Positions 1 to 64,000 of a stretch of DNA of 64,000 nt are shown piece after piece. Position numbers and translations under genes: made by a program. Every line of letters begins with the position of its first letter. Positions within the stretch are counted from its first letter, which is position 1. The notes under the pieces are model-generated. The model did no database searches and had not been told where the DNA came from. It saw only the letters and a program-made list of their open reading frames with translations. Source of the stretch: Candidatus Micrarchaeota archaeon (GTDB lineage Archaea; B1Sed10-29; JAJSAI01); assembly GCA_964625085.1 (NCBI GenBank), contig CAZVAJ010000003.1, positions 953 through 64,952 on the forward strand. Direction: 5' to 3'.

Positions 1-2889
1 CACCTGAACTGAACTTCCACACGCCCCTGACGAAACAGTCAAGTTCAATGGACCCACATAGTTCTGTCCGTAAATGAGAGAATCACTGAACGTCGTGTTA
101 ACAAGAATATTAGAGTGAAGAGTAGAAGTGTTTCCCAAGTTGTCCCTAACCGTTATGTTAGCAGTAAAGTTCACTCCCGCATTGTTCTCATCATACTCGT
201 AAACAGTATAGTTAATCGGTTCTTGGTACCTGTACGTGTAGTTCCCAGTACTCCCGCTAACAGACGCGGAAATATGCGGCTTGTACACCAACCGCATGGA
301 AACAGTGTAATTATCCAAGTAGTACGATGAAATCTCGTTCAGGCACACGCCAATACTATGCACGCCCGCTGACACGTTCGTTAACCTTCCTGAAAAAAGA
401 GCAGTATCATTATCAAGAGCATGGAACCTGAACGTCTCCCCTTCCTCTAGATAGCACGCGAGTTCATTGCCATTATTTCCCCAGCATATCTGGTAGTGCA
501 CTCCACACAGATTAGAATTATTTCCTGTTATCTGGTAGTAGTGCCATCTTGCAGAAGTGGAAGAAGCAATGCTCTGATCACATACTGGCAATACCGAATC
601 ATTTATGGGAAAAGTTGAAGAAACAGGCTGGCTTTGCAAGGTGCCAATGCCCCTGGTGAAATAGTATTCTGGGAGGATTCCTGAAGTTATATTAGAAGAG
701 ATGTTAAACTTTCCAGTGTAATATCCTGGCGAAATGTTTGATCCTGTAATGTTCAGCACGCATGTGAAGTTTTTGCTGCCTCCGGCTGGCAGAATAAAGT
801 TTGTTTCATTGCATAAAACGACGCCTGCTGCAGACTCTCCTGACCAATATTCTGCAGCAGGTAATACGCTGATTGTCACGTTCTGGGCTTGTGAGCCAGT
901 AACCTCATCTATCTTTAGGTTTAGTACTGACGTCTGGCTGGAGTTATCAACATACCCAAAATCAGGATAGCCTTTACCGAACGTTTCAAGTGAAAGGTAT
1001 TGGGGCAAAAGCCTTTTTACTAGTATGCTCGCGTTCTTTGGGGTTGTGGCAAGACCATATGATCTGACTTCAAGCACATAATTTCCGGACGGAGCGTTTA
1101 GTGCCCAGCCTGCTTCAGAGGTTGTCAAGCTGCTGTCTGTTTCAGCAACCCATGTTTTGTGAGTCTCTAGGTTAGTCAAGTAAAAGTCAAAATCGCTTCC
1201 TGTACCAGACCAAGACACATTAATGTAAACCTTATTATCGTTCCCTGATTGGTTATCCAGTCTGAACCTAAAGTATTCTGTATCCCCCAGGTAAGGTGAA
1301 TGATATGCTGTGTAGAAGCAGCTTGTTGTATTCAGCAGAATGCTTTCTGTGCCCGCAATAGAGTAATTTTGGATTACTATTAAAATGACAGGAATCTTAT
1401 GAATCGGGTATGAAGTTGCATTCACTGTCAAGTATCCTTGGTAGTATCCTGGATCTGGAAGCGAAGAAAAGTTAGCAGTCAGGTTAACAGTAGTTAAAGA
1501 AGTGAGAGTAAAAGACGAGGGGGACACGGTAAAATTGCTCTTGCCAATAAGAGGAGAGGAACAGCCTGCTCCTTCCACTCTCTTAAAATCTGAAAGGGAC
1601 AGTGTTACGTTAACTGCGGACCAGTAGTTGGAGAAAGATATGCCTGTCGTGTTTGAAAGGCTTGCAGGCCCAACCTGCAGTTTAGCGCTTAGAGGATAGG
1701 ATATGTTAAAGTTGACTGCCCTGGACACGTTAACGAGCCCGTTTCCTTGTTCCACTGGATCGTAACCAAGATCAGAAGCACTTCTTATAAGATTGAATGG
1801 ATCCTTCCCTGCCTGTTTCATGAGTGCAACAGCTCCGGCAACATGCGGTGTGGCCATGCTCGTGCCAGATTCTTCTTTGTAACTCCCATCATTCCATGTA
1901 GAGTTGATTAACACTCCTGGAGCAAGAACATCAACATAGGGAGTGCCGTAACCATCAGGACCCCTGCTCGAAAAGCTTGCGAGGGCATTTGAAGCATCAA
2001 CAGCCCCCACAGTTATCGAATGAACAGATAAACCTGGACCGTGCGCAGCCCCAATACTACCGTCATTACCTGCTGCTATGACAGGTGTTATTCCCCTCTC
2101 GTACAGTCCTTCGGCCGCAAGAGAAAGAACATCCTGCGCATCATTGGGTATCGTGGGCCACCCAAGGCTCATGCTAACCACATCTGCACCATTCTGGTAC
2201 GCGTAGTCCATTCCCTTCAACAGGTCTGAAAGATACCCTCCTCCGCCAGAGTTAAGCACTTTGACCGCAAGAAGTCTTGCTCCGGGAGCAACCCCTTGGA
2301 TATTTCCGTCTGCAGCTATGATGCCCGCGCAGTGTGTTCCATGCCCTGCATCATCAACCGGATCATTATCATTGTTGAAAAAGTCGTACCCGCCGATTAC
2401 CTTGCTACAATTGCCTGCAAGGAATTGCGTCTGGGTGCAGCCACCCAGATCAGGATGAGTATAATTTATGCCCGTATCGATAACCGCGACAGTAATCCCC
2501 GACCCATTCAGAACAGTCCCTGCAAAAGTAACATTAGACGCGCTTATTTGCGTTTTTGATTGTTCAAGAGACACAAGCGTCAGAGGAGCCGGCTCAGGGG
2601 CCACTGCTTGGATGTAATAGTCTGGAACAACTCTTGTCACTCCAGCGTACTTCTCAAGATCCAAAGCACCACCTTCTCCAAGCGATTTAGAAGAAGTGAC
2701 ATAATCAGCATTAATCAGCCTGAAATGATACTCTGGAGTCAGGCCTGCCGAGGAAAGTGCATTCGCGTAACCAGTGTACTGGCCCGGGTCATAGAAGACT
2801 ATATACCCTTTATATCCCTCAGAAGGAGAGACAACCGCAGCAGCGGCAACTGAAAGTAACAGTATTGCTCCAAAAGTCCACCTGATCAT
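1..2889 (-). CDS. Secreted subtilisin-like serine protease (peptidase S8), partial (C-terminus runs off window start); long C-terminal extension rich in N-x-S/T sequons
   Basis: Minus-strand ORF open from ATG at 2889-2887 to position 1; absent from ORF track because no stop in window. N-terminal signal peptide MIRWTFGAILLLSVAAAAV. Catalytic triad motifs read directly: VAVIDTG (Asp, ~2470-2495), HGTHCAGIIAA (His, ~2300-2335), GTSMATPHV (Ser, ~1840-1870). No competing minus-strand ORFs in 1-2818. Confidence 0.85.
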   Translation of the reverse strand, partial: MIRWTFGAILLLSVAAAAVVSPSEGYKGYIVFYDPGQYTGYANALSSAGLTPEYHFRLINADYVTSSKSLGEGGALDLEKYAGVTRVVPDYYIQAVAPEPAPLTLVSLEQSKTQISASNVTFAGTVLNGSGITVAVIDTGINYTHPDLGGCTQTQFLAGNCSKVIGGYDFFNNDNDPVDDAGHGTHCAGIIAADGNIQGVAPGARLLAVKVLNSGGGGYLSDLLKGMDYAYQNGADVVSMSLGWPTIPNDAQDVLSLAAEGLYERGITPVIAAGNDGSIGAAHGPGLSVHSITVGAVDASNALASFSSRGPDGYGTPYVDVLAPGVLINSTWNDGSYKEESGTSMATPHVAGAVALMKQAGKDPFNLIRSASDLGYDPVEQGNGLVNVSRAVNFNISYPLSAKLQVGPASLSNTTGISFSNYWSAVNVTLSLSDFKRVEGAGCSSPLIGKSNFTVSPSSFTLTSLTTVNLTANFSSLPDPGYYQGYLTVNATSYPIHKIPVILIVIQNYSIAGTESILLNTTSCFYTAYHSPYLGDTEYFRFRLDNQSGNDNKVYINVSWSGTGSDFDFYLTNLETHKTWVAETDSSLTTSEAGWALNAPSGNYVLEVRSYGLATTPKNASILVKRLLPQYLSLETFGKGYPDFGYVDNSSQTSVLNLKIDEVTGSQAQNVTISVLPAAEYWSGESAAGVVLCNETNFILPAGGSKNFTCVLNITGSNISPGYYTGKFNISSNITSGILPEYYFTRGIGTLQSQPVSSTFPINDSVLPVCDQSIASSTSARWHYYQITGNNSNLCGVHYQICWGNNGNELACYLEEGETFRFHALDNDTALFSGRLTNVSAGVHSIGVCLNEISSYYLDNYTVSMRLVYKPHISASVSGSTGNYTYRYQEPINYTVYEYDENNAGVNFTANITVRDNLGNTSTLHSNILVNTTFSDSLIYGQNYVGPLNLTVSSGACGSSVQV

Positions 2890-2926
2890 GGTTAGTACTC
2901 TGAAAAAAGAGATATAAATCAGTTTT

Positions 2927-2955
2927 CCAACCGGAAAAAACCAGGAAAAGGTTGG
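2927..2955. promoter_or_regulatory. Inverted repeat CCAACC(N17)GGTTGG in SMC upstream region
   Basis: ccaacc at 2927-2932 and ggttgg at 2950-2955 are reverse complements; lies between divergent subtilase and smc genes. Confidence 0.3.
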
Positions 2956-2969
2956 TTTTACCGCCAAGA

Positions 2970-2990
2970 AGGCAATATTTAAATTCAGAT
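2970..2990 (+). promoter_or_regulatory. Candidate archaeal TATA box (atatttaaat) ~25-35 nt upstream of smc ATG
   Basis: A/T-rich TATA-like element at 2975-2984; smc start at 3009. Confidence 0.3.
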
Positions 2991-3008
2991 GGAGAATAAA
3001 AAAGGCAG

Positions 3009-6000
3009 ATGGCAGTCCTTGAAAAAATAAAACTCCGCGACTTTAAGTCATTTCGGAGCGCTACTATCCCCCTGTGCGACGGGTACACTTGTATTATTGG
3101 ACCTAATGGTAGTGGAAAGTCTAACATTCTTGACGCGCTGGCGTTTGTTCTTGGAACCGGAAGCATGAAAAACCTCCGGGCAAGCAGGCTTACAGATCTT
3201 GTCAACCATCATAGCAAGAGCGGGACAGCCAGTGTTGCCATCGAACTGCGTGATGGGAAAGAAAAGCACACGATAGCCAGAGAGATTGACAAAAAAGGAA
3301 ACTCTATCTTTAAACTGAACGGAAAACGAACAACAAAACACAGAATAGAAGATCTGTTGTATTCGCTGAACATACAGCCTGATGGGCATAACCTAATACT
3401 CCAAGGAGAGATAACCAGGATAATTAGAATGACTCCTCTACAAAGGAGAAAAATAATAGACGAGATATCAGGGATTGCGGAATACGACCAGAAAAAAGAG
3501 GAAGCACTAAGAGAACTTGAAAAAGTAGAAGCAAAAGTCAGAGAAGCTAATATCATAATCGGAGAAAAGAAGGAGAGAGTGAAAGAACTTCAGGCCGAAA
3601 AAGAAGCGGCAGAAAAGTACTCTTACCTGCAGTCTCAAAAAAGAAATTACCTTGCAAGCCTTGTCAAAAAAGAACTTGATGAGATAGACAAAGTTTACCA
3701 AAAAGCAATCAAAAAAATTGAATCCCGGCAAGCAGCTTTGGCCAAGTACTCTGAAGAAAGGTTAGAAGCTGAAAAACGGATAGAAGAGGTCAAAAACCAG
3801 ATAAAGGAAACCGAGACTGAAATCTTTGAAGAGAGTAGCAGAAAGCAAAAAGAAGCTGCAGGAAAAGTTGAGAACCTAAAACAGGAACTTGGCAAACTGG
3901 AAAGCGAGCTGGGAATGCTCAGAGAACTTCACTCAAGACTTTCATCTGAACTTGAAAAGGAAAGAGAAAAACTAGTCTTGTACTCCACGAAAGCATCTGA
4001 GCTGGAAAAAGAGATAGAGAACAAAACATTTAGAGAGGATGATCTCGAAAGAGAAATCGCAGTACTACAAGATGAACTTAAAGCTCTTAACATTGACGAA
4101 ACAAACTCAAGAATAGAAAAGAACTTTGAAGAGATAAGGGAACTGGAAAGTAACATAGAAAGAGTAAGAACAGAAGCCAATCAGCTTGAAAAGAAACTGG
4201 GTGCACTGCAGGAACGAATTAACCTGAAAAAAGCAGCTCTTTCTGAAGAAATCCAGACAGGCTTGGACAATAAAAAAGAAGAAATAGAAAAGCAGGTAAA
4301 ACAGGCCACTCAGGCCCTGGAGAAAAAGGAAAGGGAATTACTGCAGGTAAACAGCAAACTGAAAAACCTTGGAGAAAAGGAGAAAGAAAAGAACAGAGAC
4401 CTGCAGGAACTTGAGAAACAACTGAAGGACCTTAGAAAACAGGCTGCGGGCCTGGAGAGAAAAACAGTACATTCCGCAGGTCTTGCCAGCACGTCCTCAA
4501 AAATAATTTCAGCAAAATTACCTGGAGTGCTCGGCACGATAGCCGGACTGTGCGATTACGATAAAAAGTACGAGAAAGCTGTTGAGACCGCTGCAGGAGC
4601 ACGGCTTTTTTACATAGTAACCAGAACCGCTGATGATGCGGTCAAAACAATACAGTTCCTAAAAACAAACCAGCTTGGAAGAGCAACTTTTATCCCCTTA
4701 GATAAGGTGTCAGACGTTCCTGAAAACAAGGAACTTAAGGCGCTCTTAAAAAATCCTGCGTGCATGGGCAGGGTTATTGATTTTGTAAGACATTCTCCAG
4801 AACTGAAAAAAGCATTCAGATTCGTCTTTGGCGACACCCTCCTAGTCAAAGATTTGTCAGGATTCAAGAAAATAGGAATAGGCAAAGCAAGAATGGTAAC
4901 ATTAGAAGGGGATCTTGCAGAACAATCAGGCATAATTTCAGGAGGCTCACATCAGGAAAAGGCAAGTGCCAAAGACATTATTCAGCTCGAAAGAGTAAGG
5001 GAAAAAATCTCATCGCTGGAAGAAAAAAGAGAAGACATGATACAGTCTCTGCGTTCGCTCAGAGAAAAAATGAGCCGGATCAGAGAAGAAAAGGCAGCAA
5101 TTGAAATCGGCAGAAAAGAATCAGAAGTTTTGCTAAGACAGGCTAAAGAGAGACTATCAGAAATAGAAAAAACAGCCTACAAGGACAAACAAAGGGCAGA
5201 AATTCTGGAAAAAGAAATAGTGAACATGGAACAAGAAATTCAAAAGAAAGAAAAAGATCTTGAAAAAGCCAATCATGAACTGGAAGAACTGCTTGCCAAA
5301 AAGGCCGCTCTCCTTTCAGAAATAGACTCTCTCACGTCTAATGAAACGCAGAAAAAAGCAGCTGAGATCAAGGACAAGATAAAAGCACTTGAAGCAGAAC
5401 TTCAAGAGATAAGGGTATCCAAAGGAGGAGACAAAGCGCGGCTTAATGACGCAGTCAAAAAGGATTATAATAACACCAAAAAGAGAATAAGCCAGCTTGA
5501 AAAAGAGCTCAAGGAACTGGAAGAAAAACAGAAAACAAAAGAACAGGAGCGGAATTCTCTACTCATAAAGGTAAAAGATGCTGAAGAAAAGGTCAGAGAA
5601 CTTGCTGGAAGCATGACCGCACTGTTCAGCAAAAAATCAGAACTTGAAAAAGAATACGAATCCCTTGAAGAATCCCTGAAAAAGCTGGGCAAGAAAGGGG
5701 ATAAAGCCAAAGAAGAGCTGAAAGAAGCGGAAATAGAAAAAGCGCGTAATGAAACACGGCGCAGGGATCTTGAAAGAGAATGGGAAAGGCTGAAAGATGC
5801 TAACCTGATAAAAGCAAGCGAACAAGAGCTTAGAAAAGGACTTGAAACAGTAGAAGCTCAGATTATGGAGATAGGTTCTGTGAACATGAAAGCAATAGAA
5901 CTGTACGAGGCTGAAAAAGAGAAAGTGAAAGAGTTTTCAGAAAAGAAGAAAAAACTGGAAGACGAAAAAATATCAATAATAAACCTCATGCAGGAAATAG

Positions 6001-6491
6001 AATCAAAGAAAGTAAGCACGTTCATGCAAACATTTAATGCGCTCAGCACTTTCTTTGGACAATACTTCGCAGAGTTTTATCCTGAAACAGGGGCGAAAGC
6101 AGGACTAAAGCTTGATAATCCTGAGAAACCTCTCGAATCCGGGCTGGTCATAGAAGCCAGTCCTAAAGGAACAAAACTCAAGAACCTTGATGCTCTAAGC
6201 GGAGGCGAAAAAACAATTACTGCGCTGGCATTTATTTTCGCTATACAAGCGTACAATCCCTCTCCTTTCTATGTCCTTGACGAAGTTGAGGCTGCATTGG
6301 ATGCCCCTAACTCTGAAAGAGTAGCCAACATGTTCAAGAAGTTTTCCAAAAAAACACAGCTCATAATAATAACGCACAACTCATCAGTCGTGAAACAAGC
6401 AGACCAAGTAATCGGAGTACACCTGAAAAAAGACAAATCTTCTTTTGTTGAAGTAAACCTAAAAGCACTTGCAGAAGCTCAAATGAAGTAA
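3009..6491 (+). CDS. smc: Chromosome segregation protein SMC
   Basis: 1160 aa; N-terminal Walker A GPNGSGKSN, long coiled coils, hinge region, C-terminal ABC signature LSGGEKTITALAFIFAIQ and Walker B FYVLDEVEAALD. Confidence 0.95.
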   Translation: MAVLEKIKLRDFKSFRSATIPLCDGYTCIIGPNGSGKSNILDALAFVLGTGSMKNLRASRLTDLVNHHSKSGTASVAIELRDGKEKHTIAREIDKKGNSIFKLNGKRTTKHRIEDLLYSLNIQPDGHNLILQGEITRIIRMTPLQRRKIIDEISGIAEYDQKKEEALRELEKVEAKVREANIIIGEKKERVKELQAEKEAAEKYSYLQSQKRNYLASLVKKELDEIDKVYQKAIKKIESRQAALAKYSEERLEAEKRIEEVKNQIKETETEIFEESSRKQKEAAGKVENLKQELGKLESELGMLRELHSRLSSELEKEREKLVLYSTKASELEKEIENKTFREDDLEREIAVLQDELKALNIDETNSRIEKNFEEIRELESNIERVRTEANQLEKKLGALQERINLKKAALSEEIQTGLDNKKEEIEKQVKQATQALEKKERELLQVNSKLKNLGEKEKEKNRDLQELEKQLKDLRKQAAGLERKTVHSAGLASTSSKIISAKLPGVLGTIAGLCDYDKKYEKAVETAAGARLFYIVTRTADDAVKTIQFLKTNQLGRATFIPLDKVSDVPENKELKALLKNPACMGRVIDFVRHSPELKKAFRFVFGDTLLVKDLSGFKKIGIGKARMVTLEGDLAEQSGIISGGSHQEKASAKDIIQLERVREKISSLEEKREDMIQSLRSLREKMSRIREEKAAIEIGRKESEVLLRQAKERLSEIEKTAYKDKQRAEILEKEIVNMEQEIQKKEKDLEKANHELEELLAKKAALLSEIDSLTSNETQKKAAEIKDKIKALEAELQEIRVSKGGDKARLNDAVKKDYNNTKKRISQLEKELKELEEKQKTKEQERNSLLIKVKDAEEKVRELAGSMTALFSKKSELEKEYESLEESLKKLGKKGDKAKEELKEAEIEKARNETRRRDLEREWERLKDANLIKASEQELRKGLETVEAQIMEIGSVNMKAIELYEAEKEKVKEFSEKKKKLEDEKISIINLMQEIESKKVSTFMQTFNALSTFFGQYFAEFYPETGAKAGLKLDNPEKPLESGLVIEASPKGTKLKNLDALSGGEKTITALAFIFAIQAYNPSPFYVLDEVEAALDAPNSERVANMFKKFSKKTQLIIITHNSSVVKQADQVIGVHLKKDKSSFVEVNLKALAEAQMK

Positions 6492-7003
6492 GATGCTTCT
6501 TCCCCTAAGCGTTTTAGGTACTTTTCTCTTTCATCAGCCATTGTGAACGCGCCGATTATCATGCCCACTTTTAACGAAAGGCTTCCCAGACTCAGCGAGT
6601 ATAAAACATACTCAGCCATCCCTCTCTTGTCAGCAGGCACCTTATCAAGAGCTTTTTGCAGGTCGATTTTTCCCTGAAGCAGGTACAACAGCTTTTCAGG
6701 CGAACCTGCAAAGTTCATGCCTATCACAAGCCCGCTAGAAAGATTATCTCCAACAATATCACGCATTGTAGTTTCTACAACAGGAGAGTAAAAGTTATCC
6801 TGTTTCAAAAATGAGAAGAGGTCAGACATCTCTGAAACTATGGCATTAAGAAGATTAAGAGACTGTGTGATGTACTCTTCATTATCCACATTCTTAATAG
6901 TGTTTAGTATAACTCTCTTAGTATCAAGATTAAGGCCTGCAGGAAGCACAACTTCTATCTTCTTTTTGCCCTTTCGAACAATATACTTCCTTTCCTTCAC
7001 CAT
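6479..7003 (-). CDS. Hypothetical protein (174 aa), convergent with and overlapping smc 3' end by 13 nt
   Basis: Complete ORF, protein-like composition; no motif recognised. Confidence 0.4.
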   Translation of the reverse strand: MVKERKYIVRKGKKKIEVVLPAGLNLDTKRVILNTIKNVDNEEYITQSLNLLNAIVSEMSDLFSFLKQDNFYSPVVETTMRDIVGDNLSSGLVIGMNFAGSPEKLLYLLQGKIDLQKALDKVPADKRGMAEYVLYSLSLGSLSLKVGMIIGAFTMADEREKYLKRLGEEASYFI

Positions 7004-7035
7004 AAAAACGAAAAATCAACAGGCCTTTAAATTAC

Positions 7036-7782
7036 TTACTCTGCACGTTCCTTAAGCGCTTTCTCAAGCTTTTTAAGCCAGTAAGGCTGTTTTTTTATCC
7101 ACTCGTAAAACTTGGCGTCTTCTTCAGAAAGTTCTGCCAAACTTCTTATTTTAAGCAGGTCTTGCACAAACATGTAGAACTCTCTTGAGAACTCAAAATG
7201 TTCCCTGATATCCTTAGAAAAAGATTCTATTACCCTCTGTTCTTCAGAAGACAACTCTTGCCCATAAGCTATCTTCTTGGCAAGAGCTTCTGCCTGCGCC
7301 AGATTCACGAAATGCTTGAAAAGATCCCTCTCTTCTGAGCCCATTCTCTTTAGGAGTTCCTGAACCTCTTTTTCAGATATCCTGCCTTCCACAAGATCCT
7401 CTGCAAGAGCCCTGATCTCCTCCTCTGTTCTAGCAGCACTTACTGCGGTCTTAAAACTCTTCGCAATCTTCACCTTCTCTTCAAAAGGCTTCTCCTTCTG
7501 TTCCTTGCTCAAGTTCAGGTTAGCTTTACGAATAGCCTCCTGTAACCTTGAAATATCCTCTTCAAGGTTTGCTATTCTAGTTCCTCTCGTGAACCCTCCC
7601 CTATTTAATTTTGGAACTTTTACAGGAACCCCCCTACGCTGCAGCTCTTCAATAGACTTCAAGAGAACTCTCTTTTTTTCTCTAAGTTGTATTAGGTATT
7701 CAGCAGCTCTTTTTTTCCCACGCGCCCTTCTTCTCAAAACGCTTGACAAAAAAAATCCAGTCGTTCTTCTCATGCAAAACAA
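7036..7782 (-). CDS. Hypothetical coiled-coil protein (248 aa)
   Basis: Complete ORF, charged helical composition; no recognised family. Confidence 0.4.
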   Translation of the reverse strand: MFCMRRTTGFFLSSVLRRRARGKKRAAEYLIQLREKKRVLLKSIEELQRRGVPVKVPKLNRGGFTRGTRIANLEEDISRLQEAIRKANLNLSKEQKEKPFEEKVKIAKSFKTAVSAARTEEEIRALAEDLVEGRISEKEVQELLKRMGSEERDLFKHFVNLAQAEALAKKIAYGQELSSEEQRVIESFSKDIREHFEFSREFYMFVQDLLKIRSLAELSEEDAKFYEWIKKQPYWLKKLEKALKERAE

Positions 7783-7818
7783 AGGGAAAACAAGGTATAT
7801 AAAAATGACTAATCAGGA

Positions 7819-8076
7819 GTGATGGAAAAAATCATGATAATACAACCTTGCACAGCACACCCTGGAAAAATAAACCTACTAGGCCGTTTGAACACCACAC
7901 CAGACGGGCCTGCGCTAAGCAACCTCAAGAAGATGAAAAGAGTTTCTGATTTTAAGGAAGACATAGACCTAGGGATGGTAAGGTTCAAAAAGGAAGGGAC
8001 AAGCGTTACAGTTTTCCTAAATGGCAGGATAGTGGTAAGAGAAGCTGAAAATGAGGAACAAGCAAAAAAATACTAA
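7819..8076 (+). CDS. Small hypothetical protein (85 aa); C-terminal strand-strand segment weakly resembles a TBP-repeat S3-S4 element
   Basis: SVTVFLNGRIVVREAENEEQAKKY vs TBP [20 protein letters not shown]; weak, unverified. Confidence 0.35.
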   Translation: MMEKIMIIQPCTAHPGKINLLGRLNTTPDGPALSNLKKMKRVSDFKEDIDLGMVRFKKEGTSVTVFLNGRIVVREAENEEQAKKY

Positions 8077-8131
8077 AAGAAGTTGAGAAGTTTATTGCAA
8101 AAGAATAAAAACAATCCCACCCTTTTCTGCA

Positions 8132-8644
8132 GTGATGAACGGAAGAGTATACTGTTACACTGGAGACGGAAGTGGAAAGACCACTGCCGCGTTCGGGCTC
8201 GCGCTCAGAGCAGCTGGACATGGTAAAAGAGTGGTAGTAGTCCAGTTCATGAAAGGACGGCCAGAAGTGGGAGAGCATAAAGGGAAGAATCTCATACCAC
8301 ATCTTGAAGTCCACCAGTTCGGAAGAAAACAATTCATTAACCTGCACAAACCCTCTGAAACAGACAAAAAACTCGCGCAAAAAGGACTGGAGTTTGCCAG
8401 AAAAACTCTTTCAGAACACCCTTTTTTGCTCGTGCTGGATGAAATAAACCTTGCAGCAGCTGTAGGCCTCATCAGCCCCAGACAAATCATAAGCCTGCTG
8501 AAAAAACGGGGGCGCACGCACGTTGTGCTAACAGGAAGGTATGCCCCGCCTGAACTAATCAACTACGCTGACTATGTTACATATGTTATTGATGTAAAGA
8601 AACCAATTCCTCTACTAAAGGACACCAAGGGGATAGAATGGTAA
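8132..8644 (+). CDS. cobA: Cob(I)alamin/cob(I)yrinic acid a,c-diamide adenosyltransferase (CobA/CobO/BtuR family)
   Basis: P-loop GDGSGKTTAAFGLALRAAGHGKRVVVVQFMKG characteristic of CobA family; 170 aa; overlaps nrdJ start by 7 nt. Confidence 0.85.
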   Translation: MMNGRVYCYTGDGSGKTTAAFGLALRAAGHGKRVVVVQFMKGRPEVGEHKGKNLIPHLEVHQFGRKQFINLHKPSETDKKLAQKGLEFARKTLSEHPFLLVLDEINLAAAVGLISPRQIISLLKKRGRTHVVLTGRYAPPELINYADYVTYVIDVKKPIPLLKDTKGIEW

Positions 8645-10656
8645 CCAAAGTCCGGAAACGGGACGGTAAGATAGTAAAGTTTGATATAACCAGAATAGAG
8701 AAAGCAGTGGCAAAAGCATTCAGCGCAACAGGCACAAAAGGTAACGCAAGCAGGATAGCAAAAGAAGTGAAAAAACAGCTTGACAAAAGATTCAAGGACA
8801 AACCTCCTTCTGTTGAAGAAATCCAGGACCAAGTTGAGCGAATGCTTGTACAAAAAGGATTGTACGAAACAGCAAAAGCGTACATAATCTACAGGCATGA
8901 GCACGCTAAGAAAAGAGAGTCAAAGATTGCTTTAGGCGTAACAGACGACCTGAAGCTGTCATACAATGCAGTAAAACTTCTGCACGCCAGGTACCTGAAA
9001 AAGGATGATCTGGGAAGGGTTATCGAAACTCCTGATATGATGTTCAGAAGAGTTGCAGCAGACCTGTCTTTGGCAAGCAACAAAAAAAGCAGGAAACAGG
9101 ACAAGGAAGAATTTTATCACGGGATGCGATCGCTTGACTTTATCCCAAACTCTCCCACCCTAATGAACGCAGGCAGGAGACTTCAACAACTTGCAGCCTG
9201 CTTTGTAGTTCCGGTGGAGGATAGTCTTGAAGGTATTTTCAGCGCGCTCAAAGCAGGAGCGCTGATACACCAGTCTGGAGGGGGAACAGGGTACTCCTTC
9301 TCAAGACTCAGGCCAAAAGGGGATATTGTAGGCTCAACAAAGGGGGCTGCAAGCGGCCCAGTGTCCTTCATGAGAATATTTGACGTGGCCACTGATGTGA
9401 TAAAACAGGGTGGCATGAGAAGGGGCGCTAACATGGGCGTGCTAAAAGTAGACCACCCAGACGTCCTGGAATTCATAACAGCAAAAAAAGGAGGAAAGGC
9501 CCTGCAGAACTTCAACATTTCGGTCGCGGTCACGGACAAGTTCATGCAGGCTGTGGAAAGAAACAAAGAATACTATCTGATCAACCCGCGGGATAACTCA
9601 AAAGTCAGGAAACTTAACGCCCGCAAGGTGCTTGACCTCATCGGCTTACTCTCCTGGGAAACAGGAGACCCAGGCATACTTTTCCTTGACAGAATAAACA
9701 AGGACAATCCCACCCCAAAGCTGGGAAGAATAGAAGCGACCAACCCTTGTGGCGAAGTCCCGTTACTGTCATGGGAAGCATGCAACCTCGGGTCAGTGAA
9801 CCTGTCTAACATGATTACTGGAACAACAGGGAAAGGAAAAGTTGACTGGGATAAACTGCGTAGCACAGTACGCGTAGGGATCAAGCTTCTTGACAACGTG
9901 ATAAGCCGTTCAAAATTCCCCTTACCAGAAATAAGAAGAGCAGTAGAAGGAAACAGGAAAATAGGCCTGGGAGTAATGGGTTTTGCAGACGCGCTCGTAA
10001 AACTCGGCGTCAGGTACGACAGCAAGAAAGGCATTGAAACAGCTGAAAAAATAATCCGGTTCATTTCAAAAGAATCTGCGGAAATGTCAAGAGAGCTTGC
10101 AGAAGAGAGAGGCGTTTTCAAAAACTGGAAACAAAGTAAGTACTACCCGCATGAAAAAAGGCGGAACGCAACGGTCAATGCAATCGCACCAACAGGAAGC
10201 ATAAGCACGATCGCAGGATGCTCGTTCAGTATAGAACCATTCTACTCAATAGCATACAAAAGGCATGTTCTGGGTGGAGAAACGCTGGTGGAAGTAAACC
10301 AACTTTTCCTTGAAGTAGCTAGGCAAGAAGGCTTTTACTCTGAAGAACTGCTCAAGAAAATGTCTGTGTACGGAAGCGTGCAAGAAGTGCAAGAGATACC
10401 CAAAAAGTGGAGGGCTGTTTTCAGAACAGCCATGGACATCAGCCCAGAATGGCACGTGAAAATGCAGGCCGCGTGGCAGAAACATGTTGACAACGCGGTC
10501 TCAAAAACAATAAACCTCAGACCAGATGCCACTCCTGAAGAAGTGAGCAAGATAATCAAGCTAGCGCACAAGCTCGGGTGCAAAGGACTAACAGTTTACA
10601 GATACGGAGCAAAAGAGCACCAAGTTCTCACGGTCTGCAAAAAATGCACGGTCTAG
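8638..10656 (+). CDS. nrdJ: Ribonucleoside reductase, class II (adenosylcobalamin-dependent) with N-terminal ATP-cone
   Basis: 672 aa; ATP-cone VRKRDGKIVKFDITRIEKAV; active-site region NPCGE; class II RNR core similarity; C-terminal CKKC. Confidence 0.9.
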   Translation: MVTKVRKRDGKIVKFDITRIEKAVAKAFSATGTKGNASRIAKEVKKQLDKRFKDKPPSVEEIQDQVERMLVQKGLYETAKAYIIYRHEHAKKRESKIALGVTDDLKLSYNAVKLLHARYLKKDDLGRVIETPDMMFRRVAADLSLASNKKSRKQDKEEFYHGMRSLDFIPNSPTLMNAGRRLQQLAACFVVPVEDSLEGIFSALKAGALIHQSGGGTGYSFSRLRPKGDIVGSTKGAASGPVSFMRIFDVATDVIKQGGMRRGANMGVLKVDHPDVLEFITAKKGGKALQNFNISVAVTDKFMQAVERNKEYYLINPRDNSKVRKLNARKVLDLIGLLSWETGDPGILFLDRINKDNPTPKLGRIEATNPCGEVPLLSWEACNLGSVNLSNMITGTTGKGKVDWDKLRSTVRVGIKLLDNVISRSKFPLPEIRRAVEGNRKIGLGVMGFADALVKLGVRYDSKKGIETAEKIIRFISKESAEMSRELAEERGVFKNWKQSKYYPHEKRRNATVNAIAPTGSISTIAGCSFSIEPFYSIAYKRHVLGGETLVEVNQLFLEVARQEGFYSEELLKKMSVYGSVQEVQEIPKKWRAVFRTAMDISPEWHVKMQAAWQKHVDNAVSKTINLRPDATPEEVSKIIKLAHKLGCKGLTVYRYGAKEHQVLTVCKKCTV

Positions 10657-10731
10657 TCAGCCCCCTCACTTTGCCGGTTTCTAAAAGTTTAAAAACAAGA
10701 ACAAACTATACCATACTGGTGAAAGACATGG

Positions 10732-10950
10732 GTGGCCGTCTTTGTCAAAGGAACATCATCGCATGACCAGATACTGCTATTTCTAGCTGAACATGGACCC
10801 ATGACACCAACACAGATTATTGAAAGAACAGGGATTCCTGAAAGAACAGTCAGACACGCTCTCAGAAAACTGAAGGAAAAGGAAGCCCTAAAATACCATA
10901 AAAGCCTTGATGACCTTAGGTACACTGTGTACTCTCTTGCGGAGGGGTGA
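10732..10950 (+). CDS. Small winged-helix DNA-binding protein (MarR/TrmB-like), GTG start; 3' end overlaps tRNA-Cys by 10 nt
   Basis: LLFLAEHGPMTPTQIIERTGIPERTVRHALRKLKEKEAL is a clear HTH-wing pattern; stop TGA at 10948-10950 lies inside tRNA acceptor stem. Confidence 0.6.
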   Translation: MAVFVKGTSSHDQILLFLAEHGPMTPTQIIERTGIPERTVRHALRKLKEKEALKYHKSLDDLRYTVYSLAEG

Positions 10951-11012
10951 CAGAGTGGTTATGTGACCGCCTGCAAAGCGGTTTTACTCGGGTTCAAATC
11001 CCGACCCCTCCT
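10941..11012 (+). tRNA. tRNA-Cys (anticodon GCA), intronless; CCA encoded (to 11015)
   Basis: Acceptor GGAGGGG/CCCCTCC, discriminator U73, anticodon arm ACCGC-CTGCAAA-GCGGT (GCA), T arm TCGGG-TTCAAAT-CCCGA, 3-bp D stem with G13.A22. Confidence 0.85.
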
Positions 11013-11040
11013 CCACCTAACACAAAAGAAAGTGAGAACA

Positions 11041-12420
11041 ATGAAAGTATACAACACACTAAGCCGATCAAAAGAAGAGTTTACTCCTCTGCACACGGGC
11101 AGAGTAAACATGTTCGTGTGCGGACCCACGGTTTACGACTACAGCCACATAGGGCACGCCAGAACGTACTCGTATTATGATATACTAGCAAAGTACCTGA
11201 AGCACAAGGGACTCTCAGTATTTTACGTGATGAACATAACAGATGTCGACGACAAGATCATAAAACGGGCGCGGGAGCAGGGAATAAAACCTCTTGACTT
11301 AGCCAGGAAATACGAGAAAGAGTTCTTTAAGGACATGAATGCATTGAACATTAACACAGTCAACCTGTTCCCAAGAGCGTCAGAACACATTACAGAAATA
11401 ATTGAACAGATAGAAGGACTGATATCAAAAGGATTCGCGTACGTCACTCCTTCTGGAAACGTGTATTACGACATAAGCAAGTTCCCAGACTACGGGAAAC
11501 TGGGCAGAAAAAACCTTGAAGAACTTTCAGAACACAGAATAGAACCAGACCCTGAGAAAAAGAATCCCGCAGACTTTGCGTTGTGGAAAATAAAAGATGA
11601 AGAAATAGGTTGGGATTCTCCGTGGGGCAAAGGAAGGCCCGGATGGCATATCGAGGACACGGCCATCACGGTAACTTATCTTGGACCTCAGTACGACATT
11701 CACGGAGGGGCAATAGAACTCGCGTTTCCTCACCACGAAGCTGAAATAGCCCAGGCAGAAGCGTACACGGGAAAAAAGCCTTTGGTCAGGTACTGGGTGC
11801 ACACAGGGCTCCTGCTTGTTGAAGGTAGAAAAATGTCTAAGTCCTTGGGCAACTTTATAACAGTCCGCGAGGTTTTAGAAAACCACCGGGCTGAAGCTCT
11901 AAGACTTTATTTTGCCATGTCCCATTACAGGTCAGAGATGAACTACTCAGAAAAAGGCCTGGAACAAGCAGAAGAAACACTTTCCACAATATACGACTCC
12001 ATGATGCTGGCAGAGTCAACAGAGGGTAAAGGGAGCATAGAAGCAGAAGTCAAAAAAGCAGAACAAGACTTCAGATCAGCGATGGAAGATGATCTGAACA
12101 CGCCTAAAGCTGTTTCCGTGTTAGTGCAAGCCTTAAGAAACGCCAACAGGACAATAGAAAAGGAAGGGGGGCTTAACGCTAACAGCAAAAGAATGCTGTT
12201 GTCATTTGCAGGAACCGCAGGAGAAATATTGGGCATACTTCCAAGAAAGTTTAACAGCCAACATGTGATTGAAAGTCTGGTAGAATACTTGCTTAGTGAA
12301 AGACAAGCTGCAAGAAACAAAAAAGACTACGCCAGATCAGACGAGATACGCAACACTCTAATAAAAGCGGGAATAACCGTAAAAGACACTAAGTTTGGCA
12401 CACTATGGAGGATAAGGTGA
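11041..12420 (+). CDS. cysS: Cysteinyl-tRNA synthetase (class I)
   Basis: HIGH motif [15 protein letters not shown] motif KMSKSLGNF; start set at MKVYNTL (11041) because track ORF start at 10963 lies inside the tRNA-Cys gene. Confidence 0.92.
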
Positions 12421-12653
12421 AAAAAATGATGGAACGAATGCGTGGAGTGATAGTCAAAGTGGACTTGACACCACACCCGATGGAAGAGAACCACTACATA
12501 GAATGGACAGAACTAATAGAAGAAGACGGGAAAGTCCACAGAAAGTTCCTAAGGCCAGGTGACAAACCTGAAGCAAGGTTCCCTGTCCAATACTCCGAGT
12601 CACTAAAAGCAAGAGAGTACTGTAACGTGCACGGGCTTTGGAAAAAAGAGTGA
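12405..12653 (+). CDS. Superoxide reductase (neelaredoxin/desulfoferrodoxin centre II)-like protein, N-terminally truncated (82 aa)
   Basis: C-terminal [11 protein letters not shown] matches SOR Cys/His ligand motif (YCNIHGLWENE in P. furiosus); TPHP...ENHYIEW matches the two central His ligands; no EKHVP motif; in-frame stop 15 nt upstream excludes longer N-terminus. Confidence 0.6.
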
Positions 12654-12726
12654 AAGAGACTAGCACTGGAAAAGCCTGCACGAAACCCTTTTAAAAGACA
12701 GTCTTCAAAATTAATCTTGTCTCATC

Positions 12727-12827
12727 TGCGGGGATGGCAGAGCGGCTATGCAACCGGCTGCAGTTACTCTTGCTTCCAACGAGAGGAACAGGGACCGGTA
12801 GACGGGAGTTCAAATCTCCCTCCCCGC
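12727..12827 (+). tRNA. tRNA-Cys (anticodon GCA) with ~30-nt intron at canonical 37/38 position
   Basis: 101 nt; acceptor GCGGGGA/TCCCCGC, U73, D stem GCA/TGC with G13.A22, anticodon stem ACCGG...CCGGT with loop CTGCAG-[intron 12771-12800 containing hairpin CTCTTG-cttccaa-CGAGAG]-A, T arm GGGAG-TTCAAAT-CTCCC; no CCA encoded. Confidence 0.7.
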
Positions 12828-12833
12828 TCTGAA

Positions 12834-13757
12834 TCACCCAAAGCCGGTTTTTATGAGCCCATCTGCTCTCTCAATATACCCCTTAAGGTCTTCTCTTGTT
12901 AAAGCACTCCACGTTTTCCATTTAGTAGGCCCGTTTTTCTCGTACGCTGAGATCACAGCAGGCTTTTTTCCCTTTTCCTCAGCAGCAGTCCTAACAAGGA
13001 ACCCCTTTCTCTCTGCAAGCTCATAAACCAGCTTATACAAATCACGGTACCTGTAATCCCTAAGCAGATGATGATCAAGAAAAACATTACGCACATTCTT
13101 AACTATTCTTTCAGTGTTCAGAACAGCTCTTGCAAGGTTATAGTATGATACAAGATACCCTAACAAGTACGTGGGAAACCCGTCAAGAAACAGCACATCA
13201 GGCTTCTGCTTTATCAGGTAATCTGCCTGTTCTTCTGAAACCGGGCCGTCAAGATCACTGGAGTGAACCAGAGTCTTGCCCTCTGCCTTTATGGTGGTTA
13301 TTAAAACCCAGCCAAGCTTGGTGCCCGGAGTCCCATGCCAAGCTGGCTGAGAAAACCTTAGCTTGACCCCATTAAAATCAAACTCGTTCCCGTCAGCAAT
13401 CCTAACATCAGCATTCAGATCGTCAAGAAGAAATCTTGCCCTGGACTTCTGAGAATGATTAATCTTATTTTCAGGATCTTTCACGAGAAGAGTTTTACCC
13501 TTGTAAAGCCCAGGTTCTGGGATATGGTGATCATAATGATAGTGAGAGATGACTATCACATCACTTTGCTTTATTGCTCTTCTTAAAACAGCAGAGTATC
13601 TTGCTTCTGCTGCAAGCCGTTTAGTCAAACTCCAGGGAAACGAGCCCGCCTCAAACGCCACGCCAGGATCTATAAGAATCTTCATGCCCTGTGCTTCAAC
13701 CTGCACACAGCTTGACTTCACCCCAAAGGAATCAAACGCTAACAAGCTGAATTCCAT
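12834..13757 (-). CDS. Metallo-beta-lactamase fold hydrolase
   Basis: HxHxDH motif ISHYHYDHH; 307 aa. Confidence 0.8.
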   Translation of the reverse strand: MEFSLLAFDSFGVKSSCVQVEAQGMKILIDPGVAFEAGSFPWSLTKRLAAEARYSAVLRRAIKQSDVIVISHYHYDHHIPEPGLYKGKTLLVKDPENKINHSQKSRARFLLDDLNADVRIADGNEFDFNGVKLRFSQPAWHGTPGTKLGWVLITTIKAEGKTLVHSSDLDGPVSEEQADYLIKQKPDVLFLDGFPTYLLGYLVSYYNLARAVLNTERIVKNVRNVFLDHHLLRDYRYRDLYKLVYELAERKGFLVRTAAEEKGKKPAVISAYEKNGPTKWKTWSALTREDLKGYIERADGLIKTGFG

Positions 13758-13833
13758 GCCTCTAAGAACAGACGCTGTTATTTATTCATTACCAATGAAA
13801 AACTTTTAATTATACGGACACGAAAAAAACAGG

Positions 13834-15000
13834 GTGAGAAAAATCAATCTAGACAAGTTCAAGAGGATAGAAAGAGAAACAAAAGAAATCAACATTGATC
13901 CTTTACAGACAGGAGGCAAGATCCCTGAATTCACCAAGCCCAGCTTGATCACTTGGCTTGACGGTTACTCTATCTGTGATTTCTGCCCCGGAAGCTTATT
14001 CGATCTGAAAACACCCCCTGTAAAACTTTTTGTTGAGGAGATACTACCCGAATTCCTCGGGTGCGATCAAACTAGAATAACCCACGGAGCAAGAGAAGGA
14101 AAATATGCCATCATGCACGCCGTGACCAAACCTGGAGACTGGATCGTCGTTGATGCTAACGCTCACTACTCAAGCATCGTGGCAGCAGAGAGAGCCAAGC
14201 TCAACATAAAGAAAACAGAAAAGCCTGCAGAACCAGAATACAAGATAAATCCAGAAGACTACAAAAAAGCGCTTGAGGAGATTGAAGACGGCACAGGCAA
14301 TCCAGCTGCCCTCGCACTACTAACCTACCCTGACGGAAGCTACGGAAACCTTCCTGACGCTAAAAAAATCTCCGAAATATGCAAGAGCAAAGGAGTCCCT
14401 TTGATCCTAAACGGAGCATACTCAGTTGGCAGAATGCCGCTGAACATGAAAGAGTTAGGAGCTGACTTTATTGTTGGATCAGGACACAAGAGCATGGCTG
14501 CAAGCGGACCAGTGGGAGTGCTTGGTACAACAGAGGAGTATGCTGAAAAACTCTTCCGAAGATCAGAGTACTACCCTGCAAAGGAGGTTGAAATGCTCGG
14601 GTGTACTGTAAGAGGAATGCCTGCAGTGTCACTAATGTTATCCTTCCCGTTCGTGCAGGAAAGAGTAAAACACTGGGAAAAAGAGGTGGAAAACGCAAGA
14701 TGGTTCTCTGAACAAATGGAAAAGCAGGAAATTGCAGTACAGTACGGAGAAAAGCCGCACAATCATGACCTCATGTTTTTCATGTCAGAAAAACTATACC
14801 AGATTTCCAAAAAACACAAGAAAAGAGGGTTCTTCCTATACCAAGGGCTTAAGAAAAGAGGAATATCAGGAATAAAACCAGGGCTAACAAAACAGTTCAA
14901 GCTGAGCACATACGGCCTTGAAAAAGAAGACCTGGAAAAGGTTATAAACGCGCTCCTGGAAATAATTGAAGAAAACAACCACTTTCTCAACGACCAATAA
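13834..15000 (+). CDS. pscS: O-phosphoseryl-tRNA(Cys):Cys-tRNA synthase (SepCysS), PLP-dependent
   Basis: N-terminal INIDPLQTGG...DGYSICDFC and ITHGAREGKYAIMHAVTKPGDWIVVDANAHYSSIVAAERA match SepCysS family; PLP-lysine motif GSGHKSMAASGP. Confidence 0.85.
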   Translation: MRKINLDKFKRIERETKEINIDPLQTGGKIPEFTKPSLITWLDGYSICDFCPGSLFDLKTPPVKLFVEEILPEFLGCDQTRITHGAREGKYAIMHAVTKPGDWIVVDANAHYSSIVAAERAKLNIKKTEKPAEPEYKINPEDYKKALEEIEDGTGNPAALALLTYPDGSYGNLPDAKKISEICKSKGVPLILNGAYSVGRMPLNMKELGADFIVGSGHKSMAASGPVGVLGTTEEYAEKLFRRSEYYPAKEVEMLGCTVRGMPAVSLMLSFPFVQERVKHWEKEVENARWFSEQMEKQEIAVQYGEKPHNHDLMFFMSEKLYQISKKHKKRGFFLYQGLKKRGISGIKPGLTKQFKLSTYGLEKEDLEKVINALLEIIEENNHFLNDQ

Positions 15001-15007
15001 AAGTAAC

Positions 15008-15079
15008 GGGCTCGTAGATCAGTGGAAGATCGCTTGCTTCGCAAGCAAGAGGTCGGGGGTTCAAATCCCCCCGAGTCCA
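15008..15079 (+). tRNA. tRNA-Ala (anticodon CGC)
   Basis: Acceptor GGGCTCG/CGAGTCC with the Ala identity G3.U70 wobble, A73; D arm GATC-AGTGGAA-GATC; anticodon arm CTTGC-TTCGCAA-GCAAG; T arm GGGGG-TTCAAAT-CCCCC. Confidence 0.9.
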
Positions 15080-15213
15080 CTAATAAGGGCGCCTTCCCCG
15101 CCCTTATGCGAAAAAGCCTAAAAGGGCTTGCTGCAAATTATCAACTCTTCCGAACCACAACCAAAACGTTTGTTGAAACATTCAAAAAGATCCTTAAACT
15201 GGTGTGAGGACGT

Positions 15214-16248
15214 TTACCTGCCAAGACGCCGCTTTATTCTTTTCCTCATCTCTTCTCCTTTAGCGTGAAGTTTGTTGAACTGCTTAACACTCACAGGAAT
15301 GTCCTTACCAATCTTCATGCCTTTAACCATCCTTTGAACAGCCTGCCTGTCAGTACCAATATACTCCGCAATCTCGTCAGCAGTAGGAATCCTGCCAAGA
15401 TCCCCTGCAAGTTGTCGGATAGCCCGACCCATAGCATCCTGAATGACTGGATTTGTCTCACGAGAGCGGATGTGAGCTCCTCTCATCCTTCTAAAGAACT
15501 CCTGAGGATCCTTGTTAACATCATGATATACTGCCTCTTCTCTTGAATAGAACTTAAGAGATTCCAAAGTCTGTTTTATCACTTCACTCTTTTGCATGGT
15601 AGAAGAACCAAGACGCACGCGCAACCTTTTTTTAGTTTCTTTTTCCAACTCTTCTTTCGTGGGCGGCCTGCCAAGTTGTTCAACAAGTGCGGAGTACGTT
15701 GCTTTTATGTCCTCTGACAGCTTTTTGTGGTACTCCTCCCTACTGTCATATTCAAGTGGTGCAGAGAGTCCCAGCCTCTGCATGTTCAACGATGCTCGTC
15801 GGGGGGAAACCCTGCTTCCTAATGCAGCTGAAAGTTCTTTACTGCTTGGAGGTCTGCCGAGCTCCTGCGTCAGCTGCTCATGAGCTTTACGCAATTCATC
15901 ATCACTGACAGCAGTCCTCTGACCTACTATCCTTACGCCTTCTGCTTTCTTCCATTTCTTTTTCTTCAGCTCAGCAGGGAGTTCCTCTTCCACAAGAACA
16001 ACATACTCTGGCGGAGGCAGCACCCTCTTGTGAAATTCTTTGAGGTAATCCTGAAGCACTGGATCATCGACCTTGTGAATCACGTCCAAAATAAGCTGAT
16101 CCAAAGGAACATGATACTCACGGGAAATGCGCCGCAATTTCCTTTCAACCTTCCTGCGATTATACTCTCCTCTACGCCAGTCTTCTGAAAGTTCTTCCAA
16201 AATAGCAGACAGAGCATCAGATACTGTCATAATTGGCCCTCTTACCAA
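15214..16248 (-). CDS. Protein with three sigma-70 region-3-like helix-turn-helix repeats (ELGRPPT-xEEL motif x3)
   Basis: QELGRPPSSKELSAALG, EQLGRPPTKEELEKE, GDLGRIPTADEIAEYIGTDRQAVQRMVKGMK resemble RpoD region 3.0 (ELGREPTPEELA). Confidence 0.5.
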   Translation of the reverse strand: MVRGPIMTVSDALSAILEELSEDWRRGEYNRRKVERKLRRISREYHVPLDQLILDVIHKVDDPVLQDYLKEFHKRVLPPPEYVVLVEEELPAELKKKKWKKAEGVRIVGQRTAVSDDELRKAHEQLTQELGRPPSSKELSAALGSRVSPRRASLNMQRLGLSAPLEYDSREEYHKKLSEDIKATYSALVEQLGRPPTKEELEKETKKRLRVRLGSSTMQKSEVIKQTLESLKFYSREEAVYHDVNKDPQEFFRRMRGAHIRSRETNPVIQDAMGRAIRQLAGDLGRIPTADEIAEYIGTDRQAVQRMVKGMKIGKDIPVSVKQFNKLHAKGEEMRKRIKRRLGR

Positions 16249-16318
16249 TATTAACGCAAGAGGGAGTATAAAAAATCACAGGATAACTCTTTTTAATAAC
16301 CCTTTCCTTTCCTTGAAC

Positions 16319-17536
16319 ATGATAAGCCTAAAAGGACTTCCAGGACCTAAAGCAAAGATATTCGCTAAAACCATGGGATTATTAAACGGAGGACATTCAC
16401 AACCTTACCCTGCGGTACTCTCAGGCGAAGGGGAAGGATGCTATGTCAAGGACATTGACGGAAACATGTTTCTTGACATGACCTCCCTCCTGTGCACGGC
16501 ACCTCTTGGATTCAATCACCCCAGGCTCCTGAAAATCGTGAGAAAGTATTCTAGTAGGGCACCCTTGAAAATTGCCGGGCAAGATTTTTACGTGCAGGAA
16601 CACCTTACCCTTTTAGAAGAGCTTGGTAGCATAACTCCAAAAGAGATTAATGCAGGGTTTATATGCAACTCTGGAGCAGAAGCTGTTGAGAACGCGCTGA
16701 AAATCGCGTTCTATAATAAACGGGGAAACAGCGGCATATCCTTGCACAATGCGTTCCACGGAAGAACTCTTGGAGCACTTTCCTTAACAAACTCAAAAAG
16801 TGTTCATAAGAACCGTTTCCCAAGTTTTGCGTTCCACAGGCTCCCGTTCAACCAAGAAAGTGTAGTGGAATTTGACAGAATACTTTCGCAAGAAGGAGAA
16901 GAAAACATTTCTTTCCTGATAGTAGAACCAGTGCAAGGAGAAGGAGGATACATTCCTGCAGGAACCTGGCTAAAACAGCTTGTTGACCTTGCTAAAGCAA
17001 GCGGTGTCAGGGTAATATCTGATGAAATTCAAGCAGGACTTGGAAGAACAGGCGAATGGTGGAGTATTCAGAACTATGACGCCCAGCCTGACATAATAAC
17101 AAGTGCTAAAGCCCTGCAGGTCGGGGCCACAATGGCAAACAGAAAACTATTCCCACCCTCTGGAGCAATGTCCAGCACATTCGGAGGAGGAGACATACTC
17201 GCAATGGCTGTAGGCACTGAAACGATCCGGGTTATAAAGGACGAAAAACTGCTTGATAATGTCAAAAAAATGGGGCGGGTTATCCTTGAAAGGCTCCAGG
17301 AGTACGAGGACAATATTTCAAGAATTGAAGGCATTGGTCTTATGATCGGCCTGCAACTGCACTCAGAAAAATCAAGGGACAAGCTTGTAAGAGAACTTTT
17401 CAAGAGAAAGGTGTTTGTTCTTCCAGCAGGGAAAAGAAGGGTCAGGCTAGCGCCAGCGTATATTATTGGGGAAACTGAGATTGACAAGTTTTTTGAAGCT
17501 TTTGACCCTGCTTTGAAAACAACAACAAAGCACTGA
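16319..17536 (+). CDS. Class III PLP-dependent aminotransferase (acetylornithine/GABA aminotransferase family)
   Basis: DEIQAGLGRTGEWW, PLP-Lys region IITSAKAL, GEGG motif; start set to ATG 16319 (MISLKGL) to avoid overlap with upstream gene. Confidence 0.8.
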   Translation: MISLKGLPGPKAKIFAKTMGLLNGGHSQPYPAVLSGEGEGCYVKDIDGNMFLDMTSLLCTAPLGFNHPRLLKIVRKYSSRAPLKIAGQDFYVQEHLTLLEELGSITPKEINAGFICNSGAEAVENALKIAFYNKRGNSGISLHNAFHGRTLGALSLTNSKSVHKNRFPSFAFHRLPFNQESVVEFDRILSQEGEENISFLIVEPVQGEGGYIPAGTWLKQLVDLAKASGVRVISDEIQAGLGRTGEWWSIQNYDAQPDIITSAKALQVGATMANRKLFPPSGAMSSTFGGGDILAMAVGTETIRVIKDEKLLDNVKKMGRVILERLQEYEDNISRIEGIGLMIGLQLHSEKSRDKLVRELFKRKVFVLPAGKRRVRLAPAYIIGETEIDKFFEAFDPALKTTTKH

Positions 17537-17563
17537 AAAAAATACCTTGAAAAGAAAAAAGGC

Positions 17564-18079
17564 TCATCTTCTGAATCTGAATAATTTCTTCAGTCTTTCT
17601 GAAAGGGTGAGCGGCGGTTTTATGAATATCTTTTTCTCAGGAGTGCCTGGCTCTCTTTCCATCACTGGGAGTTTCTGATGAGAAAAGACTCTTCCTGTTT
17701 TTTTGTACCCCATTTTCTCATGAAACACTTCTTTTCCAGGCTCTGAAGCCAACCACATCCTCTTGTCTCCAAATTCCAACTGGGAGAATGTACTCAATGC
17801 AGAAGCAAGTCCCCTTCCTTTGTACTTCTTGTCTATCTCAACGTGAGCCATTCTCTCTCCCTTGTCAGAATGATGCACGTTAAGGTAACCGATTCTTTTT
17901 CCCTCACCTGCTTCAGGATTGTAAACGGTTATCGTGTACGTTACTCCTCCAGCAGGCCATACGTCTGTTTCAGTGCGCCAGAACACGAATACTTCTTTTG
18001 ACTTTGGCTCTCCGTAAACGAGAAGAGGTTTCCCGTACTCTTTTTCTTCCTTCTTTGTCCAAAATTTCTTGGACTTCAT
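17564..18079 (-). CDS. GNAT-fold (acetyltransferase-like) protein, translationally coupled (ATGA overlap) downstream of SepRS
   Basis: Motif A-like HVEIDKKYKGRGLASAL; 171 aa; start overlaps sepS stop by 4 nt. Confidence 0.45.
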   Translation of the reverse strand: MKSKKFWTKKEEKEYGKPLLVYGEPKSKEVFVFWRTETDVWPAGGVTYTITVYNPEAGEGKRIGYLNVHHSDKGERMAHVEIDKKYKGRGLASALSTFSQLEFGDKRMWLASEPGKEVFHEKMGYKKTGRVFSHQKLPVMEREPGTPEKKIFIKPPLTLSERLKKLFRFRR

Positions 18080-19650
18080 ATTCTCTCCTTCTGTATCTCT
18101 ACGCTCACGAATACAGGGCCTTTTAGTGAAAGGCGTTTCTTGTGCGCAGTAACATACCTCTGCACCAGAGGATGGACTGAAATGTTTATGTCTTGTCCTG
18201 ATTTCACGTTCTTGAACTGAATTATCTTGTGAAATTCTGTCATGGCCTCTGCTTCTGATGCCACGAATGCACCTATTGCGTCCCTGAAAGAGATTCCTGT
18301 CTTAACTCCTTTTTCCAACGCGTTCTTGACCAAATCATTCTGGAAAGCGCCGGCTGACGGAGGTAATGCCATAACGTTTCCATCGTACACTATCACTTCA
18401 TTTAAAGCAGCTGGACCGCACAAACTTTTTCCCTCCTCTTTTTCAAACACCCACACTGTAACGTGGTGTTTTCCAAGGTCGCGGTCGTACACCTTGTACC
18501 TTGCAGGAGCCTGTGAGTTCCCGTACTCCAAAATGGCATTTGATACACTTGACGCGATAAGCTTGCCTTCTGGAGCTGAAGGCTTCTTGTCAATGTAAAC
18601 ATGCTCTGCTATTTCATGGTCTGAAAGAACAAAAGGAGCAAGAGCCTGCTTGTAAACCAGCTGCCTAACGTCTTTGTATCCATGTTGAATCATTGCAATC
18701 CGTTCCATGCCCATCCCGAAATTGAACACAGGAATGTTTATGCCGTAATTTGAAAGCGCGATTGGGGAATACATTCCAATGTCCGCAATTTCAATCTTCT
18801 TTTTACCATACCTCGCGAAAACTTCCTCTTCCATTCCCTTAGCGTAGTACTTTGAAGTGGCTTTTTTCCTCACGAATTCTACTTCACTAAAACCGATTTC
18901 CTCAAGCACTTTCTGTGTTATCTCTCTGCCCGCGGAAAGGCTCATGTTCTCGTGAGCTATTACTGCAGAAGCACCAAGATGCGCTCTCAGGTGGTGGGCA
19001 TCTTCTTTTTGCTCTCTCCTGAATCTGTACCCTATAGAAAACAGAGCTACTGGCGTAAACCTTTTCTTGAGAACTTCCTGCAGGGTAAGGAACCATCCTG
19101 CAGTCATATGGGACCGTAAGGTCTGTGTGCTTGGAACTGGCTTAAGTTCAGAAAACTCTCTGAAAACGTCTGACACAAGGGCTGATGCCTGTTCTTCCTC
19201 GATTCCCAGCTTTTTAACAAGTTCTTCTAGGAAATCGTCTCCTTCTATTTTTCCTTCCCTGTACGCCCGCAGGATTTCTTGAAGAACATCATATCCTGAA
19301 AATCCGGGGATTATACTAGATATTTTTTCCTTTTTCTCAGGAGAAAGGCCTATATCCGGCCTTTCAAGCCCTGCAAGGTAGTAGACCCTGTCAAGTATAA
19401 CCGGCGCTTCTGGCCCGTACTGGTGGTACACATGGGAAACGTCTATTATTGTCTTGTTTATAGCTTCTTCAAAACCGTGTTTTATGAACGCGGCCCTTAC
19501 CTTCTGCCTTAGCTCTTCAAGAGGGTGAGGAGTATTGTTTTTCCCAAGGGTTATCTTTGGCCCTGTTTCAAGCAAAAGCTTTGATGACTCTGTCCAAGTC
19601 TTTTCAAAATCTTGCTCTGACAGTTGCTTTATTTTTTCAGGATCCCACAC
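18076..19650 (-). CDS. sepS: O-phosphoseryl-tRNA synthetase (SepRS), class II
   Basis: 524 aa; class II motif 2 FSIGYRFRREQKEDAHHL, motif 3 GMGMERIAM; LRSHMTAGWFLT, DRVYYLAGLERPDIGLS, KEEGKSLCGPAALNEVIVYDGNVMALP and C-terminal GPVFVSVEIQ match SepRS rather than PheRS-alpha. Confidence 0.9.
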   Translation of the reverse strand: MWDPEKIKQLSEQDFEKTWTESSKLLLETGPKITLGKNNTPHPLEELRQKVRAAFIKHGFEEAINKTIIDVSHVYHQYGPEAPVILDRVYYLAGLERPDIGLSPEKKEKISSIIPGFSGYDVLQEILRAYREGKIEGDDFLEELVKKLGIEEEQASALVSDVFREFSELKPVPSTQTLRSHMTAGWFLTLQEVLKKRFTPVALFSIGYRFRREQKEDAHHLRAHLGASAVIAHENMSLSAGREITQKVLEEIGFSEVEFVRKKATSKYYAKGMEEEVFARYGKKKIEIADIGMYSPIALSNYGINIPVFNFGMGMERIAMIQHGYKDVRQLVYKQALAPFVLSDHEIAEHVYIDKKPSAPEGKLIASSVSNAILEYGNSQAPARYKVYDRDLGKHHVTVWVFEKEEGKSLCGPAALNEVIVYDGNVMALPPSAGAFQNDLVKNALEKGVKTGISFRDAIGAFVASEAEAMTEFHKIIQFKNVKSGQDINISVHPLVQRYVTAHKKRLSLKGPVFVSVEIQKERI

Positions 19651-19656
19651 CTTTTC

Positions 19657-20352
19657 TCACCTACAAACCGGGCAGTCCACCCTCTTTTTTATCCTTACTT
19701 TTTCCATGCTGCTGGTATTTAACCCATACCCTACAAGCACACTCTGCTGGTTTGTCAACAGCAGAACAGTGGAGATGGATGCAGCAACCTTGGCGGTCTC
19801 AGGCAATACACCTATTTGCCTTGCTCCTGGCGCGCACGAAGACTCTCTCACTTTTCTGCCTGGAAAAACGCACTCCAAGCAGGGACCTCCTGCAGGAAAG
19901 TATGCTGACATTCCGGAAAATCCTGCGCACGCAGACAGTATATAATCCTTGCCATACTTTACAGTAAGCAGGTTAAGTTCAAACCTTAAGCTCATACTGT
20001 CAAGCCCGTCCATCACAACATCGCAAGAGGATATTGTCTTTTCCGCATTCCTAAAATCACTGTCAACCGTGCGAACAATAATATTTTCGTTTATCCGCTT
20101 AAGCGTTAAGGATAGTGCTTTGGTTTTCTGCAGTCCTTTCTGGTCTTGAAAGAACTCCTGTGTTCCTATGTTCGGTGTTTCCACCTTATCAAGATCCACT
20201 AGTGTGATTTTACTGAAACCGTTCCGCGCAAGATTGATCGCGATGTTTGACCCTATAGCGCCTGTCCCAACCACGCACACGTGCTTTTTTCTCACGTTCT
20301 CAAAAGCTTCTCCCAAGAGAAGTTTTTGCCTGTCAAGCTCTGTACTGCTCAT
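19657..20352 (-). CDS. ThiF/MoeB/HesA-family E1-like enzyme with C-terminal CxxC
   Basis: Nucleotide-binding VCVVGTGAIGSNIAINLARNGFSKITLVDLDKVETPNIGTQ; C-terminal CPVC. Confidence 0.85.
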   Translation of the reverse strand: MSSTELDRQKLLLGEAFENVRKKHVCVVGTGAIGSNIAINLARNGFSKITLVDLDKVETPNIGTQEFFQDQKGLQKTKALSLTLKRINENIIVRTVDSDFRNAEKTISSCDVVMDGLDSMSLRFELNLLTVKYGKDYILSACAGFSGMSAYFPAGGPCLECVFPGRKVRESSCAPGARQIGVLPETAKVAASISTVLLLTNQQSVLVGYGLNTSSMEKVRIKKRVDCPVCR

Positions 20353-20971
20353 TCAAAACCCTCCTTATTTCTTCTGCTTTCTTCTTTCCTAATCCGGGTA
20401 CTGTCATGAGCTGTTTCACGTCCGCGTTTAATACTTCCTGAACATTGCCAAACCTTTCAAGCAGTTCCACTGCCAGCTTAGGGCCGATGCCTGGAAGGGA
20501 TTCTATCACCATCCTCTGGTAATCCTTCAAGGTTACTGCTTTTTTTCCCTGCTTTGCCTTAACAGGCTTGTTCAGTTCCAGTTGCTCGCGCCTGGCAATC
20601 AAGGCAAGTGTTTTTGAAGTGTCAGAAAGATTTCTTGAGAAGTAAACAGGAACACCGGAGGTAAGCATGATATGAGAAAGAGCTCCTCTTATTGCGTTTT
20701 CGTGTAGTCTGCCGAGGTATCCTGGATTTCCTTCTATCACAAGCAGGGGTTTAGAGTATGCCTGCTTGAGCCTGTCAATCTGATCAAACAACCTGCCGTC
20801 AACAAGAGAGTTCACAAAGTCTTCTGCTGTTTTCCGTTCTACTGCAACGTCTTCGGAAAGGACATAATCTGCGATATCAAGAGTTTTGATGATCACAATG
20901 CACTCTTTTTTCAGCATTTCAGGCAAGCCTGATGCTGTTTCTCGGTTGTCAGCGTAGACAGTTGGCTTCAT
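20333..20971 (-). CDS. hef: Hef nuclease module (XPF/ERCC4 nuclease + HhH2) as separate ORF
   Basis: ERK motif AVERKTAEDF, C-terminal HhH2 LPGIGPKLAVELL...VPGLGKKKAEEI. Confidence 0.85.
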   Translation of the reverse strand: MKPTVYADNRETASGLPEMLKKECIVIIKTLDIADYVLSEDVAVERKTAEDFVNSLVDGRLFDQIDRLKQAYSKPLLVIEGNPGYLGRLHENAIRGALSHIMLTSGVPVYFSRNLSDTSKTLALIARREQLELNKPVKAKQGKKAVTLKDYQRMVIESLPGIGPKLAVELLERFGNVQEVLNADVKQLMTVPGLGKKKAEEIRRVLNEQYRA

Positions 20972-22407
20972 ACAAACTCCCCTACTTTCTTCTGAGGGTC
21001 TTTAAGTGATCTTTTCATTTTTTTCTCTTTATTATAACTGCTCCAGTAGTAAACCTGGTCTAGTGTGTTTCGGGTCATTAGCACGTAGATCTTGCCCGGC
21101 CCGTGCCTGCCAGTCCTGCCTTTTCGTTGTATCATCCTTATTGCGCTGGGCACTGGCTCGTAAAATACCGCAAGATCAACTGAAGGAATGTCCAGACCCT
21201 CTTCTCCTATGGAAGTCGCCACGAGCACTTTTATCTCTCCAGCCCTGAACTTTTCAAGTATCTCTGCCTGCTCTTTTTGGGAATAGCCCTTTTCTTTGGC
21301 CCTGCTTGCTTGGCCTATAAACCTCTTGCACGAAAACCCTTTTTGCGTCAGAAAATGTTCTATCCTGCCAGCAGTGTCCCTGTAATTGGAAAACACAATG
21401 GCCTTTTCTGCTTTTTCTGCCGAAAGGATCTCTGCCACCTTGCCAAGCTTCGGGTGTTCAGGCGCCTGTTCTATCAGCCTCATGGCTTCCTTAACTTTCG
21501 GGTCTTCATAAATCCGGGCAGCTGCCTTTGAACCATCCTCTGAAAGAGACCGGTAGTACGCAAGTGCTTGTTCCGGGCCCTGTGTTACAAACGAAGAGAT
21601 CAAGTAGTCAAGTTTTATGACCACTGCAATTCGGGAAATGATCTGGTAAAACGCAGGGTTTTCTGAAACTCTTTTACTAAGACTTTTCTGAAGCTTGAGC
21701 AGGTCTGTCTTTGTTCTTGCGCGCACGTTTTTTTCCTTAAGCCAGTTAGCATGTTCTTTTCTAACCTGTTTCAACATTCTAAAAGGCTGTTTGTATTCTT
21801 CTGGAAAGGAAAGTTCGACTATCTTCATCTTTTTCTCGTGAACGTATTTTGCCACGTCAGCATCTGATTCTGTTCTTGTTTCAACATGCACTATGCCAAG
21901 GTTCTTTTTCACTTCTTCTATTTTCTTTTTGTCACTGCCTGGAGACGCAGTAAGCGCAAGGCACACGGCATTGTCACGGTTTTTGTAGTACTCTGATGCT
22001 ATGCTAACGTAAGCGTAGTCCCCTACCGCCCGGTGGGCTTCATCAAAAACCACGAGAGAATACTCGGAAAGGTCAATGATCCCTTTAGCCAGATCATTTT
22101 CTACGCACTGGGGAGTAGCGCACACAATCCTTGAACGAGAGTAGGCATCTTGCCGCTTGTCCGGGATTAGGAGGCCTGTGACAACTTCAACTTCATTTAT
22201 TCCAAGGGTTTCCTGAATGCTTTTAGCATGCTGTCCCACCAGTGGCCTGCTGGGAGCCAAGAACAACACTTTTCCTTCTTTTAATTTTTCTTTTATGACA
22301 AGCATTGCAATGAAAGTTTTGCCAAGACCTGTTGGAAGCACCACCAACGTGCTCCCCTTTTCAAGAACATTCTTTGCTATGCTCTCTTGATATTCTCTGG
22401 GGCGCAT
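20968..22407 (-). CDS. hef: Hef helicase module (SF2 DEAH helicase), separate ORF overlapping nuclease ORF by 4 nt
   Basis: Walker A LPTGLGKT, DEAH VFDEAHRAVG, motif VI QRKGRTGR. Confidence 0.88.
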   Translation of the reverse strand: MRPREYQESIAKNVLEKGSTLVVLPTGLGKTFIAMLVIKEKLKEGKVLFLAPSRPLVGQHAKSIQETLGINEVEVVTGLLIPDKRQDAYSRSRIVCATPQCVENDLAKGIIDLSEYSLVVFDEAHRAVGDYAYVSIASEYYKNRDNAVCLALTASPGSDKKKIEEVKKNLGIVHVETRTESDADVAKYVHEKKMKIVELSFPEEYKQPFRMLKQVRKEHANWLKEKNVRARTKTDLLKLQKSLSKRVSENPAFYQIISRIAVVIKLDYLISSFVTQGPEQALAYYRSLSEDGSKAAARIYEDPKVKEAMRLIEQAPEHPKLGKVAEILSAEKAEKAIVFSNYRDTAGRIEHFLTQKGFSCKRFIGQASRAKEKGYSQKEQAEILEKFRAGEIKVLVATSIGEEGLDIPSVDLAVFYEPVPSAIRMIQRKGRTGRHGPGKIYVLMTRNTLDQVYYWSSYNKEKKMKRSLKDPQKKVGEFV

Positions 22408-22458
22408 GAATAATATTAGACGAAAAGGAATATTAAAGCAGAATGTTTACTTTTAGTA

Positions 22459-23361
22459 ATGATCTCATACTATCGGCGCACAAAACAGGACAGTAAACTT
22501 AGGAGACTTCCAGAATTCAGAGTAGGCTGTTGGATTAACGTGGAGGATCCGTCAGAAGAGGAACTGGAAAAACTAGCTGGTTTGCTTGACCTGGACACGG
22601 ACCTTTTGAATGATGGACTGGACCCTGATGAAATACCAAGAGTAGAAGTAGAGGGAGACAAGGTCTATGTTCTGGTGAAAACAGTTGACATTAAGAATAA
22701 AGCACTTGACACACTGCTTGTGGTGGTGGGAGGAACATTTGTTCTCACACTAAGCCGTCGCCCCCAAAACTTTCTGAAAGAGATCAGGAAAACTGGAAAA
22801 GTGATAACCACACAAAGGACTAAACTTCTCATAAGCGTGCTAGACAAGAATGATCAGGAGTTAGAAGAGATGACCAACACTGTAGTTAAACAGGTTCAAA
22901 AAAGAGGCCCTCTAAAGAATATTGAGTTTTGGGAGTTAAACAATCTGCTTCAGAGCGAAGTGCTGTTGAACAATTTGGTGTCATTCTACTACTACACACG
23001 CCTTGTTTACACAAGATTGCTTAAGACAATCAGGCTATACGAAGAAGACCGGGACATAATAGAGTCTTTGCTCACTGAATCAGAAGAGCGGTTTAACCTA
23101 AGCAAGAACGCGCTTAGAACCCTCTCCAACATAAGGGATTATTACATGATTCTCTCTTCAAGCAGGCTTAATAGGATGATTAATGTTCTCACTGTGCTAA
23201 CGATTATAATAAGTATCCCTGCAGCAATTTCAGGTGTATACGGAATGAACGTGGCTCTTCCGTTACAGCATGATCAGAATGTTTTCTTGTACATCATGGC
23301 AGTAATCTTCGGACTTTGGGCTGTATTCTTGTACTATGTCAAAAGAAGCAGGCTACTGTGA
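22459..23361 (+). CDS. corA: CorA family Mg2+/Co2+ transporter
   Basis: C-terminal GVYGMN motif followed by two TM helices. Confidence 0.85.
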   Translation: MISYYRRTKQDSKLRRLPEFRVGCWINVEDPSEEELEKLAGLLDLDTDLLNDGLDPDEIPRVEVEGDKVYVLVKTVDIKNKALDTLLVVVGGTFVLTLSRRPQNFLKEIRKTGKVITTQRTKLLISVLDKNDQELEEMTNTVVKQVQKRGPLKNIEFWELNNLLQSEVLLNNLVSFYYYTRLVYTRLLKTIRLYEEDRDIIESLLTESEERFNLSKNALRTLSNIRDYYMILSSSRLNRMINVLTVLTIIISIPAAISGVYGMNVALPLQHDQNVFLYIMAVIFGLWAVFLYYVKRSRLL

Positions 23362-23365
23362 TCAT

Positions 23366-24076
23366 ATGAAAAAAGAAGAATTCAAAAAAGTGTGGGAAGG
23401 AGTCTTCACACCTTACACCATTGATAATCTCCTCTGGCTCATCAGAAGGTATTGTATTGACGGGCTAGAAGGATGCATATCAACAGGCAAAGAAGCTGAT
23501 GTTTACGCAGCGTTAGCTCAGGGTAGCGAGAGAGTGGCAGTCAAGATATACCGTGTTGAAACAAGCTCATTCAGTGACATGGCAGCGTACATAGAAGGTG
23601 ATCCCAGGTTCGAAAAGGTGAAAAAGGACAAACGAAGCTTGGTGGAAATGTGGGCCCGGAAAGAATTCAGGAATCTAACAGAAGCGAGAGAAGCTGGAGT
23701 GAGAGTACCTGAACCTTTATGCGTTCGGAAAAACGTGCTTGTCATGGAATTCATAGGGGAAGAGAATACACCCGCACCAACCCTAAATGACACAGGCCCT
23801 TTAAACCCAGAAAAAGAAGTCAGGACCATGACGGACTGGGTCAAGAAGCTTTACTGCAGGGATCTCGTTCATGCTGACCTGAGCGAGTTTAATATTCTCG
23901 TTAGCGGAGAAGAGCTTGTGCTTATTGACATGGGGCAGGCTGTTAGCGTGAAGCACCCTAAAGCAAGAGAGTTCTTAGAGAGGGATCTTGCAAACATACA
24001 GAAGTATGCTGAAAAAAACGGCATAAAATTTGACTCAAAAAGTGTACTGAATCAGATGTTAGAGGAGAAAAAATGA
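23366..24076 (+). CDS. rio1: RIO-type serine/threonine protein kinase (Rio1)
   Basis: Catalytic loop LVHADLSEFNILV, metal-binding IDMGQAV; start at ATG 23366 (MKKEEF) preferred over track start 23336. Confidence 0.85.
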   Translation: MKKEEFKKVWEGVFTPYTIDNLLWLIRRYCIDGLEGCISTGKEADVYAALAQGSERVAVKIYRVETSSFSDMAAYIEGDPRFEKVKKDKRSLVEMWARKEFRNLTEAREAGVRVPEPLCVRKNVLVMEFIGEENTPAPTLNDTGPLNPEKEVRTMTDWVKKLYCRDLVHADLSEFNILVSGEELVLIDMGQAVSVKHPKAREFLERDLANIQKYAEKNGIKFDSKSVLNQMLEEKK

Positions 24077-24717
24077 AGCAAATCAAGGCAGTATTGTTTG
24101 ATGTTGATGGGACGCTTGTAGACGTCAGGTGCCTGCTAGAACCGTTTTACAAGGCGTGTGATGAGCTGGGAGTCATGAAAATCTCTGAAGAGACCTTCTT
24201 CTCCAAACTTGTAGGGCACAGGCCAAAGGAAAAGCTAAAAGAACTTCTTGAAGATGTGAGCGAAGAGAAGATAAACAGGCTATACCAAAAGTTCAAAGAG
24301 GAGTACCTCATGTCTGCAGAAAACTGCAAACTGCTTCCAGGCGCAAAACAGGTTCTAAGAGAACTAAAAAATAGAGGATACCTTGTAGGGATCGTGACAA
24401 CAAAAGCAAGAGACACTGCACGGGCAGTCCTCAACTCTCATGACTTAGAATATGACGTGCTTGTTTCAGCAGAAGACGTGAAAAAGATCAAGCCCGACGC
24501 AGAACCTGTGAAAAAGGCAGCGGAAAAACTAGGAGTAAAAGCAGAGGAATGCGTCGTTGTAGGAGACCACGTGTTTGACGTCTGTTCTGCTAATCAGGCC
24601 GGAGCTGTTTCAGTTGGCGTGTTAACAGGAGTCTCTTCAAAAAAGAAACTATCAGAAGCAGGAGCAAAGTTTATAATACCAGACCTCACCAAACTTTTGG
24701 AAGTCCTAGAGGGCTGA
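24073..24717 (+). CDS. HAD-superfamily hydrolase (phosphoglycolate phosphatase-like)
   Basis: Motif I FDVDGTLVD, motif IV VGDHVFD. Confidence 0.8.
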   Translation: MKQIKAVLFDVDGTLVDVRCLLEPFYKACDELGVMKISEETFFSKLVGHRPKEKLKELLEDVSEEKINRLYQKFKEEYLMSAENCKLLPGAKQVLRELKNRGYLVGIVTTKARDTARAVLNSHDLEYDVLVSAEDVKKIKPDAEPVKKAAEKLGVKAEECVVVGDHVFDVCSANQAGAVSVGVLTGVSSKKKLSEAGAKFIIPDLTKLLEVLEG

Positions 24718-24719
24718 TC

Positions 24720-25235
24720 ATGGAATACGAGAACGAAATAACACTCCCTAAACACAGGATAGCCGTACTCATCGGACACAAGGGTGAAACAAAGCAGAGA
24801 ATAGAGAATGAAACAGGCGTAAAGATAAAAGTGAACTCAAGAACCGGGACAGCAGTGATAACCCGAACAGACAAAACAGACCCACTATTAGGAATAAAAG
24901 CTATAGATATTATCAGAGCCATAGCATGCGGGTTTTCTCCCGAAAAAGCTTTTAAACTGCTTTCTCCTAACAGATACTTAGAGGTAGTAGACCTTGAGGA
25001 ACACTCCAGTACCAGAGATTTACATAGGATAAAATCTCGCATTATAGGCACTGACGGAAAGGTAAGGAAGGGCATAGAAAACAGCACAGGAACATGCATT
25101 TCAGTATCTGAAAAAACAGTAGGCATCATTGGAGATGCTGAAGGGGTTAGAACAGCCAAGGAAGCGGTGCTAAAGCTAGTTGAAGGCGCGTCCCATTCCT
25201 CTGTCTTCCGGTTCCTCGAGAAGCACAAGAGGTGA
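24720..25235 (+). CDS. Two-KH-domain RNA-binding protein (aDim2/Pno1-like)
   Basis: KH GxxG loops IGHKGETKQRIENETGVKI and IGTDGKVRKGIENSTGTCI. Confidence 0.7.
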   Translation: MEYENEITLPKHRIAVLIGHKGETKQRIENETGVKIKVNSRTGTAVITRTDKTDPLLGIKAIDIIRAIACGFSPEKAFKLLSPNRYLEVVDLEEHSSTRDLHRIKSRIIGTDGKVRKGIENSTGTCISVSEKTVGIIGDAEGVRTAKEAVLKLVEGASHSSVFRFLEKHKR

Positions 25236-25242
25236 AAAATTG

Positions 25243-26847
25243 ACCGACAAAGCAGCAGAAGCATTCAAAGAGTTTAAAGAGTACTCTGTCGCGGAGTTTT
25301 TCAGGAAAAACAGGCAAATGCTCGGATATTCTGGAGCGATAAAGAGCCTGACAACCGCAGTCCACGAATATGTTACTAATGCCCTTGATGCCTGTGAAGT
25401 TGCAGGAATACTCCCTGACTTATACATAGAACTCAGAAAAAAAGGAGAGGGATACCTCCTTATAGTAGAAGACAACGGCCCCGGCATACCAAAACACTAC
25501 GTGGGAAAAGTGTTTGGAACCATGCTTGCCGGAACAAAGTTTCATGTTTTCAAACAACAGAGGGGACAACAGGGCATTGGAGCAACAGGAGTTGTCATGT
25601 TCTCTCAGGTCACAACCGGAAAGCCCACAAAAATCGTGACAAGCACTGGTAATGGAATAATATACGAAGCTGATATCTCAATAGACATAAAGCACAATCG
25701 TGCGAATGTGGAAAACCCAAAAGAGTACCCTGGGAACATGCGCGGTACAAGAATAGAAACCGAACTAAAAGGAGTGCTTTACCAAAGAGGAGACAGGTCT
25801 CCTGACGAGTACCTTAAAAGAACTGCTCTTGCTAACCCTCATGCAAAGATAACCTGGAAGAATCCAGACAAAGTGGTCACTGTCTGGGATAGGGCAATGA
25901 ACGAACTGCCAAAAATACCAAAAGAAACCAAACCACACCCTAAAGGAATAGAAACAGACGACCTGATGTATTTTGCAGCACACACAAAAGCAAAAACAAT
26001 ACGCTCTTTCCTGATAAACGACTTTGTAAGAATAAGTGGCCAGAAAGCCACAGAACTTGAAACCCTTTCAGGAGTAGACTTCAAGAAAAAACCAAGCGCA
26101 ATGACCTGGGATGAGGCAGAGCAGATAGTAAAAGCAATACAAAAAACAAAGTTCATAGCACCCCCAACAGACTGCTTGATACCAATAGGAGAAAAAGAGC
26201 TGGAAAAAGCAGTGAAGAATGTTCTCAACCCCGAGTACTATAAAATCATAACAAGGCCCCCTGCCCTTTACAGGGGAGGAGTTCCCTTTATGGTAGAAAC
26301 AGCAATCGCATACGGCGGGGAACTACAGGCAAACGAAACAAAGAAAAAGAGCGGGTCAGAACTCTCAATCCAGATAATGAGGTTTGCTAATCGGGTTCCT
26401 CTTCTATTTGACGCAGGAGGATGTGCAATAACAAAGGCAGTAAACTCTATTGACTGGAAAAGGTATGGTGTAACACCCCAAACTCCGTTGACAGTAGTCG
26501 TGAACCTCACTTCAATTCATATTCCATACACAGGTGCAGGAAAAGAAGCTATCTCAGAGGAGGAAGAGATAACTAAAGAGATAAAACTAAGCCTTCAGGA
26601 TACTGGGAGAAGGGTTTCAGCATACCTATCAGGCAAAAAGCGCAGAGCAGAACTCGAAAAGAAAAAACGCACCCTCGAGATTTATGCAATACCTGTAGCA
26701 GAGGCTATAGCAGAAGTCACTGGGGCAGACAAAGACATGCTTGTGAAACGAATCCGCCAGATAGTAGAAGCAAGATACGAGGAGATCACTGAGGAACCTG
26801 AAGAAGAAGACGTGAACGTAGAAGAGGAGGAGGAAGAAGATGAGTAA
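25243..26847 (+). CDS. top6B: DNA topoisomerase VI subunit B
   Basis: GHKL ATPase motifs EYVTNALDA, VEDNGPGIP, GQQGIGATG; start proposed at TTG 25243 after AGGTGA RBS (track ORF from 25180 overlaps KH gene). Confidence 0.9.
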   Translation, partial: TDKAAEAFKEFKEYSVAEFFRKNRQMLGYSGAIKSLTTAVHEYVTNALDACEVAGILPDLYIELRKKGEGYLLIVEDNGPGIPKHYVGKVFGTMLAGTKFHVFKQQRGQQGIGATGVVMFSQVTTGKPTKIVTSTGNGIIYEADISIDIKHNRANVENPKEYPGNMRGTRIETELKGVLYQRGDRSPDEYLKRTALANPHAKITWKNPDKVVTVWDRAMNELPKIPKETKPHPKGIETDDLMYFAAHTKAKTIRSFLINDFVRISGQKATELETLSGVDFKKKPSAMTWDEAEQIVKAIQKTKFIAPPTDCLIPIGEKELEKAVKNVLNPEYYKIITRPPALYRGGVPFMVETAIAYGGELQANETKKKSGSELSIQIMRFANRVPLLFDAGGCAITKAVNSIDWKRYGVTPQTPLTVVVNLTSIHIPYTGAGKEAISEEEEITKEIKLSLQDTGRRVSAYLSGKKRRAELEKKKRTLEIYAIPVAEAIAEVTGADKDMLVKRIRQIVEARYEEITEEPEEEDVNVEEEEEEDE

Positions 26848-27961
26848 AACCAAAACGTCAGACCAGATAAAGAGAGAGCAAGAAAAGCGGAGTATGGAAA
26901 GGATATACAACATGATGAAAACGATTGAGAAAGGAATCCTGAACGGCCAACCTCCTGAACTGGAAATGCCCGGCAGGGGAATGAATAATGCGATATACGA
27001 CAAAGAGAAGCACAGGCTAGTCTTAGGAGACAAGAAAACAAAAAGGAAGTACCTGAATGTTGCCCACACAAGAAAGTTCATGCAAACTCTCAAGGTTGCT
27101 GACGCATGCTATAATGAACTCTTGAAAAAACACAAGACAACAACAATCAGAGACCTTTTCTACAGCGTGCTTGGAACAATCCCTGGCACCAAAATACAAA
27201 CGTTCGACGACCAGAATGAATCAAATCAAGTTTCTGTAGACCTTGAAGTTGCTCTTGGTCTTGCAAGAGAAGATTTCAACCTAGTGGCAGAAAGCAGTGG
27301 GTCAGTCGTAGGAAACGTGGTCATAGAAGACCATAATGATATCATAGACTGGAGCAAAATGGGTTCAGGAGGCTGGAGCGTGCCCAGCATTGTCGACCAC
27401 ATTGTTTTCAAAAAAGTAAACGCCAAGTTCATACTCTACGTGGAGAAAAAGGCAGTCTGGAACAGGCTCAGAGAAGATGAGGTGTGGAAAAAGTATAACT
27501 GCGTTCTGGTGGCAACAAGAGGACAATCAGACAGAGGGACAAGAAGGCTCATAAAGAGGATGAGTGAAGAGTTTGATCTTCCGGTTTATGTTTTCACTGA
27601 CAGTGACCCTTACGGATGGTACATCTACTCCGTGATCAAGTACGGGTCAATGGCCTTGCCCCACACCAGCGAGTACCTTGCAACTCCGAACGCAAAGTTT
27701 GCTGGCATGAGCATGGATGATCTTGAAAAGTACAACATTCCAAAAAGCCACACCTTGCCAATGAAACCCACTGACATAAAGAGGGCAAAAGAAATGATGA
27801 AGTACCCTTGGTTCCAGTCTGAATTCTGGCAGAAGCAGCTTAAAAAAGCCATAGAAAGCAAAAGAAAGGCAGAACTTCAATCTCTTGCAAAGTATGGTAT
27901 TGAATTCATTTCAGAAACGTACATCCCTGACAAGATCAAGAACAAAGACTTTGTAGACTAA
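26840..27961 (+). CDS. top6A: DNA topoisomerase VI subunit A (Spo11 homolog)
   Basis: Toprim DSDPYGWYIY; 8-nt overlap with top6B. Confidence 0.9.
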   Translation: MSKTKTSDQIKREQEKRSMERIYNMMKTIEKGILNGQPPELEMPGRGMNNAIYDKEKHRLVLGDKKTKRKYLNVAHTRKFMQTLKVADACYNELLKKHKTTTIRDLFYSVLGTIPGTKIQTFDDQNESNQVSVDLEVALGLAREDFNLVAESSGSVVGNVVIEDHNDIIDWSKMGSGGWSVPSIVDHIVFKKVNAKFILYVEKKAVWNRLREDEVWKKYNCVLVATRGQSDRGTRRLIKRMSEEFDLPVYVFTDSDPYGWYIYSVIKYGSMALPHTSEYLATPNAKFAGMSMDDLEKYNIPKSHTLPMKPTDIKRAKEMMKYPWFQSEFWQKQLKKAIESKRKAELQSLAKYGIEFISETYIPDKIKNKDFVD

Positions 27962-27979
27962 TTTCAGGAGGAACACAAA

Positions 27980-28372
27980 ATGAAGGTTTATAGGCAAAGG
28001 AATCCGAAAAAGCTCTTCGAAACCCTATCAAATGAAAAAAGGGACTCCAATACTGAAGCGTATGTAAGTGCACGCCCGACCATTGAAATACTTAACAAGA
28101 TTGTTGACGTGCACCCTCATCTTAAGCGGCTTTACTGTCCTCCTAGCTTGTACCTTCAAGTGGGCAAGCACACGTTCACAAGAGCCAGAGACGCAGGGAT
28201 AGAGATTCTCGGAGGCCCGTTTCCTGCAGGCAGGCCTAATAAGTACAATGAAAAGGACGTTAACAGAATACTTTCAAGATGGAAGGCAGGAATGCCAGCA
28301 AAACGGATATCAAAGGAACTTGGCATCCCCCTGCGCACTGTTTACTTTTACATAAATGAATCAAAGGGATAG
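27980..28372 (+). CDS. Hypothetical protein with C-terminal resolvase-type (HTH_7-like) helix-turn-helix
   Basis: GRPNKYNEKDVNRILSRWKAGMPAKRISKELGIPLRTVYFYI resembles resolvase C-terminal HTH; no serine-recombinase catalytic domain. Confidence 0.4.
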   Translation: MKVYRQRNPKKLFETLSNEKRDSNTEAYVSARPTIEILNKIVDVHPHLKRLYCPPSLYLQVGKHTFTRARDAGIEILGGPFPAGRPNKYNEKDVNRILSRWKAGMPAKRISKELGIPLRTVYFYINESKG

Positions 28373-28383
28373 CTTGCATAACC

Positions 28384-28394
28384 TTTTTAATACT
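28384..28394 (+). promoter_or_regulatory. Candidate TATA box for tRNA-Asn
   Basis: ctttttaatac centred ~30 nt upstream of tRNA 5' end. Confidence 0.35.
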
Positions 28395-28419
28395 TGTAAA
28401 CCAAATTTTAGTATTCCTT

Positions 28420-28493
28420 GCCTCGGTGGCTTAGTTGGTTAAAGCACCCGGCTGTTAACCGGGAGATCGCCGGTTCGAATCCGGCCCGAGGCG
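28420..28493 (+). tRNA. tRNA-Asn (anticodon GTT); CCA encoded (to 28496)
   Basis: Acceptor GCCTCGG/CCGAGGC, anticodon arm CCCGG-CTGTTAA-CCGGG, T arm GCCGG-TTCGAAT-CCGGC. Confidence 0.9.
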
Positions 28494-28534
28494 CCAAACC
28501 AAAGTTTTTTATGGGCCGGATTTATAACGAGAGC

Positions 28535-28780
28535 ATGGCAAGAAAAAAAGCAAAAAAGATTGACAAAAGATTTTATTACCCCCTTCTGCTCTCAGCAGTG
28601 GGCCTGATACTCCTTCCAATCATATTCGGAATAGCAGGAATAGTGCTCGGAGTGATAACATTAGAAAAGGCCAAAAAGAAAGAAGAAAGAAACTGGTGTT
28701 ATGCTGGAATAGTCATGGGTATAGCAGTAATACTGTTGCCTTTTCTTATCTTATTTTTAACAAGCCCTGCAATTTACTAA
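28535..28780 (+). CDS. Small membrane protein (2 TM, DUF4190-like)
   Basis: Track ORF start 28418 is inside tRNA-Asn; likely start at Met 28511 or 28535; hydrophobic helices IILLPIIFGIAGIVLGVI and IVMGIAVILLPFLILF. Confidence 0.4.
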   Translation: MARKKAKKIDKRFYYPLLLSAVGLILLPIIFGIAGIVLGVITLEKAKKKEERNWCYAGIVMGIAVILLPFLILFLTSPAIY

Positions 28781-28782
28781 AA

Positions 28783-29226
28783 CTATTTCTCCTGTTCTTT
28801 TTTGAGAGCCATTAGTCTCTCTTTGAGTTTTTTAGATTCTTCCTGTTCAAGTGACCTTAATGCAACAGCAGTCCTATCAAGCGTTTTCTCATCCTGTTCT
28901 CCAAGAAATCTCCAGAATTCTATCTGGGCGTCCACTGAGTCCCTCAAAACTTCTTTTGTGTACAGCGGGGCGACCTTGCTTGCCCAGTCTATTCTGTCAA
29001 GGATCGCGATCTGTTTTTCAAGGGGCTGTTGCATGAGCCACAGCCTAACATCTGGAGGAGCGTTCTGAAAGTACTCGTTTTTCTCAAAAAGCTTGTTTAC
29101 CTTTTCAGCAAGAAGCTTTTTCAACTCTTCTTCTGTCCCTTTTTTTTCTTTTTCTATCTTTTTCTTGAGTTCCATCAGTTTCTTCATATCAACTTTTTTG
29201 GGGTTCGCGGGCAAGATGATCACCAC
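28783..29226 (-). CDS. Hypothetical coiled-coil protein
   Basis: Complete ORF 147 aa, K/E-rich. Confidence 0.35.
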   Translation of the reverse strand: MVIILPANPKKVDMKKLMELKKKIEKEKKGTEEELKKLLAEKVNKLFEKNEYFQNAPPDVRLWLMQQPLEKQIAILDRIDWASKVAPLYTKEVLRDSVDAQIEFWRFLGEQDEKTLDRTAVALRSLEQEESKKLKERLMALKKEQEK

Positions 29227-29249
29227 ACATTATATTCACGTAAGCCCTT

Positions 29250-29879
29250 TTATCTCTTTCTTATAGGCCAGCCCACTCTCTTTTTCTTTCGTACTTTCTT
29301 AAAGACGTGGTTTTCAGGCCTTTTTATGACCATCTTGGTGTATCCTCTTGGTGCTAATCCTGCTGCACCTGTTTTGCCTACTTGAACCGCTCTTTTCTTC
29401 CCCAGCACTTCAGAAATTGCTTTGCCTATGAATGTCATAGGAGGAGACTTGTACTTACGGATGCGCACTTCAAAACCTTTTTTCTTAACACCTTCTACAA
29501 ATTCTCGTAAATCCCTAGTCTCATAGTCCACTTCTCTCTCTTTCTGGCCTCTTGATAGCAGTCTCTCTGTACGTATTTCAAGCACGCCGCCTTTTTTCAA
29601 CGCGGGCAGAGCCCAGTCAGGAAGTTGCTTTGGCCCTTGCTCTGGAAAATTAAACATTATCAGGTCTGCCTTGTACGGAGGTCTGTAGTTGTAGTAGGAG
29701 GTTTTGTCCACGACCTTTAGGTTATTGGGCAGTTCGTCCTTTGGAACAATAACGTCCCTCATGTCCACTGCAATAACAAGCGTGTCAGGATGCTTCCTCG
29801 CATAGCTTATCGCGTCTATCGCTCCTGGTCCGCACCCAAGGTCATAAGCGACTCTCTTGTACTTCTTCTTTTTAACCAT
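29250..29879 (-). CDS. SAM-dependent methyltransferase with basic C-terminal tail
   Basis: Motif I YDLGCGPGAI; motif-like IAVDM. Confidence 0.7.
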   Translation of the reverse strand: MVKKKKYKRVAYDLGCGPGAIDAISYARKHPDTLVIAVDMRDVIVPKDELPNNLKVVDKTSYYNYRPPYKADLIMFNFPEQGPKQLPDWALPALKKGGVLEIRTERLLSRGQKEREVDYETRDLREFVEGVKKKGFEVRIRKYKSPPMTFIGKAISEVLGKKRAVQVGKTGAAGLAPRGYTKMVIKRPENHVFKKVRKKKRVGWPIRKR

Positions 29880-30350
29880 TCAAATCCTCTTTTTCATACC
29901 CTTTGACAAAACAAAAAATTTTTTCTGCTCATAAAACTTCTCAGCAAGTTTGTTCTTACTGTACACAGAAAGGGATAATGCCCCACAACCGTTAGCCCTC
30001 GCTTGTTCTTCAATCCAGTCCAGAAGTTTTGAGCCAACACCCTTACCTCTGTATTCTTCCTTCACGAAAATGTCAAGATAACCCTCCTTAAAACCGTCGG
30101 GCGCTATTCCTATCCTGCACCCTGCAAAACCTACTGTTCCCCCCTCTGACTCTGCAATCACAATAAAATGGTTAGGATCCTGAATCATGTTTAGCACGGT
30201 TTCCTCTGTCATTTTTTGTTCCCAGTGTTCTTGAATGTCTTTTTCTTTCTCGTTCAGCAAGGCCAGTTCACACTGTCTAAGCTGGTTATACATCCTGCTA
30301 AGTTCTCTTGCATCAGAGTCTCCCGCAAGCCTGAACTGAACACCCATCAT
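29880..30350 (-). CDS. GNAT family N-acetyltransferase
   Basis: Motif A YRGKGVGSKLLDWIEEQA. Confidence 0.8.
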   Translation of the reverse strand: MMGVQFRLAGDSDARELSRMYNQLRQCELALLNEKEKDIQEHWEQKMTEETVLNMIQDPNHFIVIAESEGGTVGFAGCRIGIAPDGFKEGYLDIFVKEEYRGKGVGSKLLDWIEEQARANGCGALSLSVYSKNKLAEKFYEQKKFFVLSKGMKKRI

Positions 30351-30384
30351 AACAAGAGGGGGTCTTTACCTTAATAATCTTTTC

Positions 30385-31470
30385 ATGCAACACAAATTTT
30401 ATATAATCTCACAAAAGATAACATTGCTAATGATAAAAAGCGTTGGACTTTTCGGAGATGAAACAAACCTTTTAGCTACTTCTGCTGTTGAAGAGACAAT
30501 CAATTTCATGAAACGCAATAAAGTAGAATGCTTTACTGACGAGAAACTGGGACTCGATCACAATCCCGTGAATGTGAAAGATCTGGAATGCGATCTTGTC
30601 CTCTGTTTTGGTGGGGATGGAGAACTCTTAAAAACGTTCCATAATCTTAGAAAAAAACAGATTCCAGTCATGGGAATCAACTGTGGGCAACTTGGGTTCA
30701 TGATGGATCTAGACAGAGCCAACTTCCTGAACTACCTGCCGCTGATCATAAAAGAAAAATTCCACATCCAAAAGAGAAACCGTCTTGAGATCAAAGGAAG
30801 TCGGGAAAAAGTGCCCTTAGCGCTTAATGAAATTGTCATCGCTCCATCAAAACCTGCAACAGTATTAAGATACGGGCTGAACATTGACAACGAAAAACTG
30901 TGGAGGGACAATTCTGATGGAATAATAATTTCAACACCAAGTGGTTCAACAGGGTATGCTCTTTCTGCAGGCGGCCCTATATGCTCGTACAATTCAGATG
31001 TCATGCTGATTGTTCCCTTAAACTCATTAAGCGAAACAAAGCCTCTTGTGATACCCAATAAATCAAAAGTAGAGATCTTTGACATTGCGTCACGCTATGG
31101 TACAGAAATAATCATAGACGGACAAGTGAGAATGAAAGCGGGGCAAAAAGTGGAAATAAGTGCTGCAGGGTCGCCGGCACTGCTTGCAAGAATGACTAAC
31201 CAGACTTACTCGCCCATCTCATCAAAAATACGGGAGAAGATATGTAACCTCCCAAACAGATCAATAAGGGAGTCAGCTCCGCCAGTGAAACTCATACTGA
31301 AAGTGTTAGAATCAGAAGGGGCATTAACAGAAACAGAGTTGATAAACAAAACAAACCTCCCTGTCAGCACAGTGCACAGGGCGGTAAAAGAACTGATGGA
31401 CAAGGAATTAATCAATAAGAAACAATATATAGGAGATTCAGGACAACCCCTCTACGTGCTAAATGTTTAG
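30385..31470 (+). CDS. nadK: NAD(+) kinase fused to C-terminal winged-helix domain
   Basis: GGDGELLKT, NEIVI, DGIIISTPSGSTGYALSAGGPI; extra ~80-aa C-terminal wHTH ALTETELINKTNLPVSTVHRAVKELMDKELI. Confidence 0.85.
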   Translation: MQHKFYIISQKITLLMIKSVGLFGDETNLLATSAVEETINFMKRNKVECFTDEKLGLDHNPVNVKDLECDLVLCFGGDGELLKTFHNLRKKQIPVMGINCGQLGFMMDLDRANFLNYLPLIIKEKFHIQKRNRLEIKGSREKVPLALNEIVIAPSKPATVLRYGLNIDNEKLWRDNSDGIIISTPSGSTGYALSAGGPICSYNSDVMLIVPLNSLSETKPLVIPNKSKVEIFDIASRYGTEIIIDGQVRMKAGQKVEISAAGSPALLARMTNQTYSPISSKIREKICNLPNRSIRESAPPVKLILKVLESEGALTETELINKTNLPVSTVHRAVKELMDKELINKKQYIGDSGQPLYVLNV

Positions 31471-31507
31471 AATTTACCAACCCGCTCGTTTTTTGTTCCA
31501 CAGAAAT

Positions 31508-31984
31508 TCATTCCTTTCTTTTGACTCTGCGGACTTCAAGGATTTCAGCCCCTCCTATCTTTTTTAGGGAATACTCAATAGTGTAGGGCGTGTTCCTGTA
31601 TCTTGCAGCCAACATCCTCACGGTCTTTATGGCTTCCATAGGAGGGTTCACGAATTTTATTGTTCCTTTCTCTTCTCTTAGAAGTTTGAGCAGGGCTTGC
31701 TCTCTTATTTTCTGCACTCCCTTTACTGGAGAAAAGTGAAAGTGGATCACTTGATCTTTTGTTTTTTCAACTATTCCCACTGGCTCGCTATCCCCTGCCC
31801 TAACAAGAATTATGCTCTGCTCTTCTTTCACGCTGGGTATTGCCTTTAGTACCCCTCTCTGTCTGTAAGATTTTACCATCAGGTGTACTGCATTTATCTT
31901 GTCTTTCCCTGTTTCAACCCGAGAAAACCTCACGCTTTTTTCCAGGGGCGTTTCTCTTTTCAGTACCCTAAGCTTTCTTGTCAA
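31508..31984 (-). CDS. Hypothetical protein (158 aa)
   Basis: Complete ORF; no recognised motif. Confidence 0.35.
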   Translation of the reverse strand: MTRKLRVLKRETPLEKSVRFSRVETGKDKINAVHLMVKSYRQRGVLKAIPSVKEEQSIILVRAGDSEPVGIVEKTKDQVIHFHFSPVKGVQKIREQALLKLLREEKGTIKFVNPPMEAIKTVRMLAARYRNTPYTIEYSLKKIGGAEILEVRRVKRKE

Positions 31985-31985
31985 A

Positions 31986-33278
31986 TTACTGTCCCCCCAA
32001 CAATCTTTTCACGCCTGCCGTGAGAGTTGCGAGTGATTCTTTTTGCCCCACTGGATTCTTTTTGTCCTTAACTTCTTCCCATGTTGCCTCGTCCAAAAGA
32101 TTGGGAACACTAATCCCAAGTTCTTTTGTGGCTTGTTGGATTGCTTGGTACGTCTCAGAATCAGGTTTAAAGTAACACGCTATAACCTTGTACTTTTCAG
32201 CATGCGCCTTTAAGAATTTTTTAACCCGCTCTGCTGTCACCTGGATATACTCTTGTTTTATCTCAGGAGTCTCTTCCCATTCTGGCCAGTCATACGAATT
32301 AAAAGGGTAATAGTCTGAGAACTCTATTGGTACCACTCCTGGAGTGGAAACCACTGTTCTTTGTATTTCTCTTAAGTGTCCAGTTCTCTTGAGCGCTTTG
32401 AATATCTTCTGGTGAGTCTGGCTCTTAGGGTAGGGTTTTCTGTATGAGCATGGCAAAAATAGTAGCAGTTCTTTTTTTCTTGGCTCATAGAACCTCTGGA
32501 GATAGTCCTGCCACACCTCAAAGTGAGGGTGGTTTAATGATTCTGAGGTTGCGCCCACTATTTTTACTCTTTTTTCAGGGGGGAACTTTGGCACAAAAAG
32601 GTAGTTCTCAAAATCTGTCTCAACCTTAGGATTATCTTTCCATTTTCCTACCCACTCTTCAAATTCTTTTTTGTCAAGCGGCTTCCACTCCCCCTTAATC
32701 CACAGATCAAACAGGGGTGCTTTCGAGTGGGGGAATGTGTTTATCGCGACTATTTCATCTGCATGTTCTATCGCGAACTCCATTGTCTTATCAAAATCAG
32801 CCTTGGTCCCGAAGGGGATGTTAACCATAACGTATGCTCTGACCTTTGCTCCAGAATCATGAAGCACTTTAACAGCATTTAAGAAGTCTTCTGAAGTGAA
32901 TCCTTTCGCGTATTTTTTTAGGACCTCATCATTCGCAGATTCCAGACCGATTGCAACTGTCAGCTTAAGGCCCTTGAATGGCTTTAAAGCGTCAGGGGTT
33001 ATGTATTCTGGCCTTGATTCTATCACAAGTTCTTGGATCCCTTGTGATTTGATGTATTCCGCAAACCATTCCCTAAACTGAGGGGAGAACTGTTTATCAT
33101 CAAGAAAAGAGCCTGATGCAAACACTTTAAGCTTTTTTACTCCTTTAAGTGCCCTTTTTTGGATTAGCTGTTTTGTCTGTTCTTCTGTGTACTTTCCTTC
33201 CAGCTTGCCCCAGCCGCAGGCATAGCATGCTCCCCAGCTGCATTTTCCCACGCTTAGTATAAGAGTTTCTGCTTTCAT
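31986..33278 (-). CDS. Radical SAM-like enzyme with atypical Cx4Cx2C cluster motif and C-terminal uncharacterised domain
   Basis: N-terminal KCSWGACYAC; radical SAM core signatures FASGSF, ESRPE, AIGLESANDEVLKKYAKGFTSEDF. Confidence 0.6.
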   Translation of the reverse strand: MKAETLILSVGKCSWGACYACGWGKLEGKYTEEQTKQLIQKRALKGVKKLKVFASGSFLDDKQFSPQFREWFAEYIKSQGIQELVIESRPEYITPDALKPFKGLKLTVAIGLESANDEVLKKYAKGFTSEDFLNAVKVLHDSGAKVRAYVMVNIPFGTKADFDKTMEFAIEHADEIVAINTFPHSKAPLFDLWIKGEWKPLDKKEFEEWVGKWKDNPKVETDFENYLFVPKFPPEKRVKIVGATSESLNHPHFEVWQDYLQRFYEPRKKELLLFLPCSYRKPYPKSQTHQKIFKALKRTGHLREIQRTVVSTPGVVPIEFSDYYPFNSYDWPEWEETPEIKQEYIQVTAERVKKFLKAHAEKYKVIACYFKPDSETYQAIQQATKELGISVPNLLDEATWEEVKDKKNPVGQKESLATLTAGVKRLLGGQ

Positions 33279-33282
33279 TTTA

Positions 33283-34041
33283 TCACGATACCTGGTTGTA
33301 TACTCCCTTTAGTTCAAGAGGGGACAGGCTCCTTACTTTCTTGTTATTGTTTATCTCTTTAGAGTAGTACTGTTGAACAACACTGCTTATGTTTTTGTTA
33401 GGGTGCCTAAAAACTTGTTTTATGAACTCTTCAAACCCTTGATCTTGGGGTACCTTTTTTCTTTTTAGTACGAGAACTGCTGAGTCCACTTTGGGCATGG
33501 GATGGAAATAACCACGTGGAACCTTCTCTGCTATCTTTCCTTCGTAGTAGTACTGGGTAATGACTGAAATGGGACCATATTCATGCCATCCAGGAGCTGC
33601 CAACACCTTTTCTGCGAACTCTTTTTGGAATGTTAAGACACAAAGTTCAGGAGATTCTTTCATTATTTTCATTAAGGCAGAAGCAGAAATGGAAAAAGGC
33701 ATGTTTGAAACGACCTTGTTGTACTCAGGAAGGTTTGCTTTCAGGTAGTCTTCAAACACAAACTGAATGTTTTGGAATTCAGAAAGTTCTGTTCTTAATA
33801 ACTGTTCAAGTCGTTTGTCTTTTTCTACTGCTATCACTTTGCCTGCTTTTCTTGCCAGTTCCCTTGTTAAAAACCCTGGACCTGGCCCAATTTCTAGTAC
33901 AGTGTCTTCTGGTTTCAGTTCTGCGTATCTAACTATTCTTTCAATAGTCCCTGAGTCTGCCATAAAATACTGATCTAAAGCATGAGACTGTCTAAAACGG
34001 TATTTAACAGAAAGCCTCATTATCTCCTGCCGAAGGTTCAT
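33283..34041 (-). CDS. ksgA: 16S rRNA (adenine1518/1519-N6)-dimethyltransferase KsgA/Dim1
   Basis: SAM motif VLEIGPGPGFLTRELA, motif IV VSNMPF. Confidence 0.9.
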   Translation of the reverse strand: MNLRQEIMRLSVKYRFRQSHALDQYFMADSGTIERIVRYAELKPEDTVLEIGPGPGFLTRELARKAGKVIAVEKDKRLEQLLRTELSEFQNIQFVFEDYLKANLPEYNKVVSNMPFSISASALMKIMKESPELCVLTFQKEFAEKVLAAPGWHEYGPISVITQYYYEGKIAEKVPRGYFHPMPKVDSAVLVLKRKKVPQDQGFEEFIKQVFRHPNKNISSVVQQYYSKEINNNKKVRSLSPLELKGVYNQVS

Positions 34042-34044
34042 CCC

Positions 34045-34629
34045 CTACCGCCTGTATCCAGGCCTGTGCTCCCTGTACGGCCTTGTAAAAATGTAGTACT
34101 TGGTGTCTCCTTTAAGCTCTTCTATGATCCTTTCTACAATTATGTTCTTTGGATCAGGCATAAGAGCAACTCTTTCGGAGATATCCTTAAAACTTTGAAA
34201 TGGCTTTTTTTCTCTTTGGGCGAGCAGGTCCCACATGTGCTTTTTCCCTATCCCTGGCAGCAGTTCAAGAGAGTGTTGTCTGACGGTGATACTGCCTGCT
34301 TTGTTAAAGAAGTTAACGAACTGTTCTTCTTTTTTACTAACAAGATCCTGTAACACATCTTCAAGCTCTTTTTGAGCAGTATTAGTAAGCTGGCTATACT
34401 TGATTCTTCCTTTTATGAATTGTACCTTCTCCCTTTTTTCAGGACCAATGTACACTCTTTCTCTAAGGTCAACTTTGACCTCTCTTTTTATGATTAGTTC
34501 AAGGAGTGTGAAATGATCTTCCCCTATGGCTTGCGCTATCGGTTCCTTCTTAAAATGCCCCGGGTACCCGATTGGAAGGTAATCAAGCACAATCGCATAT
34601 TCTTCCTTCAATTTCAGCACCTTTATCAT
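34045..34629 (-). CDS. DUF655-family HhH protein (conserved archaeal neighbour of rpoF/ksgA)
   Basis: HhH LELLPGIGKKHMWDLL; conserved L21e-RpoF-DUF655-KsgA gene order. Confidence 0.7.
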   Translation of the reverse strand: MIKVLKLKEEYAIVLDYLPIGYPGHFKKEPIAQAIGEDHFTLLELIIKREVKVDLRERVYIGPEKREKVQFIKGRIKYSQLTNTAQKELEDVLQDLVSKKEEQFVNFFNKAGSITVRQHSLELLPGIGKKHMWDLLAQREKKPFQSFKDISERVALMPDPKNIIVERIIEELKGDTKYYIFTRPYREHRPGYRR

Positions 34630-34949
34630 AGTTCAGAGAGTATATCAAGAATCTTTTCTATTTCTCCTTTGTCAATTTTTCTTTTTTGGAACATTGCCTG
34701 AACCTGTTCTGGTATTTCGGGTTTTGTGTTTACGAGTTGTACTGCCTCTTCTACTGTAAACCCGAGATCTATAAGCGCGTTTTTAGCTTTTTCTGTTTTA
34801 GTTGGGGCCGCAGCCATCTTGTTCAGGTAGGTGTAAGTAATCTTCTGTTCGTATGTTTGTTCTTCCCGCTTTTTTTTCTCTGCAGAGAGAATTTCTTTAG
34901 CTTCCGCTAATGTAACTGGTTTTTCTTCCAACACTTTTTTACCTATCAT
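34626..34949 (-). CDS. rpoF: DNA-directed RNA polymerase subunit Rpo4/F
   Basis: 107 aa; positional conservation between L21e and DUF655-KsgA; 4-nt overlap with downstream gene. Confidence 0.6.
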   Translation of the reverse strand: MIGKKVLEEKPVTLAEAKEILSAEKKKREEQTYEQKITYTYLNKMAAAPTKTEKAKNALIDLGFTVEEAVQLVNTKPEIPEQVQAMFQKRKIDKGEIEKILDILSEL

Positions 34950-34989
34950 TAACTATCACCCTCTTTTCCATAGTCATGAAAAGAACAGC

Positions 34990-35289
34990 TCACGCTGTTT
35001 GTTTTTGTAGATGGACTGGATGAACTATTACATCCTTGTATGAATCCAAGTCCTTTACTTTTACAACGTAACAAGACCCTTGCTTTCTGATAATCTTTCC
35101 AGTCCTGCCGCAAAATCGTCTGTAAGGGAGACCCTGGTGCACGCTTGGTTCTGGCTTAATATGTACTGAGTCTCCAACTTCAAACTTTTTCAAGAAAGCG
35201 TTAACATTAGGCATGCCCCTCTTTCTAGGAGGCTTTGACATCTTACCCCTTGTTTTGGATCTTGGGCCTTTATGCTTGTATTTCACCAT
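34990..35289 (-). CDS. rpl21e: Ribosomal protein L21e
   Basis: 99 aa basic; FEVGDSVHIKPEPSVHQGLPYRRFCGRTGKI...YVVKV typical L21e. Confidence 0.9.
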   Translation of the reverse strand: MVKYKHKGPRSKTRGKMSKPPRKRGMPNVNAFLKKFEVGDSVHIKPEPSVHQGLPYRRFCGRTGKIIRKQGSCYVVKVKDLDSYKDVIVHPVHLQKQTA

Positions 35290-35368
35290 GGTTATCGCCA
35301 GTATTTTTTCAAACTATCAAATATTTAAACCAAACTATTTATATTTTTAACTACAAAACAGTGGTTTC

Positions 35369-35686
35369 ATGGGAGATGATGACAAAAAAGGTGCTTGGAT
35401 AACTGAAGACGCTTTCCTAGTCCTTGGAATGGGCTTTTTCGTGATTTGCCTCTTTCTCGAATACACGCCAGGGTATTTTGCCCTGCTTTCAGGCCTGCTT
35501 AGCTTACTCGGAGTGTTTTCAGTGTTTTTAATGATTGTTGGAACATACAAGTACCTTACAAAACAGGAAACTTTTACTGTTGCTGCGGGATTTGTCCTTG
35601 CATTTCTGATAACTGTGTTCTTTAGCCCTGTGTATGTAATAAGACCTATTGCGGCAATACTCTCCATACTATCAGGCCTATTCTAG
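35369..35686 (+). CDS. Small integral membrane protein (3 TM)
   Basis: Hydrophobic helices; no family recognised. Confidence 0.4.
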   Translation: MGDDDKKGAWITEDAFLVLGMGFFVICLFLEYTPGYFALLSGLLSLLGVFSVFLMIVGTYKYLTKQETFTVAAGFVLAFLITVFFSPVYVIRPIAAILSILSGLF

Positions 35687-35703
35687 TGCTCTACATCGCA
35701 ACC

Positions 35704-35730
35704 TTTATAAAGTTTATAAAGGTATAAAGG
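35704..35730 (+). promoter_or_regulatory. Tandem TATA-box-like repeats TTTATAAAG-TTTATAAAG-GTATAAAGG upstream of TBP-like gene
   Basis: Three consecutive archaeal TATA-consensus copies 26-52 nt upstream of ATG at 35756; strong RBS AGGAGGT follows. Confidence 0.5.
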
Positions 35731-35755
35731 TTGATTTAAAAAAGGAGGTCCTAGA

Positions 35756-36079
35756 ATGCCTGCTAAAAAGAAAACAACAAAGAAACCTGCACAAAAGAGA
35801 AGCAGAAAAAAGAAGATCGAGTACCGGATAGAGAACATAGTTGCTTCAGCAAGTCTGAACGTGGAACTTGACTTGTACGCAATAGCAAGAGAGGTCCCTA
35901 ATGTAGAATATGAACCAGAACAGTTTCCTGGTGCAATACTAAAACTTAAAGAGCCAAGAATAACTCTTCTGCTTTTCAAGAACGGAAAACTCATATGCGC
36001 AGGAGCTAAAAGCGAGAAACAAGTTGAAGAAGCAATACACACTGCTTACAACATGGTCAAGCACTGCATAAAAAAATAA
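35756..36079 (+). CDS. Single-repeat TATA-box-binding-protein (TBP) domain protein with basic N-terminal tail
   Basis: RIENIVASASLNVELDLYAIA...NVEYEPEQFPGAILKLKEPRITLLLFKNGKLICAGAKSEKQVEEAI closely matches one TBP repeat (RIENIVAS, EYEPEQFPG, SGK-V-GAKS); only 107 aa, stop follows one repeat; no second repeat in flanking frames. Confidence 0.75.
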   Translation: MPAKKKTTKKPAQKRSRKKKIEYRIENIVASASLNVELDLYAIAREVPNVEYEPEQFPGAILKLKEPRITLLLFKNGKLICAGAKSEKQVEEAIHTAYNMVKHCIKK

Positions 36080-36084
36080 ACCCC

Positions 36085-36786
36085 TCATTCTTCATTTTCC
36101 GGCTCTTCTTGGTCAAGTTCTCTTACATCAATCCCTGTTTCTTTAGAGAGTTGTTCCATTGTTTCTAGCACAGGCACACTCTCTTCTGGCAGCTCTTCTT
36201 CTGCTTCTTCAGGAGCCTCTTGCTGTTCTTTGCCAACTCCTTCAAGAACCGTGTCGATATTCATTAGAAGTATCAATAACTCAAGCACAAGCGTGAGCTT
36301 CAACGGATCTTTCATGTAATGCTGCGCATAATACTTCAGTATCGTGACATACCTCCTGCTTATGTACCTGCCTTTATACTCTTTTAGCAGTTCCATGAGT
36401 TCTCTTTTTAGGATTCTTGGATCTTGTACTTCTTCAGGCACCTGAATATTCTGCACGCAAAACTGTGCGATCTGGTGCAAAACTTCAACAGGCATTGATA
36501 AAACAAGGTCTGGCTCGGGAAGCTTGTACATGTTTAGGTATAGATCTTTCTCAGGAAATTTACCGAACAGATCCATTGTAAACCTTCTGATTATCATGGC
36601 CCTTGCGCTGTAATGCGTCGCGTAATAACTGTCTTCGCCTTTTTTCAACGCCTCTTCCGCAATTTTATTATTCTGCTCATAGAAGTAACCCAACGCGAAG
36701 TAGATAAGTACACGTTTATCTGGCTCGCCGTACTTGAACTTGCTCTTGAACTTTTTGAACTTGCTCAAAAGATCTGTATCCATCAC
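36085..36786 (-). CDS. Hypothetical protein with acidic C-terminal tail
   Basis: 233 aa; no recognised motif. Confidence 0.4.
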   Translation of the reverse strand: MMDTDLLSKFKKFKSKFKYGEPDKRVLIYFALGYFYEQNNKIAEEALKKGEDSYYATHYSARAMIIRRFTMDLFGKFPEKDLYLNMYKLPEPDLVLSMPVEVLHQIAQFCVQNIQVPEEVQDPRILKRELMELLKEYKGRYISRRYVTILKYYAQHYMKDPLKLTLVLELLILLMNIDTVLEGVGKEQQEAPEEAEEELPEESVPVLETMEQLSKETGIDVRELDQEEPENEE

Positions 36787-36806
36787 TCCAGAAAAGGAGG
36801 CTTAGA

Positions 36807-37635
36807 TTATAAAACCTTTTGCATGCGCTCTTCAGCTTCTGTTCTGTTAAAACCTGAAAGGGGAACAAACACCGGAAAACCTTTTCCAAAGTACTTGAAT
36901 GACTCTTCCAACTCAGTTTTCATGTAAGGGAGGATTAGGGCAAGAGCTTTTTCTAGTTCTGCAGCTTCGAAAAGCTCTTTGTCAGGATACCAATTTATTT
37001 TCTTTCCAGATGCCCATTTTTTCAGCATACTAGGCCGTTCTTTTCCGACAAGCGAAATTTCCAGCCCCCTTCTCATCACCATCCAAGCGGCAAGCAGTCC
37101 AAAATCATCCTCCGCAAGGGCCACTGCTTTTGCTCCTGCAGTCCCGTAAGGCAATCCCCCTGGCCCTTTGAATGTTTCAGAAAATAGGTATGCTTTTCCT
37201 TTGAATATTTCTATGCCCACCTGCTGTTCCGGATTCTTCAGCCTGACCTTCAGCCCTAATTCTTTCACAATCCTTTCTCCAACCAGTTCGTTAACCTGCT
37301 GTGAAGTAAGGTTAAACGTCTTATCAAGCCTTTGGGTCCTAACCGCAAAAGTTTTCCCAGGCTCACACAGCTTGACTGCTTCTTCTGCAATCTTATCAAT
37401 ATTTAGGTCCAGTTCAACTGCAGGGGAATAGGAAGATACCCCAAAAACCTTGGACAGTTTATCCAATGCTACTTTTTCATCCCCTCTAACAATTATCCTC
37501 CAGTACTTGTTACTGATCTTGTGATTTGGGAGAACCCGCTGGATGTTAGAAGCAAGAACCTTTATGAAACGCCCTCGCGTTGGCTCTGCCTTGGTATAAA
37601 TTTCTGAGTGTCTTACGAGTATAATAACACACCAT
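36807..37635 (-). pseudogene. thiI: ThiI-like tRNA-modification gene fragment (N-terminal ferredoxin-like + THUMP), 5' frameshift and degenerate PP-loop; probable pseudogene or split-gene partner
   Basis: Track ORF 36807-37466 starts at TTG; in-frame upstream 75 codons (no ATG/GTG/TTG) encode VIILVRHSEIYTK...RFIKVLASNIQRVL matching ThiI N-terminus (MKFIIKLFPEITIK...RFIKILTGNIRNVL); an ATG GTG at 37635-37630 is +1 out of frame (extra T at 37629). PP-loop position reads ALAEDDFG instead of SGGxDS; protein ends ~85 aa later. Confidence 0.5.
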
Positions 37636-37717
37636 CCCCTTGTATCACGTGTACATTCTAATTGTACTATTACTACGTATAAAAATGATTATAAAGGAAT
37701 AAAACGGAGTTCATACG

Positions 37718-38875
37718 GTGAAAGAGAAGATGCCCGCCACTATTGACAGAAACCTACTCCCTGTTGAAGAAAGGTTAAAGATATTAGAACTAGAAAACAG
37801 AATGCTTCAACAGGAAACTGAAACGCTCCAAAAACAGCTTCTTGCAGCTCAAAATGAGCTTAATAAAATGAAAAAAAATCCTCTGATTATCGCAACAGTA
37901 CAGGAGAAGGTTGGAAAAGACCAGGCTGTAGTAAAAAGCCCCACAGGCATGCTGATCCTGATAGACGCGCCAGAGGATGTAAAACCAGGGGAGAGAGTAA
38001 AACTAAACCAGCACACTCTCTCGTTCATAGGAAAACTTCCTCCTGAAAAAACTGCGTTTGTTGCAGGAACAGAAGTAATAGAAAAGCCCAAAGTCAGCTT
38101 TGAAGATATAGGAGGGCTTGAAGAACAGATACAAGAAATACAGGAAGCAGTAGAACTTCCCCTGCTCAAGCCAGAATTGTTCAACAAGGTGGGCATAACC
38201 CCTCCAAAGGGTGTGTTGCTTTATGGACCGCCGGGGTGCGGAAAAACAATGCTGGTCAAAGCTATTGCAAAAGAGACTAATTCAACATTCATAAGACTCG
38301 TCGGCTCAGAGATGGTGAAAAAGTTCATAGGGGAAGGAGCAAAACTTGTCAAAGAAGTATTCGAGCTAGCGAAAGAAAAGGCCCCAAGCATTCTTTTCAT
38401 TGACGAGATTGATGCAGTTGCGGCCAAACGGCTTGACGAAACCACCGGAGGAGACAGAGAAGTAAACAGAACACTAATGCAACTGCTTTCAGAACTGGAT
38501 GGGTTTAACGAGCTTGAAAACGTGAAGATAATAGGAGCCACCAACAGAATGGACATACTTGACCCTGCTTTGATACGCCCTGGCAGGTTTGACAGGCTTA
38601 TTGAAATACCCGCGCCCAACAAAAAAGCAAGAGGAGAGATATTCAAAATACACATAAAGAACATGAATGTCTCCAAAGTAGACGTAAAATGGCTCGCGGA
38701 ACAATCAGAAGGAGCAATAGGCGCTGAAATAAAAGCGATATGCACTGAAGCAGGAATGTTTGCAATAAGAGAAGGCCAAGACACTGTAACAAAAAAACAC
38801 TTCAAAATGGCCTTGGATAAGGTGCTCGGGCCAGTGGTTGAAGTCGGAGGCGAAGAAAAAAGAAGCTACATGTAA
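37718..38875 (+). CDS. pan: Proteasome-activating nucleotidase PAN (AAA+ ATPase)
   Basis: N-terminal coiled coil, OB domain, Walker A GPPGCGKT, Walker B ILFIDEID, second region of homology. Confidence 0.92.
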   Translation: MKEKMPATIDRNLLPVEERLKILELENRMLQQETETLQKQLLAAQNELNKMKKNPLIIATVQEKVGKDQAVVKSPTGMLILIDAPEDVKPGERVKLNQHTLSFIGKLPPEKTAFVAGTEVIEKPKVSFEDIGGLEEQIQEIQEAVELPLLKPELFNKVGITPPKGVLLYGPPGCGKTMLVKAIAKETNSTFIRLVGSEMVKKFIGEGAKLVKEVFELAKEKAPSILFIDEIDAVAAKRLDETTGGDREVNRTLMQLLSELDGFNELENVKIIGATNRMDILDPALIRPGRFDRLIEIPAPNKKARGEIFKIHIKNMNVSKVDVKWLAEQSEGAIGAEIKAICTEAGMFAIREGQDTVTKKHFKMALDKVLGPVVEVGGEEKRSYM

Positions 38876-38901
38876 TCCTTACAAGATGAGCTCCTTCAAG
38901 A

Positions 38902-39219
38902 TCATTTTTTCCTTTTCTTAGGACCCTTTTTATATAACTCTAACATCTTTTTTTCTCGTTCTGAAAAACCACTTTCTATAACGTCTCTTCTGGACAACTT
39001 AGCCAAAAATAGAGAAACACCACCATACTCCCTATCAATCACACTCCTCACATACTTAGGGGTCACATCATACCCTTTGTTCCGCATCCTTTCAACAAGC
39101 TCTTCAATAAGAACCCTAGAGGTCTCTCTATCCACGCGCACACTCGGTTCATGCCCCCGGATAAGCTTCTTAGCAAGCTCCTCACGCAGAGTTTTTAGAC
39201 GTGAATTTTTTATGGGCAT
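38902..39219 (-). CDS. Small basic hypothetical protein
   Basis: 105 aa ORF. Confidence 0.35.
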   Translation of the reverse strand: MPIKNSRLKTLREELAKKLIRGHEPSVRVDRETSRVLIEELVERMRNKGYDVTPKYVRSVIDREYGGVSLFLAKLSRRDVIESGFSEREKKMLELYKKGPKKRKK

Positions 39220-39252
39220 AATAATAAAAGGACTAGGAGGATATTAAAAGAT

Positions 39253-42003
39253 TTGTCTGTAAAGGATGATAAAATGAACCCACTAAAAGCAAAGATCAAG
39301 AAGCTGGCTGACCAGAATCCTGAAAAGTTCTATCCCGTGAGCGTGATCAAAGAACTTGGGTACGAAAGGCACCAATGTAAAAAGTGCGGCACTTTCTTCT
39401 GGTCCCAAGAGGTCTCTGACGTCTGCGGAGAACCAGAATGCTCTGGAGGATACAAGTTCGTGGGAAACCCTGTCGGGAAAGAGATGGATTTCATTCAAGG
39501 CTGGTCATGGTTCCGTGACCACATGGCCAAGAGAGGATACACCCCAATCAAGAGATATCCTCTGGCCGCGAGGTGGAGGGACGACACCGACTTCGTGCAG
39601 GCCAGCATCTACGACTTCCAGCCGCACGTGGTCACAGGAGAAGCAGACCCTCCAGCCAACCCACTAGTAGTCCCACAGTACTGCGCAAGGTTCAACGAAA
39701 TAGAGAATATAGGGATAACTGGCAGGCACAAAACAGGGTTTGTGATGATAGGCCAGCACGCGTTCAAATCCCTCTCTGAATTCGAGCAGGAAAAGTACTT
39801 CAAGGACTATCATGACTGGTTCACGCTCACTGCAGGAATACCTAAAGAAGAACTCAAGATTCATGAGAGTCAGTGGGCAGGAGGAGGCAATGCTGGCACG
39901 AGCATGGAATTCTTCGCAAAGGGCCTGGAACTAGGGAACCAAGTGTACATGACGTACGAGGTGAAAGGAGAAGACGAGCTTGTTCCCCTCTCCTTAAAAG
40001 TACTGGACATGGGTATGGGACAAGCCAGGACCCCGTGGCTCACTCAAGGATCCTCAAACATCTTCGAAGTAAGTTATCCTGACGTGTGCCAGAAACTGTA
40101 CCAAAAAACAGGAGTAAGACCAACGGGCTTGTACGAGAAGTTCATCCCTTACGGAAGTATTCTCGACGTGGACTCTGACGTGGAGCTTGAAAAAGCGTGG
40201 CAGGAGATTGCTAACAAGCTGGGAGAAGATGTGAAAACACTGAAAGGAGAAGTGCTGCCCGTTGCAGCAATGTTCTCAATAGCAGATCACACTCAGACCC
40301 TGCTTGTGGCGTTGAATGATGGAGTACTGCCCAGCAATGCAGGAGGGGGTTACAACCTAAGAGTCATACTCAGAAGAGCCCTTGGATTCATCCACAGGTA
40401 TGGGTGGAACCTGAACCTGCCTGAAGTATGCTACTGGCATGCAGAATACCTTAAACCACAATACCCAGAACTAATGGAAAACCTCGAAGAGGTTGCAGAA
40501 ATATTGGAGCACGAGGAAAAGAAGTACAAAGCAAGCAGGGAAAAAGCAAGTCGGAAGGTAGAAACACTGCTCAAGATAAAAGGAGATTTTTCCTTTAATG
40601 ACCTCAGGAAACTGTACGAGTCAGACGGGATAACTCCTGAAATGCTAAAAGAAGCTGCAGAAAGGCAGAACAAGGGTATTAGGATACCGGATGACTTCTA
40701 CCTCAAGCTCGAGGAAGTCAGAGAAAAAGAGAAAAAAGAAGAGACCAAACAGAGATCCCACTATCCTGTAGAAGGGATTCCTCCAACTGAAAAACTGTTC
40801 TATGAACCAATAAAAGAATTTGACGCGAGAGTACTCAAAACATTTGAACAGGATGGCAGGCACTTTGTTGTCCTTGACAAAACCGCGTTCTACGCGGTGG
40901 GAGGAGGACAAGACTGCGATCACGGAACACTAAACAACATTCGCGTCTTCCACGTGCTAAAGCAAGGAGAGGTTATAATACATGAAACAGAAAAACCAGT
41001 AGCCAGTGAGACTGTGCACGGCATTGTAGACTGGAAGCGGAGAATGCAGCTCACCAAAAACCACACTGCCACTCACATAATAAACGGGGCTGCCAGACAA
41101 TTACTGGGAAGCCACGTGTGGCAAGCAGGAGCTGAAAAAACAGTTGAAAAAGCAAGGCTTGACATAACCCACTATGAACAACTTTCAGAGGAACAAGTAC
41201 AAAAGATACAGGAAATAGCGAATCAAGTAGTAAATGAAAGCAGGCCTGTGATCAAAACATGGATGCCTAGAACCAAAGCTGAACAGGCGTATGGGTTCAG
41301 GCTGTACCAGGGGGGAGCAGTACCTGGAAAAACTATCAGGGTCGTGGAAGTAAAAGATTTTGATGTTGAGGCATGCGCTGGGACTCATTTGGATAACACG
41401 AAAGAAGCAGAGGAGATACTTATCCTGCGGACCAAAAAGATCCAGGACGGTATCGTCAGGATAGAGTTCGTGGCAGGACACGAAGTTGTCGAAAAGGAAA
41501 AGCAGAAGAAGAGGAAAGAAAAAGAAAAGAGGAAAGATGCGCTTCTTAAGCGAGCTGTAAAGCTCACGAATGAGATATTTAAGCTGGGCGGAAAACTGCC
41601 TGAAGAAAATTTGCGGAAGCTGCAGGCAGAGGAGATACTTGAAAAGATAAAAGAACTTGAAAAACAGCTTGTAAGACTCAAGGAAGAAAAAACCCTGAAA
41701 ACAGAATATGACTATCCAGTAGTACAAGTAAACGAACCAGACATGAAAGTTCTTGAAAAAATTGGCGGAAAACTTTTACAGAAATTCGGATACGGAGTGG
41801 TCATAGGGCCAGGGGTTGTCTTCGGCGTAAAAACCCCTGAATCCCAAGCAAGAGTGGAAGAAGCCGTCAAAAAAGCAGCAGAAGTAATGGACGGAAAAGC
41901 AGGGGGAAAAGGCAACGAATGGAAAGGAGGAGGCCCTGAAAAAGAGAAATTTAAAGAAGCTGCAGAAATCGTGAAAAGGTTTATAATGCCTGAAAACAAT
42001 TAA
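39253..42003 (+). CDS. alaS: Alanyl-tRNA synthetase
   Basis: 916 aa; archaeal N-terminal Zn segment HQCKKCGTFFWS; editing-domain motifs HTATHIINGAARQLLGSHVWQAG, CAGTH; C-terminal C-Ala domain. Confidence 0.92.
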   Translation: MSVKDDKMNPLKAKIKKLADQNPEKFYPVSVIKELGYERHQCKKCGTFFWSQEVSDVCGEPECSGGYKFVGNPVGKEMDFIQGWSWFRDHMAKRGYTPIKRYPLAARWRDDTDFVQASIYDFQPHVVTGEADPPANPLVVPQYCARFNEIENIGITGRHKTGFVMIGQHAFKSLSEFEQEKYFKDYHDWFTLTAGIPKEELKIHESQWAGGGNAGTSMEFFAKGLELGNQVYMTYEVKGEDELVPLSLKVLDMGMGQARTPWLTQGSSNIFEVSYPDVCQKLYQKTGVRPTGLYEKFIPYGSILDVDSDVELEKAWQEIANKLGEDVKTLKGEVLPVAAMFSIADHTQTLLVALNDGVLPSNAGGGYNLRVILRRALGFIHRYGWNLNLPEVCYWHAEYLKPQYPELMENLEEVAEILEHEEKKYKASREKASRKVETLLKIKGDFSFNDLRKLYESDGITPEMLKEAAERQNKGIRIPDDFYLKLEEVREKEKKEETKQRSHYPVEGIPPTEKLFYEPIKEFDARVLKTFEQDGRHFVVLDKTAFYAVGGGQDCDHGTLNNIRVFHVLKQGEVIIHETEKPVASETVHGIVDWKRRMQLTKNHTATHIINGAARQLLGSHVWQAGAEKTVEKARLDITHYEQLSEEQVQKIQEIANQVVNESRPVIKTWMPRTKAEQAYGFRLYQGGAVPGKTIRVVEVKDFDVEACAGTHLDNTKEAEEILILRTKKIQDGIVRIEFVAGHEVVEKEKQKKRKEKEKRKDALLKRAVKLTNEIFKLGGKLPEENLRKLQAEEILEKIKELEKQLVRLKEEKTLKTEYDYPVVQVNEPDMKVLEKIGGKLLQKFGYGVVIGPGVVFGVKTPESQARVEEAVKKAAEVMDGKAGGKGNEWKGGGPEKEKFKEAAEIVKRFIMPENN

Positions 42004-42010
42004 TCTTTTA

Positions 42011-43051
42011 ATGGGATTGTTCAACAGGTTTAGGAAAAAAATGCAAAAAGCACTGCCAGGATACCAAGGTTCCAAGATCTGGCAAGCGCAAAAAAGCTTG
42101 GAGAGATCAGAGCCTGTAAAAAAAGCCAGAACTGTTTTTGAAGAAGGTAGAAAAAAAAAACTTGCAGATGAAAAAAGCGTTTATTCCAAATGGATAAAGT
42201 ACAGAAACGAAAGGATAAAACAAATAGAATCAGGGGAACTGCCTCCAGACATCTACGTAAAGGGAGTGGCAATAGGCGCGCTTGAGTTCCTAAAACAAGC
42301 GGAAGTTGGAGGAGAAGCCCAAAAGTACATTAACGGAGCAATGCTTGCATTACAAGCTTATCTTGCCTATTCTGCTGCAAAAGACTACGTAAAAGCAGAG
42401 AGGGCCAGAAAAAAACTGCAAGAGAATCTTGCTAATGTTAGAAGGGAACAGGAAAGAAAACTGGAAGAATACCGAAAAGCTATTGAGATAGCAGAAGAGG
42501 AAGCAAGAAGAGGGCTCCCCAACAGACCCGCGTATGCAATAGAACGCCTGCCGGGAGGAGGATACATTATCAAAGACGAGAAAAATGCCGTAATGAAGTA
42601 CCTAGCGACACTTGATGCGTACGGTGCAACACTCGTTCCCGAGCTGGAAAAGAAAGAAGAAGCAGACACAGTAGAAAAGAAGAAATTCAAAAAAATAAGA
42701 CGCAAGAAACTGAAGAGAAAAATGACTGAAGAAGAACGTATTATGAACCTTGTAGTCAAAAAAGCACCCCACTATGCCAAAGAAGTAGTAGGAGTAATGA
42801 AATACATAACTAACAATAGAGAGAAGTACCCAAAAGAAACAGTAGCCGCTGCGGAGAAAGTGTTAAAAGTAGCGAACTTGTTCGGCATAAAATCTGAGGA
42901 AATTGCCCCCTCTGAAATCTTCTCAAGATCTCTACAGTACTCGGGGTCACTAAAACCTGCGGCCTCAATCCCTCAGGTGGTTGAAAGCCCGGTTTCAAGA
43001 CTAATCCTAAGAACCCTAGGTGAACGGGGAAGAAAAAAACGGGCTCGCTGA
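42011..43051 (+). CDS. Hypothetical protein (346 aa)
   Basis: Complete ORF, charged helical; no family recognised. Confidence 0.4.
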   Translation: MGLFNRFRKKMQKALPGYQGSKIWQAQKSLERSEPVKKARTVFEEGRKKKLADEKSVYSKWIKYRNERIKQIESGELPPDIYVKGVAIGALEFLKQAEVGGEAQKYINGAMLALQAYLAYSAAKDYVKAERARKKLQENLANVRREQERKLEEYRKAIEIAEEEARRGLPNRPAYAIERLPGGGYIIKDEKNAVMKYLATLDAYGATLVPELEKKEEADTVEKKKFKKIRRKKLKRKMTEEERIMNLVVKKAPHYAKEVVGVMKYITNNREKYPKETVAAAEKVLKVANLFGIKSEEIAPSEIFSRSLQYSGSLKPAASIPQVVESPVSRLILRTLGERGRKKRAR

Positions 43052-43090
43052 AAGACAAGTTTTAAAACCCCCAATATCCTTGTTTCATTC

Positions 43091-44431
43091 ATGAGAAAGG
43101 GGATTATTCTTCTGGCACTCACAATACTCTTAGCACAAGCTGTTTCAGAAGTGAACCTAAACAAAGCGTACGAAACTGCAGCTGGATTCCAAAAAAACCA
43201 GGCCATAGAAAGCTTGGACAGCAAACCACAAAATCAAAAGGCATACTATAAGTCAACATCCTACTGGGTAATAGAAATAGTATCACAAGGTGAAATTGTC
43301 ACACTAGTACCAATAGACGCAGAAACAGGAGAAGTAGAACTTGATGAGTCTAAGGCCAAAGAAGTGATGAAAGTTCACTGGACAGCGCACTACTTTGCGA
43401 CAGATTCTAGTCTAACAGACTACCTGGAAAACGAGAAGGACAAAGCACTTGGAATTCAAGGAGATATAAGCGCAAAAGAAGACCAGCTTGATCTGATAAA
43501 CCTGCCTGAAGGCGTCACGCTATCAAGCCTCTCTGAGTTCGAAAATGCACTTTCAAAAGCAAAAGCAGACGCTAAATCCGTGCAATTAGCTGCAGTGAAC
43601 GCAAAGTTGTACATCTCTCCTGACAGCATACAAAGGGCAGAGGACATACAAAATGCAAAGTCAGCTATTTCAAACTACTTCTCAAAGCAGAAGACCCTGC
43701 ACTCTTCTTTAAGAAACCTGATAAGCAAAGCAGACAAGCTAAGATCAGAAGCAAGTGAAAAGAGTGAAGAACTTGGAGATACTGCGAGCGTGCTCGTTGG
43801 CTTAACACACTTTACAACTTTCAGTGAAGTCCAGGTATCCGCGTGGGAGACGGATCTGATAGAGTCTCAGTCTGCCATTAACAAATTTTTTGACGGTATA
43901 GACAGCAAAATCGACGTGTATTATTCTGAACTTTTAGACAGATTACCAAACGACGAATGCAAGGAGATAATGGTAAAGTACAATGAGTACACAACTCAAC
44001 GCAATCAGATAATAGAAAACTGCACGTTCTGCAGCACTCTTACAGAACTTGATGAACTTGACAATCTCCTAACACAACTAAAAAATGACTATAACAGCTG
44101 CAACTTAACTTCCGCCAGAAAAAAATACACCCGAATAGAAGAACTCATCTCAAAAATAAATGACACTGTAAATAATCCCCCAGAGTGCACACCCGGTGAA
44201 ACAAGAGCCTGTGGAAAGAATGGAATCCAGAAGTGCGTGAATGGAAAATGGGGTGACTGCGTGGAAACAACCCCTGGTCCCAGCGGGATCAGCATAAATT
44301 GGCCTCTTGTCGGAAGTATTTTATTATTAGTATTTGCATTGTTAGTATACAAGTTCAGAGACAAATTACTTGGAGGAGGCGAAGGTGAAAAAGAAGCTAG
44401 CAGTCCTTATTATGATATGTATGGCAAGTAG
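43091..44431 (+). CDS. Secreted, C-terminally membrane-anchored Cys-rich surface protein
   Basis: Signal peptide MRKGIILLALTILLAQA; C-terminal Cys cluster CTPGETRACGKNGIQKCVNGKWGDC then TM WPLVGSILLLVFALLV. Confidence 0.5.
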   Translation: MRKGIILLALTILLAQAVSEVNLNKAYETAAGFQKNQAIESLDSKPQNQKAYYKSTSYWVIEIVSQGEIVTLVPIDAETGEVELDESKAKEVMKVHWTAHYFATDSSLTDYLENEKDKALGIQGDISAKEDQLDLINLPEGVTLSSLSEFENALSKAKADAKSVQLAAVNAKLYISPDSIQRAEDIQNAKSAISNYFSKQKTLHSSLRNLISKADKLRSEASEKSEELGDTASVLVGLTHFTTFSEVQVSAWETDLIESQSAINKFFDGIDSKIDVYYSELLDRLPNDECKEIMVKYNEYTTQRNQIIENCTFCSTLTELDELDNLLTQLKNDYNSCNLTSARKKYTRIEELISKINDTVNNPPECTPGETRACGKNGIQKCVNGKWGDCVETTPGPSGISINWPLVGSILLLVFALLVYKFRDKLLGGGEGEKEASSPYYDMYGK

Positions 44432-45155
44432 TCTTGCTGAAGTAGAAGCAAGCTTGAGTTTGAGCAAGGGAATTGCATACACTGGCGAGGATGCAAGGGT
44501 GTACGTTACGCTAACCAACCCAAGCCACCTGGCTGAAAGAGACATTACACTGACCCTACTGCTCCCCGAAGAGATTGGGGGAAACAGAGAGAGGAACATT
44601 TCGGTAATCGGGTTCCAAGACAGCGTAACAGAAGAGTTCAAAGTACCTATCCCTTCTGACACTGTTCCAGGATATTATCCTGTCAACGTGAAAGTAGCCT
44701 ACTCTGATAAAGAGTACACCCTGAGAGACGCAAAAATGCTAAGAGTGTTAAAATTTCCTCTGAAGATGGACACCTCGCTCGAACCAGAATCAGTATCCAG
44801 CAAAGCAAACACTACTCTCAAGATAACACTACAGAACATAGGGACAACCGACCTAGAAAACGTAAGCATAAAAATAAGCGCAGACCAGTTTGTTGGCATC
44901 AAGCGTAAAGAGATCCCTGTAAATGTTCTTCTTACAGGACAAGAAAACTCCATAGAACTTGAGATAACAGCCCCTTCTACCCCTGGAGAGTACATGATAA
45001 CAGTATATGTTGAGTTTGATGACATAACCGGACACCACATAGTGTACAAAACCGTAAAACTCAGCGTATCAAAGGGATTTGACATATTCACTGTCATAGT
45101 TGCAGTTATCCTTGCAGCTGCCTTAATCTTGTTATACAAACGTTTTAGGGGATGA
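44370..45155 (+). CDS. Secreted beta-sandwich (CARDB-like) surface protein with C-terminal TM anchor
   Basis: Signal peptide KKKLAVLIMICMASSLA; C-terminal TM FTVIVAVILAAALILLY; start uncertain (overlaps upstream ORF). Confidence 0.5.
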   Translation: MEEAKVKKKLAVLIMICMASSLAEVEASLSLSKGIAYTGEDARVYVTLTNPSHLAERDITLTLLLPEEIGGNRERNISVIGFQDSVTEEFKVPIPSDTVPGYYPVNVKVAYSDKEYTLRDAKMLRVLKFPLKMDTSLEPESVSSKANTTLKITLQNIGTTDLENVSIKISADQFVGIKRKEIPVNVLLTGQENSIELEITAPSTPGEYMITVYVEFDDITGHHIVYKTVKLSVSKGFDIFTVIVAVILAAALILLYKRFRG

Positions 45156-45160
45156 ACTAA

Positions 45161-45994
45161 TTGCCAACCAATGTTGGCTACGAGTATGTTATTGCAGAGA
45201 AGAAATACCTTGAAGCAAAAACTGTAGAGGATAAACTGAAAGCACTTGATGAGATGCTCTCAGCTGTCCCGAAACACAAGGGCACAGAAGTCCTCAGAAT
45301 GCAACTTCTTCAAAGAAGAACAAAACTCAAAAAGGAACTTGAAAGACAGAAAAAAGCAAAAAAAAGTGGAAGAAGTTTAGGAATAAAGAAACAAGGATTC
45401 CAGATTGTCATAATCGGCCCTCCGAACTCAGGGAAGTCTTCTTTACTGGCAAAACTGACAAACGCCAAACCAAAAATTGCAGAGTATCCTTTTACAACAA
45501 CAAAACCAGAAGTAGGGATGATGGATCTTGAAGGTGCAAAAATCCAAGTGGTAGAAGTGCCTGCCCTTCTTCCCAACGCAGGGGAAAACCAAGCCGAGTT
45601 AATGTCAATAATACTGAATGCAGATGCCATCATCCTCCTATTCAACAAGGAGGATGAAAGAGAGTATATCAAAAAAGAACTTGACGAGTTCGGCATAAAA
45701 AAGCCGATCATAGAAACTAATCAAATAGACCAAATAAAAAAAGAACATATACTGAAACGCTTCAATCTGATCAGGGTTTACACAAAAGAACCTGGAGAAG
45801 AAGCTAACCTAAAAGAGCCATTAATCCTGAAAAAGGGAGCCACTGTACTAGATGCTGCGAAGAAGATCCACAAAGATTTTTACAAGAATCTCGCTTACGC
45901 TAGGATTTGGGGTTCTAGCAAGTTCCCAGGACAACGAGTAGAAAAGGAGTATGTATTATCAGACAGAGACACTATCGAGTTTCACACAAAATAA
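45161..45994 (+). CDS. OBG/DRG-family GTPase with C-terminal TGS domain (short form)
   Basis: P-loop GPPNSGKSSL, G2 YPFTT, TGS-like C-terminus. Confidence 0.8.
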   Translation: MPTNVGYEYVIAEKKYLEAKTVEDKLKALDEMLSAVPKHKGTEVLRMQLLQRRTKLKKELERQKKAKKSGRSLGIKKQGFQIVIIGPPNSGKSSLLAKLTNAKPKIAEYPFTTTKPEVGMMDLEGAKIQVVEVPALLPNAGENQAELMSIILNADAIILLFNKEDEREYIKKELDEFGIKKPIIETNQIDQIKKEHILKRFNLIRVYTKEPGEEANLKEPLILKKGATVLDAAKKIHKDFYKNLAYARIWGSSKFPGQRVEKEYVLSDRDTIEFHTK

Positions 45995-46014
45995 AAAGAA
46001 AGGAAGGAAAGGGC

Positions 46015-46545
46015 TTAGCGCCTTCTCCTTTTGGTTGTCTTTCTTTTGGTTGCCTTTCGCTTGGTTGTTTTCTTCTTAGTTGTCTTCTTTTTCTTTGTTG
46101 TTCTCCGTTTAGTGGTCTTTTTCTTCCTTCTAACAACCTTTTTCTTCTTCTTTGCAGTCTTTTTCTTCTTTTCTTCTAGCTTTCTTATTCCAAGCTTCTT
46201 TACCCTCGGTTTCCAAACTTTAGCACTCATCCACTCAGGAGCATTCTCTGGAGCACTCACTTTCTCTCTTGATCCAACATAGATGTGAATCTTCTTCGTG
46301 CCCCTTTCCCTTAGTTCTATTTTCTTAAGTCCCCTGCTAGCTGCTTTGAGTGCGGCTTGCCTTGGGCTCCTTCCAGTGTACACATGTTGTGTGTCACGGC
46401 CGTTTTGAACAAGTACAAAGTACCTCTTCTCCATCCACATTACCTCCGCAAGTTTTTTACTGTATGTGGAAAAAACCGTTACCCCTTTATAAACCTTTCG
46501 TTCAAAACCATTAGCCCAAAAAGAGGGGTTGTATTGCTTGTGCAT
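46015..46545 (-). CDS. MC1-family archaeal chromatin protein with N-terminal extension and long Lys-rich KKTTKR-repeat C-terminal tail
   Basis: YTGRSPRQAALKAASRG...ELRERGTKKIHIYVG...APENAPEWMSAKVWKP matches MC1 (FTGKQPRQAALKAANRG...RLRERGTKKVH); tail KKKKTAKKKKKVVRRKKKTTKRRTTKKKKTTKKKTTKRKATKRKTTKRRRR. Confidence 0.75.
   Translation of the reverse strand: MHKQYNPSFWANGFERKVYKGVTVFSTYSKKLAEVMWMEKRYFVLVQNGRDTQHVYTGRSPRQAALKAASRGLKKIELRERGTKKIHIYVGSREKVSAPENAPEWMSAKVWKPRVKKLGIRKLEEKKKKTAKKKKKVVRRKKKTTKRRTTKKKKTTKKKTTKRKATKRKTTKRRRR
46020..46200. repeat. Degenerate tandem DNA repeats (~12-24 nt, ttggttgtctttc-like) encoding the Lys/Thr-rich tail
   Basis: Visible periodicity ccttttggttgtctttcttttggttgcctttcgcttggttgttttcttcttagttgtcttc. 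Confidence 0.5.
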
Positions 46546-46591
46546 TTTTTAAAGGCCATCTTATAAATAGGAGTAGGGAGAGTATATTACC

Positions 46592-47410
46592 ATGCGACCA
46601 GAAACAGAAGCTCTAAAAAAGCTGAAGAAAAAGGACATAAACAAGATGGTCAAAAAAGCGATAAGACCACGGGTGGATAAAGAAAAACTTTTGCTCAGCA
46701 GACAACTAGAGCAGACTAATAAAGAACTGTACAAGCTTTACAAATCTAAAAATTTCCTAATACAACTACCAAACGAAAAAGAAGCCCTCAAGCTCTTTCT
46801 TGAAATCGGGACAATGCTGAAAAGAACCAAATACACCCCTAGTGAGTATGAGGTTTACCATTTTGTAGAAGCCGTGCACAGAGCAGGAGTAAACGTTTCA
46901 GATGTAGAGGCAGAACTGAAAAAGATTGACCAACTTGCACCAAACGCTAAAGAAAGGGACAAACTAAAATCAAAGTACCTGCGAGCCCTTTTTGGATTTT
47001 ACAAAACCACTGGGTTGACTGGAAAAGAACTTGCAGAATACACCTCAGAAGAAATATTAAGGATAAAAGGAAAACACACCGCAGGCATATCCACACAGAT
47101 AAGAAAAGCAGAACAAAAAGCACAGGAGTCAATGACAAAAATGGGCATAACAGACTCTGAACTAGAACAGATCATACGCAAATTAGAAAGACACGGAAGA
47201 AGCGTGAAACTGGGAAACATACCTTCAAAAATAGAACAACTGCAAGAGATTAATCCCTTGTACGCAGATCAAGCTAAAAGGATGATATCTGAAAACTTGA
47301 AAACTTCCCTCTCATCAGGAAGATTCAGCGATGAAACAATAAAAGTGCTTGAAAAAAGGCTTGATGCCATGATAAAAGAAGCAAAAGCAAGAAAAGAAAA
47401 GGGTTATTGA
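46592..47410 (+). CDS. Hypothetical protein (272 aa)
   Basis: Complete ORF; no family recognised. Confidence 0.35.
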   Translation: MRPETEALKKLKKKDINKMVKKAIRPRVDKEKLLLSRQLEQTNKELYKLYKSKNFLIQLPNEKEALKLFLEIGTMLKRTKYTPSEYEVYHFVEAVHRAGVNVSDVEAELKKIDQLAPNAKERDKLKSKYLRALFGFYKTTGLTGKELAEYTSEEILRIKGKHTAGISTQIRKAEQKAQESMTKMGITDSELEQIIRKLERHGRSVKLGNIPSKIEQLQEINPLYADQAKRMISENLKTSLSSGRFSDETIKVLEKRLDAMIKEAKARKEKGY

Positions 47411-47826
47411 ACAGGTATGATCCTCCCTGAGCTTTTCTTCTTTTTCTTTGGAAGCCTGATCTCAAGCACGCCGTTTTTGAACGTGCTCTTTGCTTTCTTG
47501 CAGTCCACTTCCACTGGAAGGGAAATACCCCTCTTAAAGGAAGAAGCAGACCTTTCAGCATAGTAATATCCCTCTTTCTTTTTTGATGTCTTCTCAGAAA
47601 CTTTCGCGCTTATCTCAATATAGTCCCCTGAACAGTTTATTTTAACATCCTCCTTTTTCACTCCAGGCAGATCAAGGGTTATCACAATTTCCTTACCATT
47701 GTCAAACATGTCCATTGCAGGTATAGAAACGCCTGCAGAAAACTTGGGAAATTTCTTATAGTACGACAAAAACCTGTTGAAATCCTGCTGTATTTCTTCA
47801 AAAGGATCCCAGTACACCATAATCAC
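47404..47826 (-). CDS. Small heat shock protein (Hsp20/alpha-crystallin)
   Basis: ACD signature ITLDLPGVKKEDVKI...GVLEIRLPK. Confidence 0.9.
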   Translation of the reverse strand: MIMVYWDPFEEIQQDFNRFLSYYKKFPKFSAGVSIPAMDMFDNGKEIVITLDLPGVKKEDVKINCSGDYIEISAKVSEKTSKKKEGYYYAERSASSFKRGISLPVEVDCKKAKSTFKNGVLEIRLPKKKKKSSGRIIPVQ

Positions 47827-47874
47827 CTGCAGATAAAAAGCTGAAAAATAATAAAAACTTTTCTCAGAGGAAAT

Positions 47875-48513
47875 CTATCCCAAAAAAACTTCTGCCCATG
47901 ACAATGAATGCTTCGTGTCCCTCATAGACTCCACTCTAAATAACCTTTTTCCAGATTCCATTTTAAATAATAATACTCCATCAGCAAAGTACTTAAGCGT
48001 GTTTACATGATCTGAAGGATGAACGCCTTCTTCAACAACAATAAGAGACACACACCGTTTCGTGCGCAAAAAAGAGGTGAATAACTCAAAAAACCTGAAG
48101 ACAGAACGCGGTTCGCAGTACAGCAAAAAGTCGGTAATCGAATCAAAAACCACTCTTCCAACGTTCCCGTCTATTCTCTGCAACCTGACACTCTCTTTTA
48201 TCAAGTTATAAAGACTGTTAAGATCAAGCAATGATCTGATACTGAACTCACTAGCAGGCTTTCTGGAAATTCTCCAGGAATAACAATCAACTATCTGAAC
48301 GTCAGAAAGTTTTATTTCTGATGGTGGACAATACGTCTCAATATAAACACCTTTCTGACCCTGTTCCTGTGCCTTCAAAAGGAATCTTTTGGCTATTGTC
48401 GTTTTCCCAGTTCCGGGAGGACCTACCATCAGCACTGCTGATGGAATGGGAAACCCCCCTGAAAGAGCATTGTCTATTTCAAGAAATCCTGTCCCCACCC
48501 TCGCCGTCATCAA
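47875..48513 (-). CDS. KaiC/RadB-like RecA-superfamily ATPase
   Basis: Walker A LMVGPPGTGKTTIAKRF, Walker B-like LIVVEEG. Confidence 0.75.
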   Translation of the reverse strand: MMTARVGTGFLEIDNALSGGFPIPSAVLMVGPPGTGKTTIAKRFLLKAQEQGQKGVYIETYCPPSEIKLSDVQIVDCYSWRISRKPASEFSIRSLLDLNSLYNLIKESVRLQRIDGNVGRVVFDSITDFLLYCEPRSVFRFFELFTSFLRTKRCVSLIVVEEGVHPSDHVNTLKYFADGVLLFKMESGKRLFRVESMRDTKHSLSWAEVFLG

Positions 48514-48599
48514 AGTAGTTAAACGCTTGAGTTTTATAAAATATTTAACAGCCCTACAAAACGAAATATTTTTATTAGAACCTGTCTTGTGTTAAATTC

Positions 48600-49835
48600 A
48601 TGAGTGTCCACATAAAGGCAGGAACAGGATTTGCGTCAGGAAAAGATGCTGGAAAAAAGGCAGCGTTACAGGCCCTAAAAAACGCAGGAGTAAAAGAATG
48701 CAATTTTGTCGTAGTATACTCTTCACCTAGTCTCAACCTGAAGGAAGTAGTGAAACAAGTGTCAGACGTCACAGAAAACGCTCCACTGTTCGGGTGCACT
48801 TCAGCCGGAAACATAACAGAAAAAGGCTTGTGGGAGAACAGTGTCTCTGTCATGGTTGTAAACTCGTCTTACTTCAGAGTAGGAGTTGGTATAGGTGAAA
48901 ACGTAAGAAAGGAGCCTGTTGAAGCCGGCAGAAAAGCAGCTCGACAGGCTTCTGCACTATTAAAGAATGATCCTCGAATAAGATCGCTTGCCATGTTCCA
49001 AAAACCTGCTGGAGAGTACGCACGACTACCCCCTTTTATCGCGTTAACCGCTATTGACGGACTATCAGGCCAGGAAGAAAGAGTACTGGAAGGAATACAG
49101 GAAGGGCTTGGATTCAGCCCTATTTTTGGAGGTTCTGCAGGAGATGACTTAAACTTAAAGCAGACAATGGTTTTCTGTAACGGCGAGATATATTCTGACG
49201 CGGTCACTGTCGCGCTCATCTCAACAGACTTTTACACACAAATAGGCTCATCCCACGGCTGGGTCACAAGTAACAAGTCAGTTGTCGTCACGAAAGCAAA
49301 AGGGCGAAAAGTCATAGAGTTTAACGGTAGACCTGCAGCAGAAGAATACTCCAGAATGCTGGGCAAAAGCCAGAATGAACTGATAAAAGAAAGAAATATC
49401 GCATTCGGGACCGGGCTGAAGTATCCTTTTGGGGTTCAAGACATAACTGGAAAAATATGGCTCAGGCATCCATTCAGAGTGAACAAGGACGGTTCCATAG
49501 ACTTTTTCGCTGCCATACCTGAGAAAACGGTTCTGCTGCTTATGGAAGGAACTCCCGAAGGCCTTTTACACGCAGGAAGCCAGCTGGCAGAGGACGTCAC
49601 AGCCGAACTAAACGGAAAGCCAGCAGTAGCGTTCGTGTTCAATTGCGTGGCAAGAAAGGTGTTCTTAGGCGAGAAAGCTGCTGAGGAAATCAGAAGCATT
49701 TATAACACGGTAAAATGCCCGATGATCGGGTTTTACACTTACGGAGAACAATCTCCGACAGGAAGCGGAATGAGCTACCACAAGAACCAAACAATCAACC
49801 TACTCCTCGTTTCGGACAAGCTCATAACAGGATAA
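48600..49835 (+). CDS. FIST (N+C) sensory domain protein
   Basis: Domain architecture and conserved GxxG/hydrophobic pattern of FIST_N/FIST_C; divergent to KaiC-like gene. Confidence 0.7.
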   Translation: MSVHIKAGTGFASGKDAGKKAALQALKNAGVKECNFVVVYSSPSLNLKEVVKQVSDVTENAPLFGCTSAGNITEKGLWENSVSVMVVNSSYFRVGVGIGENVRKEPVEAGRKAARQASALLKNDPRIRSLAMFQKPAGEYARLPPFIALTAIDGLSGQEERVLEGIQEGLGFSPIFGGSAGDDLNLKQTMVFCNGEIYSDAVTVALISTDFYTQIGSSHGWVTSNKSVVVTKAKGRKVIEFNGRPAAEEYSRMLGKSQNELIKERNIAFGTGLKYPFGVQDITGKIWLRHPFRVNKDGSIDFFAAIPEKTVLLLMEGTPEGLLHAGSQLAEDVTAELNGKPAVAFVFNCVARKVFLGEKAAEEIRSIYNTVKCPMIGFYTYGEQSPTGSGMSYHKNQTINLLLVSDKLITG

Positions 49836-49876
49836 GCAAACATGAAAAGCATGAAAAAGAGCTTCCACTCTATATG

Positions 49877-49943
49877 CCTATTGTAGCACCTCATTTTTCC
49901 TGTGACGAATAGGTATAATAAAAGTATTTTCCTAATAGGAAAA
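49877..49943. promoter_or_regulatory. Cluster of CCTATT/AATAGG half-sites including a perfect palindrome TTTTCCTAATAGGAAAA
   Basis: cctatt 49877-82, aatagg 49908-13, palindrome 49927-43, upstream of kinase-like gene start 50028. Confidence 0.4.
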
Positions 49944-50027
49944 GATGGCTCGTGGGAAAAAACGCAGGGCTTTTGCGGAGAGCTTAAAACGCAAGAAAGA
50001 ACGACTCAAAAGGAGAGTGCAATTCAT

Positions 50028-51026
50028 ATGATAAAAAAGACAAAAACATCCCTTGCCAAAAAAACAGGTAGGAAAGAAAGGATAAAAAGAAAAATCCAGC
50101 TTATTAAAGAGAAGATAAAAGCAAGTAAAGGACAGAACGTAGAAGTCATCGTAATAAACAAAAAGTACAAGGATTATTTTTACAGAGGGACATGGAAACT
50201 TCCTGGCGCGCTAACAAAAGTTGAAGAAGGCACAAGATTAAAAGAAAAAAGCGGGCATGGGGCGTTCCCCACTTACGCAATGAAAAATACAGAAACTAGA
50301 AAAGAACCCTCTGAGATCCAGATAACTGGAGGAGCCCCTTTAGTAGTAAAACCATACACATTCAAAGACCCCAATGCTAAAAAGATAAGAACAGAATTTG
50401 AAAACACACTAAAAGCTTATGAATACAAGATAAGCAATGTTGAACCCATTGGGATAGTAGTGGACCAAAAAACAAAAACAGGATACATTTACACACTTGC
50501 CAATACAGCAGGAGTCCCACTTTCAAGGATAAGATACAATATCCTTCCTGAAAAGCGGAGGAGCATGATCCTAACAGAAATGGCCCGACAGATGCGGGGC
50601 TGGCATGATAAAGGATTCCTCCACAATGATGCCAAGCTTAAGAATTTTCTGTATGATAACATCCAAAGCAGGATAAAAATCCACCCGAATGAACTGGAAA
50701 AGCCAGACAGAGAGATTCTGCAAATGAGGATAGGTGAACACGGCAAGACAAAATCAAAAGAAAAGATAAGAATAGAACCAATAGACCTAGAAAACTCAAA
50801 ATTCCTCACCAAAAGCGCCAGCCCGAGGGACAGAGGATTTGATCTTGCAATGTTCGTTGGAGACGCTATATACCATGGGATGATCAAAAGCAAGAAAGAC
50901 CTGAAGACTTTTCTGGAAAGCTATGACCCTGGGAACTCAGAATTCTGGGTCCAGGAACTCAAGAGCAGAGTAAAAGAGCACAAGAGAGATTCCGTGATTC
51001 AGAATATAAAAAGAATTCTAAAATGA
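50028..51026 (+). CDS. Atypical protein-kinase-like protein (Bud32/RIO/Kdo-kinase superfamily)
   Basis: Catalytic-loop-like GFLHNDAKLKNFLYD and EPIDLENS; start set at ATG 50028 (MIKKTK) with SD AAAGGAGAG; track start 49902 runs through palindrome. Confidence 0.5.
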   Translation: MIKKTKTSLAKKTGRKERIKRKIQLIKEKIKASKGQNVEVIVINKKYKDYFYRGTWKLPGALTKVEEGTRLKEKSGHGAFPTYAMKNTETRKEPSEIQITGGAPLVVKPYTFKDPNAKKIRTEFENTLKAYEYKISNVEPIGIVVDQKTKTGYIYTLANTAGVPLSRIRYNILPEKRRSMILTEMARQMRGWHDKGFLHNDAKLKNFLYDNIQSRIKIHPNELEKPDREILQMRIGEHGKTKSKEKIRIEPIDLENSKFLTKSASPRDRGFDLAMFVGDAIYHGMIKSKKDLKTFLESYDPGNSEFWVQELKSRVKEHKRDSVIQNIKRILK

Positions 51027-51033
51027 TGCTCTA

Positions 51034-51162
51034 AAGCCTCGGGTGGGATTCGAACCCACGACCTGCTGCTCTCTCGATCCTCTTTAAGGGAAGAGGATAG
51101 AAGGAGAAACCGTAAGGTGTCTCCTCTTACGAGGCAGCCGCACTGCCACTGTGCTACCGAGG
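51034..51162 (-). tRNA. tRNA-Thr (anticodon CGU) with ~57-nt intron
   Basis: Minus strand: acceptor GCCTCGG/CCGAGGC, U73, D arm GCAC-AGTGGCA-GTGC, anticodon stem GCTGC...GCAGC with loop CTCGTA-[intron]-A, T arm GTGGG-TTCGAAT-CCCAC. Confidence 0.7.
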
Positions 51163-51177
51163 CAATCTGGCATATGA

Positions 51178-51639
51178 TTATGATTTTAGGAACAAAAAGA
51201 ATTTTAAGGCTTCTTTCTGGTCATCGTACGTGAGTCTGTTCAAGGCTTCCTCTGGGCTCACCCACGCATAGCCAGAGTGTTCCCTTTCATCTATACTAAC
51301 TGGACCCCCATCGTGCTCTACAGAATAAAGCATCAGCCTGGCCCCCTTCCAAGTTCCACCGTCTTTTGGTAAGGGCTCTGGCCATTTGTACTGTATTATG
51401 TAATCCAGCTTCTTGTACCTGGGTTTCTTGATCCCCACTTCTTCCATGAGCTCTCTGCGCAGACATTCCTCTTCTGTTTCCCTTGGAAGCATTCCTCCTT
51501 TTGGAAGCTCCCAGCCAGTCCAATTCAAATGCCTGCGTAGCAGAAGAACTTCCATACTACTGTTCTTCCTGCGCCACACGATCGCGCAGATCCCAGGCCG
51601 GTAGTCCATATCTGATTCTCCTTTTTTGATTGATAGCAA
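51178..51639 (-). CDS. Nudix hydrolase
   Basis: Nudix box GGMLPRETEEECLRRELMEEVGI. Confidence 0.85.
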   Translation of the reverse strand: MLSIKKGESDMDYRPGICAIVWRRKNSSMEVLLLRRHLNWTGWELPKGGMLPRETEEECLRRELMEEVGIKKPRYKKLDYIIQYKWPEPLPKDGGTWKGARLMLYSVEHDGGPVSIDEREHSGYAWVSPEEALNRLTYDDQKEALKFFLFLKS

Positions 51640-51674
51640 GAGGATTTTAATATTTCTTTTGATGTATATCTAAT

Positions 51675-52547
51675 ATGAAAAAAATAAAAAGAGGTAAGGT
51701 TGGGAGCTGGTACGAGACAGAGATAAGAGAACAAGAAAAACAGGTTCACAAAAAGCTAAAACAATCTGTATACGAGAATTACAACAAGAGGCTTGAAAAG
51801 TTTTTACTATGGCAGAAAAAAGAGATTGAACAGGAGTTCAAAAAGAAGTATAAGCGGACTCCTGAGTATCGTGTAACAATCACAAGAGACGGGCGCCTGC
51901 TTCTAAAAACAAACTTGAACAAAAAGGAAGAAGAGTACCTAAAACAAATTCTGCACAGGATCATTGACAAAGCAAGAGAACAGATTCCTGAAGTGAACAG
52001 GGTCATATATGAAAACGTCAAACAAGCGATTCCTGAGAATGTTCCTGCCAGACAGAGGGCAGAAAAAATGACAGAAGTGTATGAGTACGGTGGAAGAACA
52101 CTCTACACGCTGCACAAAGAAGTTCCCTTAACAGAAGTACAAAAGGATTATTCCAAAATAATAAACCTATCCTTCAGAGCCTTCAAAAAAGGAGTTATCC
52201 TTGATGCCCACACGGGAAACTGGACTAAATCAAAAGACGGGAAGATAATGTACATTGACTTCGAGCCTCATTCAGTCACCCTCTCAAGAGGGCTGTTCAG
52301 GAAAAACGTGCCCCAAGAAAAGCTCGCGCTCAAGAAGTTTGCAGACTCCCTCCAGGAAATGCTGTACTTCGCGTTCATGGAACGGTCTGAAAAAGAAGGG
52401 GAAAGGGTCCTTCACCACATACTAAAAGAGATCAAAGAAAATGCTTATTCTGAACTTTCGCCAGAACAAGCAGAAGAACTGCTAACAGACATGCAGATTT
52501 TCGCCAAGCGGATAAAAGCAAGAAAACACGCATTACGGAGGTCTTAA
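51675..52547 (+). CDS. Atypical protein-kinase-like protein, paralogous architecture to 50028-51026
   Basis: GVILDAHTGNWTKSKDGKIMYIDFE resembles HGD-x-H-x-GN ... DFG of atypical kinases. Confidence 0.45.
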   Translation: MKKIKRGKVGSWYETEIREQEKQVHKKLKQSVYENYNKRLEKFLLWQKKEIEQEFKKKYKRTPEYRVTITRDGRLLLKTNLNKKEEEYLKQILHRIIDKAREQIPEVNRVIYENVKQAIPENVPARQRAEKMTEVYEYGGRTLYTLHKEVPLTEVQKDYSKIINLSFRAFKKGVILDAHTGNWTKSKDGKIMYIDFEPHSVTLSRGLFRKNVPQEKLALKKFADSLQEMLYFAFMERSEKEGERVLHHILKEIKENAYSELSPEQAEELLTDMQIFAKRIKARKHALRRS

Positions 52548-53021
52548 CCACACCACAATAAGACCGAACAAAAGCAAGCCGCTAGCGTACACTGCTTTGG
52601 TCCATTCAAACGAGAAGTAGTGTAAGAGTATCGTAAACCCTAAGAAGAACATGAAAAGAGTTATCACATATTCGGTCATGCTGCCTGTTTTCAGCCCACC
52701 TATCCGTATCCTGGTTTTGCCAGGCCAGAACAGATGAATGCCTTCTGGAGTTAAAGAATCTCCAAGAACATGCGTAATAAAACCTATCAGAAACAATTGC
52801 GCAGGCATGAACCCAACATTATCCGCTATCAACAAACCAACAATCCCTGCAAACCAGACGTTATGAAAAAGTTTTCTGTGAAGCCCTTTTATCCCAAGAT
52901 CAAAATCGGGCAAAAAAGCCCCAAGAAGAACAAACAAGTAAGAAACCAGTGCAACATTCTTAACCATTAACACTAGCGAAAACGCAAACAAACTCAATGA
53001 GACGTGACCTGTCCTGTTCAT
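52533..53021 (-). CDS. Membrane-bound metal-dependent hydrolase (DUF457/YdjM-like)
   Basis: Polytopic membrane protein with conserved His/Asp (FITHVLGDSLTPEG, KLFHNVWF). Confidence 0.5.
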   Translation of the reverse strand: MNRTGHVSLSLFAFSLVLMVKNVALVSYLFVLLGAFLPDFDLGIKGLHRKLFHNVWFAGIVGLLIADNVGFMPAQLFLIGFITHVLGDSLTPEGIHLFWPGKTRIRIGGLKTGSMTEYVITLFMFFLGFTILLHYFSFEWTKAVYASGLLLFGLIVVWLRPP

Positions 53022-53093
53022 GCTACCCCCGTTTAATTCTAATAAACAAAAATAATAAAAAAGACACCGTAAGAAAAGAGTTAAGGTGGTATT

Positions 53094-53783
53094 ATGGTAA
53101 AACTTGTATTCTTAGGCGCCCCTGGAACAGGGAAAGGAACCTACTCTGAAAGAATAAGCCCAAAACTGGGAATACCTCACATAAGCACAGGAGATATATT
53201 CAGAGAAGCAGTTGCAAAAGGAACCGAACTCGGAAAAAAGGTCAAAGAGCATCTTGAAAATGGAACACTAGTTCCAGATGAAATAACAATACAGGTTCTA
53301 AAAGAAAGAATATCTGAACCTGACTGCAAGAACGGGTTCATACTCGACGGTTTTCCAAGAACTCTAGAACAAGCAAGAGCATTGGACCAAATAACTGATA
53401 TTGATCTTGTGATACTACTGGACCTGCCAGAAGATCTGATCATAAAAAAGCTTACAGGCAGGAGAGTATGCGAAAAATGCGGCAAGATATACAACGTAGC
53501 GGATATATCCTATGGAACTCTTAGAATGCCCCCTATGCTTCCAAAGAACCCTGGGGGGGTGTGCGATGAATGTGGAGGCAAGCTCATACAAAGAGAAGAT
53601 GACACTGAAAAAGTTATAAAAGACAGGCTTAGAGTGTACCACCAGCTTACTGAACCAATAATAGAATACTACAAGGAAAAAGGGAATCTCATGAAAGTAG
53701 AAGTGGATGCTCCTGCCGATGAAATGGCTGAAAAGATCCTAAAGAGGATAAAAGAGCGATTGAAGAATGAGAAACGATTATAA
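53094..53783 (+). CDS. adk: Adenylate kinase (long form with Zn lid)
   Basis: P-loop GAPGTGKGT, lid CEKCGKIY...CDECGGKL. Confidence 0.92.
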   Translation: MVKLVFLGAPGTGKGTYSERISPKLGIPHISTGDIFREAVAKGTELGKKVKEHLENGTLVPDEITIQVLKERISEPDCKNGFILDGFPRTLEQARALDQITDIDLVILLDLPEDLIIKKLTGRRVCEKCGKIYNVADISYGTLRMPPMLPKNPGGVCDECGGKLIQREDDTEKVIKDRLRVYHQLTEPIIEYYKEKGNLMKVEVDAPADEMAEKILKRIKERLKNEKRL

Positions 53784-53831
53784 ACACCTTAAGACAGAAA
53801 AACAACTGAAAATAACAAAGGAGGCATAACC

Positions 53832-54965
53832 TTGAAGTCCATCGTCACCGCATCTTTAAATGCTCACAAAAGCAAAAAGGCCCATAAGAAGACAACTCGC
53901 ACAAGAGAGAGTAAAGAGCCCATAATGGAGGGCATAACAGACGAAGAACTTGAAAAAACCCTAAAAGAAAGTTCAGCCAGAATAAAGGTTGTAGGAACAG
54001 GGGGCTCAGGAAACAACACAATATCACGTATGAGTGAGATCGGAATTTATGGTGCTGAACTCATCGCTGTAAATACCGATGCACAACACTTGCTAACGAT
54101 CCCTGCAGACAAAAAAGTGCTAATAGGAAAAAAGCTCACTAACGGGCTTGGAGCAGGATCAAACCCCGAAGTCGGAGAAGCCGCAGCAAAAGAATCAAAG
54201 TCAGAAATTGAGAAAGTGTTAAAGAAAGGCAACCTTGTGTTCATCACATGCGGTTTAGGTGGTGGAACTGGAACAGGATCTGCCCCCGTAATAGCCCAGA
54301 TAGCAAAAGAGCTGGGTGCACTAACAATCGGAATTGTCACCCTTCCGTTTTCTGTTGAAGGTAGAAGAAGACTAGAAAATGCTGTTGGGGGGCTTAAAAA
54401 ACTGAAAAAATCTTGCGATACAGTAATAGTGATACCGAATGATAAACTGCTCGAGATTGTGCCAGAGCTCCCGTTGAACGCCGCGTTCAAAGTAGCTGAC
54501 GAAGTACTTACAAATGCGGTAAAAGGAATCACTGAAATGATAACAAAACCAGGACTAGTGAACTTAGACTTTGCAGATGTTAAAACCATCCTTGAGAACG
54601 GAGGCGCTGCAATGATCGGGTTAGGAGAATCCAGCGCAGATTCCAGCTCAGAAACACGCGCACTAGAAGCCATAGAAGAAGCGCTTAATTCACCCCTTCT
54701 AGACGTAGATATATCAGAAGCTAACAAAGCCCTGATCAATGTTGTGGGAAGCCCTGACATGACCTTGAAAGAAGCTGAAATAATCTGTGAGGCCGTGGCA
54801 AGCAAGATAGACCAAAACTCGCACATAATCTGGGGAGCCATGGTATCAGAAGACATGCCGAGAAACACGATAAAAGCCATGATAGTCATCGCAGGAGGAA
54901 AAGTACCTTACTTCGATATAGAACCGGGCGCAGGCCCTGACCTTGACATAGACTACGTGAAGTGA
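53832..54965 (+). CDS. ftsZ: Cell division GTPase FtsZ
   Basis: Tubulin signature [21 protein letters not shown]; TTG start with AAGGAGG RBS. Confidence 0.92.
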
Positions 54966-54971
54966 CCGCAT

Positions 54972-55146
54972 TATGAAAGTAAATGCATTCATCAACAATT
55001 CTATTAGGATACTCAAACTTGCTAAAAAGCCCAGCAAGACAGAGTTTCAGCTCATAGCAAAGATAACTGGATTAGGCATTCTCCTACTTGGAGCAATAGG
55101 GTTCGTAATCCTTGCCATAAAACATGTGTTCCCACTCCTTGGGTGA
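54972..55146 (+). CDS. secE: Protein translocase subunit SecE/Sec61-gamma (58 aa, below ORF-track cutoff)
   Basis: MKVNAFINNSIRILKLAKKPSKTEFQLIAKITGLGILLLGAIGFVILAIKHVFPLLG; single C-terminal TM; immediately upstream of spt5. Confidence 0.75.
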
Positions 55147-55152
55147 TAAGTA

Positions 55153-55599
55153 ATGCTGTACGCTGTAAGAACAACAATAGGACAAGAGAAAACAGTCTCA
55201 GACTCGCTTAGAACTAAACAAAAAAAACAAGGCAATGAGATATACTCCATAATATACCTTGATTCATTTAGAGGGTACTTATTAGTGGAAGCAGAGTCTG
55301 AAGAAGAGGTAAAAAAGATATCTTACGGAGTACCCCACCTAAAGGGGATCGTTTCAGGAACTGTTGACCCAAAAGATGTGGAAAAGTTCCTTGAGCAAAA
55401 ACCACTCATAGAAGGCGTAAACAGAGGAGACATAGTGGAGATAACTAACGGAGCCTTCAAAGGAGAGAAAGCAAAGGTAATAAGGATAGACGAAAACAAA
55501 GAGAAGGTGACTGTAGAGATAATAGAAGCAGCGGTTCCAATACCTATAACCGTGAATGCTTCTGCAGTAAGAAAAGTTGCATTACAAGGTGATCAATAA
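55153..55599 (+). CDS. spt5: Transcription elongation factor Spt5 (NusG homolog)
   Basis: NGN domain + KOW GDIVEITNGAFKGEKAKVIRID. Confidence 0.9.
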   Translation: MLYAVRTTIGQEKTVSDSLRTKQKKQGNEIYSIIYLDSFRGYLLVEAESEEEVKKISYGVPHLKGIVSGTVDPKDVEKFLEQKPLIEGVNRGDIVEITNGAFKGEKAKVIRIDENKEKVTVEIIEAAVPIPITVNASAVRKVALQGDQ

Positions 55600-56192
55600 T
55601 GGCTGAGAAAAAGATCAGTGCACTAGTAGAGGGCGGCAAAGCAACCGCAGGCCCCCCGATTGGACCTGCTTTAGGCCCGCTGGGTATAAACGCAGGGCAG
55701 GTAGTAGCACAGATAAATGAAAAAACAAAAACGTTTGAAGGGATGACAATCCCTGTCACGATAATCGTTGACACTGACACAAAAGAATTCAAGATAGAAG
55801 TGGGAAGCCCGTCAACAGCAGCCCTGATAAAAAAACAGATTGGAGTAGAGAAGGGCTCTGGAAAAGCAAAAGAGATTAAGATAGCTGACCTGCTTATTGA
55901 TGAAGTGATATCCATAGCAAAAGCAAAGCATGAAGCAACCCATGGTAAAGAACTGAAAGATACAGTAAATGAAGTTCTTGGCACTTGCCTTTCAATGGGT
56001 GTTACAGTAGAAGGCAAAGACCCACGGGAAGTTCAAAAAGAAGTCAAAGAAGGGAAGTACGACGAGAAGATCAAAGAAGTAACTCCTCTGAAAGAACTTT
56101 CACAAGAAGAGAAACAGAAAAGAGCTCAGAAGGCAAAGCAGCTTACTGAAAAGAAAGAAGAATCACAAGCTAAAGGCAAGAAAAAGAAGTAA
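55599..56192 (+). CDS. rpl11: Ribosomal protein L11 with Lys/Glu-rich C-terminal extension
   Basis: GKATAGPPIGPALGPLGINAGQVV. Confidence 0.92.
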   Translation: MAEKKISALVEGGKATAGPPIGPALGPLGINAGQVVAQINEKTKTFEGMTIPVTIIVDTDTKEFKIEVGSPSTAALIKKQIGVEKGSGKAKEIKIADLLIDEVISIAKAKHEATHGKELKDTVNEVLGTCLSMGVTVEGKDPREVQKEVKEGKYDEKIKEVTPLKELSQEEKQKRAQKAKQLTEKKEESQAKGKKKK

Positions 56193-56280
56193 AACCCACA
56201 CCCTCTTCAGGGTTTTCATAAAAACAACACCAAAACATTTAAATACTAAACAAATTGAAATAATACCATCTCCCGTAATA

Positions 56281-56298
56281 CTATCCCTTGTGGGATAG
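56281..56298 (+). promoter_or_regulatory. Stem-loop CTATCCC-ttgt-GGGATAG followed by GGAGGGG SD upstream of rpl1
   Basis: Perfect 7-bp inverted repeat 16 nt upstream of GTG start. Confidence 0.35.
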
Positions 56299-56313
56299 GA
56301 GGGGCGTTCTATA

Positions 56314-56949
56314 GTGGACTGGACAAAAGCGATAAAAGAGGCTAAAGAAAAAGCCAAAAAGAGGAATTTCATACAATCTGTAGAGTTAATCCTCAACTTT
56401 GAGAGGGTTGATTTCTCAAAGACAGAGAACAGAATAGACCTTACAGTAACCCTGCCAAAAGGCAGGGGCAAAGAACTTAAGATAGCAGTTATCGCAGGCA
56501 ACGAGCTTATCCCTGAAGCCAAGGCTAATGCTGACAAGGTATTAACAGAAGAGGATGTCAAGAAACTTGGGAAAAATAAAAAAGAAGCCAAGAAACTTGC
56601 GTCTGAATATCATTCTTTCGTGTGCCAAGCAAACCTAATGCCAATAGTAGGTAAAGAGCTTGGACAGGTGCTAGGGCCAAGAGGCAAGATGCCTTCTCCT
56701 GTACCCCCTAATGCAAAACTCGCGCCTTTGATCAAGCGGCTCAAGAATAGTGTACGGATCAGGACAAAAGGAAAATTCTTACCCACCCTTCATGTTCCCA
56801 TTGGCACTGAAGAGATGAGTGAAGAAGATCTTGCAGAAAACGCGAAGGCAGTCTACAATGCAGTAATACAAAAGCTCCCTCAGAAGGAGGGCAACATAAA
56901 GTCGGTCTATGTAAAGACCAGCATGGGCCCAAGTGTAAAGGTGGTATAA
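56314..56949 (+). CDS. rpl1: Ribosomal protein L1
   Basis: L1 family similarity throughout; GTG start. Confidence 0.92.
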   Translation: MDWTKAIKEAKEKAKKRNFIQSVELILNFERVDFSKTENRIDLTVTLPKGRGKELKIAVIAGNELIPEAKANADKVLTEEDVKKLGKNKKEAKKLASEYHSFVCQANLMPIVGKELGQVLGPRGKMPSPVPPNAKLAPLIKRLKNSVRIRTKGKFLPTLHVPIGTEEMSEEDLAENAKAVYNAVIQKLPQKEGNIKSVYVKTSMGPSVKVV

Positions 56950-56950
56950 A

Positions 56951-57814
56951 ATGGCTGAAGAAGAAAAGAGGGCGCCTGCAGAGTGGAAAACCAGGACCGT
57001 TGCCGAGATAAAAGAGATAGTCAAAGGTAAAAAGGTCGTTGGGATTGTAAGCCTGCTTAACCTGCCTTCAGCCCAGTTCCAAGAGATAAAAAAGAAAGTG
57101 AGAGATGCCGCAAAAATAAAAGTAGCAAGATCACGGCTTATTAGAATGGCGCTTGACAGCGCAAGCAAGGAGTACCAGGTCCTTGATAAGTACATTGAAG
57201 GCCCTTGCGCTGTAATTGCTTCAGACCTTGATCCTTTCGAACTATACCGCATTATCAAAAAGAACAGAACAAAAGCATACGCAAAGCCAGGCATGATTGC
57301 AGAAGATGATATAATCGTTGAAGCAGGAGACACAGGAATACCTGCTGGACCTGCGCTTGGAGAACTAAAAGCAGCAGGCTTGAACGTAAAGCTTGATAAA
57401 GGAAAGATAGTAGTAGCAAGTGACACTGTTTTCGTCAAAAAAGGAGAGATAATCACGCCTGAAAAGGCAAGTGTCCTGGCAAAACTGGACATAAAACCAA
57501 TGGAAATAGGCCTAAAGATAAAGGCATTGTACTCTGATGGAATAGTATATGAACCAGAGGTACTTGATGTTGATACTGAAGAATTGTTCAACAGTTTTGT
57601 TCAGGCACATGCTCAAGCAGTCAACCTGTCAGTTAATGCTGGAATAATAAACAAGTATTCAGCAGAAGCACTGTTGGTCAAAGCAGTTTCAGAAGCAAGA
57701 GCGTTAGCGCTTGAAGCAAACATATACTCCAAAGAAACAATAGAGGAGATATTGTCAAAAGCTAGCAGAATCGCATTAAACCTTAAATCAAATGTCAAAA
57801 CAGAGGATGCTTAA
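56951..57814 (+). CDS. rpl10: Ribosomal protein L10 (acidic P0)
   Basis: P0 N-terminal domain; conserved position. Confidence 0.9.
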   Translation: MAEEEKRAPAEWKTRTVAEIKEIVKGKKVVGIVSLLNLPSAQFQEIKKKVRDAAKIKVARSRLIRMALDSASKEYQVLDKYIEGPCAVIASDLDPFELYRIIKKNRTKAYAKPGMIAEDDIIVEAGDTGIPAGPALGELKAAGLNVKLDKGKIVVASDTVFVKKGEIITPEKASVLAKLDIKPMEIGLKIKALYSDGIVYEPEVLDVDTEELFNSFVQAHAQAVNLSVNAGIINKYSAEALLVKAVSEARALALEANIYSKETIEEILSKASRIALNLKSNVKTEDA

Positions 57815-57830
57815 AAGGAGGTAGGACAAG

Positions 57831-58136
57831 ATGGAATATGTATACGCAGCACTACTGTTGCACTCTGCCGGAAAAGAGATAACAGAAGACAATGTTAAAA
57901 ATGTGATGAAAGGGGCTGGAATAGAACCAGATGAAGCAAAAGTAAAAGCGCTTGTTTCAAGTCTGAAGGATGTTAACATAGAAGAAGCAGTGAAACAGGC
58001 TGCTGTTGCACCAGCAGCTGCAGCACCAGCAGCAGCACCCGCAGGAGAAGAGAAGAAAGAAGAGAAGAAACCGGCAGAAGAGGAAAAGAAGAGTGAAGAA
58101 GAAGCTGCCGGCGGACTCGCGTCTCTCTTCGGCTGA
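57831..58136 (+). CDS. rpl12: Ribosomal stalk protein L12/P1
   Basis: [19 protein letters not shown]..., Ala/Pro hinge, C-terminal [13 protein letters not shown]. Confidence 0.9.
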
Positions 58137-58140
58137 AAAA

Positions 58141-58168
58141 CCTTTTTATACCCCTCCCCCCTTTTTAT
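58141..58168 (+). terminator. Oligo-T archaeal terminator after rpl12
   Basis: cctttttata and cccctccccccttttta runs immediately after stop. Confidence 0.4.
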
Positions 58169-58174
58169 GGGCAG

Positions 58175-58489
58175 GTGGGAAGAATGCCAGCAAAGAAAAG
58201 GACAGTGAAAACTGCAAAAACAGACAACAAGCTGTTTAACTATCTGCTAGTGCAGTACTTAAAGGAAATGTCAAACGAGCTAACTTATCTGTTACTTGTT
58301 GTTGCAGCATTGTTCTTGTTCATGATTATTGATGTAATACCTGATATCACAGGCGAACCGATGATAGCCTCGTACGCTGCAATAAGAGCCGTGTTCATAA
58401 TTCTTGTGGTCGGCGGATTCTTCATGTTCGGAATATCCAACGCGACCAAGAGAAGGATAGAAAGACAGATGCTCCGCATCCTATCCTAA
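58175..58489 (+). CDS. Small membrane protein (2 TM)
   Basis: Hydrophobic helices; no family recognised. Confidence 0.35.
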   Translation: MGRMPAKKRTVKTAKTDNKLFNYLLVQYLKEMSNELTYLLLVVAALFLFMIIDVIPDITGEPMIASYAAIRAVFIILVVGGFFMFGISNATKRRIERQMLRILS

Positions 58490-58513
58490 GATCTTCCTAC
58501 GCAATCCCCTTTT

Positions 58514-59596
58514 TTATTTTATCATAGAATATGCGGACGTTTGTTTCAAGCCATGGCCTGTGATTACAAGCGCTATTTTCTCATCACTTCTGCCGATGTC
58601 TTTTTCAAGAGCTGCAAGAGCTGCGGCGCTCGCAGGCTCTGCAAAGATCCCTTCTCCTGCAAGCTGTTTCATTGCCTTTAATATCTCATTGTCTGACACC
58701 GAAGAAAAAAAACCTCCTGATTCTTTGACAGCATCCAGTGCAGTAAGACCGTTAAAAGGCTGCTTCACGGCTATAGAACTCGCTATTGTGTGCCCCCTTT
58801 TAGGCCTCTCAAAATGCCTGACTTGGTGTTCCCATGCGCGGGTTATCGGATCAAATCCTTCTGCCTGAACACCTATCATCTCAGGAAGAACTTTTGATGC
58901 TCCAGCCTGCTTCAGTTCTTTGAATCCTTTCCATATGGCTGTGATCAACCCCCCTGTTCCCACAGGCACAATAACCTTGTCTGGAACACCTATGTCCTCA
59001 AAAAGCTCAAAAGCAATTGTTTTTTCCCCTTCAATATAATATGGATTAACGCCAGTCATGGCAATGTACGTGCGATTCCGTCTTTTCCATACCTCTGAAA
59101 AGCACTCAAAAAACGTTCCCGGAACCTTTTTGACATTTGCTCCATAAGCGACTATCTGGGTCACTTTAGAAGGGGGAGTGTCGCTCGGAATAAAAACTTC
59201 TACACCCAGGTTCGCATACGCAGTATATGCTGACACGCTCGCGCCCATGTTCCCTGTACTTGCCACCCCTACTTTTGAATGGCCTGTGCTGAGCGCGTGA
59301 GAAAGCACTACCGCGGTCCCCCTATCCTTGAACGAACCTGTCGGATTGTCTCCTTCAAACTTGTAGTACAGGTTAGGGTATTTTCTTGTAAAGTCCCTGT
59401 TCTTCACAAGAGGTGTATCCCCTTCCTCCAGGGACAATTTCTGTTTTACGCTTGGAAGCATTTTAGAATAACGCCACACACCCCCCTCTTTTGAAGGTGT
59501 CCACTCTGTTTTTCCTTCCCATAACAGAACCGAACCACAGGAACATAAGTACTTGAACCTGCGGTATTTTTTCCCACACTCAGGACAAACAAGCAT
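58514..59596 (-). CDS. thrC: Threonine synthase-family PLP enzyme with N-terminal zinc ribbon
   Basis: PLP-Lys motif TGSFKDRG; N-terminal CPECG...CSCG. Confidence 0.8.
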   Translation of the reverse strand: MLVCPECGKKYRRFKYLCSCGSVLLWEGKTEWTPSKEGGVWRYSKMLPSVKQKLSLEEGDTPLVKNRDFTRKYPNLYYKFEGDNPTGSFKDRGTAVVLSHALSTGHSKVGVASTGNMGASVSAYTAYANLGVEVFIPSDTPPSKVTQIVAYGANVKKVPGTFFECFSEVWKRRNRTYIAMTGVNPYYIEGEKTIAFELFEDIGVPDKVIVPVGTGGLITAIWKGFKELKQAGASKVLPEMIGVQAEGFDPITRAWEHQVRHFERPKRGHTIASSIAVKQPFNGLTALDAVKESGGFFSSVSDNEILKAMKQLAGEGIFAEPASAAALAALEKDIGRSDEKIALVITGHGLKQTSAYSMIK

Positions 59597-61141
59597 TCAA
59601 GGGCACCTTATCACGTAATACTTGAACGGGAAGTTCATGGAACTGGGAAGAACCTGCTGTCCTGCCCCGACACCTCCGCTGTAGACTGATGTGGAATTTT
59701 CTTCTCCACACGTGGCCCATATCTTTGTGTAGTAGTATGCTGAGGGGCTTAGAGATAGTTCTGCTTCTCCAGAAGCATTAGTGTACTTTACTGTTTTGGA
59801 CCCTGACAGGGTCTGGGCTGTTACTTTCACGTTTTCCAAGGGATCTCCCTCTAAACCTGTTGCATGAACAGTGTAAGTCACTTTATCTGACGGTACACAG
59901 TCAAATATAATAGGATTGGGGGACGGCTTCGAGACTGTTGAGGTGAGGGACGTGTTCCACATCTGGCAGTAGTACTTGTTCTCCCCATAAGTGCCATAAC
60001 CGTACACTAGTGCGCTGCCTATGGTCATGTTAGTTGTATAATAACTGGAATACCAGGGGGGATCGTACTTGTACGTTTTCTTTCCGTCTTCTGAATGGTC
60101 AAAATAGATAACCCAATCTTCAAGCTTGTTGTTAGTTCCTTTTACCTTGAACTGGATCTTCAGGGGTTGTTTGTACAAGCTGCAGTTCAGTTGGATTTTC
60201 TCTCCTCCGTACAGGTAAGTGTCGTACAACGTGACATTGTATCTTCTGCCGCAGTATAATCCAAGCTCGTACTTCAAGTGGGGCCAGGTGTAGTCGCTTG
60301 GGATTATCTTGAGTTTTGCGGTCTTACTTTCAGTGCTGTTCACGTATTCATACACGCTTTTGTTTACTGAAGCAGTGGCCTTGTAGGTGAAGTTTCCTTC
60401 AACCCTTTTTTCAGGTCTTGCGGTGAGAATTATTTCAACAAGAGCCCATTCTGGAATCAGGCTCTTGTTGCCAATGATGTTAATAGGAATAAACGGAATG
60501 CACTTTACTTCGACGCTCTTACCAAAAGGATCAAATGAGATGTCTTGTGTTGTGCCAACATCTTTTCGGTTTTCTCCGCAGTCAAGCGAGATCTTGTAAG
60601 GTGCGTTTTCTTCAGGAAGGTTTGGCACAGTAACAACACCTGTTTTTGAAGAGTAGACTACTTCCCCGTTCTTGTCTTTCACGCTAAATGTTCCGTTTTC
60701 AAATGTTTTTCCTGTCTGGTCCACAACTCTTACGGTCAGGCTCATCTTGGCAGAAATATTCACAGGCTCGCAGATTATCTGCACCTGCTGAACACTGGTA
60801 TCACTTATCATTATCTCTTTTGTCCCACTGCCTGAATATCCTTCTGGACAAGAGTATTCTATGCTGTATGGTTTTTCTGAAGCAGGCACATCACGAACAT
60901 ACCGTGTTTCAAAAACGTTATCATCAAAAATGGCCTTTCCTTCGCCTAGAATAGTAACATGCGCGCCAGAAACAGGTGTTCCGTCAGGAGTGCTGACAAT
61001 AAACTGTAAAGTTCCTTTGATTACAGGCGCTGAGACGTTCCCGGCGCCGGTGGTCTTGTTTGATTCGACCGGGGCCTGGCCTATGCAACCTAACAACAGT
61101 GCCACAACGGCAACAGAAAGCACGAGTAATCCTTTTTTCAC
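59597..61141 (-). CDS. Secreted/lipobox-like surface protein rich in N-glycosylation sequons
   Basis: Proposed GTG start 61141 (MKKGLLVLSVAVVALLLGC) avoids overlap with the next gene; many N-x-S/T. Confidence 0.5.
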   Translation of the reverse strand: MKKGLLVLSVAVVALLLGCIGQAPVESNKTTGAGNVSAPVIKGTLQFIVSTPDGTPVSGAHVTILGEGKAIFDDNVFETRYVRDVPASEKPYSIEYSCPEGYSGSGTKEIMISDTSVQQVQIICEPVNISAKMSLTVRVVDQTGKTFENGTFSVKDKNGEVVYSSKTGVVTVPNLPEENAPYKISLDCGENRKDVGTTQDISFDPFGKSVEVKCIPFIPINIIGNKSLIPEWALVEIILTARPEKRVEGNFTYKATASVNKSVYEYVNSTESKTAKLKIIPSDYTWPHLKYELGLYCGRRYNVTLYDTYLYGGEKIQLNCSLYKQPLKIQFKVKGTNNKLEDWVIYFDHSEDGKKTYKYDPPWYSSYYTTNMTIGSALVYGYGTYGENKYYCQMWNTSLTSTVSKPSPNPIIFDCVPSDKVTYTVHATGLEGDPLENVKVTAQTLSGSKTVKYTNASGEAELSLSPSAYYYTKIWATCGEENSTSVYSGGVGAGQQVLPSSMNFPFKYYVIRCP

Positions 61142-61184
61142 AGTAAACCACCTGAAAGAAAGAAGGTAAGAGAATATAAAAAGC

Positions 61185-61811
61185 TTACAGGTCAACCTTT
61201 TTGGCGTTATGCAGTGTTTTTTCAACTAGTTCATGCAGGTTCACTTTTGCTTCCTCTGCAACAATTCTTTCAAGCCGTGATTTAGTTGCTGGTTTTTTCG
61301 GAACTATCATACAGCATGCTGCTGGCCTTACTGAAATATCATATGTTCCTATGTCTTTTGCTATCTTGATAATGTCCTCTTTATCAAGCCCTATCAAAGG
61401 CCGTATTATGGGCTTGCTTGACGCAGAAGATTCTGTGTAAATGTTTTGAATTGTCTGTGACGCGACCTGCGCAAGATTTTCTCCGGTTATTATGAAATCA
61501 CAACCAACCCTCTCTGCCAGTGCAGAAGCAGCCCTGAACATCATCCTTCTGCACAGGACGCACTGAAACTTTCTGTCACAGTTTTTTGCAAACTCAGCAA
61601 GGTTTTGGCCGTGGGGAAGAACATACGCAGTCTTGAACCCAAGTGCCTTCATTGAGTCAAGAGCCCTTTGTTTTGTGTCTTCTCCTGCAAACGGAAAGTT
61701 ATCAAAGTATGCTGGAATCTGCTCGTACTCCCTGAGCACGTATGATGCAACCGGAGAATCTATACCTCCCGAAATCAGCGTGAGCGCTTTTAGTTTCATG
61801 ATATCATCCAA
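61185..61811 (-). CDS. thiI: ThiI-like PP-loop ATP pyrophosphatase domain protein (catalytic half of tRNA 4-thiouridine synthase) without THUMP
   Basis: PP-loop LISGGIDSPV; ITGENLAQVASQTIQN...IRPLIGLDKEDIIKIAKDIGT matches ThiI C-terminal core; Cys pairs CVLC and PAACC. Confidence 0.75.
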   Translation of the reverse strand: MDDIMKLKALTLISGGIDSPVASYVLREYEQIPAYFDNFPFAGEDTKQRALDSMKALGFKTAYVLPHGQNLAEFAKNCDRKFQCVLCRRMMFRAASALAERVGCDFIITGENLAQVASQTIQNIYTESSASSKPIIRPLIGLDKEDIIKIAKDIGTYDISVRPAACCMIVPKKPATKSRLERIVAEEAKVNLHELVEKTLHNAKKVDL

Positions 61812-62206
61812 AATAACGTGCTTTTTTCGATCATGTCCAAAAGCCTGTCCTCAGGCAAGTCAGTGTACTCTCTTTCTTTACTAACAAAGCAGGCCTTGAA
61901 GTCTCTCCAACTATCTTTTCCAGTCCAAGAGACAAAGATCGCCTCTTTATTTTTAACGCACGCTTTTGACACTGCTTTGCTAACCTGCCGTTCTCCCACA
62001 AGGCGCAGTAAGAACTCCAGTTCTTTTGTTCTGGCTATGTTCCTGCCTTGTTCGAAAGCTTTTAAAACCTCTATCACAGAATGTTTTATGTGGGTTGGGC
62101 CTCCTGTAACCCCTGGATCAACAACCTGACAGCCGGGATGAGACTCAAGCCACTCCTGTATTCCCGCATTCGTTTTCAGGGAAACCTTTTTAATCAGGAT
62201 GTCCAT
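61796..62206 (-). CDS. Hypothetical protein (136 aa)
   Basis: Complete ORF. Confidence 0.35.
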   Translation of the reverse strand: MDILIKKVSLKTNAGIQEWLESHPGCQVVDPGVTGGPTHIKHSVIEVLKAFEQGRNIARTKELEFLLRLVGERQVSKAVSKACVKNKEAIFVSWTGKDSWRDFKACFVSKEREYTDLPEDRLLDMIEKSTLFWMIS

Positions 62207-62211
62207 AAGAT

Positions 62212-62643
62212 TTGTTTACATTAATAGGTTATATTAACGTTGAAGGTGTTGGAATGGCAGTATCACACGCAAAAGACCGGAGAAGAATGTCCGGAGGAAG
62301 AGTAGGAAAAAAAAGAGACAAAAGAAAATCAGAGCTCGGCAGAGACCCTGCTTTGACGAAAGTGTCAGCATACCAAAAAATAAAAAAGATCAGGGCACAT
62401 GGAGGGAATACAAAAAACAGGGTGCTGCACGCATTGTATGCTAATGTGCTTGATCCTAAAACAAAAAAAGCCCAGAAAGCCAAGATCCTCACGGAAAAAA
62501 GCAATCCTGCCAACAGGAACTTTGCAAGAGGAAACATTCTCACGAAAGGAGCAATAATAGAAACAGAAGCAGGAGATGCAAAGATCACCAGCAGGCCCGG
62601 GCAGGATGGAACAATAAACGCGATCTTACTGGAGAAGAAATGA
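62212..62643 (+). CDS. rps8e: Ribosomal protein S8e
   Basis: GRVGKKRDKRKSELGRDPALTK signature of S8e. Confidence 0.85.
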   Translation: MFTLIGYINVEGVGMAVSHAKDRRRMSGGRVGKKRDKRKSELGRDPALTKVSAYQKIKKIRAHGGNTKNRVLHALYANVLDPKTKKAQKAKILTEKSNPANRNFARGNILTKGAIIETEAGDAKITSRPGQDGTINAILLEKK

Positions 62644-62655
62644 AAAGAAAGCATT

Positions 62656-63984
62656 TTATCCTTCTTGTTCTATTATTTCCTTTATTTTCTTCAGGTTCTC
62701 TTTTGTACGCATCTCTTCAGGCAAGAGCCTGTAAATGTCTTCTGAGGAACGCACGCCTACGGAAATCCAGTACTTTACACTGTCCTCAAGTGATGCTTTC
62801 TTCAGCGCCTCGGGCTTAGTTGCACGCTTTGTGGCATACCACACCATGCGGTAGATCTTGTCAAAAGAGCCCTTTTTTCTTACTTCTGCAGGAAGACTCA
62901 AGTATATCTTAAGGGGGTTCGTTTCTCCGGTAGAACGGATTATGTCCTCTACTATGCTGTCCATTCCTCTTTCCTGAACAGCCACGTCAGACGACGGTTT
63001 TATTTTTCCCAAATTCCGTTTGATCCCTGAGATCTGACTTCTTGAAGGTGCTACTCCCAACTCCTGCTGGATGTATTTTTGAATGTTGGATGGCTTTAAG
63101 TGCCCATGATTCATGGCTTCATAAATCCAGTATTCCCAAGTGTGAGGGTATAAAACTCTTCCATCAGCAAGCCGTATTTCAGAAAGGCCGCGTGTTTTAT
63201 CCTTTGGTATCTCGTGCACTGAAACTGCAGCTTCCCTCTTGTACTCCTTAACTGTAACCTTCGGAATAGGAATACCCTCCTCTTTCAAGTCTCGTATAAG
63301 AGCCCAGGCTTCACGGGGGTTTTTTATCCCAACTCCTGACATGAACTCCTCCAAAGAAATTTTACCCCCCTTTTCTATTTCCCTAATAACGCTAAGGGCC
63401 TTCTCTTCTTCTTCAGTAACAGAGTACATCTTATTGTGGTACTCTACTACACGCCGTTCTTCAGTTACTCTAAGAGGCTTTTTCGGCACTATCTCGTTCA
63501 TTTTCACTTTAACAGAGTTCCACATATGGTATATTGCACCCTGGGAAAGAGAGTAGGGGTAACCTGCTTTTTCCAGTTCAGAACGAAGGGATTCAATCGT
63601 CACCTTCTCGTTTCTGCCGCGTATCCTATTAACTGCGTCATACACGAACTGCTCAGCTTTAGTGAAACCTCTTGTCTTGTGGGTTTTGCGTTTCCGGATC
63701 GCTGCGACACGGCGGGCGGATTCTATGTCAACAGATTCTGACAACTCTTCACTGTAAACACCTTTTTTGGCAAGGTCTGCAAGCCTTGTTTTCACGTACT
63801 CAGGAGTGATAATCTTGCCTTTTTTAGCAAGTTCTAGCCGCACTCTCTCCACTGTCAATCTTTCTCCTCTAGAAAGAATGTTTGTCACTGCTTGATAAGT
63901 TTCATACTCCCTTTCTGTAAGAGAAACTTTTTCTCCGCCTTTAGTTGTGATAGTTGTCCTAAACACCTGCATGTCCCGAGGCAA
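62656..63984 (-). CDS. Hypothetical protein with multiple winged-helix-like segments (442 aa)
   Basis: Complete ORF; start near window end. Confidence 0.4.
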   Translation of the reverse strand: MPRDMQVFRTTITTKGGEKVSLTEREYETYQAVTNILSRGERLTVERVRLELAKKGKIITPEYVKTRLADLAKKGVYSEELSESVDIESARRVAAIRKRKTHKTRGFTKAEQFVYDAVNRIRGRNEKVTIESLRSELEKAGYPYSLSQGAIYHMWNSVKVKMNEIVPKKPLRVTEERRVVEYHNKMYSVTEEEEKALSVIREIEKGGKISLEEFMSGVGIKNPREAWALIRDLKEEGIPIPKVTVKEYKREAAVSVHEIPKDKTRGLSEIRLADGRVLYPHTWEYWIYEAMNHGHLKPSNIQKYIQQELGVAPSRSQISGIKRNLGKIKPSSDVAVQERGMDSIVEDIIRSTGETNPLKIYLSLPAEVRKKGSFDKIYRMVWYATKRATKPEALKKASLEDSVKYWISVGVRSSEDIYRLLPEEMRTKENLKKIKEIIEQEG

Positions 63985-64000
63985 AAGGCCTTTTCTTCTG

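Follow-up and report, generated by a model that had tools for sequence, protein, structure and literature searches.

Two routes lead to Cys-tRNA-Cys. In the indirect route, O-phosphoserine is charged onto tRNA-Cys by SepRS and the Sep-tRNA-Cys is turned into Cys-tRNA-Cys by SepCysS (a PLP enzyme with three conserved cysteines), so that cysteine is made de novo on the tRNA; in the direct route, free cysteine is charged by CysRS, as in Methanosarcina or Methanococcus maripaludis. The SepRS, SepCysS and CysRS genes of methanogens are dispersed. In the archaeal DNA analysed here (a stretch of 64,000 nucleotides, hereafter the window), class I CysRS, SepCysS, SepRS and two tRNA-Cys(GCA) genes lie together at positions 10941-20352, raising the question of whether the region is a functional island with new accessory factors, as a preliminary description proposed, or an ordinary pair of routes among unrelated neighbours. 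Our analysis favours the second answer: the region probably represents an ordinary Cys-tRNA system with both routes, set in a gene-dense genome of DPANN (Iainarchaeota-like) type; SepRS and SepCysS would provide the indirect route and CysRS the direct one.

Enzymes and tRNAs of the two routes

The identities previously proposed for CysRS, SepCysS and SepRS were confirmed, as all three exceeded the curated equivalog cut-offs (Table 1) and matched solved structures of their own families over the full length, and all components of the system belong to known families. CysRS, whose longest open reading frame starts at 10963, matched CysRS in the PDB (E 1e-127) and contained both HIGH and KMSKS, together with a clade-wide WHIEDTAI motif that was invariant among 11 archaeal homologs. 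SepCysS matched the A. fulgidus enzyme (2e7i) with an E value of 6.5e-144, with the CDFC and LGCT cysteines and the SGHKS lysine aligned, whereas cysteine desulfurases reached only ~1e-9. Residues 2-522 of SepRS matched the solved SepRS structures 2odr, 2du7 and 2du3 (E ~1e-111), compared with only 1e-13 for PheRS-alpha, and Asn310-x-Gly312 was invariant in the alignment. On these structure matches, the 388-aa protein is not a generic cysteine desulfurase or aminotransferase, and the 524-aa protein is not PheRS-alpha.

Table 1. Features of the Cys-tRNA region and its neighbours (window coordinates)
Feature	Position	Strand	Support
wHTH protein (ArsR/MarR-like), 72 aa	10732..10950	+	Pfam HTH_20, MarR_2, HTH_5, E ~1e-7
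tRNA-Cys(GCA) isodecoder 1: A37, U73, encoded CCA	10941..11015	+	ARAGORN; Rfam tRNA 61 bits
cysS, class I CysRS (direct route)	11041..12420	+	TIGR00435 504 bits, cut-off 340
SOR-like ORF, 5'-truncated desulfoferrodoxin, 82 aa	12405..12653	+	PF01880, profile positions 24-97 of 98
tRNA-Cys(GCA) isodecoder 2: G37, U73, no encoded CCA	12728..12828	+	ARAGORN, spliced sequence
Metallo-beta-lactamase-fold protein, PRK04286 family	12834..13757	-	Profile matches
SepCysS, 388 aa	13834..15000	+	TIGR02539 549 bits, cut-off 365
tRNA-Ala(CGC), G3:U70	15008..15080	+	tRNA calls
HTH-repeat protein, 344 aa	15214..16248	-	Repeated sigma70-region-3/HNH-repeat-like HTH modules
Class III aminotransferase, acetylornithine aminotransferase-like	16316..17536	+	PF00202 278 bits
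GNAT-fold acetyltransferase, divergent, 171 aa	17564..18079	-	Weak Pfam GNAT matches
SepRS (sepS), 524 aa	18076..19650	-	TIGR00470 465 bits, cut-off 381
ThiF/MoeB-type E1-like adenylyltransferase, CLEC and CPVC motifs	19657..20352	-	PF00899 124 bits

There is only one close relative, the hydrothermal-vent MAG Dive96_bin4.413, with a protein identity of 76-80%. Its classification (p__Iainarchaeota, o__B1Sed1-29, a DPANN lineage) and the position of SepRS in an Altiarchaeales/DPANN cluster of a rough NJ tree bear out the earlier guess of a DPANN host. The gene order is not peculiar to the window, as Dive96_bin4.413 keeps the backbone, both tRNA-Cys genes included; however, this synteny is not specific to the Cys-tRNA genes, because the whole surrounding ~40 kb is equally collinear. 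Extra genes (P-type ATPase, full Dfx, DHH, two class V aminotransferases and NifU) are interspersed in the relative's backbone, and therefore the spacing is plastic. SepCysS and SepRS are 3 kb apart in the window and about 6.9 kb apart in the relative, which lacks the metallo-beta-lactamase gene at the corresponding position.

The presence of two tRNA-Cys(GCA) genes was also borne out, the second being called tRNA-Cys by ARAGORN after splicing. Its 30-nt intron (12764-12793) occupies the canonical 37/38 site, where manual reading of the sequence gave a relaxed bulge-helix-bulge motif. Default tools miscall the gene because of this intron: ARAGORN reported tRNA-Gly(TCC) at 12742-12829 and, with option -i, tRNA-Arg(GCG), both of which were rejected since intron removal gives tRNA-Cys(GCA), and the Rfam tRNA search missed it. 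The spliced sequence differs from the relative's intron-less tRNA-Cys at only two variable-loop nucleotides. The first tRNA-Cys lies 26 nt upstream of cysS, and its ortholog, differing at 2 nt, is likewise upstream of cysS. Synonymous sites between the two genomes are saturated, yet the two tRNA-Cys genes each match their ortholog at ~97% identity, which places both under selection. The third tRNA of the region was rejected as a tRNA-Cys; it is the neighbouring tRNA-Ala(CGC), and its position is occupied likewise in the relative.

Comparison with other SepRS loci

The neighbourhood of SepRS was surveyed with tblastn against 80 species-level SepRS loci (79 other species). Adjacent SepRS, tRNACys and SepCysS genes were found in a Woesearchaeota MAG, an Aenigmatarchaeota MAG and an unclassified archaeal MAG, whose SepCysS proteins are 53-57% identical to that of the window, and SepCysS-SepRS pairs were found in Micrarchaeia. 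DPANN SepRS genes often share one operon with SepCysS, sometimes with tRNACys too, and both SepRS-SepCysS operons and a compact tRNACys-SepCysSn-SepCysS-SepRS operon have been described (PMC5424206 section 10; PMC8762117 section 3.1.2). With such clusters already published for DPANN archaea, the suggestion of an undescribed organisation is not supported.

The window shares SepRS, SepCysS and a G37 tRNA-Cys with the operon type of DPANN and early-branching archaea and of bacteria (Mukai et al. 2017, PMC5424206; a 2022 review, PMC8762117). It differs in that SepCysS (+) and SepRS (-) are on opposite strands with unrelated genes between them and so do not form one operon, in that a metallo-beta-lactamase gene separates the tRNA from SepCysS, and in having, in addition, cysS and another tRNA-Cys, with A37. 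The Bathyarchaeota BA2/marine-sediment operon (PMC5424206 section 10) likewise links tRNA-Cys to the indirect-route enzymes, whereas the genes of the window are not contiguous and include neither a SepCysSn gene nor a SepCysSN fusion; residue 13 of SepCysS aligns with residue 3 of the A. fulgidus protein, and only 76 nt lie upstream. Coexistence of the two routes is shared with dual-route methanogens (Methanosarcina mazei and M. maripaludis, which have SepRS, SepCysS and CysRS), but here ~10 kb holds the enzymes together with both isodecoders, each tRNA physically paired with one route. Beside the indirect route, cysS and a second tRNA-Cys were not seen in the 79 other SepRS loci. The lineage-specific features are two: the co-location of cysS with the indirect route and the split tRNAs (A37 with cysS, G37 with SepCysS).

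With the genome size assumed to be ~1 Mb, the probability that five related genes would come to lie within 10-14 kb was roughly estimated at about 1e-7, which makes their unrelated placement unlikely. A known ancestral cluster accounts for three of these genes (tRNACys, SepRS and SepCysS), leaving essentially one extra co-location, the tRNACys-cysS pair; for the same assumed genome size, the probability of this pair falling within ~14 kb is roughly 0.03. We propose that the clustering would be a loosened descendant of the DPANN-type tRNACys-SepRS-SepCysS cluster, which may have been broken up by inversion and insertions and which adjoins what appears to be a lineage-specific tRNACys(A37)-cysS pair.

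The proposed accessory genes

According to the preliminary description, neighbouring genes would serve the pathway: SepCysS would receive activated sulfur from the ThiF protein, the GNAT protein would either link SepRS with SepCysS in the manner of SepCysE or else act on (amino)acyl-tRNA, and the aminotransferase and SOR-like genes would contribute too. We regard this as very unlikely. The survey lends these genes no support: no GNAT, SOR-like ORF, class III aminotransferase or CysRS gene lay near SepRS in the 79 other species, and among the 80 loci ThiF was near SepRS outside the lineage in one case (28% identity, ~10 kb away), leaving the association confined to this one lineage. The reported 6-nt spacer between ThiF and sepS and the ATGA overlap of the sepS stop with the GNAT start are real, the former compact in the relative too and the latter kept in both genomes. 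Such translationally compact, conserved arrangements speak for accessory factors, and the ATGA coupling also counts against our preferred reading; however, no linkage can be read from close packing in this region, because the same overlapping gene string includes an unrelated Hef helicase and a nuclease.

In the alignment, GNAT shows a KGRGLA acetyl-CoA loop, and its predicted structure (AF2 pLDDT 81) matched generic GNATs in Foldseek (E 3e-5). It is the fastest-evolving gene of the region (36% identity to the relative's ortholog, against 76-80% for SepRS and SepCysS), with just four family representatives among 1.84 billion proteins; the family's two other contexts, on contigs <1 kb, contain HAD hydrolases and no SepRS. 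No SepCysE chain appeared among the matches of the GNAT profile or of the wHTH protein at E up to 10. With SepCysE and the transsulfursome that class I methanogens possess (PDB 3WKR, 5X6B; PMC5688128), the likeness is limited to the idea of a small partner protein that might help SepRS and SepCysS; by Foldseek, the 171-aa protein has the GNAT alpha/beta fold rather than the SepCysE fold. Searches with GNAT, wHTH and SepCysS found no SepCysE or SepCysSn homolog, which makes a missing partner conceivable, but SepCysE occurs solely in class I methanogens and a handful of other groups of archaea, which means that bridging factors are not required in general (PMC5424206).

ThiF, a generic E1, fell under all NCBIfam equivalog cut-offs, matched E. 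coli ThiF (E 4e-12) and is 57% identical to its ortholog in the relative. No GG-terminated ubiquitin-like ORF was found in the window, which does hold a ThiI PP-loop gene and a THUMP gene, ordinary tRNA-thiolation clients on offer for ThiF. A link to sulfur supply may nevertheless exist, as the relative's Cys-tRNA cluster includes IscS-like and NifU genes. In the window, a search for cysK, cysM and cysE found only threonine synthase. The SOR-like ORF does overlap the end of cysS (by 16 nt), but its proposed pathway role is not supported: aligned with the relative's 122-aa Dfx, it is a truncation remnant missing both the desulforedoxin domain of the N terminus and the His ligand of EKHVP, and it would be outside the Cys-tRNA system. 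Its pN was 0.14 and its pS 0.68. The aminotransferase, which probably starts near 16316 rather than 16127, was under every NCBIfam equivalog cut-off, and its ortholog is 73% identical. The wHTH protein, whose PDB matches are MarR/AdcR wHTH regulators, is a neighbour with no role shown; the final 10 nt of its gene overlap the first tRNA-Cys, and a 72-aa ortholog overlaps identically in the relative. The HTH-repeat protein, also a neighbour, is 36% identical to its ortholog. Together with GNAT, ThiF, the aminotransferase, the truncated SOR and the metallo-beta-lactamase gene, these two would be compact-genome neighbours, presumably without accessory roles.

Possible lateral transfer and the pairing of each tRNA with one route

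Clustering could instead reflect lateral transfer of the region or of the tRNACys(A37)-cysS module, which we consider unlikely, if less so than new accessory factors. The nearest CysRS homologs outside the lineage (52-58% identity) are, where named, mostly from Bathyarchaeia and Thaumarchaeota, not DPANN; A37 is described as the 'bacterial type' of tRNACys, and archaeal CysRS genes are considered bacterial in origin (PMC5424206). However, GC content is uniform (0.44-0.46) through and around the region, the flanks lack mobile-element genes, no tRNA-Cys accompanies cysS in its next-closest context, SepRS falls among DPANN and Altiarchaeales, and the collinearity with the relative means that any transfer predates the split.

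A further reading extends the ordinary dual-route system rather than excluding it: the A37 tRNA beside cysS would be charged mainly by CysRS and the G37 tRNA would be the preferred SepRS/SepCysS substrate, a split that would insulate or separately regulate the routes. We hold this only tentatively, as somewhat improbable although well ahead of the other two alternatives. In M. mazei, as a precedent, SepRS and CysRS differ in the tRNACys isoacceptor that they prefer (PMC9976931; PMC8762117). In a hand comparison, A37 versus G37 was the main difference at known determinant positions, the tRNA-Cys beside SepRS/SepCysS in other lineages is mostly G37 (loci L063, L081, L005 and L009), the SepRS anticodon-binding region has no bacterial-type deletion in the alignment, and a G37 tRNA-Cys can carry m1G37. 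On the other side, an A37 tRNA-Cys adjoins SepRS in the Woesearchaeota locus, A37 tRNAs are charged in vitro by some SepRS, that of M. maripaludis included (PMC5424206), m1G37 aids archaeal CysRS too, in M. mazei, and Trm5 was not identified among the window ORFs scanned. Retention of the cysS/tRNA-Cys co-location in two synonymous-saturated genomes could reflect selection rather than inertia, counter to a purely ordinary system. The A37 tRNA-Cys abuts cysS and the G37 tRNA-Cys goes with SepCysS in both genomes, and this split pairing hints at isodecoders dedicated to each route.

Enzymes and tRNAs of the two routes to Cys-tRNA

The locus was mapped from an ORF listing, tRNA scans (ARAGORN and Rfam) and profile searches (see the table below), and the NCBIfam equivalog cut-offs of TIGR00470 (SepRS), TIGR02539 (SepCysS) and TIGR00435 (CysRS) were used as the identity criterion. 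For each of CysRS, SepCysS and SepRS, the alignment with solved structures of the respective family covered the whole protein. The 524-aa protein scored 464.9 bits with the SepRS model (cut-off 380.65) versus only 77.9 bits with pheS, and matched solved SepRS structures at E ~1e-111 versus 1e-13 for PheRS-alpha, indicating that it is not PheRS-alpha and that its naming as SepRS in the preliminary description was correct. Its alignment to 2odr extended to residue 522, N310 and G312 were invariant in a 16-sequence alignment, and a weak match to PF18006 (SepRS_C) was obtained. The m1G37-recognition element, for which Ile444 of the A. fulgidus SepRS and the helix following it served as the reference, was compared at the level of the helix region, which is present and free of the bacterial-type deletion. 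SepCysS was likewise separated from generic cysteine desulfurases, scoring 549.3 bits with its own model (cut-off 365.25) versus 43.6 bits with SufS, and matching 2e7i at E 6.5e-144 versus ~1e-9 for cysteine desulfurases. Its motifs SGHKSMAASGP (with the PLP lysine), YSICDFCP and LGCTVRG have identical counterparts in the alignment with 2e7i; its three conserved cysteines presumably correspond to Cys39, Cys42 and Cys247 in A. fulgidus numbering.

CysRS scored 504.1 bits (cut-off 340), matched PDB entries at E 1e-127 and carries, by alignment, HIGH at residues 36-39 and KMSKS at 264-268. With E. coli Cys28, Cys209, His234 and Glu238 as the four zinc ligands for comparison, the enzyme of the window keeps Cys27 and the His and Glu of FPHHEAE, and has Asp where the cysteine of HIEC aligns. 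The corresponding stretch, WHIEDTAI (residues 202-209), is invariant in the window, in 10 archaeal homologs, among them Bathyarchaeia, Thaumarchaeota and Methanotrichaceae, and in one bacterial match; other CysRS enzymes have WHIEC at this position. Because the Asp is invariant across these 11 archaeal homologs, degeneration was ruled out, and it looks like a clade-wide substitution of a metal ligand. On these profile and structure matches, all three enzymes are assigned to known families.

Only one close homolog of SepRS was found (76% identity), on contig JAJSAI010000029.1 of Dive96_bin4.413, a MAG from a vent on the Southwest Indian Ridge; all others, from Altiarchaeales, Hadarchaeales and Bathyarchaeia, were at most 47% identical. 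This relative is classified as p__Iainarchaeota, o__B1Sed1-29 (supplement of PMC9769843), and a rough neighbour-joining tree of SepRS, built without support values, placed the window and the relative beside an Undinarchaeota sequence inside an Altiarchaeales/DPANN cluster. Both results support the DPANN affiliation that had been guessed from gene content.

Two tRNA-Cys genes had been proposed, and both were borne out: each has a GCA anticodon, a U73 discriminator and a cloverleaf, in no. 2 after removal of a 30-nt intron at 37/38. For no. 2, default ARAGORN called a tRNA-Gly(TCC) at 12742-12829, ARAGORN with introns called a tRNA-Arg(GCG) with the intron at 35/36, and Rfam gave no match. Read directly, the sequence shows U73 after an acceptor stem GCGGGGA/UCCCCGC, a CUGCAG loop split by 30 nt, and a relaxed bulge-helix-bulge arrangement that fits the canonical 37/38 site. 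The spliced gene was called tRNA-Cys(GCA) and equals the intron-less tRNA-Cys of the relative except at two variable-loop bases; this ortholog, whose mature CUGCAGA specifies Cys, together with U73, ruled out the Gly and Arg calls. The two genes are distinct isodecoders: A37 and an encoded CCA mark no. 1, no. 2 has G37 and the intron and lacks CCA, and three pairs of the acceptor stem differ as well. Each is ~97% identical between the window and the relative despite saturation of synonymous sites between the two genomes, indicating that both are maintained. The winged-helix (wHTH) ORF extends at its 3' end into the first 10 nt of no. 1 (10941-10950), and the identical 10-nt overlap occurs in the relative (9685-9903 versus 9894-9968 of L083, a locus on its contig). 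Elsewhere in the window, a tRNA-Thr(CGT) with a 57-nt intron was missed by default ARAGORN, was called by ARAGORN -i, and matched the Rfam tRNA model with 57 bits across 129 nt.

Features of the Cys-tRNA locus and other window genes discussed in the text (window positions)
Feature	Position	Strand
Winged-helix (wHTH) protein, 72 aa	10732-10950	+
tRNA-Cys(GCA) no. 1	10941-11015	+
cysS	11041-12420	+
Desulfoferrodoxin fragment (SOR-like ORF), 82 aa	12405-12653	+
tRNA-Cys(GCA) no. 2, with intron	12728-12828	+
MBL-fold gene	12834-13757	-
SepCysS	13834-15000	+
tRNA-Ala(CGC)	15008-15080	+
HTH-repeat protein, 344 aa	15214-16248	-
Class III aminotransferase	~16316-17536	+
GNAT, 171 aa	17564-18079	-
SepRS	18076-19650	-
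ThiF-like E1	19657-20352	-
Hef nuclease and helicase	20333-22407	-
HAD gene	24073-24717	
NAD kinase with C-terminal winged helix	30385-31470	+
RaSEA-like/ArcS-like fusion	31986-33278	-
THUMP-domain protein, 219 aa	36807-37466	-
tRNA-Thr(CGT), with intron	51035-51163	-
Threonine synthase (PALP family)	58514-59596	
ThiI PP-loop protein, 208 aa	61185-61811	-

Gene order in the relative and at other SepRS loci

By inspection, TATA-like boxes lie 5' of the wHTH gene, of both tRNA-Cys genes and of SepCysS, which suggests several transcription units. GC content is flat across the region, which rules out a compositional island and argues against a recent one. The gene order, whose conservation in a relative was a check named in the preliminary description, is kept on the contig of the relative, where it reads (genes missing from the window in square brackets) SMC ... 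RNR - wHTH - tRNACys(A37) - cysS - [P-type ATPase - full 122-aa Dfx - DHH] - tRNACys(G37) - SepCysS - tRNAAla - HTH-repeat - [class V aminotransferase] - class III aminotransferase - [IscS-like - NifU] - GNAT - SepRS - ThiF - Hef - CorA - RIO1 - HAD - KH - TopoVI. The whole ~40 kb is collinear, and the conservation of order is therefore not specific to the cysteine genes. Since synonymous sites are saturated, dN/dS between the two genomes was unusable and only pN/pS contrasts were used.

Between SepCysS and SepRS, the relative carries an IscS-like cysteine desulfurase (385 aa), a NifU (143 aa) and a further class V aminotransferase (406 aa) (9944-12771 of L003 and 17271-21380 of L083, both stretches of this contig), none of which gave a tblastn match within the 64-kb window. 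The HTH-repeat protein consists of repeated HTH modules ('GRPP..EL') that match sigma-70 region 3 and a homing-endonuclease-associated repeat, an unusual composition for an archaeon; in the relative, an ortholog with 36% identity occupies the same place. Two domain fusions were also seen in the window, an NAD kinase with a C-terminal winged-helix domain and a radical-SAM RaSEA-like domain with a DUF5591/ArcS-like domain (archaeosine pathway).

The preliminary description had regarded this organization as possibly undescribed, but three related arrangements have been published: SepRS-SepCysS operons, a compact tRNACys-SepCysSn-SepCysS-SepRS operon, and SepCysS genes found in association with tRNACys and with genes of sulfur metabolism (Mukai et al. 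2017, PMC5424206 section 10). We surveyed 80 species-level SepRS loci, 33 of them flanked by 5 kb or more on each side, and found SepCysS near SepRS in six (3/33 among the loci with both flanks): the relative, two Micrarchaeia, one Woesearchaeota, one Aenigmatarchaeota and one unclassified archaeal MAG. In the last three, a tRNA-Cys lies beside or between SepRS and SepCysS, and their SepCysS proteins are 53-57% identical to that of the window. In the DPANN-type SepRS-SepCysS(-tRNACys) operon the genes are adjacent on one strand, sometimes with tRNA-Cys included, whereas in the window SepCysS and SepRS are encoded on opposite strands and separated by 3 kb holding three or four genes; the window is thus not an operon of this type. 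It resembles such a cluster, and a loosened descendant may be the simplest reading. Unlike the SepCysSn/SepCysSN arrangement, SepCysS of the window has no N-terminal extension, with only 76 nt upstream.

Two features were distinctive within this sample, namely cysS beside the indirect route, found within 10-14 kb of SepRS/SepCysS at none of the 79 other loci, and two conserved isodecoders, one adjacent to each route. A tRNA-Cys upstream of cysS was looked for in the next-closest CysRS context, and none was found. We conclude that the original observation holds while its interpretation is borne out only in part: what the locus shows is a variant, specific to this lineage, of a cluster type already published.

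Candidate accessory genes

GNAT, class III aminotransferase and CysRS genes were never found near SepRS outside the relative (79 other SepRS loci), and ThiF gave a single match, 28% identical and about 10 kb off, at one Bathyarchaeota locus. The ATGA overlap of sepS and GNAT and the 6-nt spacer between ThiF and sepS are real, but they fail as a sign of shared function: the overlapping string also holds the Hef helicase and nuclease, and tight packing is therefore a property of the genome.

The GNAT gene had been put forward as a SepCysE-like bridging factor. Its product scored 24.2 bits with Acetyltransf_10 (cut-off 23.6), has the acetyl-CoA loop KGRGLA (consensus R/Q-x-x-G-x-G/A), and gave an AlphaFold (AF2) model (pLDDT 81) that Foldseek matched to GNATs with probability 1.0 and TM about 0.45, the nearest structures being generic GNATs (spermidine acetyltransferase, GCN5 and ElaA). 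SepCysE, represented by PDB 3WKR and 5X6B and compared through PDB matches, was absent from the matches at E up to 10 of both the GNAT profile, which retrieved acetyltransferases only, and the wHTH protein. The family has four representatives in 1.84 billion proteins by exhaustive HMMER (three besides the query), and a word-indexed homolog search returned the query alone. The relatives in two other contexts lie on contigs of <1 kb, with tandem GNAT copies and HAD hydrolases and no SepRS; in one, a 995-nt metagenome contig, two tandem paralogs (L086, 2-831) are followed by a HAD phosphatase. GNAT is also the fastest-evolving gene of the region, at 36% identity to the relative versus 76-80% for SepRS and SepCysS. 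A SepCysE-like role was rejected on sequence, fold, rapid divergence and the lack of association with SepRS in other lineages.

The ThiF-like protein had been suggested to feed persulfide sulfur to SepCysS. It scored 123.9 bits with PF00899 (cut-off 28.1), carries CLEC and CPVC motifs, fell below every NCBIfam equivalog cut-off and has E. coli ThiF as its best structural relative; by these matches it is a generic E1-like enzyme. With no cross-lineage adjacency and no GG-ending carrier ORF (55-130 aa) as ubiquitin-like partner within the 64-kb window, its assignment as sulfur donor would be pure speculation, and the suggestion was dropped. The window also encodes a stand-alone ThiI PP-loop protein and, 24 kb from it, a separate THUMP-domain protein, which may form a split tRNA thiolation enzyme of the ThiI type and thereby plausibly give sulfur-relay proteins such as ThiF an ordinary client.

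Two parts of the 122-aa Dfx of the relative, the desulforedoxin domain and the histidine of EKHVP, are missing from the SOR-like ORF, which by this comparison is a deletion product, a 5'-truncated desulfoferrodoxin. Relative to that contig, a P-type ATPase gene (644 aa) was lost by deletion together with the first ~40 codons of Dfx; the remainder is 85% identical (pN 0.14 versus pS 0.68) and, to judge from this contrast, may be under selection and still expressed. The accessory-factor hypotheses are thus unsupported, and no new pathway components were revealed.

The tRNA-Cys isodecoders and the two routes

By homology, SepRS and SepCysS would make cysteine on tRNA and CysRS would charge free cysteine, a working mode like that of dual-route methanogens, with phosphoserylation of tRNA-Cys as the predicted activity of SepRS. 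A PLP-dependent gene considered as a cysteine synthase proved to be a threonine synthase (TIGR00260, 222 bits, cut-off 167), the only PALP-family enzyme found in the window, and a HAD gene considered as SerB matched PpaX/phosphoglycolate phosphatase models best, all under the cut-off.

The A37 tRNA-Cys precedes cysS by 26 nt; in the relative, the G37 tRNA-Cys precedes SepCysS by 18 nt, and in the window the MBL gene stands between these two. A tentative reading, which we consider rather unlikely, is that CysRS would use the A37 tRNA, which is fused to the cysS unit, and SepRS/SepCysS would use the m1G37-capable, intron-bearing G37 tRNA linked to SepCysS, the co-location of both pairs having been selected to give separately controlled salvage and de novo channels in a tiny genome. 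Such a partitioning of route-paired isodecoders is consistent with m1G37 as a reported SepRS determinant; however, at the Woesearchaeota locus the tRNA paired with SepRS has A37, and charging of A37 tRNAs in vitro is on record for some SepRS enzymes (PMC5424206).

Apart from the isodecoder pairing, the locus confirms published knowledge and adds Iainarchaeota, not named in the main text of a 2022 review (PMC8762117), to the lineages with SepRS/SepCysS. If the pairing of isodecoder and route were functional, the locus would offer a compact natural system for the coexistence of direct and indirect aminoacylation on one amino acid, for asking whether position 37 (A or m1G) is the switch, and for asking why reduced DPANN genomes keep both routes.

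Follow-up and report, generated by a model that had tools for sequence, protein, structure and literature searches.

The 64-kb stretch of DNA analysed here (the window) carries a complete gene for a TATA-binding protein (TBP) of 107 residues that consists of a single lobe; the coding sequence occupies positions 35756..36079 of the plus strand, stop included. Judged by its best matches, the source is a Micrarchaeota-like (DPANN) archaeon. TBP is a textbook pseudo-symmetric protein, thought to descend from a homodimeric ancestor whose gene was duplicated and fused. The gene in the window lies in the slot that its closest relatives use for a two-lobe TBP, and corresponds by position to the canonical gene, of which it is an ortholog shortened by one lobe. 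We consider it probable that its product is a derived single-lobe TBP ortholog which works as a symmetric homodimeric TATA-binding saddle.

The assignment to TBP is based on several lines of comparison. The Pfam TBP family (PF00352) gives a single match to the ORF, at residues 23-103 (E 3e-29; 101 bits versus a cut-off of 22.9), and this match spans model positions 2-84 of 85. Hence, the feature of two lobes per polypeptide is absent from this protein, and the original prediction of an ORF with exactly one TBP repeat is borne out. The NCBIfam models of full-length TBP align with one half each, at 64-99 bits against cut-offs of 181-347, while in a PDB search each lobe of 1mp9 (E 4.5e-43), 1ais, 1pcz and 2z8u aligns to the same whole ORF. 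The lobe proper (35822..36064, + strand), as delimited by the Pfam envelope and an AF2 model, is predicted to hold five beta-strands and two helices. The motifs quoted from the sequence at the outset, RIENIVAS, EYEPEQFPG and NGKLICAGAKSE, are all found in the protein.

The residues expected to touch DNA and TFB are conserved. The stirrup EYEPEQFPG (residues 51-59; 35906..35932, + strand), located by its match to 1ais and by an alignment of 85 TBPs, includes the DNA-kinking Phe57; the second kinking phenylalanine, F74 (35975-35977, + strand), stands in an invariant column of the same alignment. V29 of strand S1 and F57 are likewise in invariant columns, N27 of S1 is nearly invariant (at least 90%), and E51-G59 is invariant among the 85 aligned TBPs, with P58 nearly so. 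We take F57 and F74 to be the counterparts of F99/F116 and F190/F207 in yeast TBP. The stirrup is identical to that of the C-terminal lobe of Pyrococcus woesei TBP (nceyepeqfpg) in entry 1ais, a TBP-TFB-DNA complex; Kosa et al. are said to have reported in 1997 that the C-lobe stirrup of TBP contacts TFB.

Ahead of the lobe, codons 1-20 (35756..35815, + strand) encode the tail MPAKKKTTKKPAQKRSRKKK, which is predicted to be disordered (model pLDDT 52-76). Eleven of its 20 residues are Lys or Arg, in agreement with the Lys-rich N-terminus first described, and its charge of +11 is extreme among the proteins compared. Given that the ATG at 35756 is the first start codon past the preceding stop in the ORF list, the basic tail is part of any product. 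A Shine-Dalgarno sequence, GGAGGT (35744..35749, + strand), lies 6 nt before this ATG, and similar GGAGG sites occur at other genes of the window. Within the tail-coding DNA, Tandem Repeats Finder reports 2.1 copies of an A-rich 13-bp tandem repeat, GCACAAAAAAGAA, at 35789-35815; replication slippage at this repeat may have been the source of tail growth.

The neighbourhood identifies the locus. On the minus strand, a divergent block encoding KsgA, DUF655, Rpo4/F and L21e (33283..35289), recognized from Pfam matches and synteny, marks the site of the canonical TBP in Micrarchaeota, and the KsgA-DUF655-Rpo4-L21e block stands beside TBP in L003, L005-L007, L015, L019-L021 and L162-L165. Between the block and the TBP gene lies an ORF for a 105-aa hydrophobic protein (35369..35686, + strand) with no Pfam match, a conserved upstream neighbour that measures 104 aa in L164 and 93 aa in L163. 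It shares its reading frame with the TBP gene, several in-frame stops lying between its end and the TBP ATG. On the other side, a convergent gene for a 233-aa protein with an acidic C-terminus and no Pfam match (36085..36786, - strand) ends 5 nt past the TBP stop; in L164 and L165, a convergent gene of 208 aa ends 1 nt past the TBP stop, with a THUMP gene further on. The closest relatives, P0004 (L162/L163) and P0005 (L164/L165), have a two-lobe TBP of 182 aa in the matching slot, the shared order being RadicalSAM/DUF5591-KsgA-DUF655-Rpo4-L21e (all minus strand), a small ORF on the plus strand, and TBP. Since this neighbourhood matches that of L162-L165 gene for gene, the window gene and the two-lobe TBP are orthologs by position. 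Related genomes thus hold a two-lobe TBP in the same slot, and single-lobe genes are present in other Micrarchaeota-type contigs as well.

A second TBP-like segment was sought across the 64-kb window by tblastn with a two-lobe relative and the ORF itself as queries, and none was found at E<=10. The earlier statement that no second repeat lies nearby therefore holds for the entire window. The flanks leave no room for another lobe either, as the upstream ORF ends at 35686 and the convergent gene at 36085. With one lobe per chain and no other in the window, the gene encodes, as originally read, a genuine stand-alone lobe, which could build a saddle only together with a partner. A scan of mid-sized ORFs in the window turned up no TFB gene.

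The gene itself is intact in more than one assembly. The exact protein (P0012) occurs on three contigs of different pipelines, including an NCBI contig of 113,646 bp. Another of the three, a Logan contig (run SRR35108318), corresponds to window positions 31695-39768 with 1 mismatch in 8074 bp; it is identical to the window at the TBP gene, runs unbroken through it, and reaches ~4 kb to either side. Logan contigs are de Bruijn graph assemblies with k=31, in which a hidden lobe sharing 31-mers with the visible one would cause a branch and a contig end, while a lobe sharing none would be assembled. Because the k=31 contig continues unbroken through the gene, the collapse of a second lobe during assembly appears unlikely. 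A check on P0035, a two-lobe TBP recorded in the same four source databases, showed that it comes from another sample.

The presumed promoter holds three tandem TATA-like 9-mers, TTTATAAAG TTTATAAAG GTATAAAGG, at 35704..35730 (+ strand), which Tandem Repeats Finder describes as three copies with a period of 9 and a score of 38; similar boxes stand upstream of orthologs. Four perfect TTTATAAA octamers occur in the 64-kb window, where 1.8 are expected, and two of the four are in this promoter. Two TTTATAAA boxes 10 bp apart precede the TBP gene of L022 and of L162, and two or three TATA boxes precede that of L164, L007, L013, L018, L012 and L002. Such multi-TATA sites lie 100-170 nt upstream of the TBP core, often ~10 bp apart, whatever the lobe number. 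Given that they precede one- and two-lobe orthologs alike, multiple boxes appear to be a lineage feature of the TBP promoter. Thus, the three tandem boxes noticed originally are real, though not peculiar to a half-TBP. They are consistent with strong or autoregulated expression, and the three boxes at 35704-35730 possibly serve alternative start sites. In archaea, the centre of the TATA box usually lies ~26 nt from the start site; if this spacing holds here, transcription would start near 35734, 35743 and 35752. The idea that a symmetric TBP is matched by palindromic TATA boxes genome-wide finds no support, as the upstream regions of the window show ordinary TTTATAWA/TTTAAA-type boxes and only the four perfect octamers.

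The gene is no unique relic; by sequence comparison, it is one of many single-lobe TBPs that Micrarchaeota-type archaea encode. The 160 loci drawn from GTDB species genomes and metagenomes include at least 30 TBP ORFs that are single-lobe and complete, meaning bounded by stops inside the contig, with lengths of 89-174 aa. L21e/DUF655 adjoins 12 of these 30. A protein search seeded with the single-lobe TBP of L029 returned 269 proteins, and the 120 of them that were listed are single-lobe without exception (90-174 aa); nearly all organism-named clusters among these 120 come from Micrarchaeota-type MAGs. Some of the genes are on long contigs (P0175 on one of 940,636 bp, another on CAWBCT010000005.1 of 659 kb). 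The listed proteins are mostly named 'hypothetical protein' by NCBI and TBP by JGI. P0203 and P0229, which are single-lobe archaeal TBPs, are filed by NCBI under Saccharimonadales and Baltobacteraceae bacteria, and their contigs are probably mis-binned.

Pairs of single-lobe genes have dN values of 0.05-0.13 with dS above 1, where synonymous sites are saturated, and the window gene compared with the lobes of L164 and L162 gives a dN of 0.18-0.24 with dS again saturated. These values indicate that single-lobe TBPs have long been maintained under strong purifying selection. As a class, they also have longer N-terminal tails: 67% of 121 single-lobe TBPs have a tail of at least 15 aa, versus 0 of 117 two-lobe TBPs. 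A basic tail as such was considered as a hallmark of the class and rejected, since net tail charge averages +4.0 per chain in single-lobe and +3.9 in two-lobe proteins; only the length of the N-tail differs. The single-lobe TBP at L011:4836-5303 has ~70 aa of N-terminal AKKKAVKKKPA repeats, reminiscent of histone H1 and other Lys-rich DNA-binding tails, and looks like an extreme form of the tail in the window.

How one lobe could come to suffice is suggested by the relatives. In other archaea, lobe 1 shares 54% identity with other first lobes and lobe 2 shares 57% with other second lobes, compared to 45% across types. In two-lobe TBPs of the Micrarchaeota type, identity within and between types is 0.436 versus 0.435 for lobe 1 and 0.426 versus 0.440 for lobe 2; judged by these values, the signal that distinguishes the first repeat (R1) from the second (R2) is lost. 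In the closest two-lobe relatives, the two lobes are 82-90% identical in amino acids. Furthermore, three two-lobe genes (L164:3577-4125, L162:6001-6549 and L003:4731-5309) hold perfectly identical inter-lobe tracts with diverged flanks, of 177, 93 and 89 bp, respectively. Between the two lobes of one gene, dS is 0.25 (L164) or 0.59 (L162), while orthologs are saturated. Identical tracts between diverged flanks bear the signature of recurrent intragenic gene conversion, here in the gene of an essential transcription factor and in three separate lineages. Lobes homogenized in this way would be functionally interchangeable, which is the precondition of a viable homodimer. The direct repeats formed by the two lobes are in frame at an offset of 273-279 nt, and so would provide a ready substrate for the loss of one lobe and no more; in the other direction, a tandem duplication could turn one lobe back into two. 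In L024 (4962-5658), a two-lobe TBP from a 'binchicken' co-assembly MAG, the second lobe is split over two frames, owing to a frameshift or to an error in sequencing.

When individual lobes were placed in a neighbour-joining tree, built on ~80 columns, all those of the Micrarchaeota type (first, second and single) separated from the outgroup with 89% bootstrap. The singles occupy four or more positions in this tree, among them an all-single clade of 22 members with 80% bootstrap and a subclade of it with 100%; bootstrap for the group that holds the window gene is low, at 12%. The history may have involved repeated loss, re-duplication from one lobe, or concerted evolution followed by loss, among which ~80 columns leave a choice. 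No clean chimera of an R1 5' part and an R2 3' part was seen in the window protein, whose diagnostic residues are mixed, and the deletion of one lobe in its ancestry is inferred from the relatives only. Because the gene matches a two-lobe TBP in position, its single-lobe state reads as derived and not primordial. The bearing on the duplication origin of TBP that was proposed at the outset is thus kept in one sense, as a natural reversal or re-enactment of that event, and given up in another, as a survival of the ancestor.

The structural model is compatible with a saddle. Two copies fused head to tail were predicted to form the full TBP saddle with a pLDDT of 91.4 and a pTM of 0.80, both tails being of low confidence, and the fusion model superimposes on solved TBPs with TM scores of 0.86-0.91 (target-normalized) and an rmsd of 1.6-2.7 Å. 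The use of a fused chain and of an alignment of 84 two-lobe TBPs biases this prediction towards the saddle, so these figures speak for compatibility and not for dimerization. A single-sequence AlphaFold prediction of the tandem fusion gave a pTM of 0.39 with strand S1 as a helix, and was discarded.

From the model and the sequence, we infer homodimerization, a TATA/TFB function and a role for the tail, and propose the following course of events. The starting point would have been a two-lobe TBP whose lobes were held near-identical by gene conversion within the gene. One of these in-frame lobes would then have been lost by recombination or slippage between the two, after which the basic tail was presumably gained or lengthened at the 5' end. 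Once the gene is expressed, two 107-aa chains would join by the normal sheet-to-sheet interface between lobes and give a perfectly symmetric saddle, each subunit contributing one DNA-kinking pair (F57 and F74) and one TFB-competent EYEPEQFPG stirrup. Such a dimer would bind and bend the TATA box and could recruit TFB on either stirrup, with direction set by TFB reading the BRE as in other archaea; Bell et al. reportedly showed in 1999 that the TFB-BRE interaction sets the polarity of archaeal transcription. The Lys/Arg tail would probably add non-specific affinity for DNA, offsetting the cost of assembling the dimer there.

Compared with known systems, the window protein is closest to the two-lobe Micrarchaeota TBPs (P0001-P0007; L162-L167), with which it shares 72-78% identity per lobe, the same synteny and multi-TATA promoters; these, however, are 180-186 aa long, show conversion tracts between their lobes and have N-tails of at most 9 aa, while the window gene has one lobe. 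Canonical archaeal TBPs (Sulfolobus acidocaldarius 1MP9, P. woesei 1AIS/1PCZ, Methanocaldococcus jannaschii 2Z8U) belong to the same Pfam family at 55-60% identity per lobe, with the same kinking phenylalanines and EYEPEQFPG stirrup. Unlike them, the window protein has one lobe per chain, so its saddle would have to be a homodimer, and carries a 20-aa basic N-tail. A 2021 survey of DPANN archaea lists TBP as conserved in ~89% of genomes.

Archaeal proteins with a single TBP domain are already on record (PMC3597702; PMC7221094). Halobacterial TbpA consists of a single TBP lobe and groups with the lobes of bona fide TBPs; it is one of several TBP paralogs beside full-length TBPs and is reported to be non-essential (Brindefalk et al. 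2013, PMC3597702). The window lobe resembles TbpA in being single and in clustering with genuine TBP lobes, but its gene stands in for TBP at the conserved locus, and genes like it make up deep clades without two-lobe members. The monopartite TBP-domain proteins of Thermococcales (82-136 aa, mostly 91-97; for example P. furiosus NP_578195 with 96 aa) are highly diverged, form a separate cluster, coexist with TBP and show only weak local similarity (PMC3597702); in contrast, the window protein is ~75% (72-78%) identical to the lobes of two-lobe TBPs and is not strongly diverged. The N-terminal domain of bacterial RNase HIII, also a single TBP-type lobe, binds double-stranded nucleic acid (PMC3597702, PMC7221094), but it is distant, bacterial and fused to RNase H, whereas the 107-aa ORF has no other domain and is bounded by stops on both sides. 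In full-text literature searches, we found no description of single-lobe TBPs in Micrarchaeota or DPANN, or of a TBP locus occupied by a single-lobe gene instead. What is new here is the positional replacement of canonical TBP by a single-lobe gene.

Several other readings of the gene were weighed. It might encode an accessory half-TBP beside an essential two-lobe TBP located elsewhere, serving as a TATA/TFB competitor or a specialized factor, as proposed for Halobacterium TbpA. The coexistence of the earlier single TBP-domain proteins of Halobacterium and Thermococcales with full-length TBPs (PMC3597702) is a precedent for this, and the part of the genome inspected here amounts to 64 kb. However, the gene occupies the canonical TBP locus and not a secondary site, its DNA- and TFB-contact residues are strictly conserved, DPANN genomes are small, and no single-lobe assembly with a second TBP locus was present among the best 80 GTDB matches; we regard an accessory role as unlikely, if still worth reckoning with. 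Much less probable is a heterodimeric TBP, a possibility raised at the outset, in which the lobe would pair with a different single-lobe protein encoded elsewhere to give an asymmetric saddle. Thermococcus barophilus and T. sibiricus do carry two monopartite genes each, but none of the loci examined has two single-lobe genes, no GTDB assembly among the matches listed has two single-lobe loci, and the lobes of this phylum already appear interchangeable, so that a distinct partner would be unneeded.

The possibility that a short-read assembler collapsed two near-identical lobes into one also has some basis, as the 89-177-bp identical tracts of the relatives are repeats that de Bruijn assemblers can mis-resolve, and the tail-less relatives of 89-90 aa in L010 and L013 could be such collapses. 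For the window gene, we hold it to be very improbable in view of the unbroken and identical Logan contig, the recurrence of the identical protein on contigs of different pipelines, a 20-aa N-tail typical of single-lobe TBPs and seen in none of the two-lobe proteins, and the deep all-single clades with members on the 659-kb and 940-kb contigs. Finally, the loss of half of a normally essential protein might suggest a recently truncated, non-functional pseudogene in decay. This we find scarcely credible: the ORF is intact and preceded by a Shine-Dalgarno site and strong TATA boxes, amino-acid identity to the relatives is 72-78% although synonymous sites are saturated, all invariant TBP positions are kept, and the single-lobe architecture persists across deep clades. 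Hence, a functional single-lobe TBP ortholog acting as a homodimer is the reading that we prefer.

A broader claim would be that the sole TBP is single-lobe here and in large clades of Micrarchaeota, so that all initiation depends on a symmetric homodimer, and that the phylum switches repeatedly between one and two lobes by recombination and gene conversion; for this, we see the case for and against as evenly balanced. If true, both the duplication that founded TBP and the undoing of it could be studied in living lineages. We know of no natural homodimeric TBP with a demonstrated role as a general transcription factor. With a single-lobe gene in the canonical locus, hundreds of conserved relatives of it, and two-lobe relatives in which gene conversion keeps the lobes alike, the duplication hypothesis becomes testable with natural proteins; it can be asked whether TATA is bound by such a symmetric dimer, which side TFB would choose, and how polarity would be set. 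There is also a gap in annotation: single-lobe TBPs are mostly 'hypothetical' at NCBI, and surveys that rely on full-length models could miss them; the window protein stays below the cut-offs of the NCBIfam full-length models.

Some other features of the window deserve mention. An Rfam tRNA match at 51035-51163 (- strand), not called by ARAGORN, extends over 129 nt, a length that suggests an intron-containing tRNA; an 88-nt tRNA-Gly called by ARAGORN at 12742-12829 may likewise carry an intron. The NAD kinase encoded at 30385-31470 (+ strand) ends in a fused winged-helix domain of the HTH_24/MarR-like kind. Just before a tRNA-Ala at 15008, a 295-aa ORF (14113-15000, + strand) matches only the C-terminal two-thirds of the model of SepSecS/SepCysS-type PLP enzymes (PF05889, positions 106-389), and its N-terminus may be miscalled or truncated.

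Follow-up and report, generated by a model that had tools for sequence, protein, structure and literature searches.

Introduction

Among the enzymes resembling the locus described here are those of the canonical ThiI/TtuI type, such as the proteins of B. anthracis (2C5S) and T. maritima (4KR6) and the Fe-S TtuI of M. maripaludis. T. maritima ThiI dimerizes through its PP-loop pyrophosphatase (PPase) domains, and each active site receives U8 from the THUMP and ferredoxin-like domains of the partner subunit (PMC4041423; PMC9957541). The motif set CxxC + C is that of the [4Fe-4S]-dependent TtuI enzymes of M. maripaludis and P. furiosus (PMC9825150). In 2014, Burroughs and Aravind noted that the fusion of ThiI-like domains to THUMP had been regarded as universal, and they described an exception fused to DUF814 (PMC4075521). 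Several ThiI homologs are reported from Pyrococcus, among them an active full-length TtuI in addition to PH1313 (PMC9825150; PMC9957541). The latter has been described in a 2023 review as a "ThiI-like protein" that is devoid of conserved ThiI residues, with a smaller PP-loop domain and an unconfirmed activity (PMC9957541).

The window analyzed here is a 64,000-nt stretch of DNA from a Candidatus Micrarchaeota archaeon, in which two minus-strand genes taken together carry every part of the canonical Fe-S TtuI. Like the canonical enzymes, the first gene has a ferredoxin-like domain, a THUMP domain and a GGLP linker, while the second has a PPase domain with SGGIDS and CxxC + C. Neither gene is a canonical ThiI, however: the parts are distributed over two polypeptides, the genes of which are separated by 24 kb, the first protein has an additional, dead PPase-like domain, and both genes are under the cutoff of the ThiI model TIGR00342 (158 and 178 vs. 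264.5 bits). The original prediction, made from the DNA letters alone, offered two readings of this situation: either ThiI is genuinely split into a tRNA-recognition half and a catalytic half, the first of which requires programmed frameshifting, or the THUMP gene is a decaying pseudogene. The reading we prefer is that the first gene belongs to the PH1313-type family and the second to the stand-alone ThiI/TtuI family, that their products would work together as a heterodimer, and that the unusual 5' end of the first gene is a local anomaly. Taken as a whole, this statement has, in our estimation, a probability of about 0.5.

Results and Discussion

The THUMP Gene and the PH1313-Type Family

The minus-strand frame carrying the THUMP gene stays open between 37688 and its TAA stop codon (36807-36809), without any internal stop (Table 1). 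The 54 codons running from GTT 37628 to TTG 37466 encode VIILVRHSEIYTK...RFIKVLASNIQRVL, and the match obtained here with PF22025 agrees with the earlier view that the conserved ThiI N-terminus is located 5' of the first usable start codon, which is TTG 37466. The gene carries the N-terminal part of canonical ThiI (the ferredoxin-like domain plus THUMP); it has no SGGxDS beside THUMP and no catalytic Cys, and its 273-aa translation matches only positions 1-224 of TIGR00342 (373 positions, curated cutoff 264.5 bits), with 158.4 bits. AEDDFG does occupy the position of the ThiI SGGxDS, as had been noted, since it is aligned with the SGGIDS of canonical ThiI. The stop does come early, as was also claimed, but the C-terminus lies 96 residues past AEDDFG (102 counting from the first residue of this motif) and not some 85 residues. 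In the alignment, the CxxC helix and dimer-interface-loop regions of the dead domain are deleted and the C-terminal catalytic Cys is absent; AAWxxMxRG and PVFxPLxG are retained. No further THUMP or ThiI-PPase ORFs were found in the window besides those at 36807-37628 and 61185-61799.

Table 1. Position of the features of the two genes and their surroundings in the window.
Feature	Position	Strand	Evidence or remark
Coding body of the PH1313-type ThiI-like protein, 273 aa + TAA	36807..37628	-	Pfam ThiI_fer + THUMP
N-terminal ferredoxin-like domain, residues 2-68, mostly 5' of the database start	37425..37625	-	PF22025, E 2.5e-13
THUMP domain, residues 81-150	37179..37388	-	PF02926, E 3.3e-14; AF2 pLDDT >90
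GPGGLP linker and shortened, catalytically dead PP-loop-like domain, residues 155-273	36810..37166	-	Alignment
AEDDFG instead of the PP-loop motif SGGxDS	37098..37115	-	Alignment to SGGIDS of canonical ThiI
First in-frame ATG/GTG/TTG (TTG 37466)	37464..37466	-	Start of the 219-aa database product
GGTG SD-like core (37633-37630), in-frame ATT (37625-37623) and ATA (37622-37620)	37620..37633	-	
Open in-frame leader, no ATG/GTG/TTG	37629..37688	-	Sequence
+1-frame ATG, with the spacing to the ILVRH motif that is typical of the family	37633..37635	-	Followed by GTG
Second ATG in the +1 frame, aligned with the sister start ATG	37654..37656	-	Stopped by TGA 37647-37645
TATA-like box TTTTTATA, also present in the sister genome	37678..37685	-	Read from the sequence
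Stand-alone ThiI/TtuI catalytic protein (PP-loop pyrophosphatase), 204 aa	61185..61799	-	Fe-S type motifs
SGGIDS of the catalytic ORF	61772-61755	-	
CVLC of the catalytic ORF, residues 80-83	61562-61551	-	
CC of the catalytic ORF, residues 162-163	61316-61311	-	
Weak Cgi121-like ORF, 136 aa, stop overlapping the ThiI-PPase start (ATGA)	61796..62206	-	PF08617, 17.4 bits

Among the solved structures, P. horikoshii PH1313 (PDB 1VBK) gave the best sequence match (E 7e-33). The AF2 model of the 273-aa protein (pLDDT 88) also found its best fold match in 1VBK (Foldseek TMq 0.80 over the full length), ahead of the B. anthracis and T. maritima ThiI structures. Both proteins consist of a ferredoxin-like domain, THUMP, and a small PP-loop-like domain, and SGGxDS has been lost in both of them, LHDELS being present in PH1313 and AEDDFG in the window protein. 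The two differ in that they show 27-29% identity in the structural alignment, are 307 and 273 aa long, respectively, and belong to different lineages, and in that the window copy has no canonical start codon.

The homology search yielded many proteins of 254-295 aa that harbor ThiI_fer and THUMP and no ThiI PPase domain. When these short relatives were aligned with full-length ThiI, SGGIDSP was found to be replaced, usually by L-E-x-E-x-D, the region of the CxxC helix was deleted along with the GE..Q..SQT interface loop, and the proteins ended just past the PxFxPLxG strand, without the catalytic-cysteine region. SGGxDS occurs in none of the 19 family members aligned and is also absent from the intact short-family loci. 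A scan of GTDB including one genome per species gave 576 relatives, and the architecture was read in the best 80 loci. The short architecture without SGGxDS was observed in 45 of these 80 loci, the hosts being Methanomassiliicoccales, other Thermoplasmata, Sysuiplasma, Woese-, Micr-, Iain-, Aenigmat-, and Altiarchaeota, and Nanoarchaeia, and full-length ThiI was observed in Methanothrix and others. When the C-terminal dead domain (120 aa) was used alone in a search against representative clusters at 50% identity, 99 clusters were matched, nearly all of them proteins of 250-300 aa in which the domain is C-terminal, and no fusion of a dead to an active PPase domain was detected among these 99 representatives.

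The PH1313-type architecture is ancestral and is conserved across many archaeal lineages. Since a replaced PP-loop motif and an early stop are common to the whole family, they do not reflect any local decay: in a THUMP protein, the combination of a degenerate PP-loop with a short C-terminus marks a conserved family. The window copy shows the three-part layout of about 260-310 aa ending after PxFxPLxG and the replaced, usually acidic, PP-loop motif that characterize this family; what it does not show is the ordinary in-frame start just before the I-L-V-R motif.

Selection on the THUMP Gene

The genome GCA_024274695.1 (contig JAJSAI010000025), which is referred to below as the sister genome, was used as the pN/pS reference for the window gene. 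It has the same local gene order: PAN (a proteasome-activating AAA ATPase) is located upstream in divergent orientation, and the THUMP gene is followed by one encoding about 235 aa and then by a short TBP gene. The sister THUMP ortholog (P0002) is 281 aa long, is 68% identical to the window protein and starts with a normal ATG. Between the two genomes, the synonymous sites are saturated (pS 0.77). The pN values amount to 0.157 in the 53 aligned codons 5' of TTG 37466 (pN/pS 0.20), 0.209 in the rest of the THUMP gene (pN/pS 0.28), and 0.251 in the dead PPase-like domain (pN/pS 0.34), so that the lowest pN/pS is that of the N-terminal part omitted by the gene callers. The fact that pN is low at a saturated pS shows that purifying selection has acted on the gene body, the omitted part included, throughout practically the whole divergence of the two genomes.

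A pN/pS of about 1 had been named beforehand as the value that would speak against a functional THUMP fragment, and the ratios measured against the sister genome were 0.20-0.34. With these ratios and with a body of 273 uninterrupted codons, and since AEDDFG and the early stop are family traits, the decaying pseudogene of the original prediction is not supported for the features on which it was based. A very recent inactivating lesion at the 5' end of the gene is possible.

The Missing Start Codon

The 219-aa product starting at TTG 37466 is the one present in the databases (P0001 in NCBI, Logan, and ENA; P0082 in JGI, which is the same protein with L as its first residue). According to the AF2 model, a start at this codon would delete the ferredoxin-like strands and helices 2-48. 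Since most of the ferredoxin-like domain is cut away in these public gene calls, the 219-aa annotation is unlikely to correspond to the functional product.

Upstream of this codon, the ATG-GTG at 37635-37630 is indeed +1 out of frame, as previously reported, but it is not the only ATG, since a second one occurs at 37656-37654. The frame opened by ATG 37635 runs for only 29 codons before a stop. The start ATG of the sister gene is located about 27 nt after the TTTTTATA box, as in leaderless archaeal mRNAs; the window has kept both this box and an ATG (37656) at the same distance, which is in the wrong frame and is followed by a stop. When one base is deleted in 37632-37626, the family-typical N-terminus M-V-C-IILVRH is obtained. 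The "one extra T" of the original prediction was deduced by its author rather than observed, and there are other explanations that also fit.

The corresponding region was inspected in 48 short-family loci. An in-frame ATG/GTG/TTG is present within -15 to +3 codons of V1 in all 48, and their usual N-terminus is M-x-x-I-L-V-R. Since the sister gene and all these relatives start in frame, the start anomaly is local to the window genome: it is a peculiarity of this genome and not a part of the mechanism. Exact-protein look-ups of P0001, P0082, and the neighboring PAN gene returned no record, and the scan of a single metagenome for other copies gave one distant relative only.

Three options for the start are not separated by the data: initiation at a non-canonical or mutated start codon, a recent 1-nt insertion, and a sequence error. 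Under the first of these options, translation would begin at the in-frame ATA (or ATT) just past the GGTG Shine-Dalgarno sequence. This ATA is located exactly 7 nt past GGTG, a spacing that recurs in four of the five window genes with a GGTG-type SD sequence, and the resulting (M)LVRHSEIY resembles the shortest N-termini of the family, such as MIIVRHGEIF and MYLVRYGEVF. Under the other two, one base would have been gained after ATG 37635, either as a real mutation or as a sequence error. As there is no canonical start codon, the window copy may not be expressed at normal levels.

A recent inactivation of this copy by a real 1-nt insertion or by the loss of the start codon, leaving the gene body intact, seems rather unlikely. 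It would account for the lack of any in-frame ATG/GTG/TTG before codon 55, for both upstream ATGs being in the +1 frame, and for the normal starts of the sister gene and the 48 relatives, and it is favored by the identical 219-aa calls from NCBI, ENA, Logan, and JGI, although these do not necessarily stem from independent assemblies, and by the absence of frameshifts in the approximately 30 neighboring genes. However, the 273-codon body has neither a stop nor a further frameshift, and the in-frame ATA at the ideal SD spacing provides a possible route to expression. In addition, since the N-terminal 53 codons are the best conserved ones (pN/pS 0.20), any lesion must be very recent. The intact and constrained state of the rest of the gene is also in line with a sequencing or assembly error, in which case ATG 37635 would be the true start (M-V-C-IILVRH): one base less in 37632-37626 restores an N-terminus of the length typical of the family. 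We take such an error to be improbable as well, because the site is not a long homopolymer, the same truncated product occurs in several sources, among them a collection that was probably assembled independently, and ATG 37635 lies within the SD-like GGATGGTG rather than downstream of one; moreover, no frameshift was found in the approximately 30 genes that are syntenic with the sister genome, which indicates that the assembly is not indel-prone.

Programmed +1 ribosomal frameshifting soon after ATG 37635, which would yield the full-length protein and which the original prediction, in its split-enzyme reading, held to be necessary for the first half, was rejected as extremely improbable. Only the geometry would suit it, the ATG being out of frame by one base and preceding the conserved motif by three codons. 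The arrangement is not conserved, however, given the in-frame starts of the sister gene and of all 48 short-family loci, and ATG-GTG-TGT-TAT-TAT, as read from the sequence, includes no recognizable slippery or hungry-codon site. We know of neither a precedent nor a rationale for frameshifting within the first four codons.

The Stand-Alone Catalytic Gene

The existence of an intact PP-loop ORF without THUMP at 61185-61811 was confirmed. Its start is probably ATG 61799, which gives a protein of 204 aa. The ORF matches PF02568 (ThiI) only (E 1.5e-53), with no THUMP or ferredoxin-like domain, and it shows all the features of a stand-alone ThiI PPase, namely a single PF02568 domain of about 200 aa, SGGIDS, and CxxC + C. 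It covers positions 174-373 of TIGR00342 with 178.2 bits, which is below the cutoff of 264.5, and scores 175.5 bits with NF006222, the cutoff of which is 251; it therefore has the same architecture as the PRK08349-like stand-alone PPases (NF006222) and falls outside this curated subfamily by its score.

The best 120 of the 3355 homologs (E <1e-20) are all single-domain proteins of 179-261 aa, and they carry SGGIDSP, CxxCRRMM, GExLxQVASQT, RPLIGxDK, and CC..P..P(A/S)T, which corresponds to the motifs of the [4Fe-4S]-dependent TtuI enzymes (PMC9825150). The names given to the homologs are "thiamine biosynthesis protein ThiI" (JGI) and "7-cyano-7-deazaguanine synthase" (the four named by NCBI), and some members of the family bear source names from Methanosarcinales, Methanoregula, and Diapherotrites. 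Since the catalytic ORF belongs to an old stand-alone family, it is not a fragment resulting from a recent split. The assignment of 36807-37628(-) to the PH1313-type family and that of 61185-61799(-) to the stand-alone ThiI/TtuI family of the Fe-S type can be made with great confidence.

The stop of a weakly Cgi121-like ORF overlaps the start of the catalytic gene, and this overlap is also present at the sister locus (L086). The PF08617 score is below the cutoff in the window ORF and above it in the sister ortholog (30.3 bits). As the overlap occurs only in the window and the sister genome, Cgi121 was rejected as a conserved partner of the PPase.

Possible Association Between the Two Proteins

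The idea of a genuinely split ThiI holds insofar as the domains of the two proteins are complementary, both genes are constrained, and they co-occur in three genomes; it does not hold for the split itself, since each gene belongs to an old and widespread family, so that the split did not happen in the window genome. In the sister genome, both genes are on a single 45-kb contig, where the PPase (P0084) accompanying P0002 is 77% identical to the window catalytic protein. The more distant MAG JAJRYS01 has a THUMP-short gene on contig 4 (L006, 38% identity) and a PPase gene on contig 29 (L093, 57% identity). The two genes therefore occur together in all the testable genomes, which are only three in number (window, sister, and JAJRYS01), and the divergence of the pair is congruent, the THUMP/PPase identities amounting to 68/77% in the sister genome and 38/57% in JAJRYS01.

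By analogy with the canonical enzyme, the dead and the catalytic proteins would heterodimerize through their PP-loop-type domains, as two canonical ThiI subunits do. The dead subunit would grip the acceptor/CCA end of the tRNA with its ferredoxin-like and THUMP domains and would thus dock it for the Fe-S catalytic subunit. If a "docking module + dead PPase" is combined with an "active PPase only", exactly one of the complete units acting in trans would be preserved, and the outcome would be a 4-thiouridine synthetase encoded by two genes, with a single docking module and a single active site. T8 is present in all five tRNA genes of the window. Taken alone, this mechanism, which we infer from the homologous enzymes, is at best an even bet. 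On a broader scale, many archaea (Thermoplasmatota, several DPANN lineages, and the lineage of the window) might make s4U8 by means of an obligate heterodimer, in which the vestigial PP-loop domain of the PH1313-type subunit would be the dimerization scaffold and THUMP would serve for docking, the other subunit being the stand-alone [4Fe-4S] ThiI/TtuI catalytic protein. This generalization is a tentative one, the odds being somewhat below even. No proposal of a split ThiI or of such a heterodimer was found in the searchable literature, which is not a proof of absence.

The PH1313-type protein might also act independently of the PPase, for instance as a tRNA-binding protein or chaperone or as the adaptor of another enzyme, and the two genes would then belong to two paralogous systems. 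We give appreciable weight to this explanation, although clearly less than an even chance. The genes are never adjacent in the 48 short-family loci, at none of which was a PP-loop-only ORF found within ±10 kb. The gene neighborhoods of the loci L002, L003, and L005 and of the 45 short-family GTDB loci showed no link between the two families either. The gene contexts of the catalytic family vary among the loci examined, and this also counts against the heterodimer: a small TBP-fold protein (82-93 aa) with a conserved Cys adjoins the catalytic gene in four of the seven distinct loci examined, and ThiF, IscS/NifU, or PALP genes are close to it in some. The catalytic family is larger than the THUMP-short family and looks taxonomically broader, so that it cannot depend on this partner everywhere. 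Further points against the heterodimer are that the dead domain has lost the loop which lines the interface of canonical ThiI and that Pyrococcus is reported to have several ThiI homologs besides PH1313. For PH1313 itself, no activity has ever been shown (PMC9957541). What speaks for the heterodimer rather than for two independent systems is that a ThiI catalytic domain devoid of any RNA-binding module would depend on a selector for U8, that the dead protein has retained exactly the ThiI-specific docking module and linker, and that the two genes co-occur in the three testable genomes.

Comparison With Other Two-Component Systems

The locus as such is largely ordinary, consisting of known families, a local start-codon anomaly, and an attractive two-subunit hypothesis. 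In the eukaryotic tRNA s2U34 thiolase Ctu1-Ctu2 (Ncs6-Ncs2), a catalytic PP-loop protein is associated with a degenerate PP-loop paralog; this partnership has been shown experimentally, and it involves another PP-loop family, U34 as the target, and no THUMP. The heterodimer proposed for the window pair follows the same logic of an active and a dead paralog. If this pairing is true, it would be the second tRNA thiolase after Ctu1-Ctu2 to be built in this way. It would also provide a testable function for the PH1313 structure 1VBK, which has been an orphan since 2005, as well as a function for the very large family of THUMP-less ThiI catalytic proteins, and it would explain how thousands of these PPases, which are often mis-named QueC, find their substrate.

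Tan1/THUMPD1 is described as a non-catalytic THUMP protein that serves in trans as the tRNA adaptor of Kre33/NAT10 in the formation of tRNA ac4C12 (PMC11109946). The arrangement proposed for the window pair is similar in that a THUMP adaptor acts in trans of a separate enzyme; it differs in that the chemistry of Kre33 is that of an acetyltransferase and that Tan1 carries no dead copy of the catalytic domain of its partner. The DUF814-fused ThiI proteins resemble the window PPase in having a ThiI-type PPase domain with CxxC + C and no THUMP (PMC4075521), and since they use another RNA-binding module, they show that the catalytic domain can exist apart from THUMP. In these proteins, the PPase and the alternative RNA-binding domain form a single fused polypeptide, and the phyletic distribution excludes that of THUMP-ThiI, whereas the window PPase is a single-domain protein and co-occurs with a THUMP protein.

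Genes adjoining the stand-alone ThiI PPases

In all three related genomes considered (the present one, the sister genome GCA_024274695.1 and the MAG JAJRYS01), a PLP-dependent enzyme of family PF00291, possibly carrying an N-terminal zinc ribbon, is encoded shortly downstream of the stand-alone ThiI PPase, the single-domain PF02568 catalytic protein. The two genes are directly adjacent in JAJRYS01, where a ThiF-like E1 gene also occurs nearby. These neighbors hint at a sulfur-supply context for the stand-alone ThiI PPase. On the upstream side, the stop codon of an ORF resembling Cgi121, a KEOPS subunit family, overlaps the PPase start codon (ATGA). The window ORF falls short of the Pfam cutoff, which its sister genome counterpart exceeds, and the coupling was found only in these two genomes.

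A family of small proteins (82-93 aa) with a conserved N-terminal cysteine in a P-C-K motif adjoins stand-alone ThiI PPase genes at four unrelated loci: the gene overlaps that of the PPase in three of them, and at the remaining locus it is separated from it by a distance of two genes. One of its members clears the Pfam threshold for TBP (28.9 bits). The family may consist of sulfur-relay or accessory proteins. The sole candidate in the window, a weak one, is distant from both ThiI genes.

Several stand-alone ThiI PPases are named "7-cyano-7-deazaguanine synthase" in NCBI records, which looks like a misannotation because of their PF02568 scores and their CxxC and C motifs.

Neighborhood of the THUMP gene and other features

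Public gene calls shorten the THUMP protein to 219 aa by using a TTG start. The ORF starting 20 nt downstream of this gene, on the same strand, gave no match in the Pfam search; it is kept in the sister genome, and no counterpart was present beside the other genes of the short family to which the THUMP gene belongs. The window TBP gene adjoins the THUMP cluster. It encodes a single PF00352 repeat, as does its sister genome equivalent, the canonical archaeal TBP having two repeats (about 180 aa). Elsewhere in the window, a tRNA gene presumably containing an intron was missed by ARAGORN, though detected by Rfam.

Coordinates of the features described (L001 and L086, sister genome; L093, JAJRYS01; L088, L092 and L094, other PPase loci)
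Feature	Locus	Position	Strand	Details
PF00291 enzyme	window	58514-59596	-	356-361 aa (three genomes)
	L086	6411-7496		
	L093	6350-7420		
ThiI PPase	window	61185-61799	-	
Cgi121-like ORF	window	61796-62206	-	
Cgi121-like/PPase arrangement	L086	3790-4817		
82-93 aa family	L093	5457-5705		
	L088	5744-6004		
	L092	7401-7673		
	L094	5684-5965		
Weak family candidate	window	7819-8076	+	profile E 0.004
Shortened THUMP call	window	36807-37466		
ORF downstream of THUMP gene	window	36085-36786	-	233 aa, strongly acidic C-terminal tail
	L001	10867-11580		
TBP gene	window	35756-36079	+	107 aa, PF00352 E 3e-29
	L001	11570-11914		114 aa
tRNA gene	window	51035-51163	-	129 nt, Rfam 57 bits
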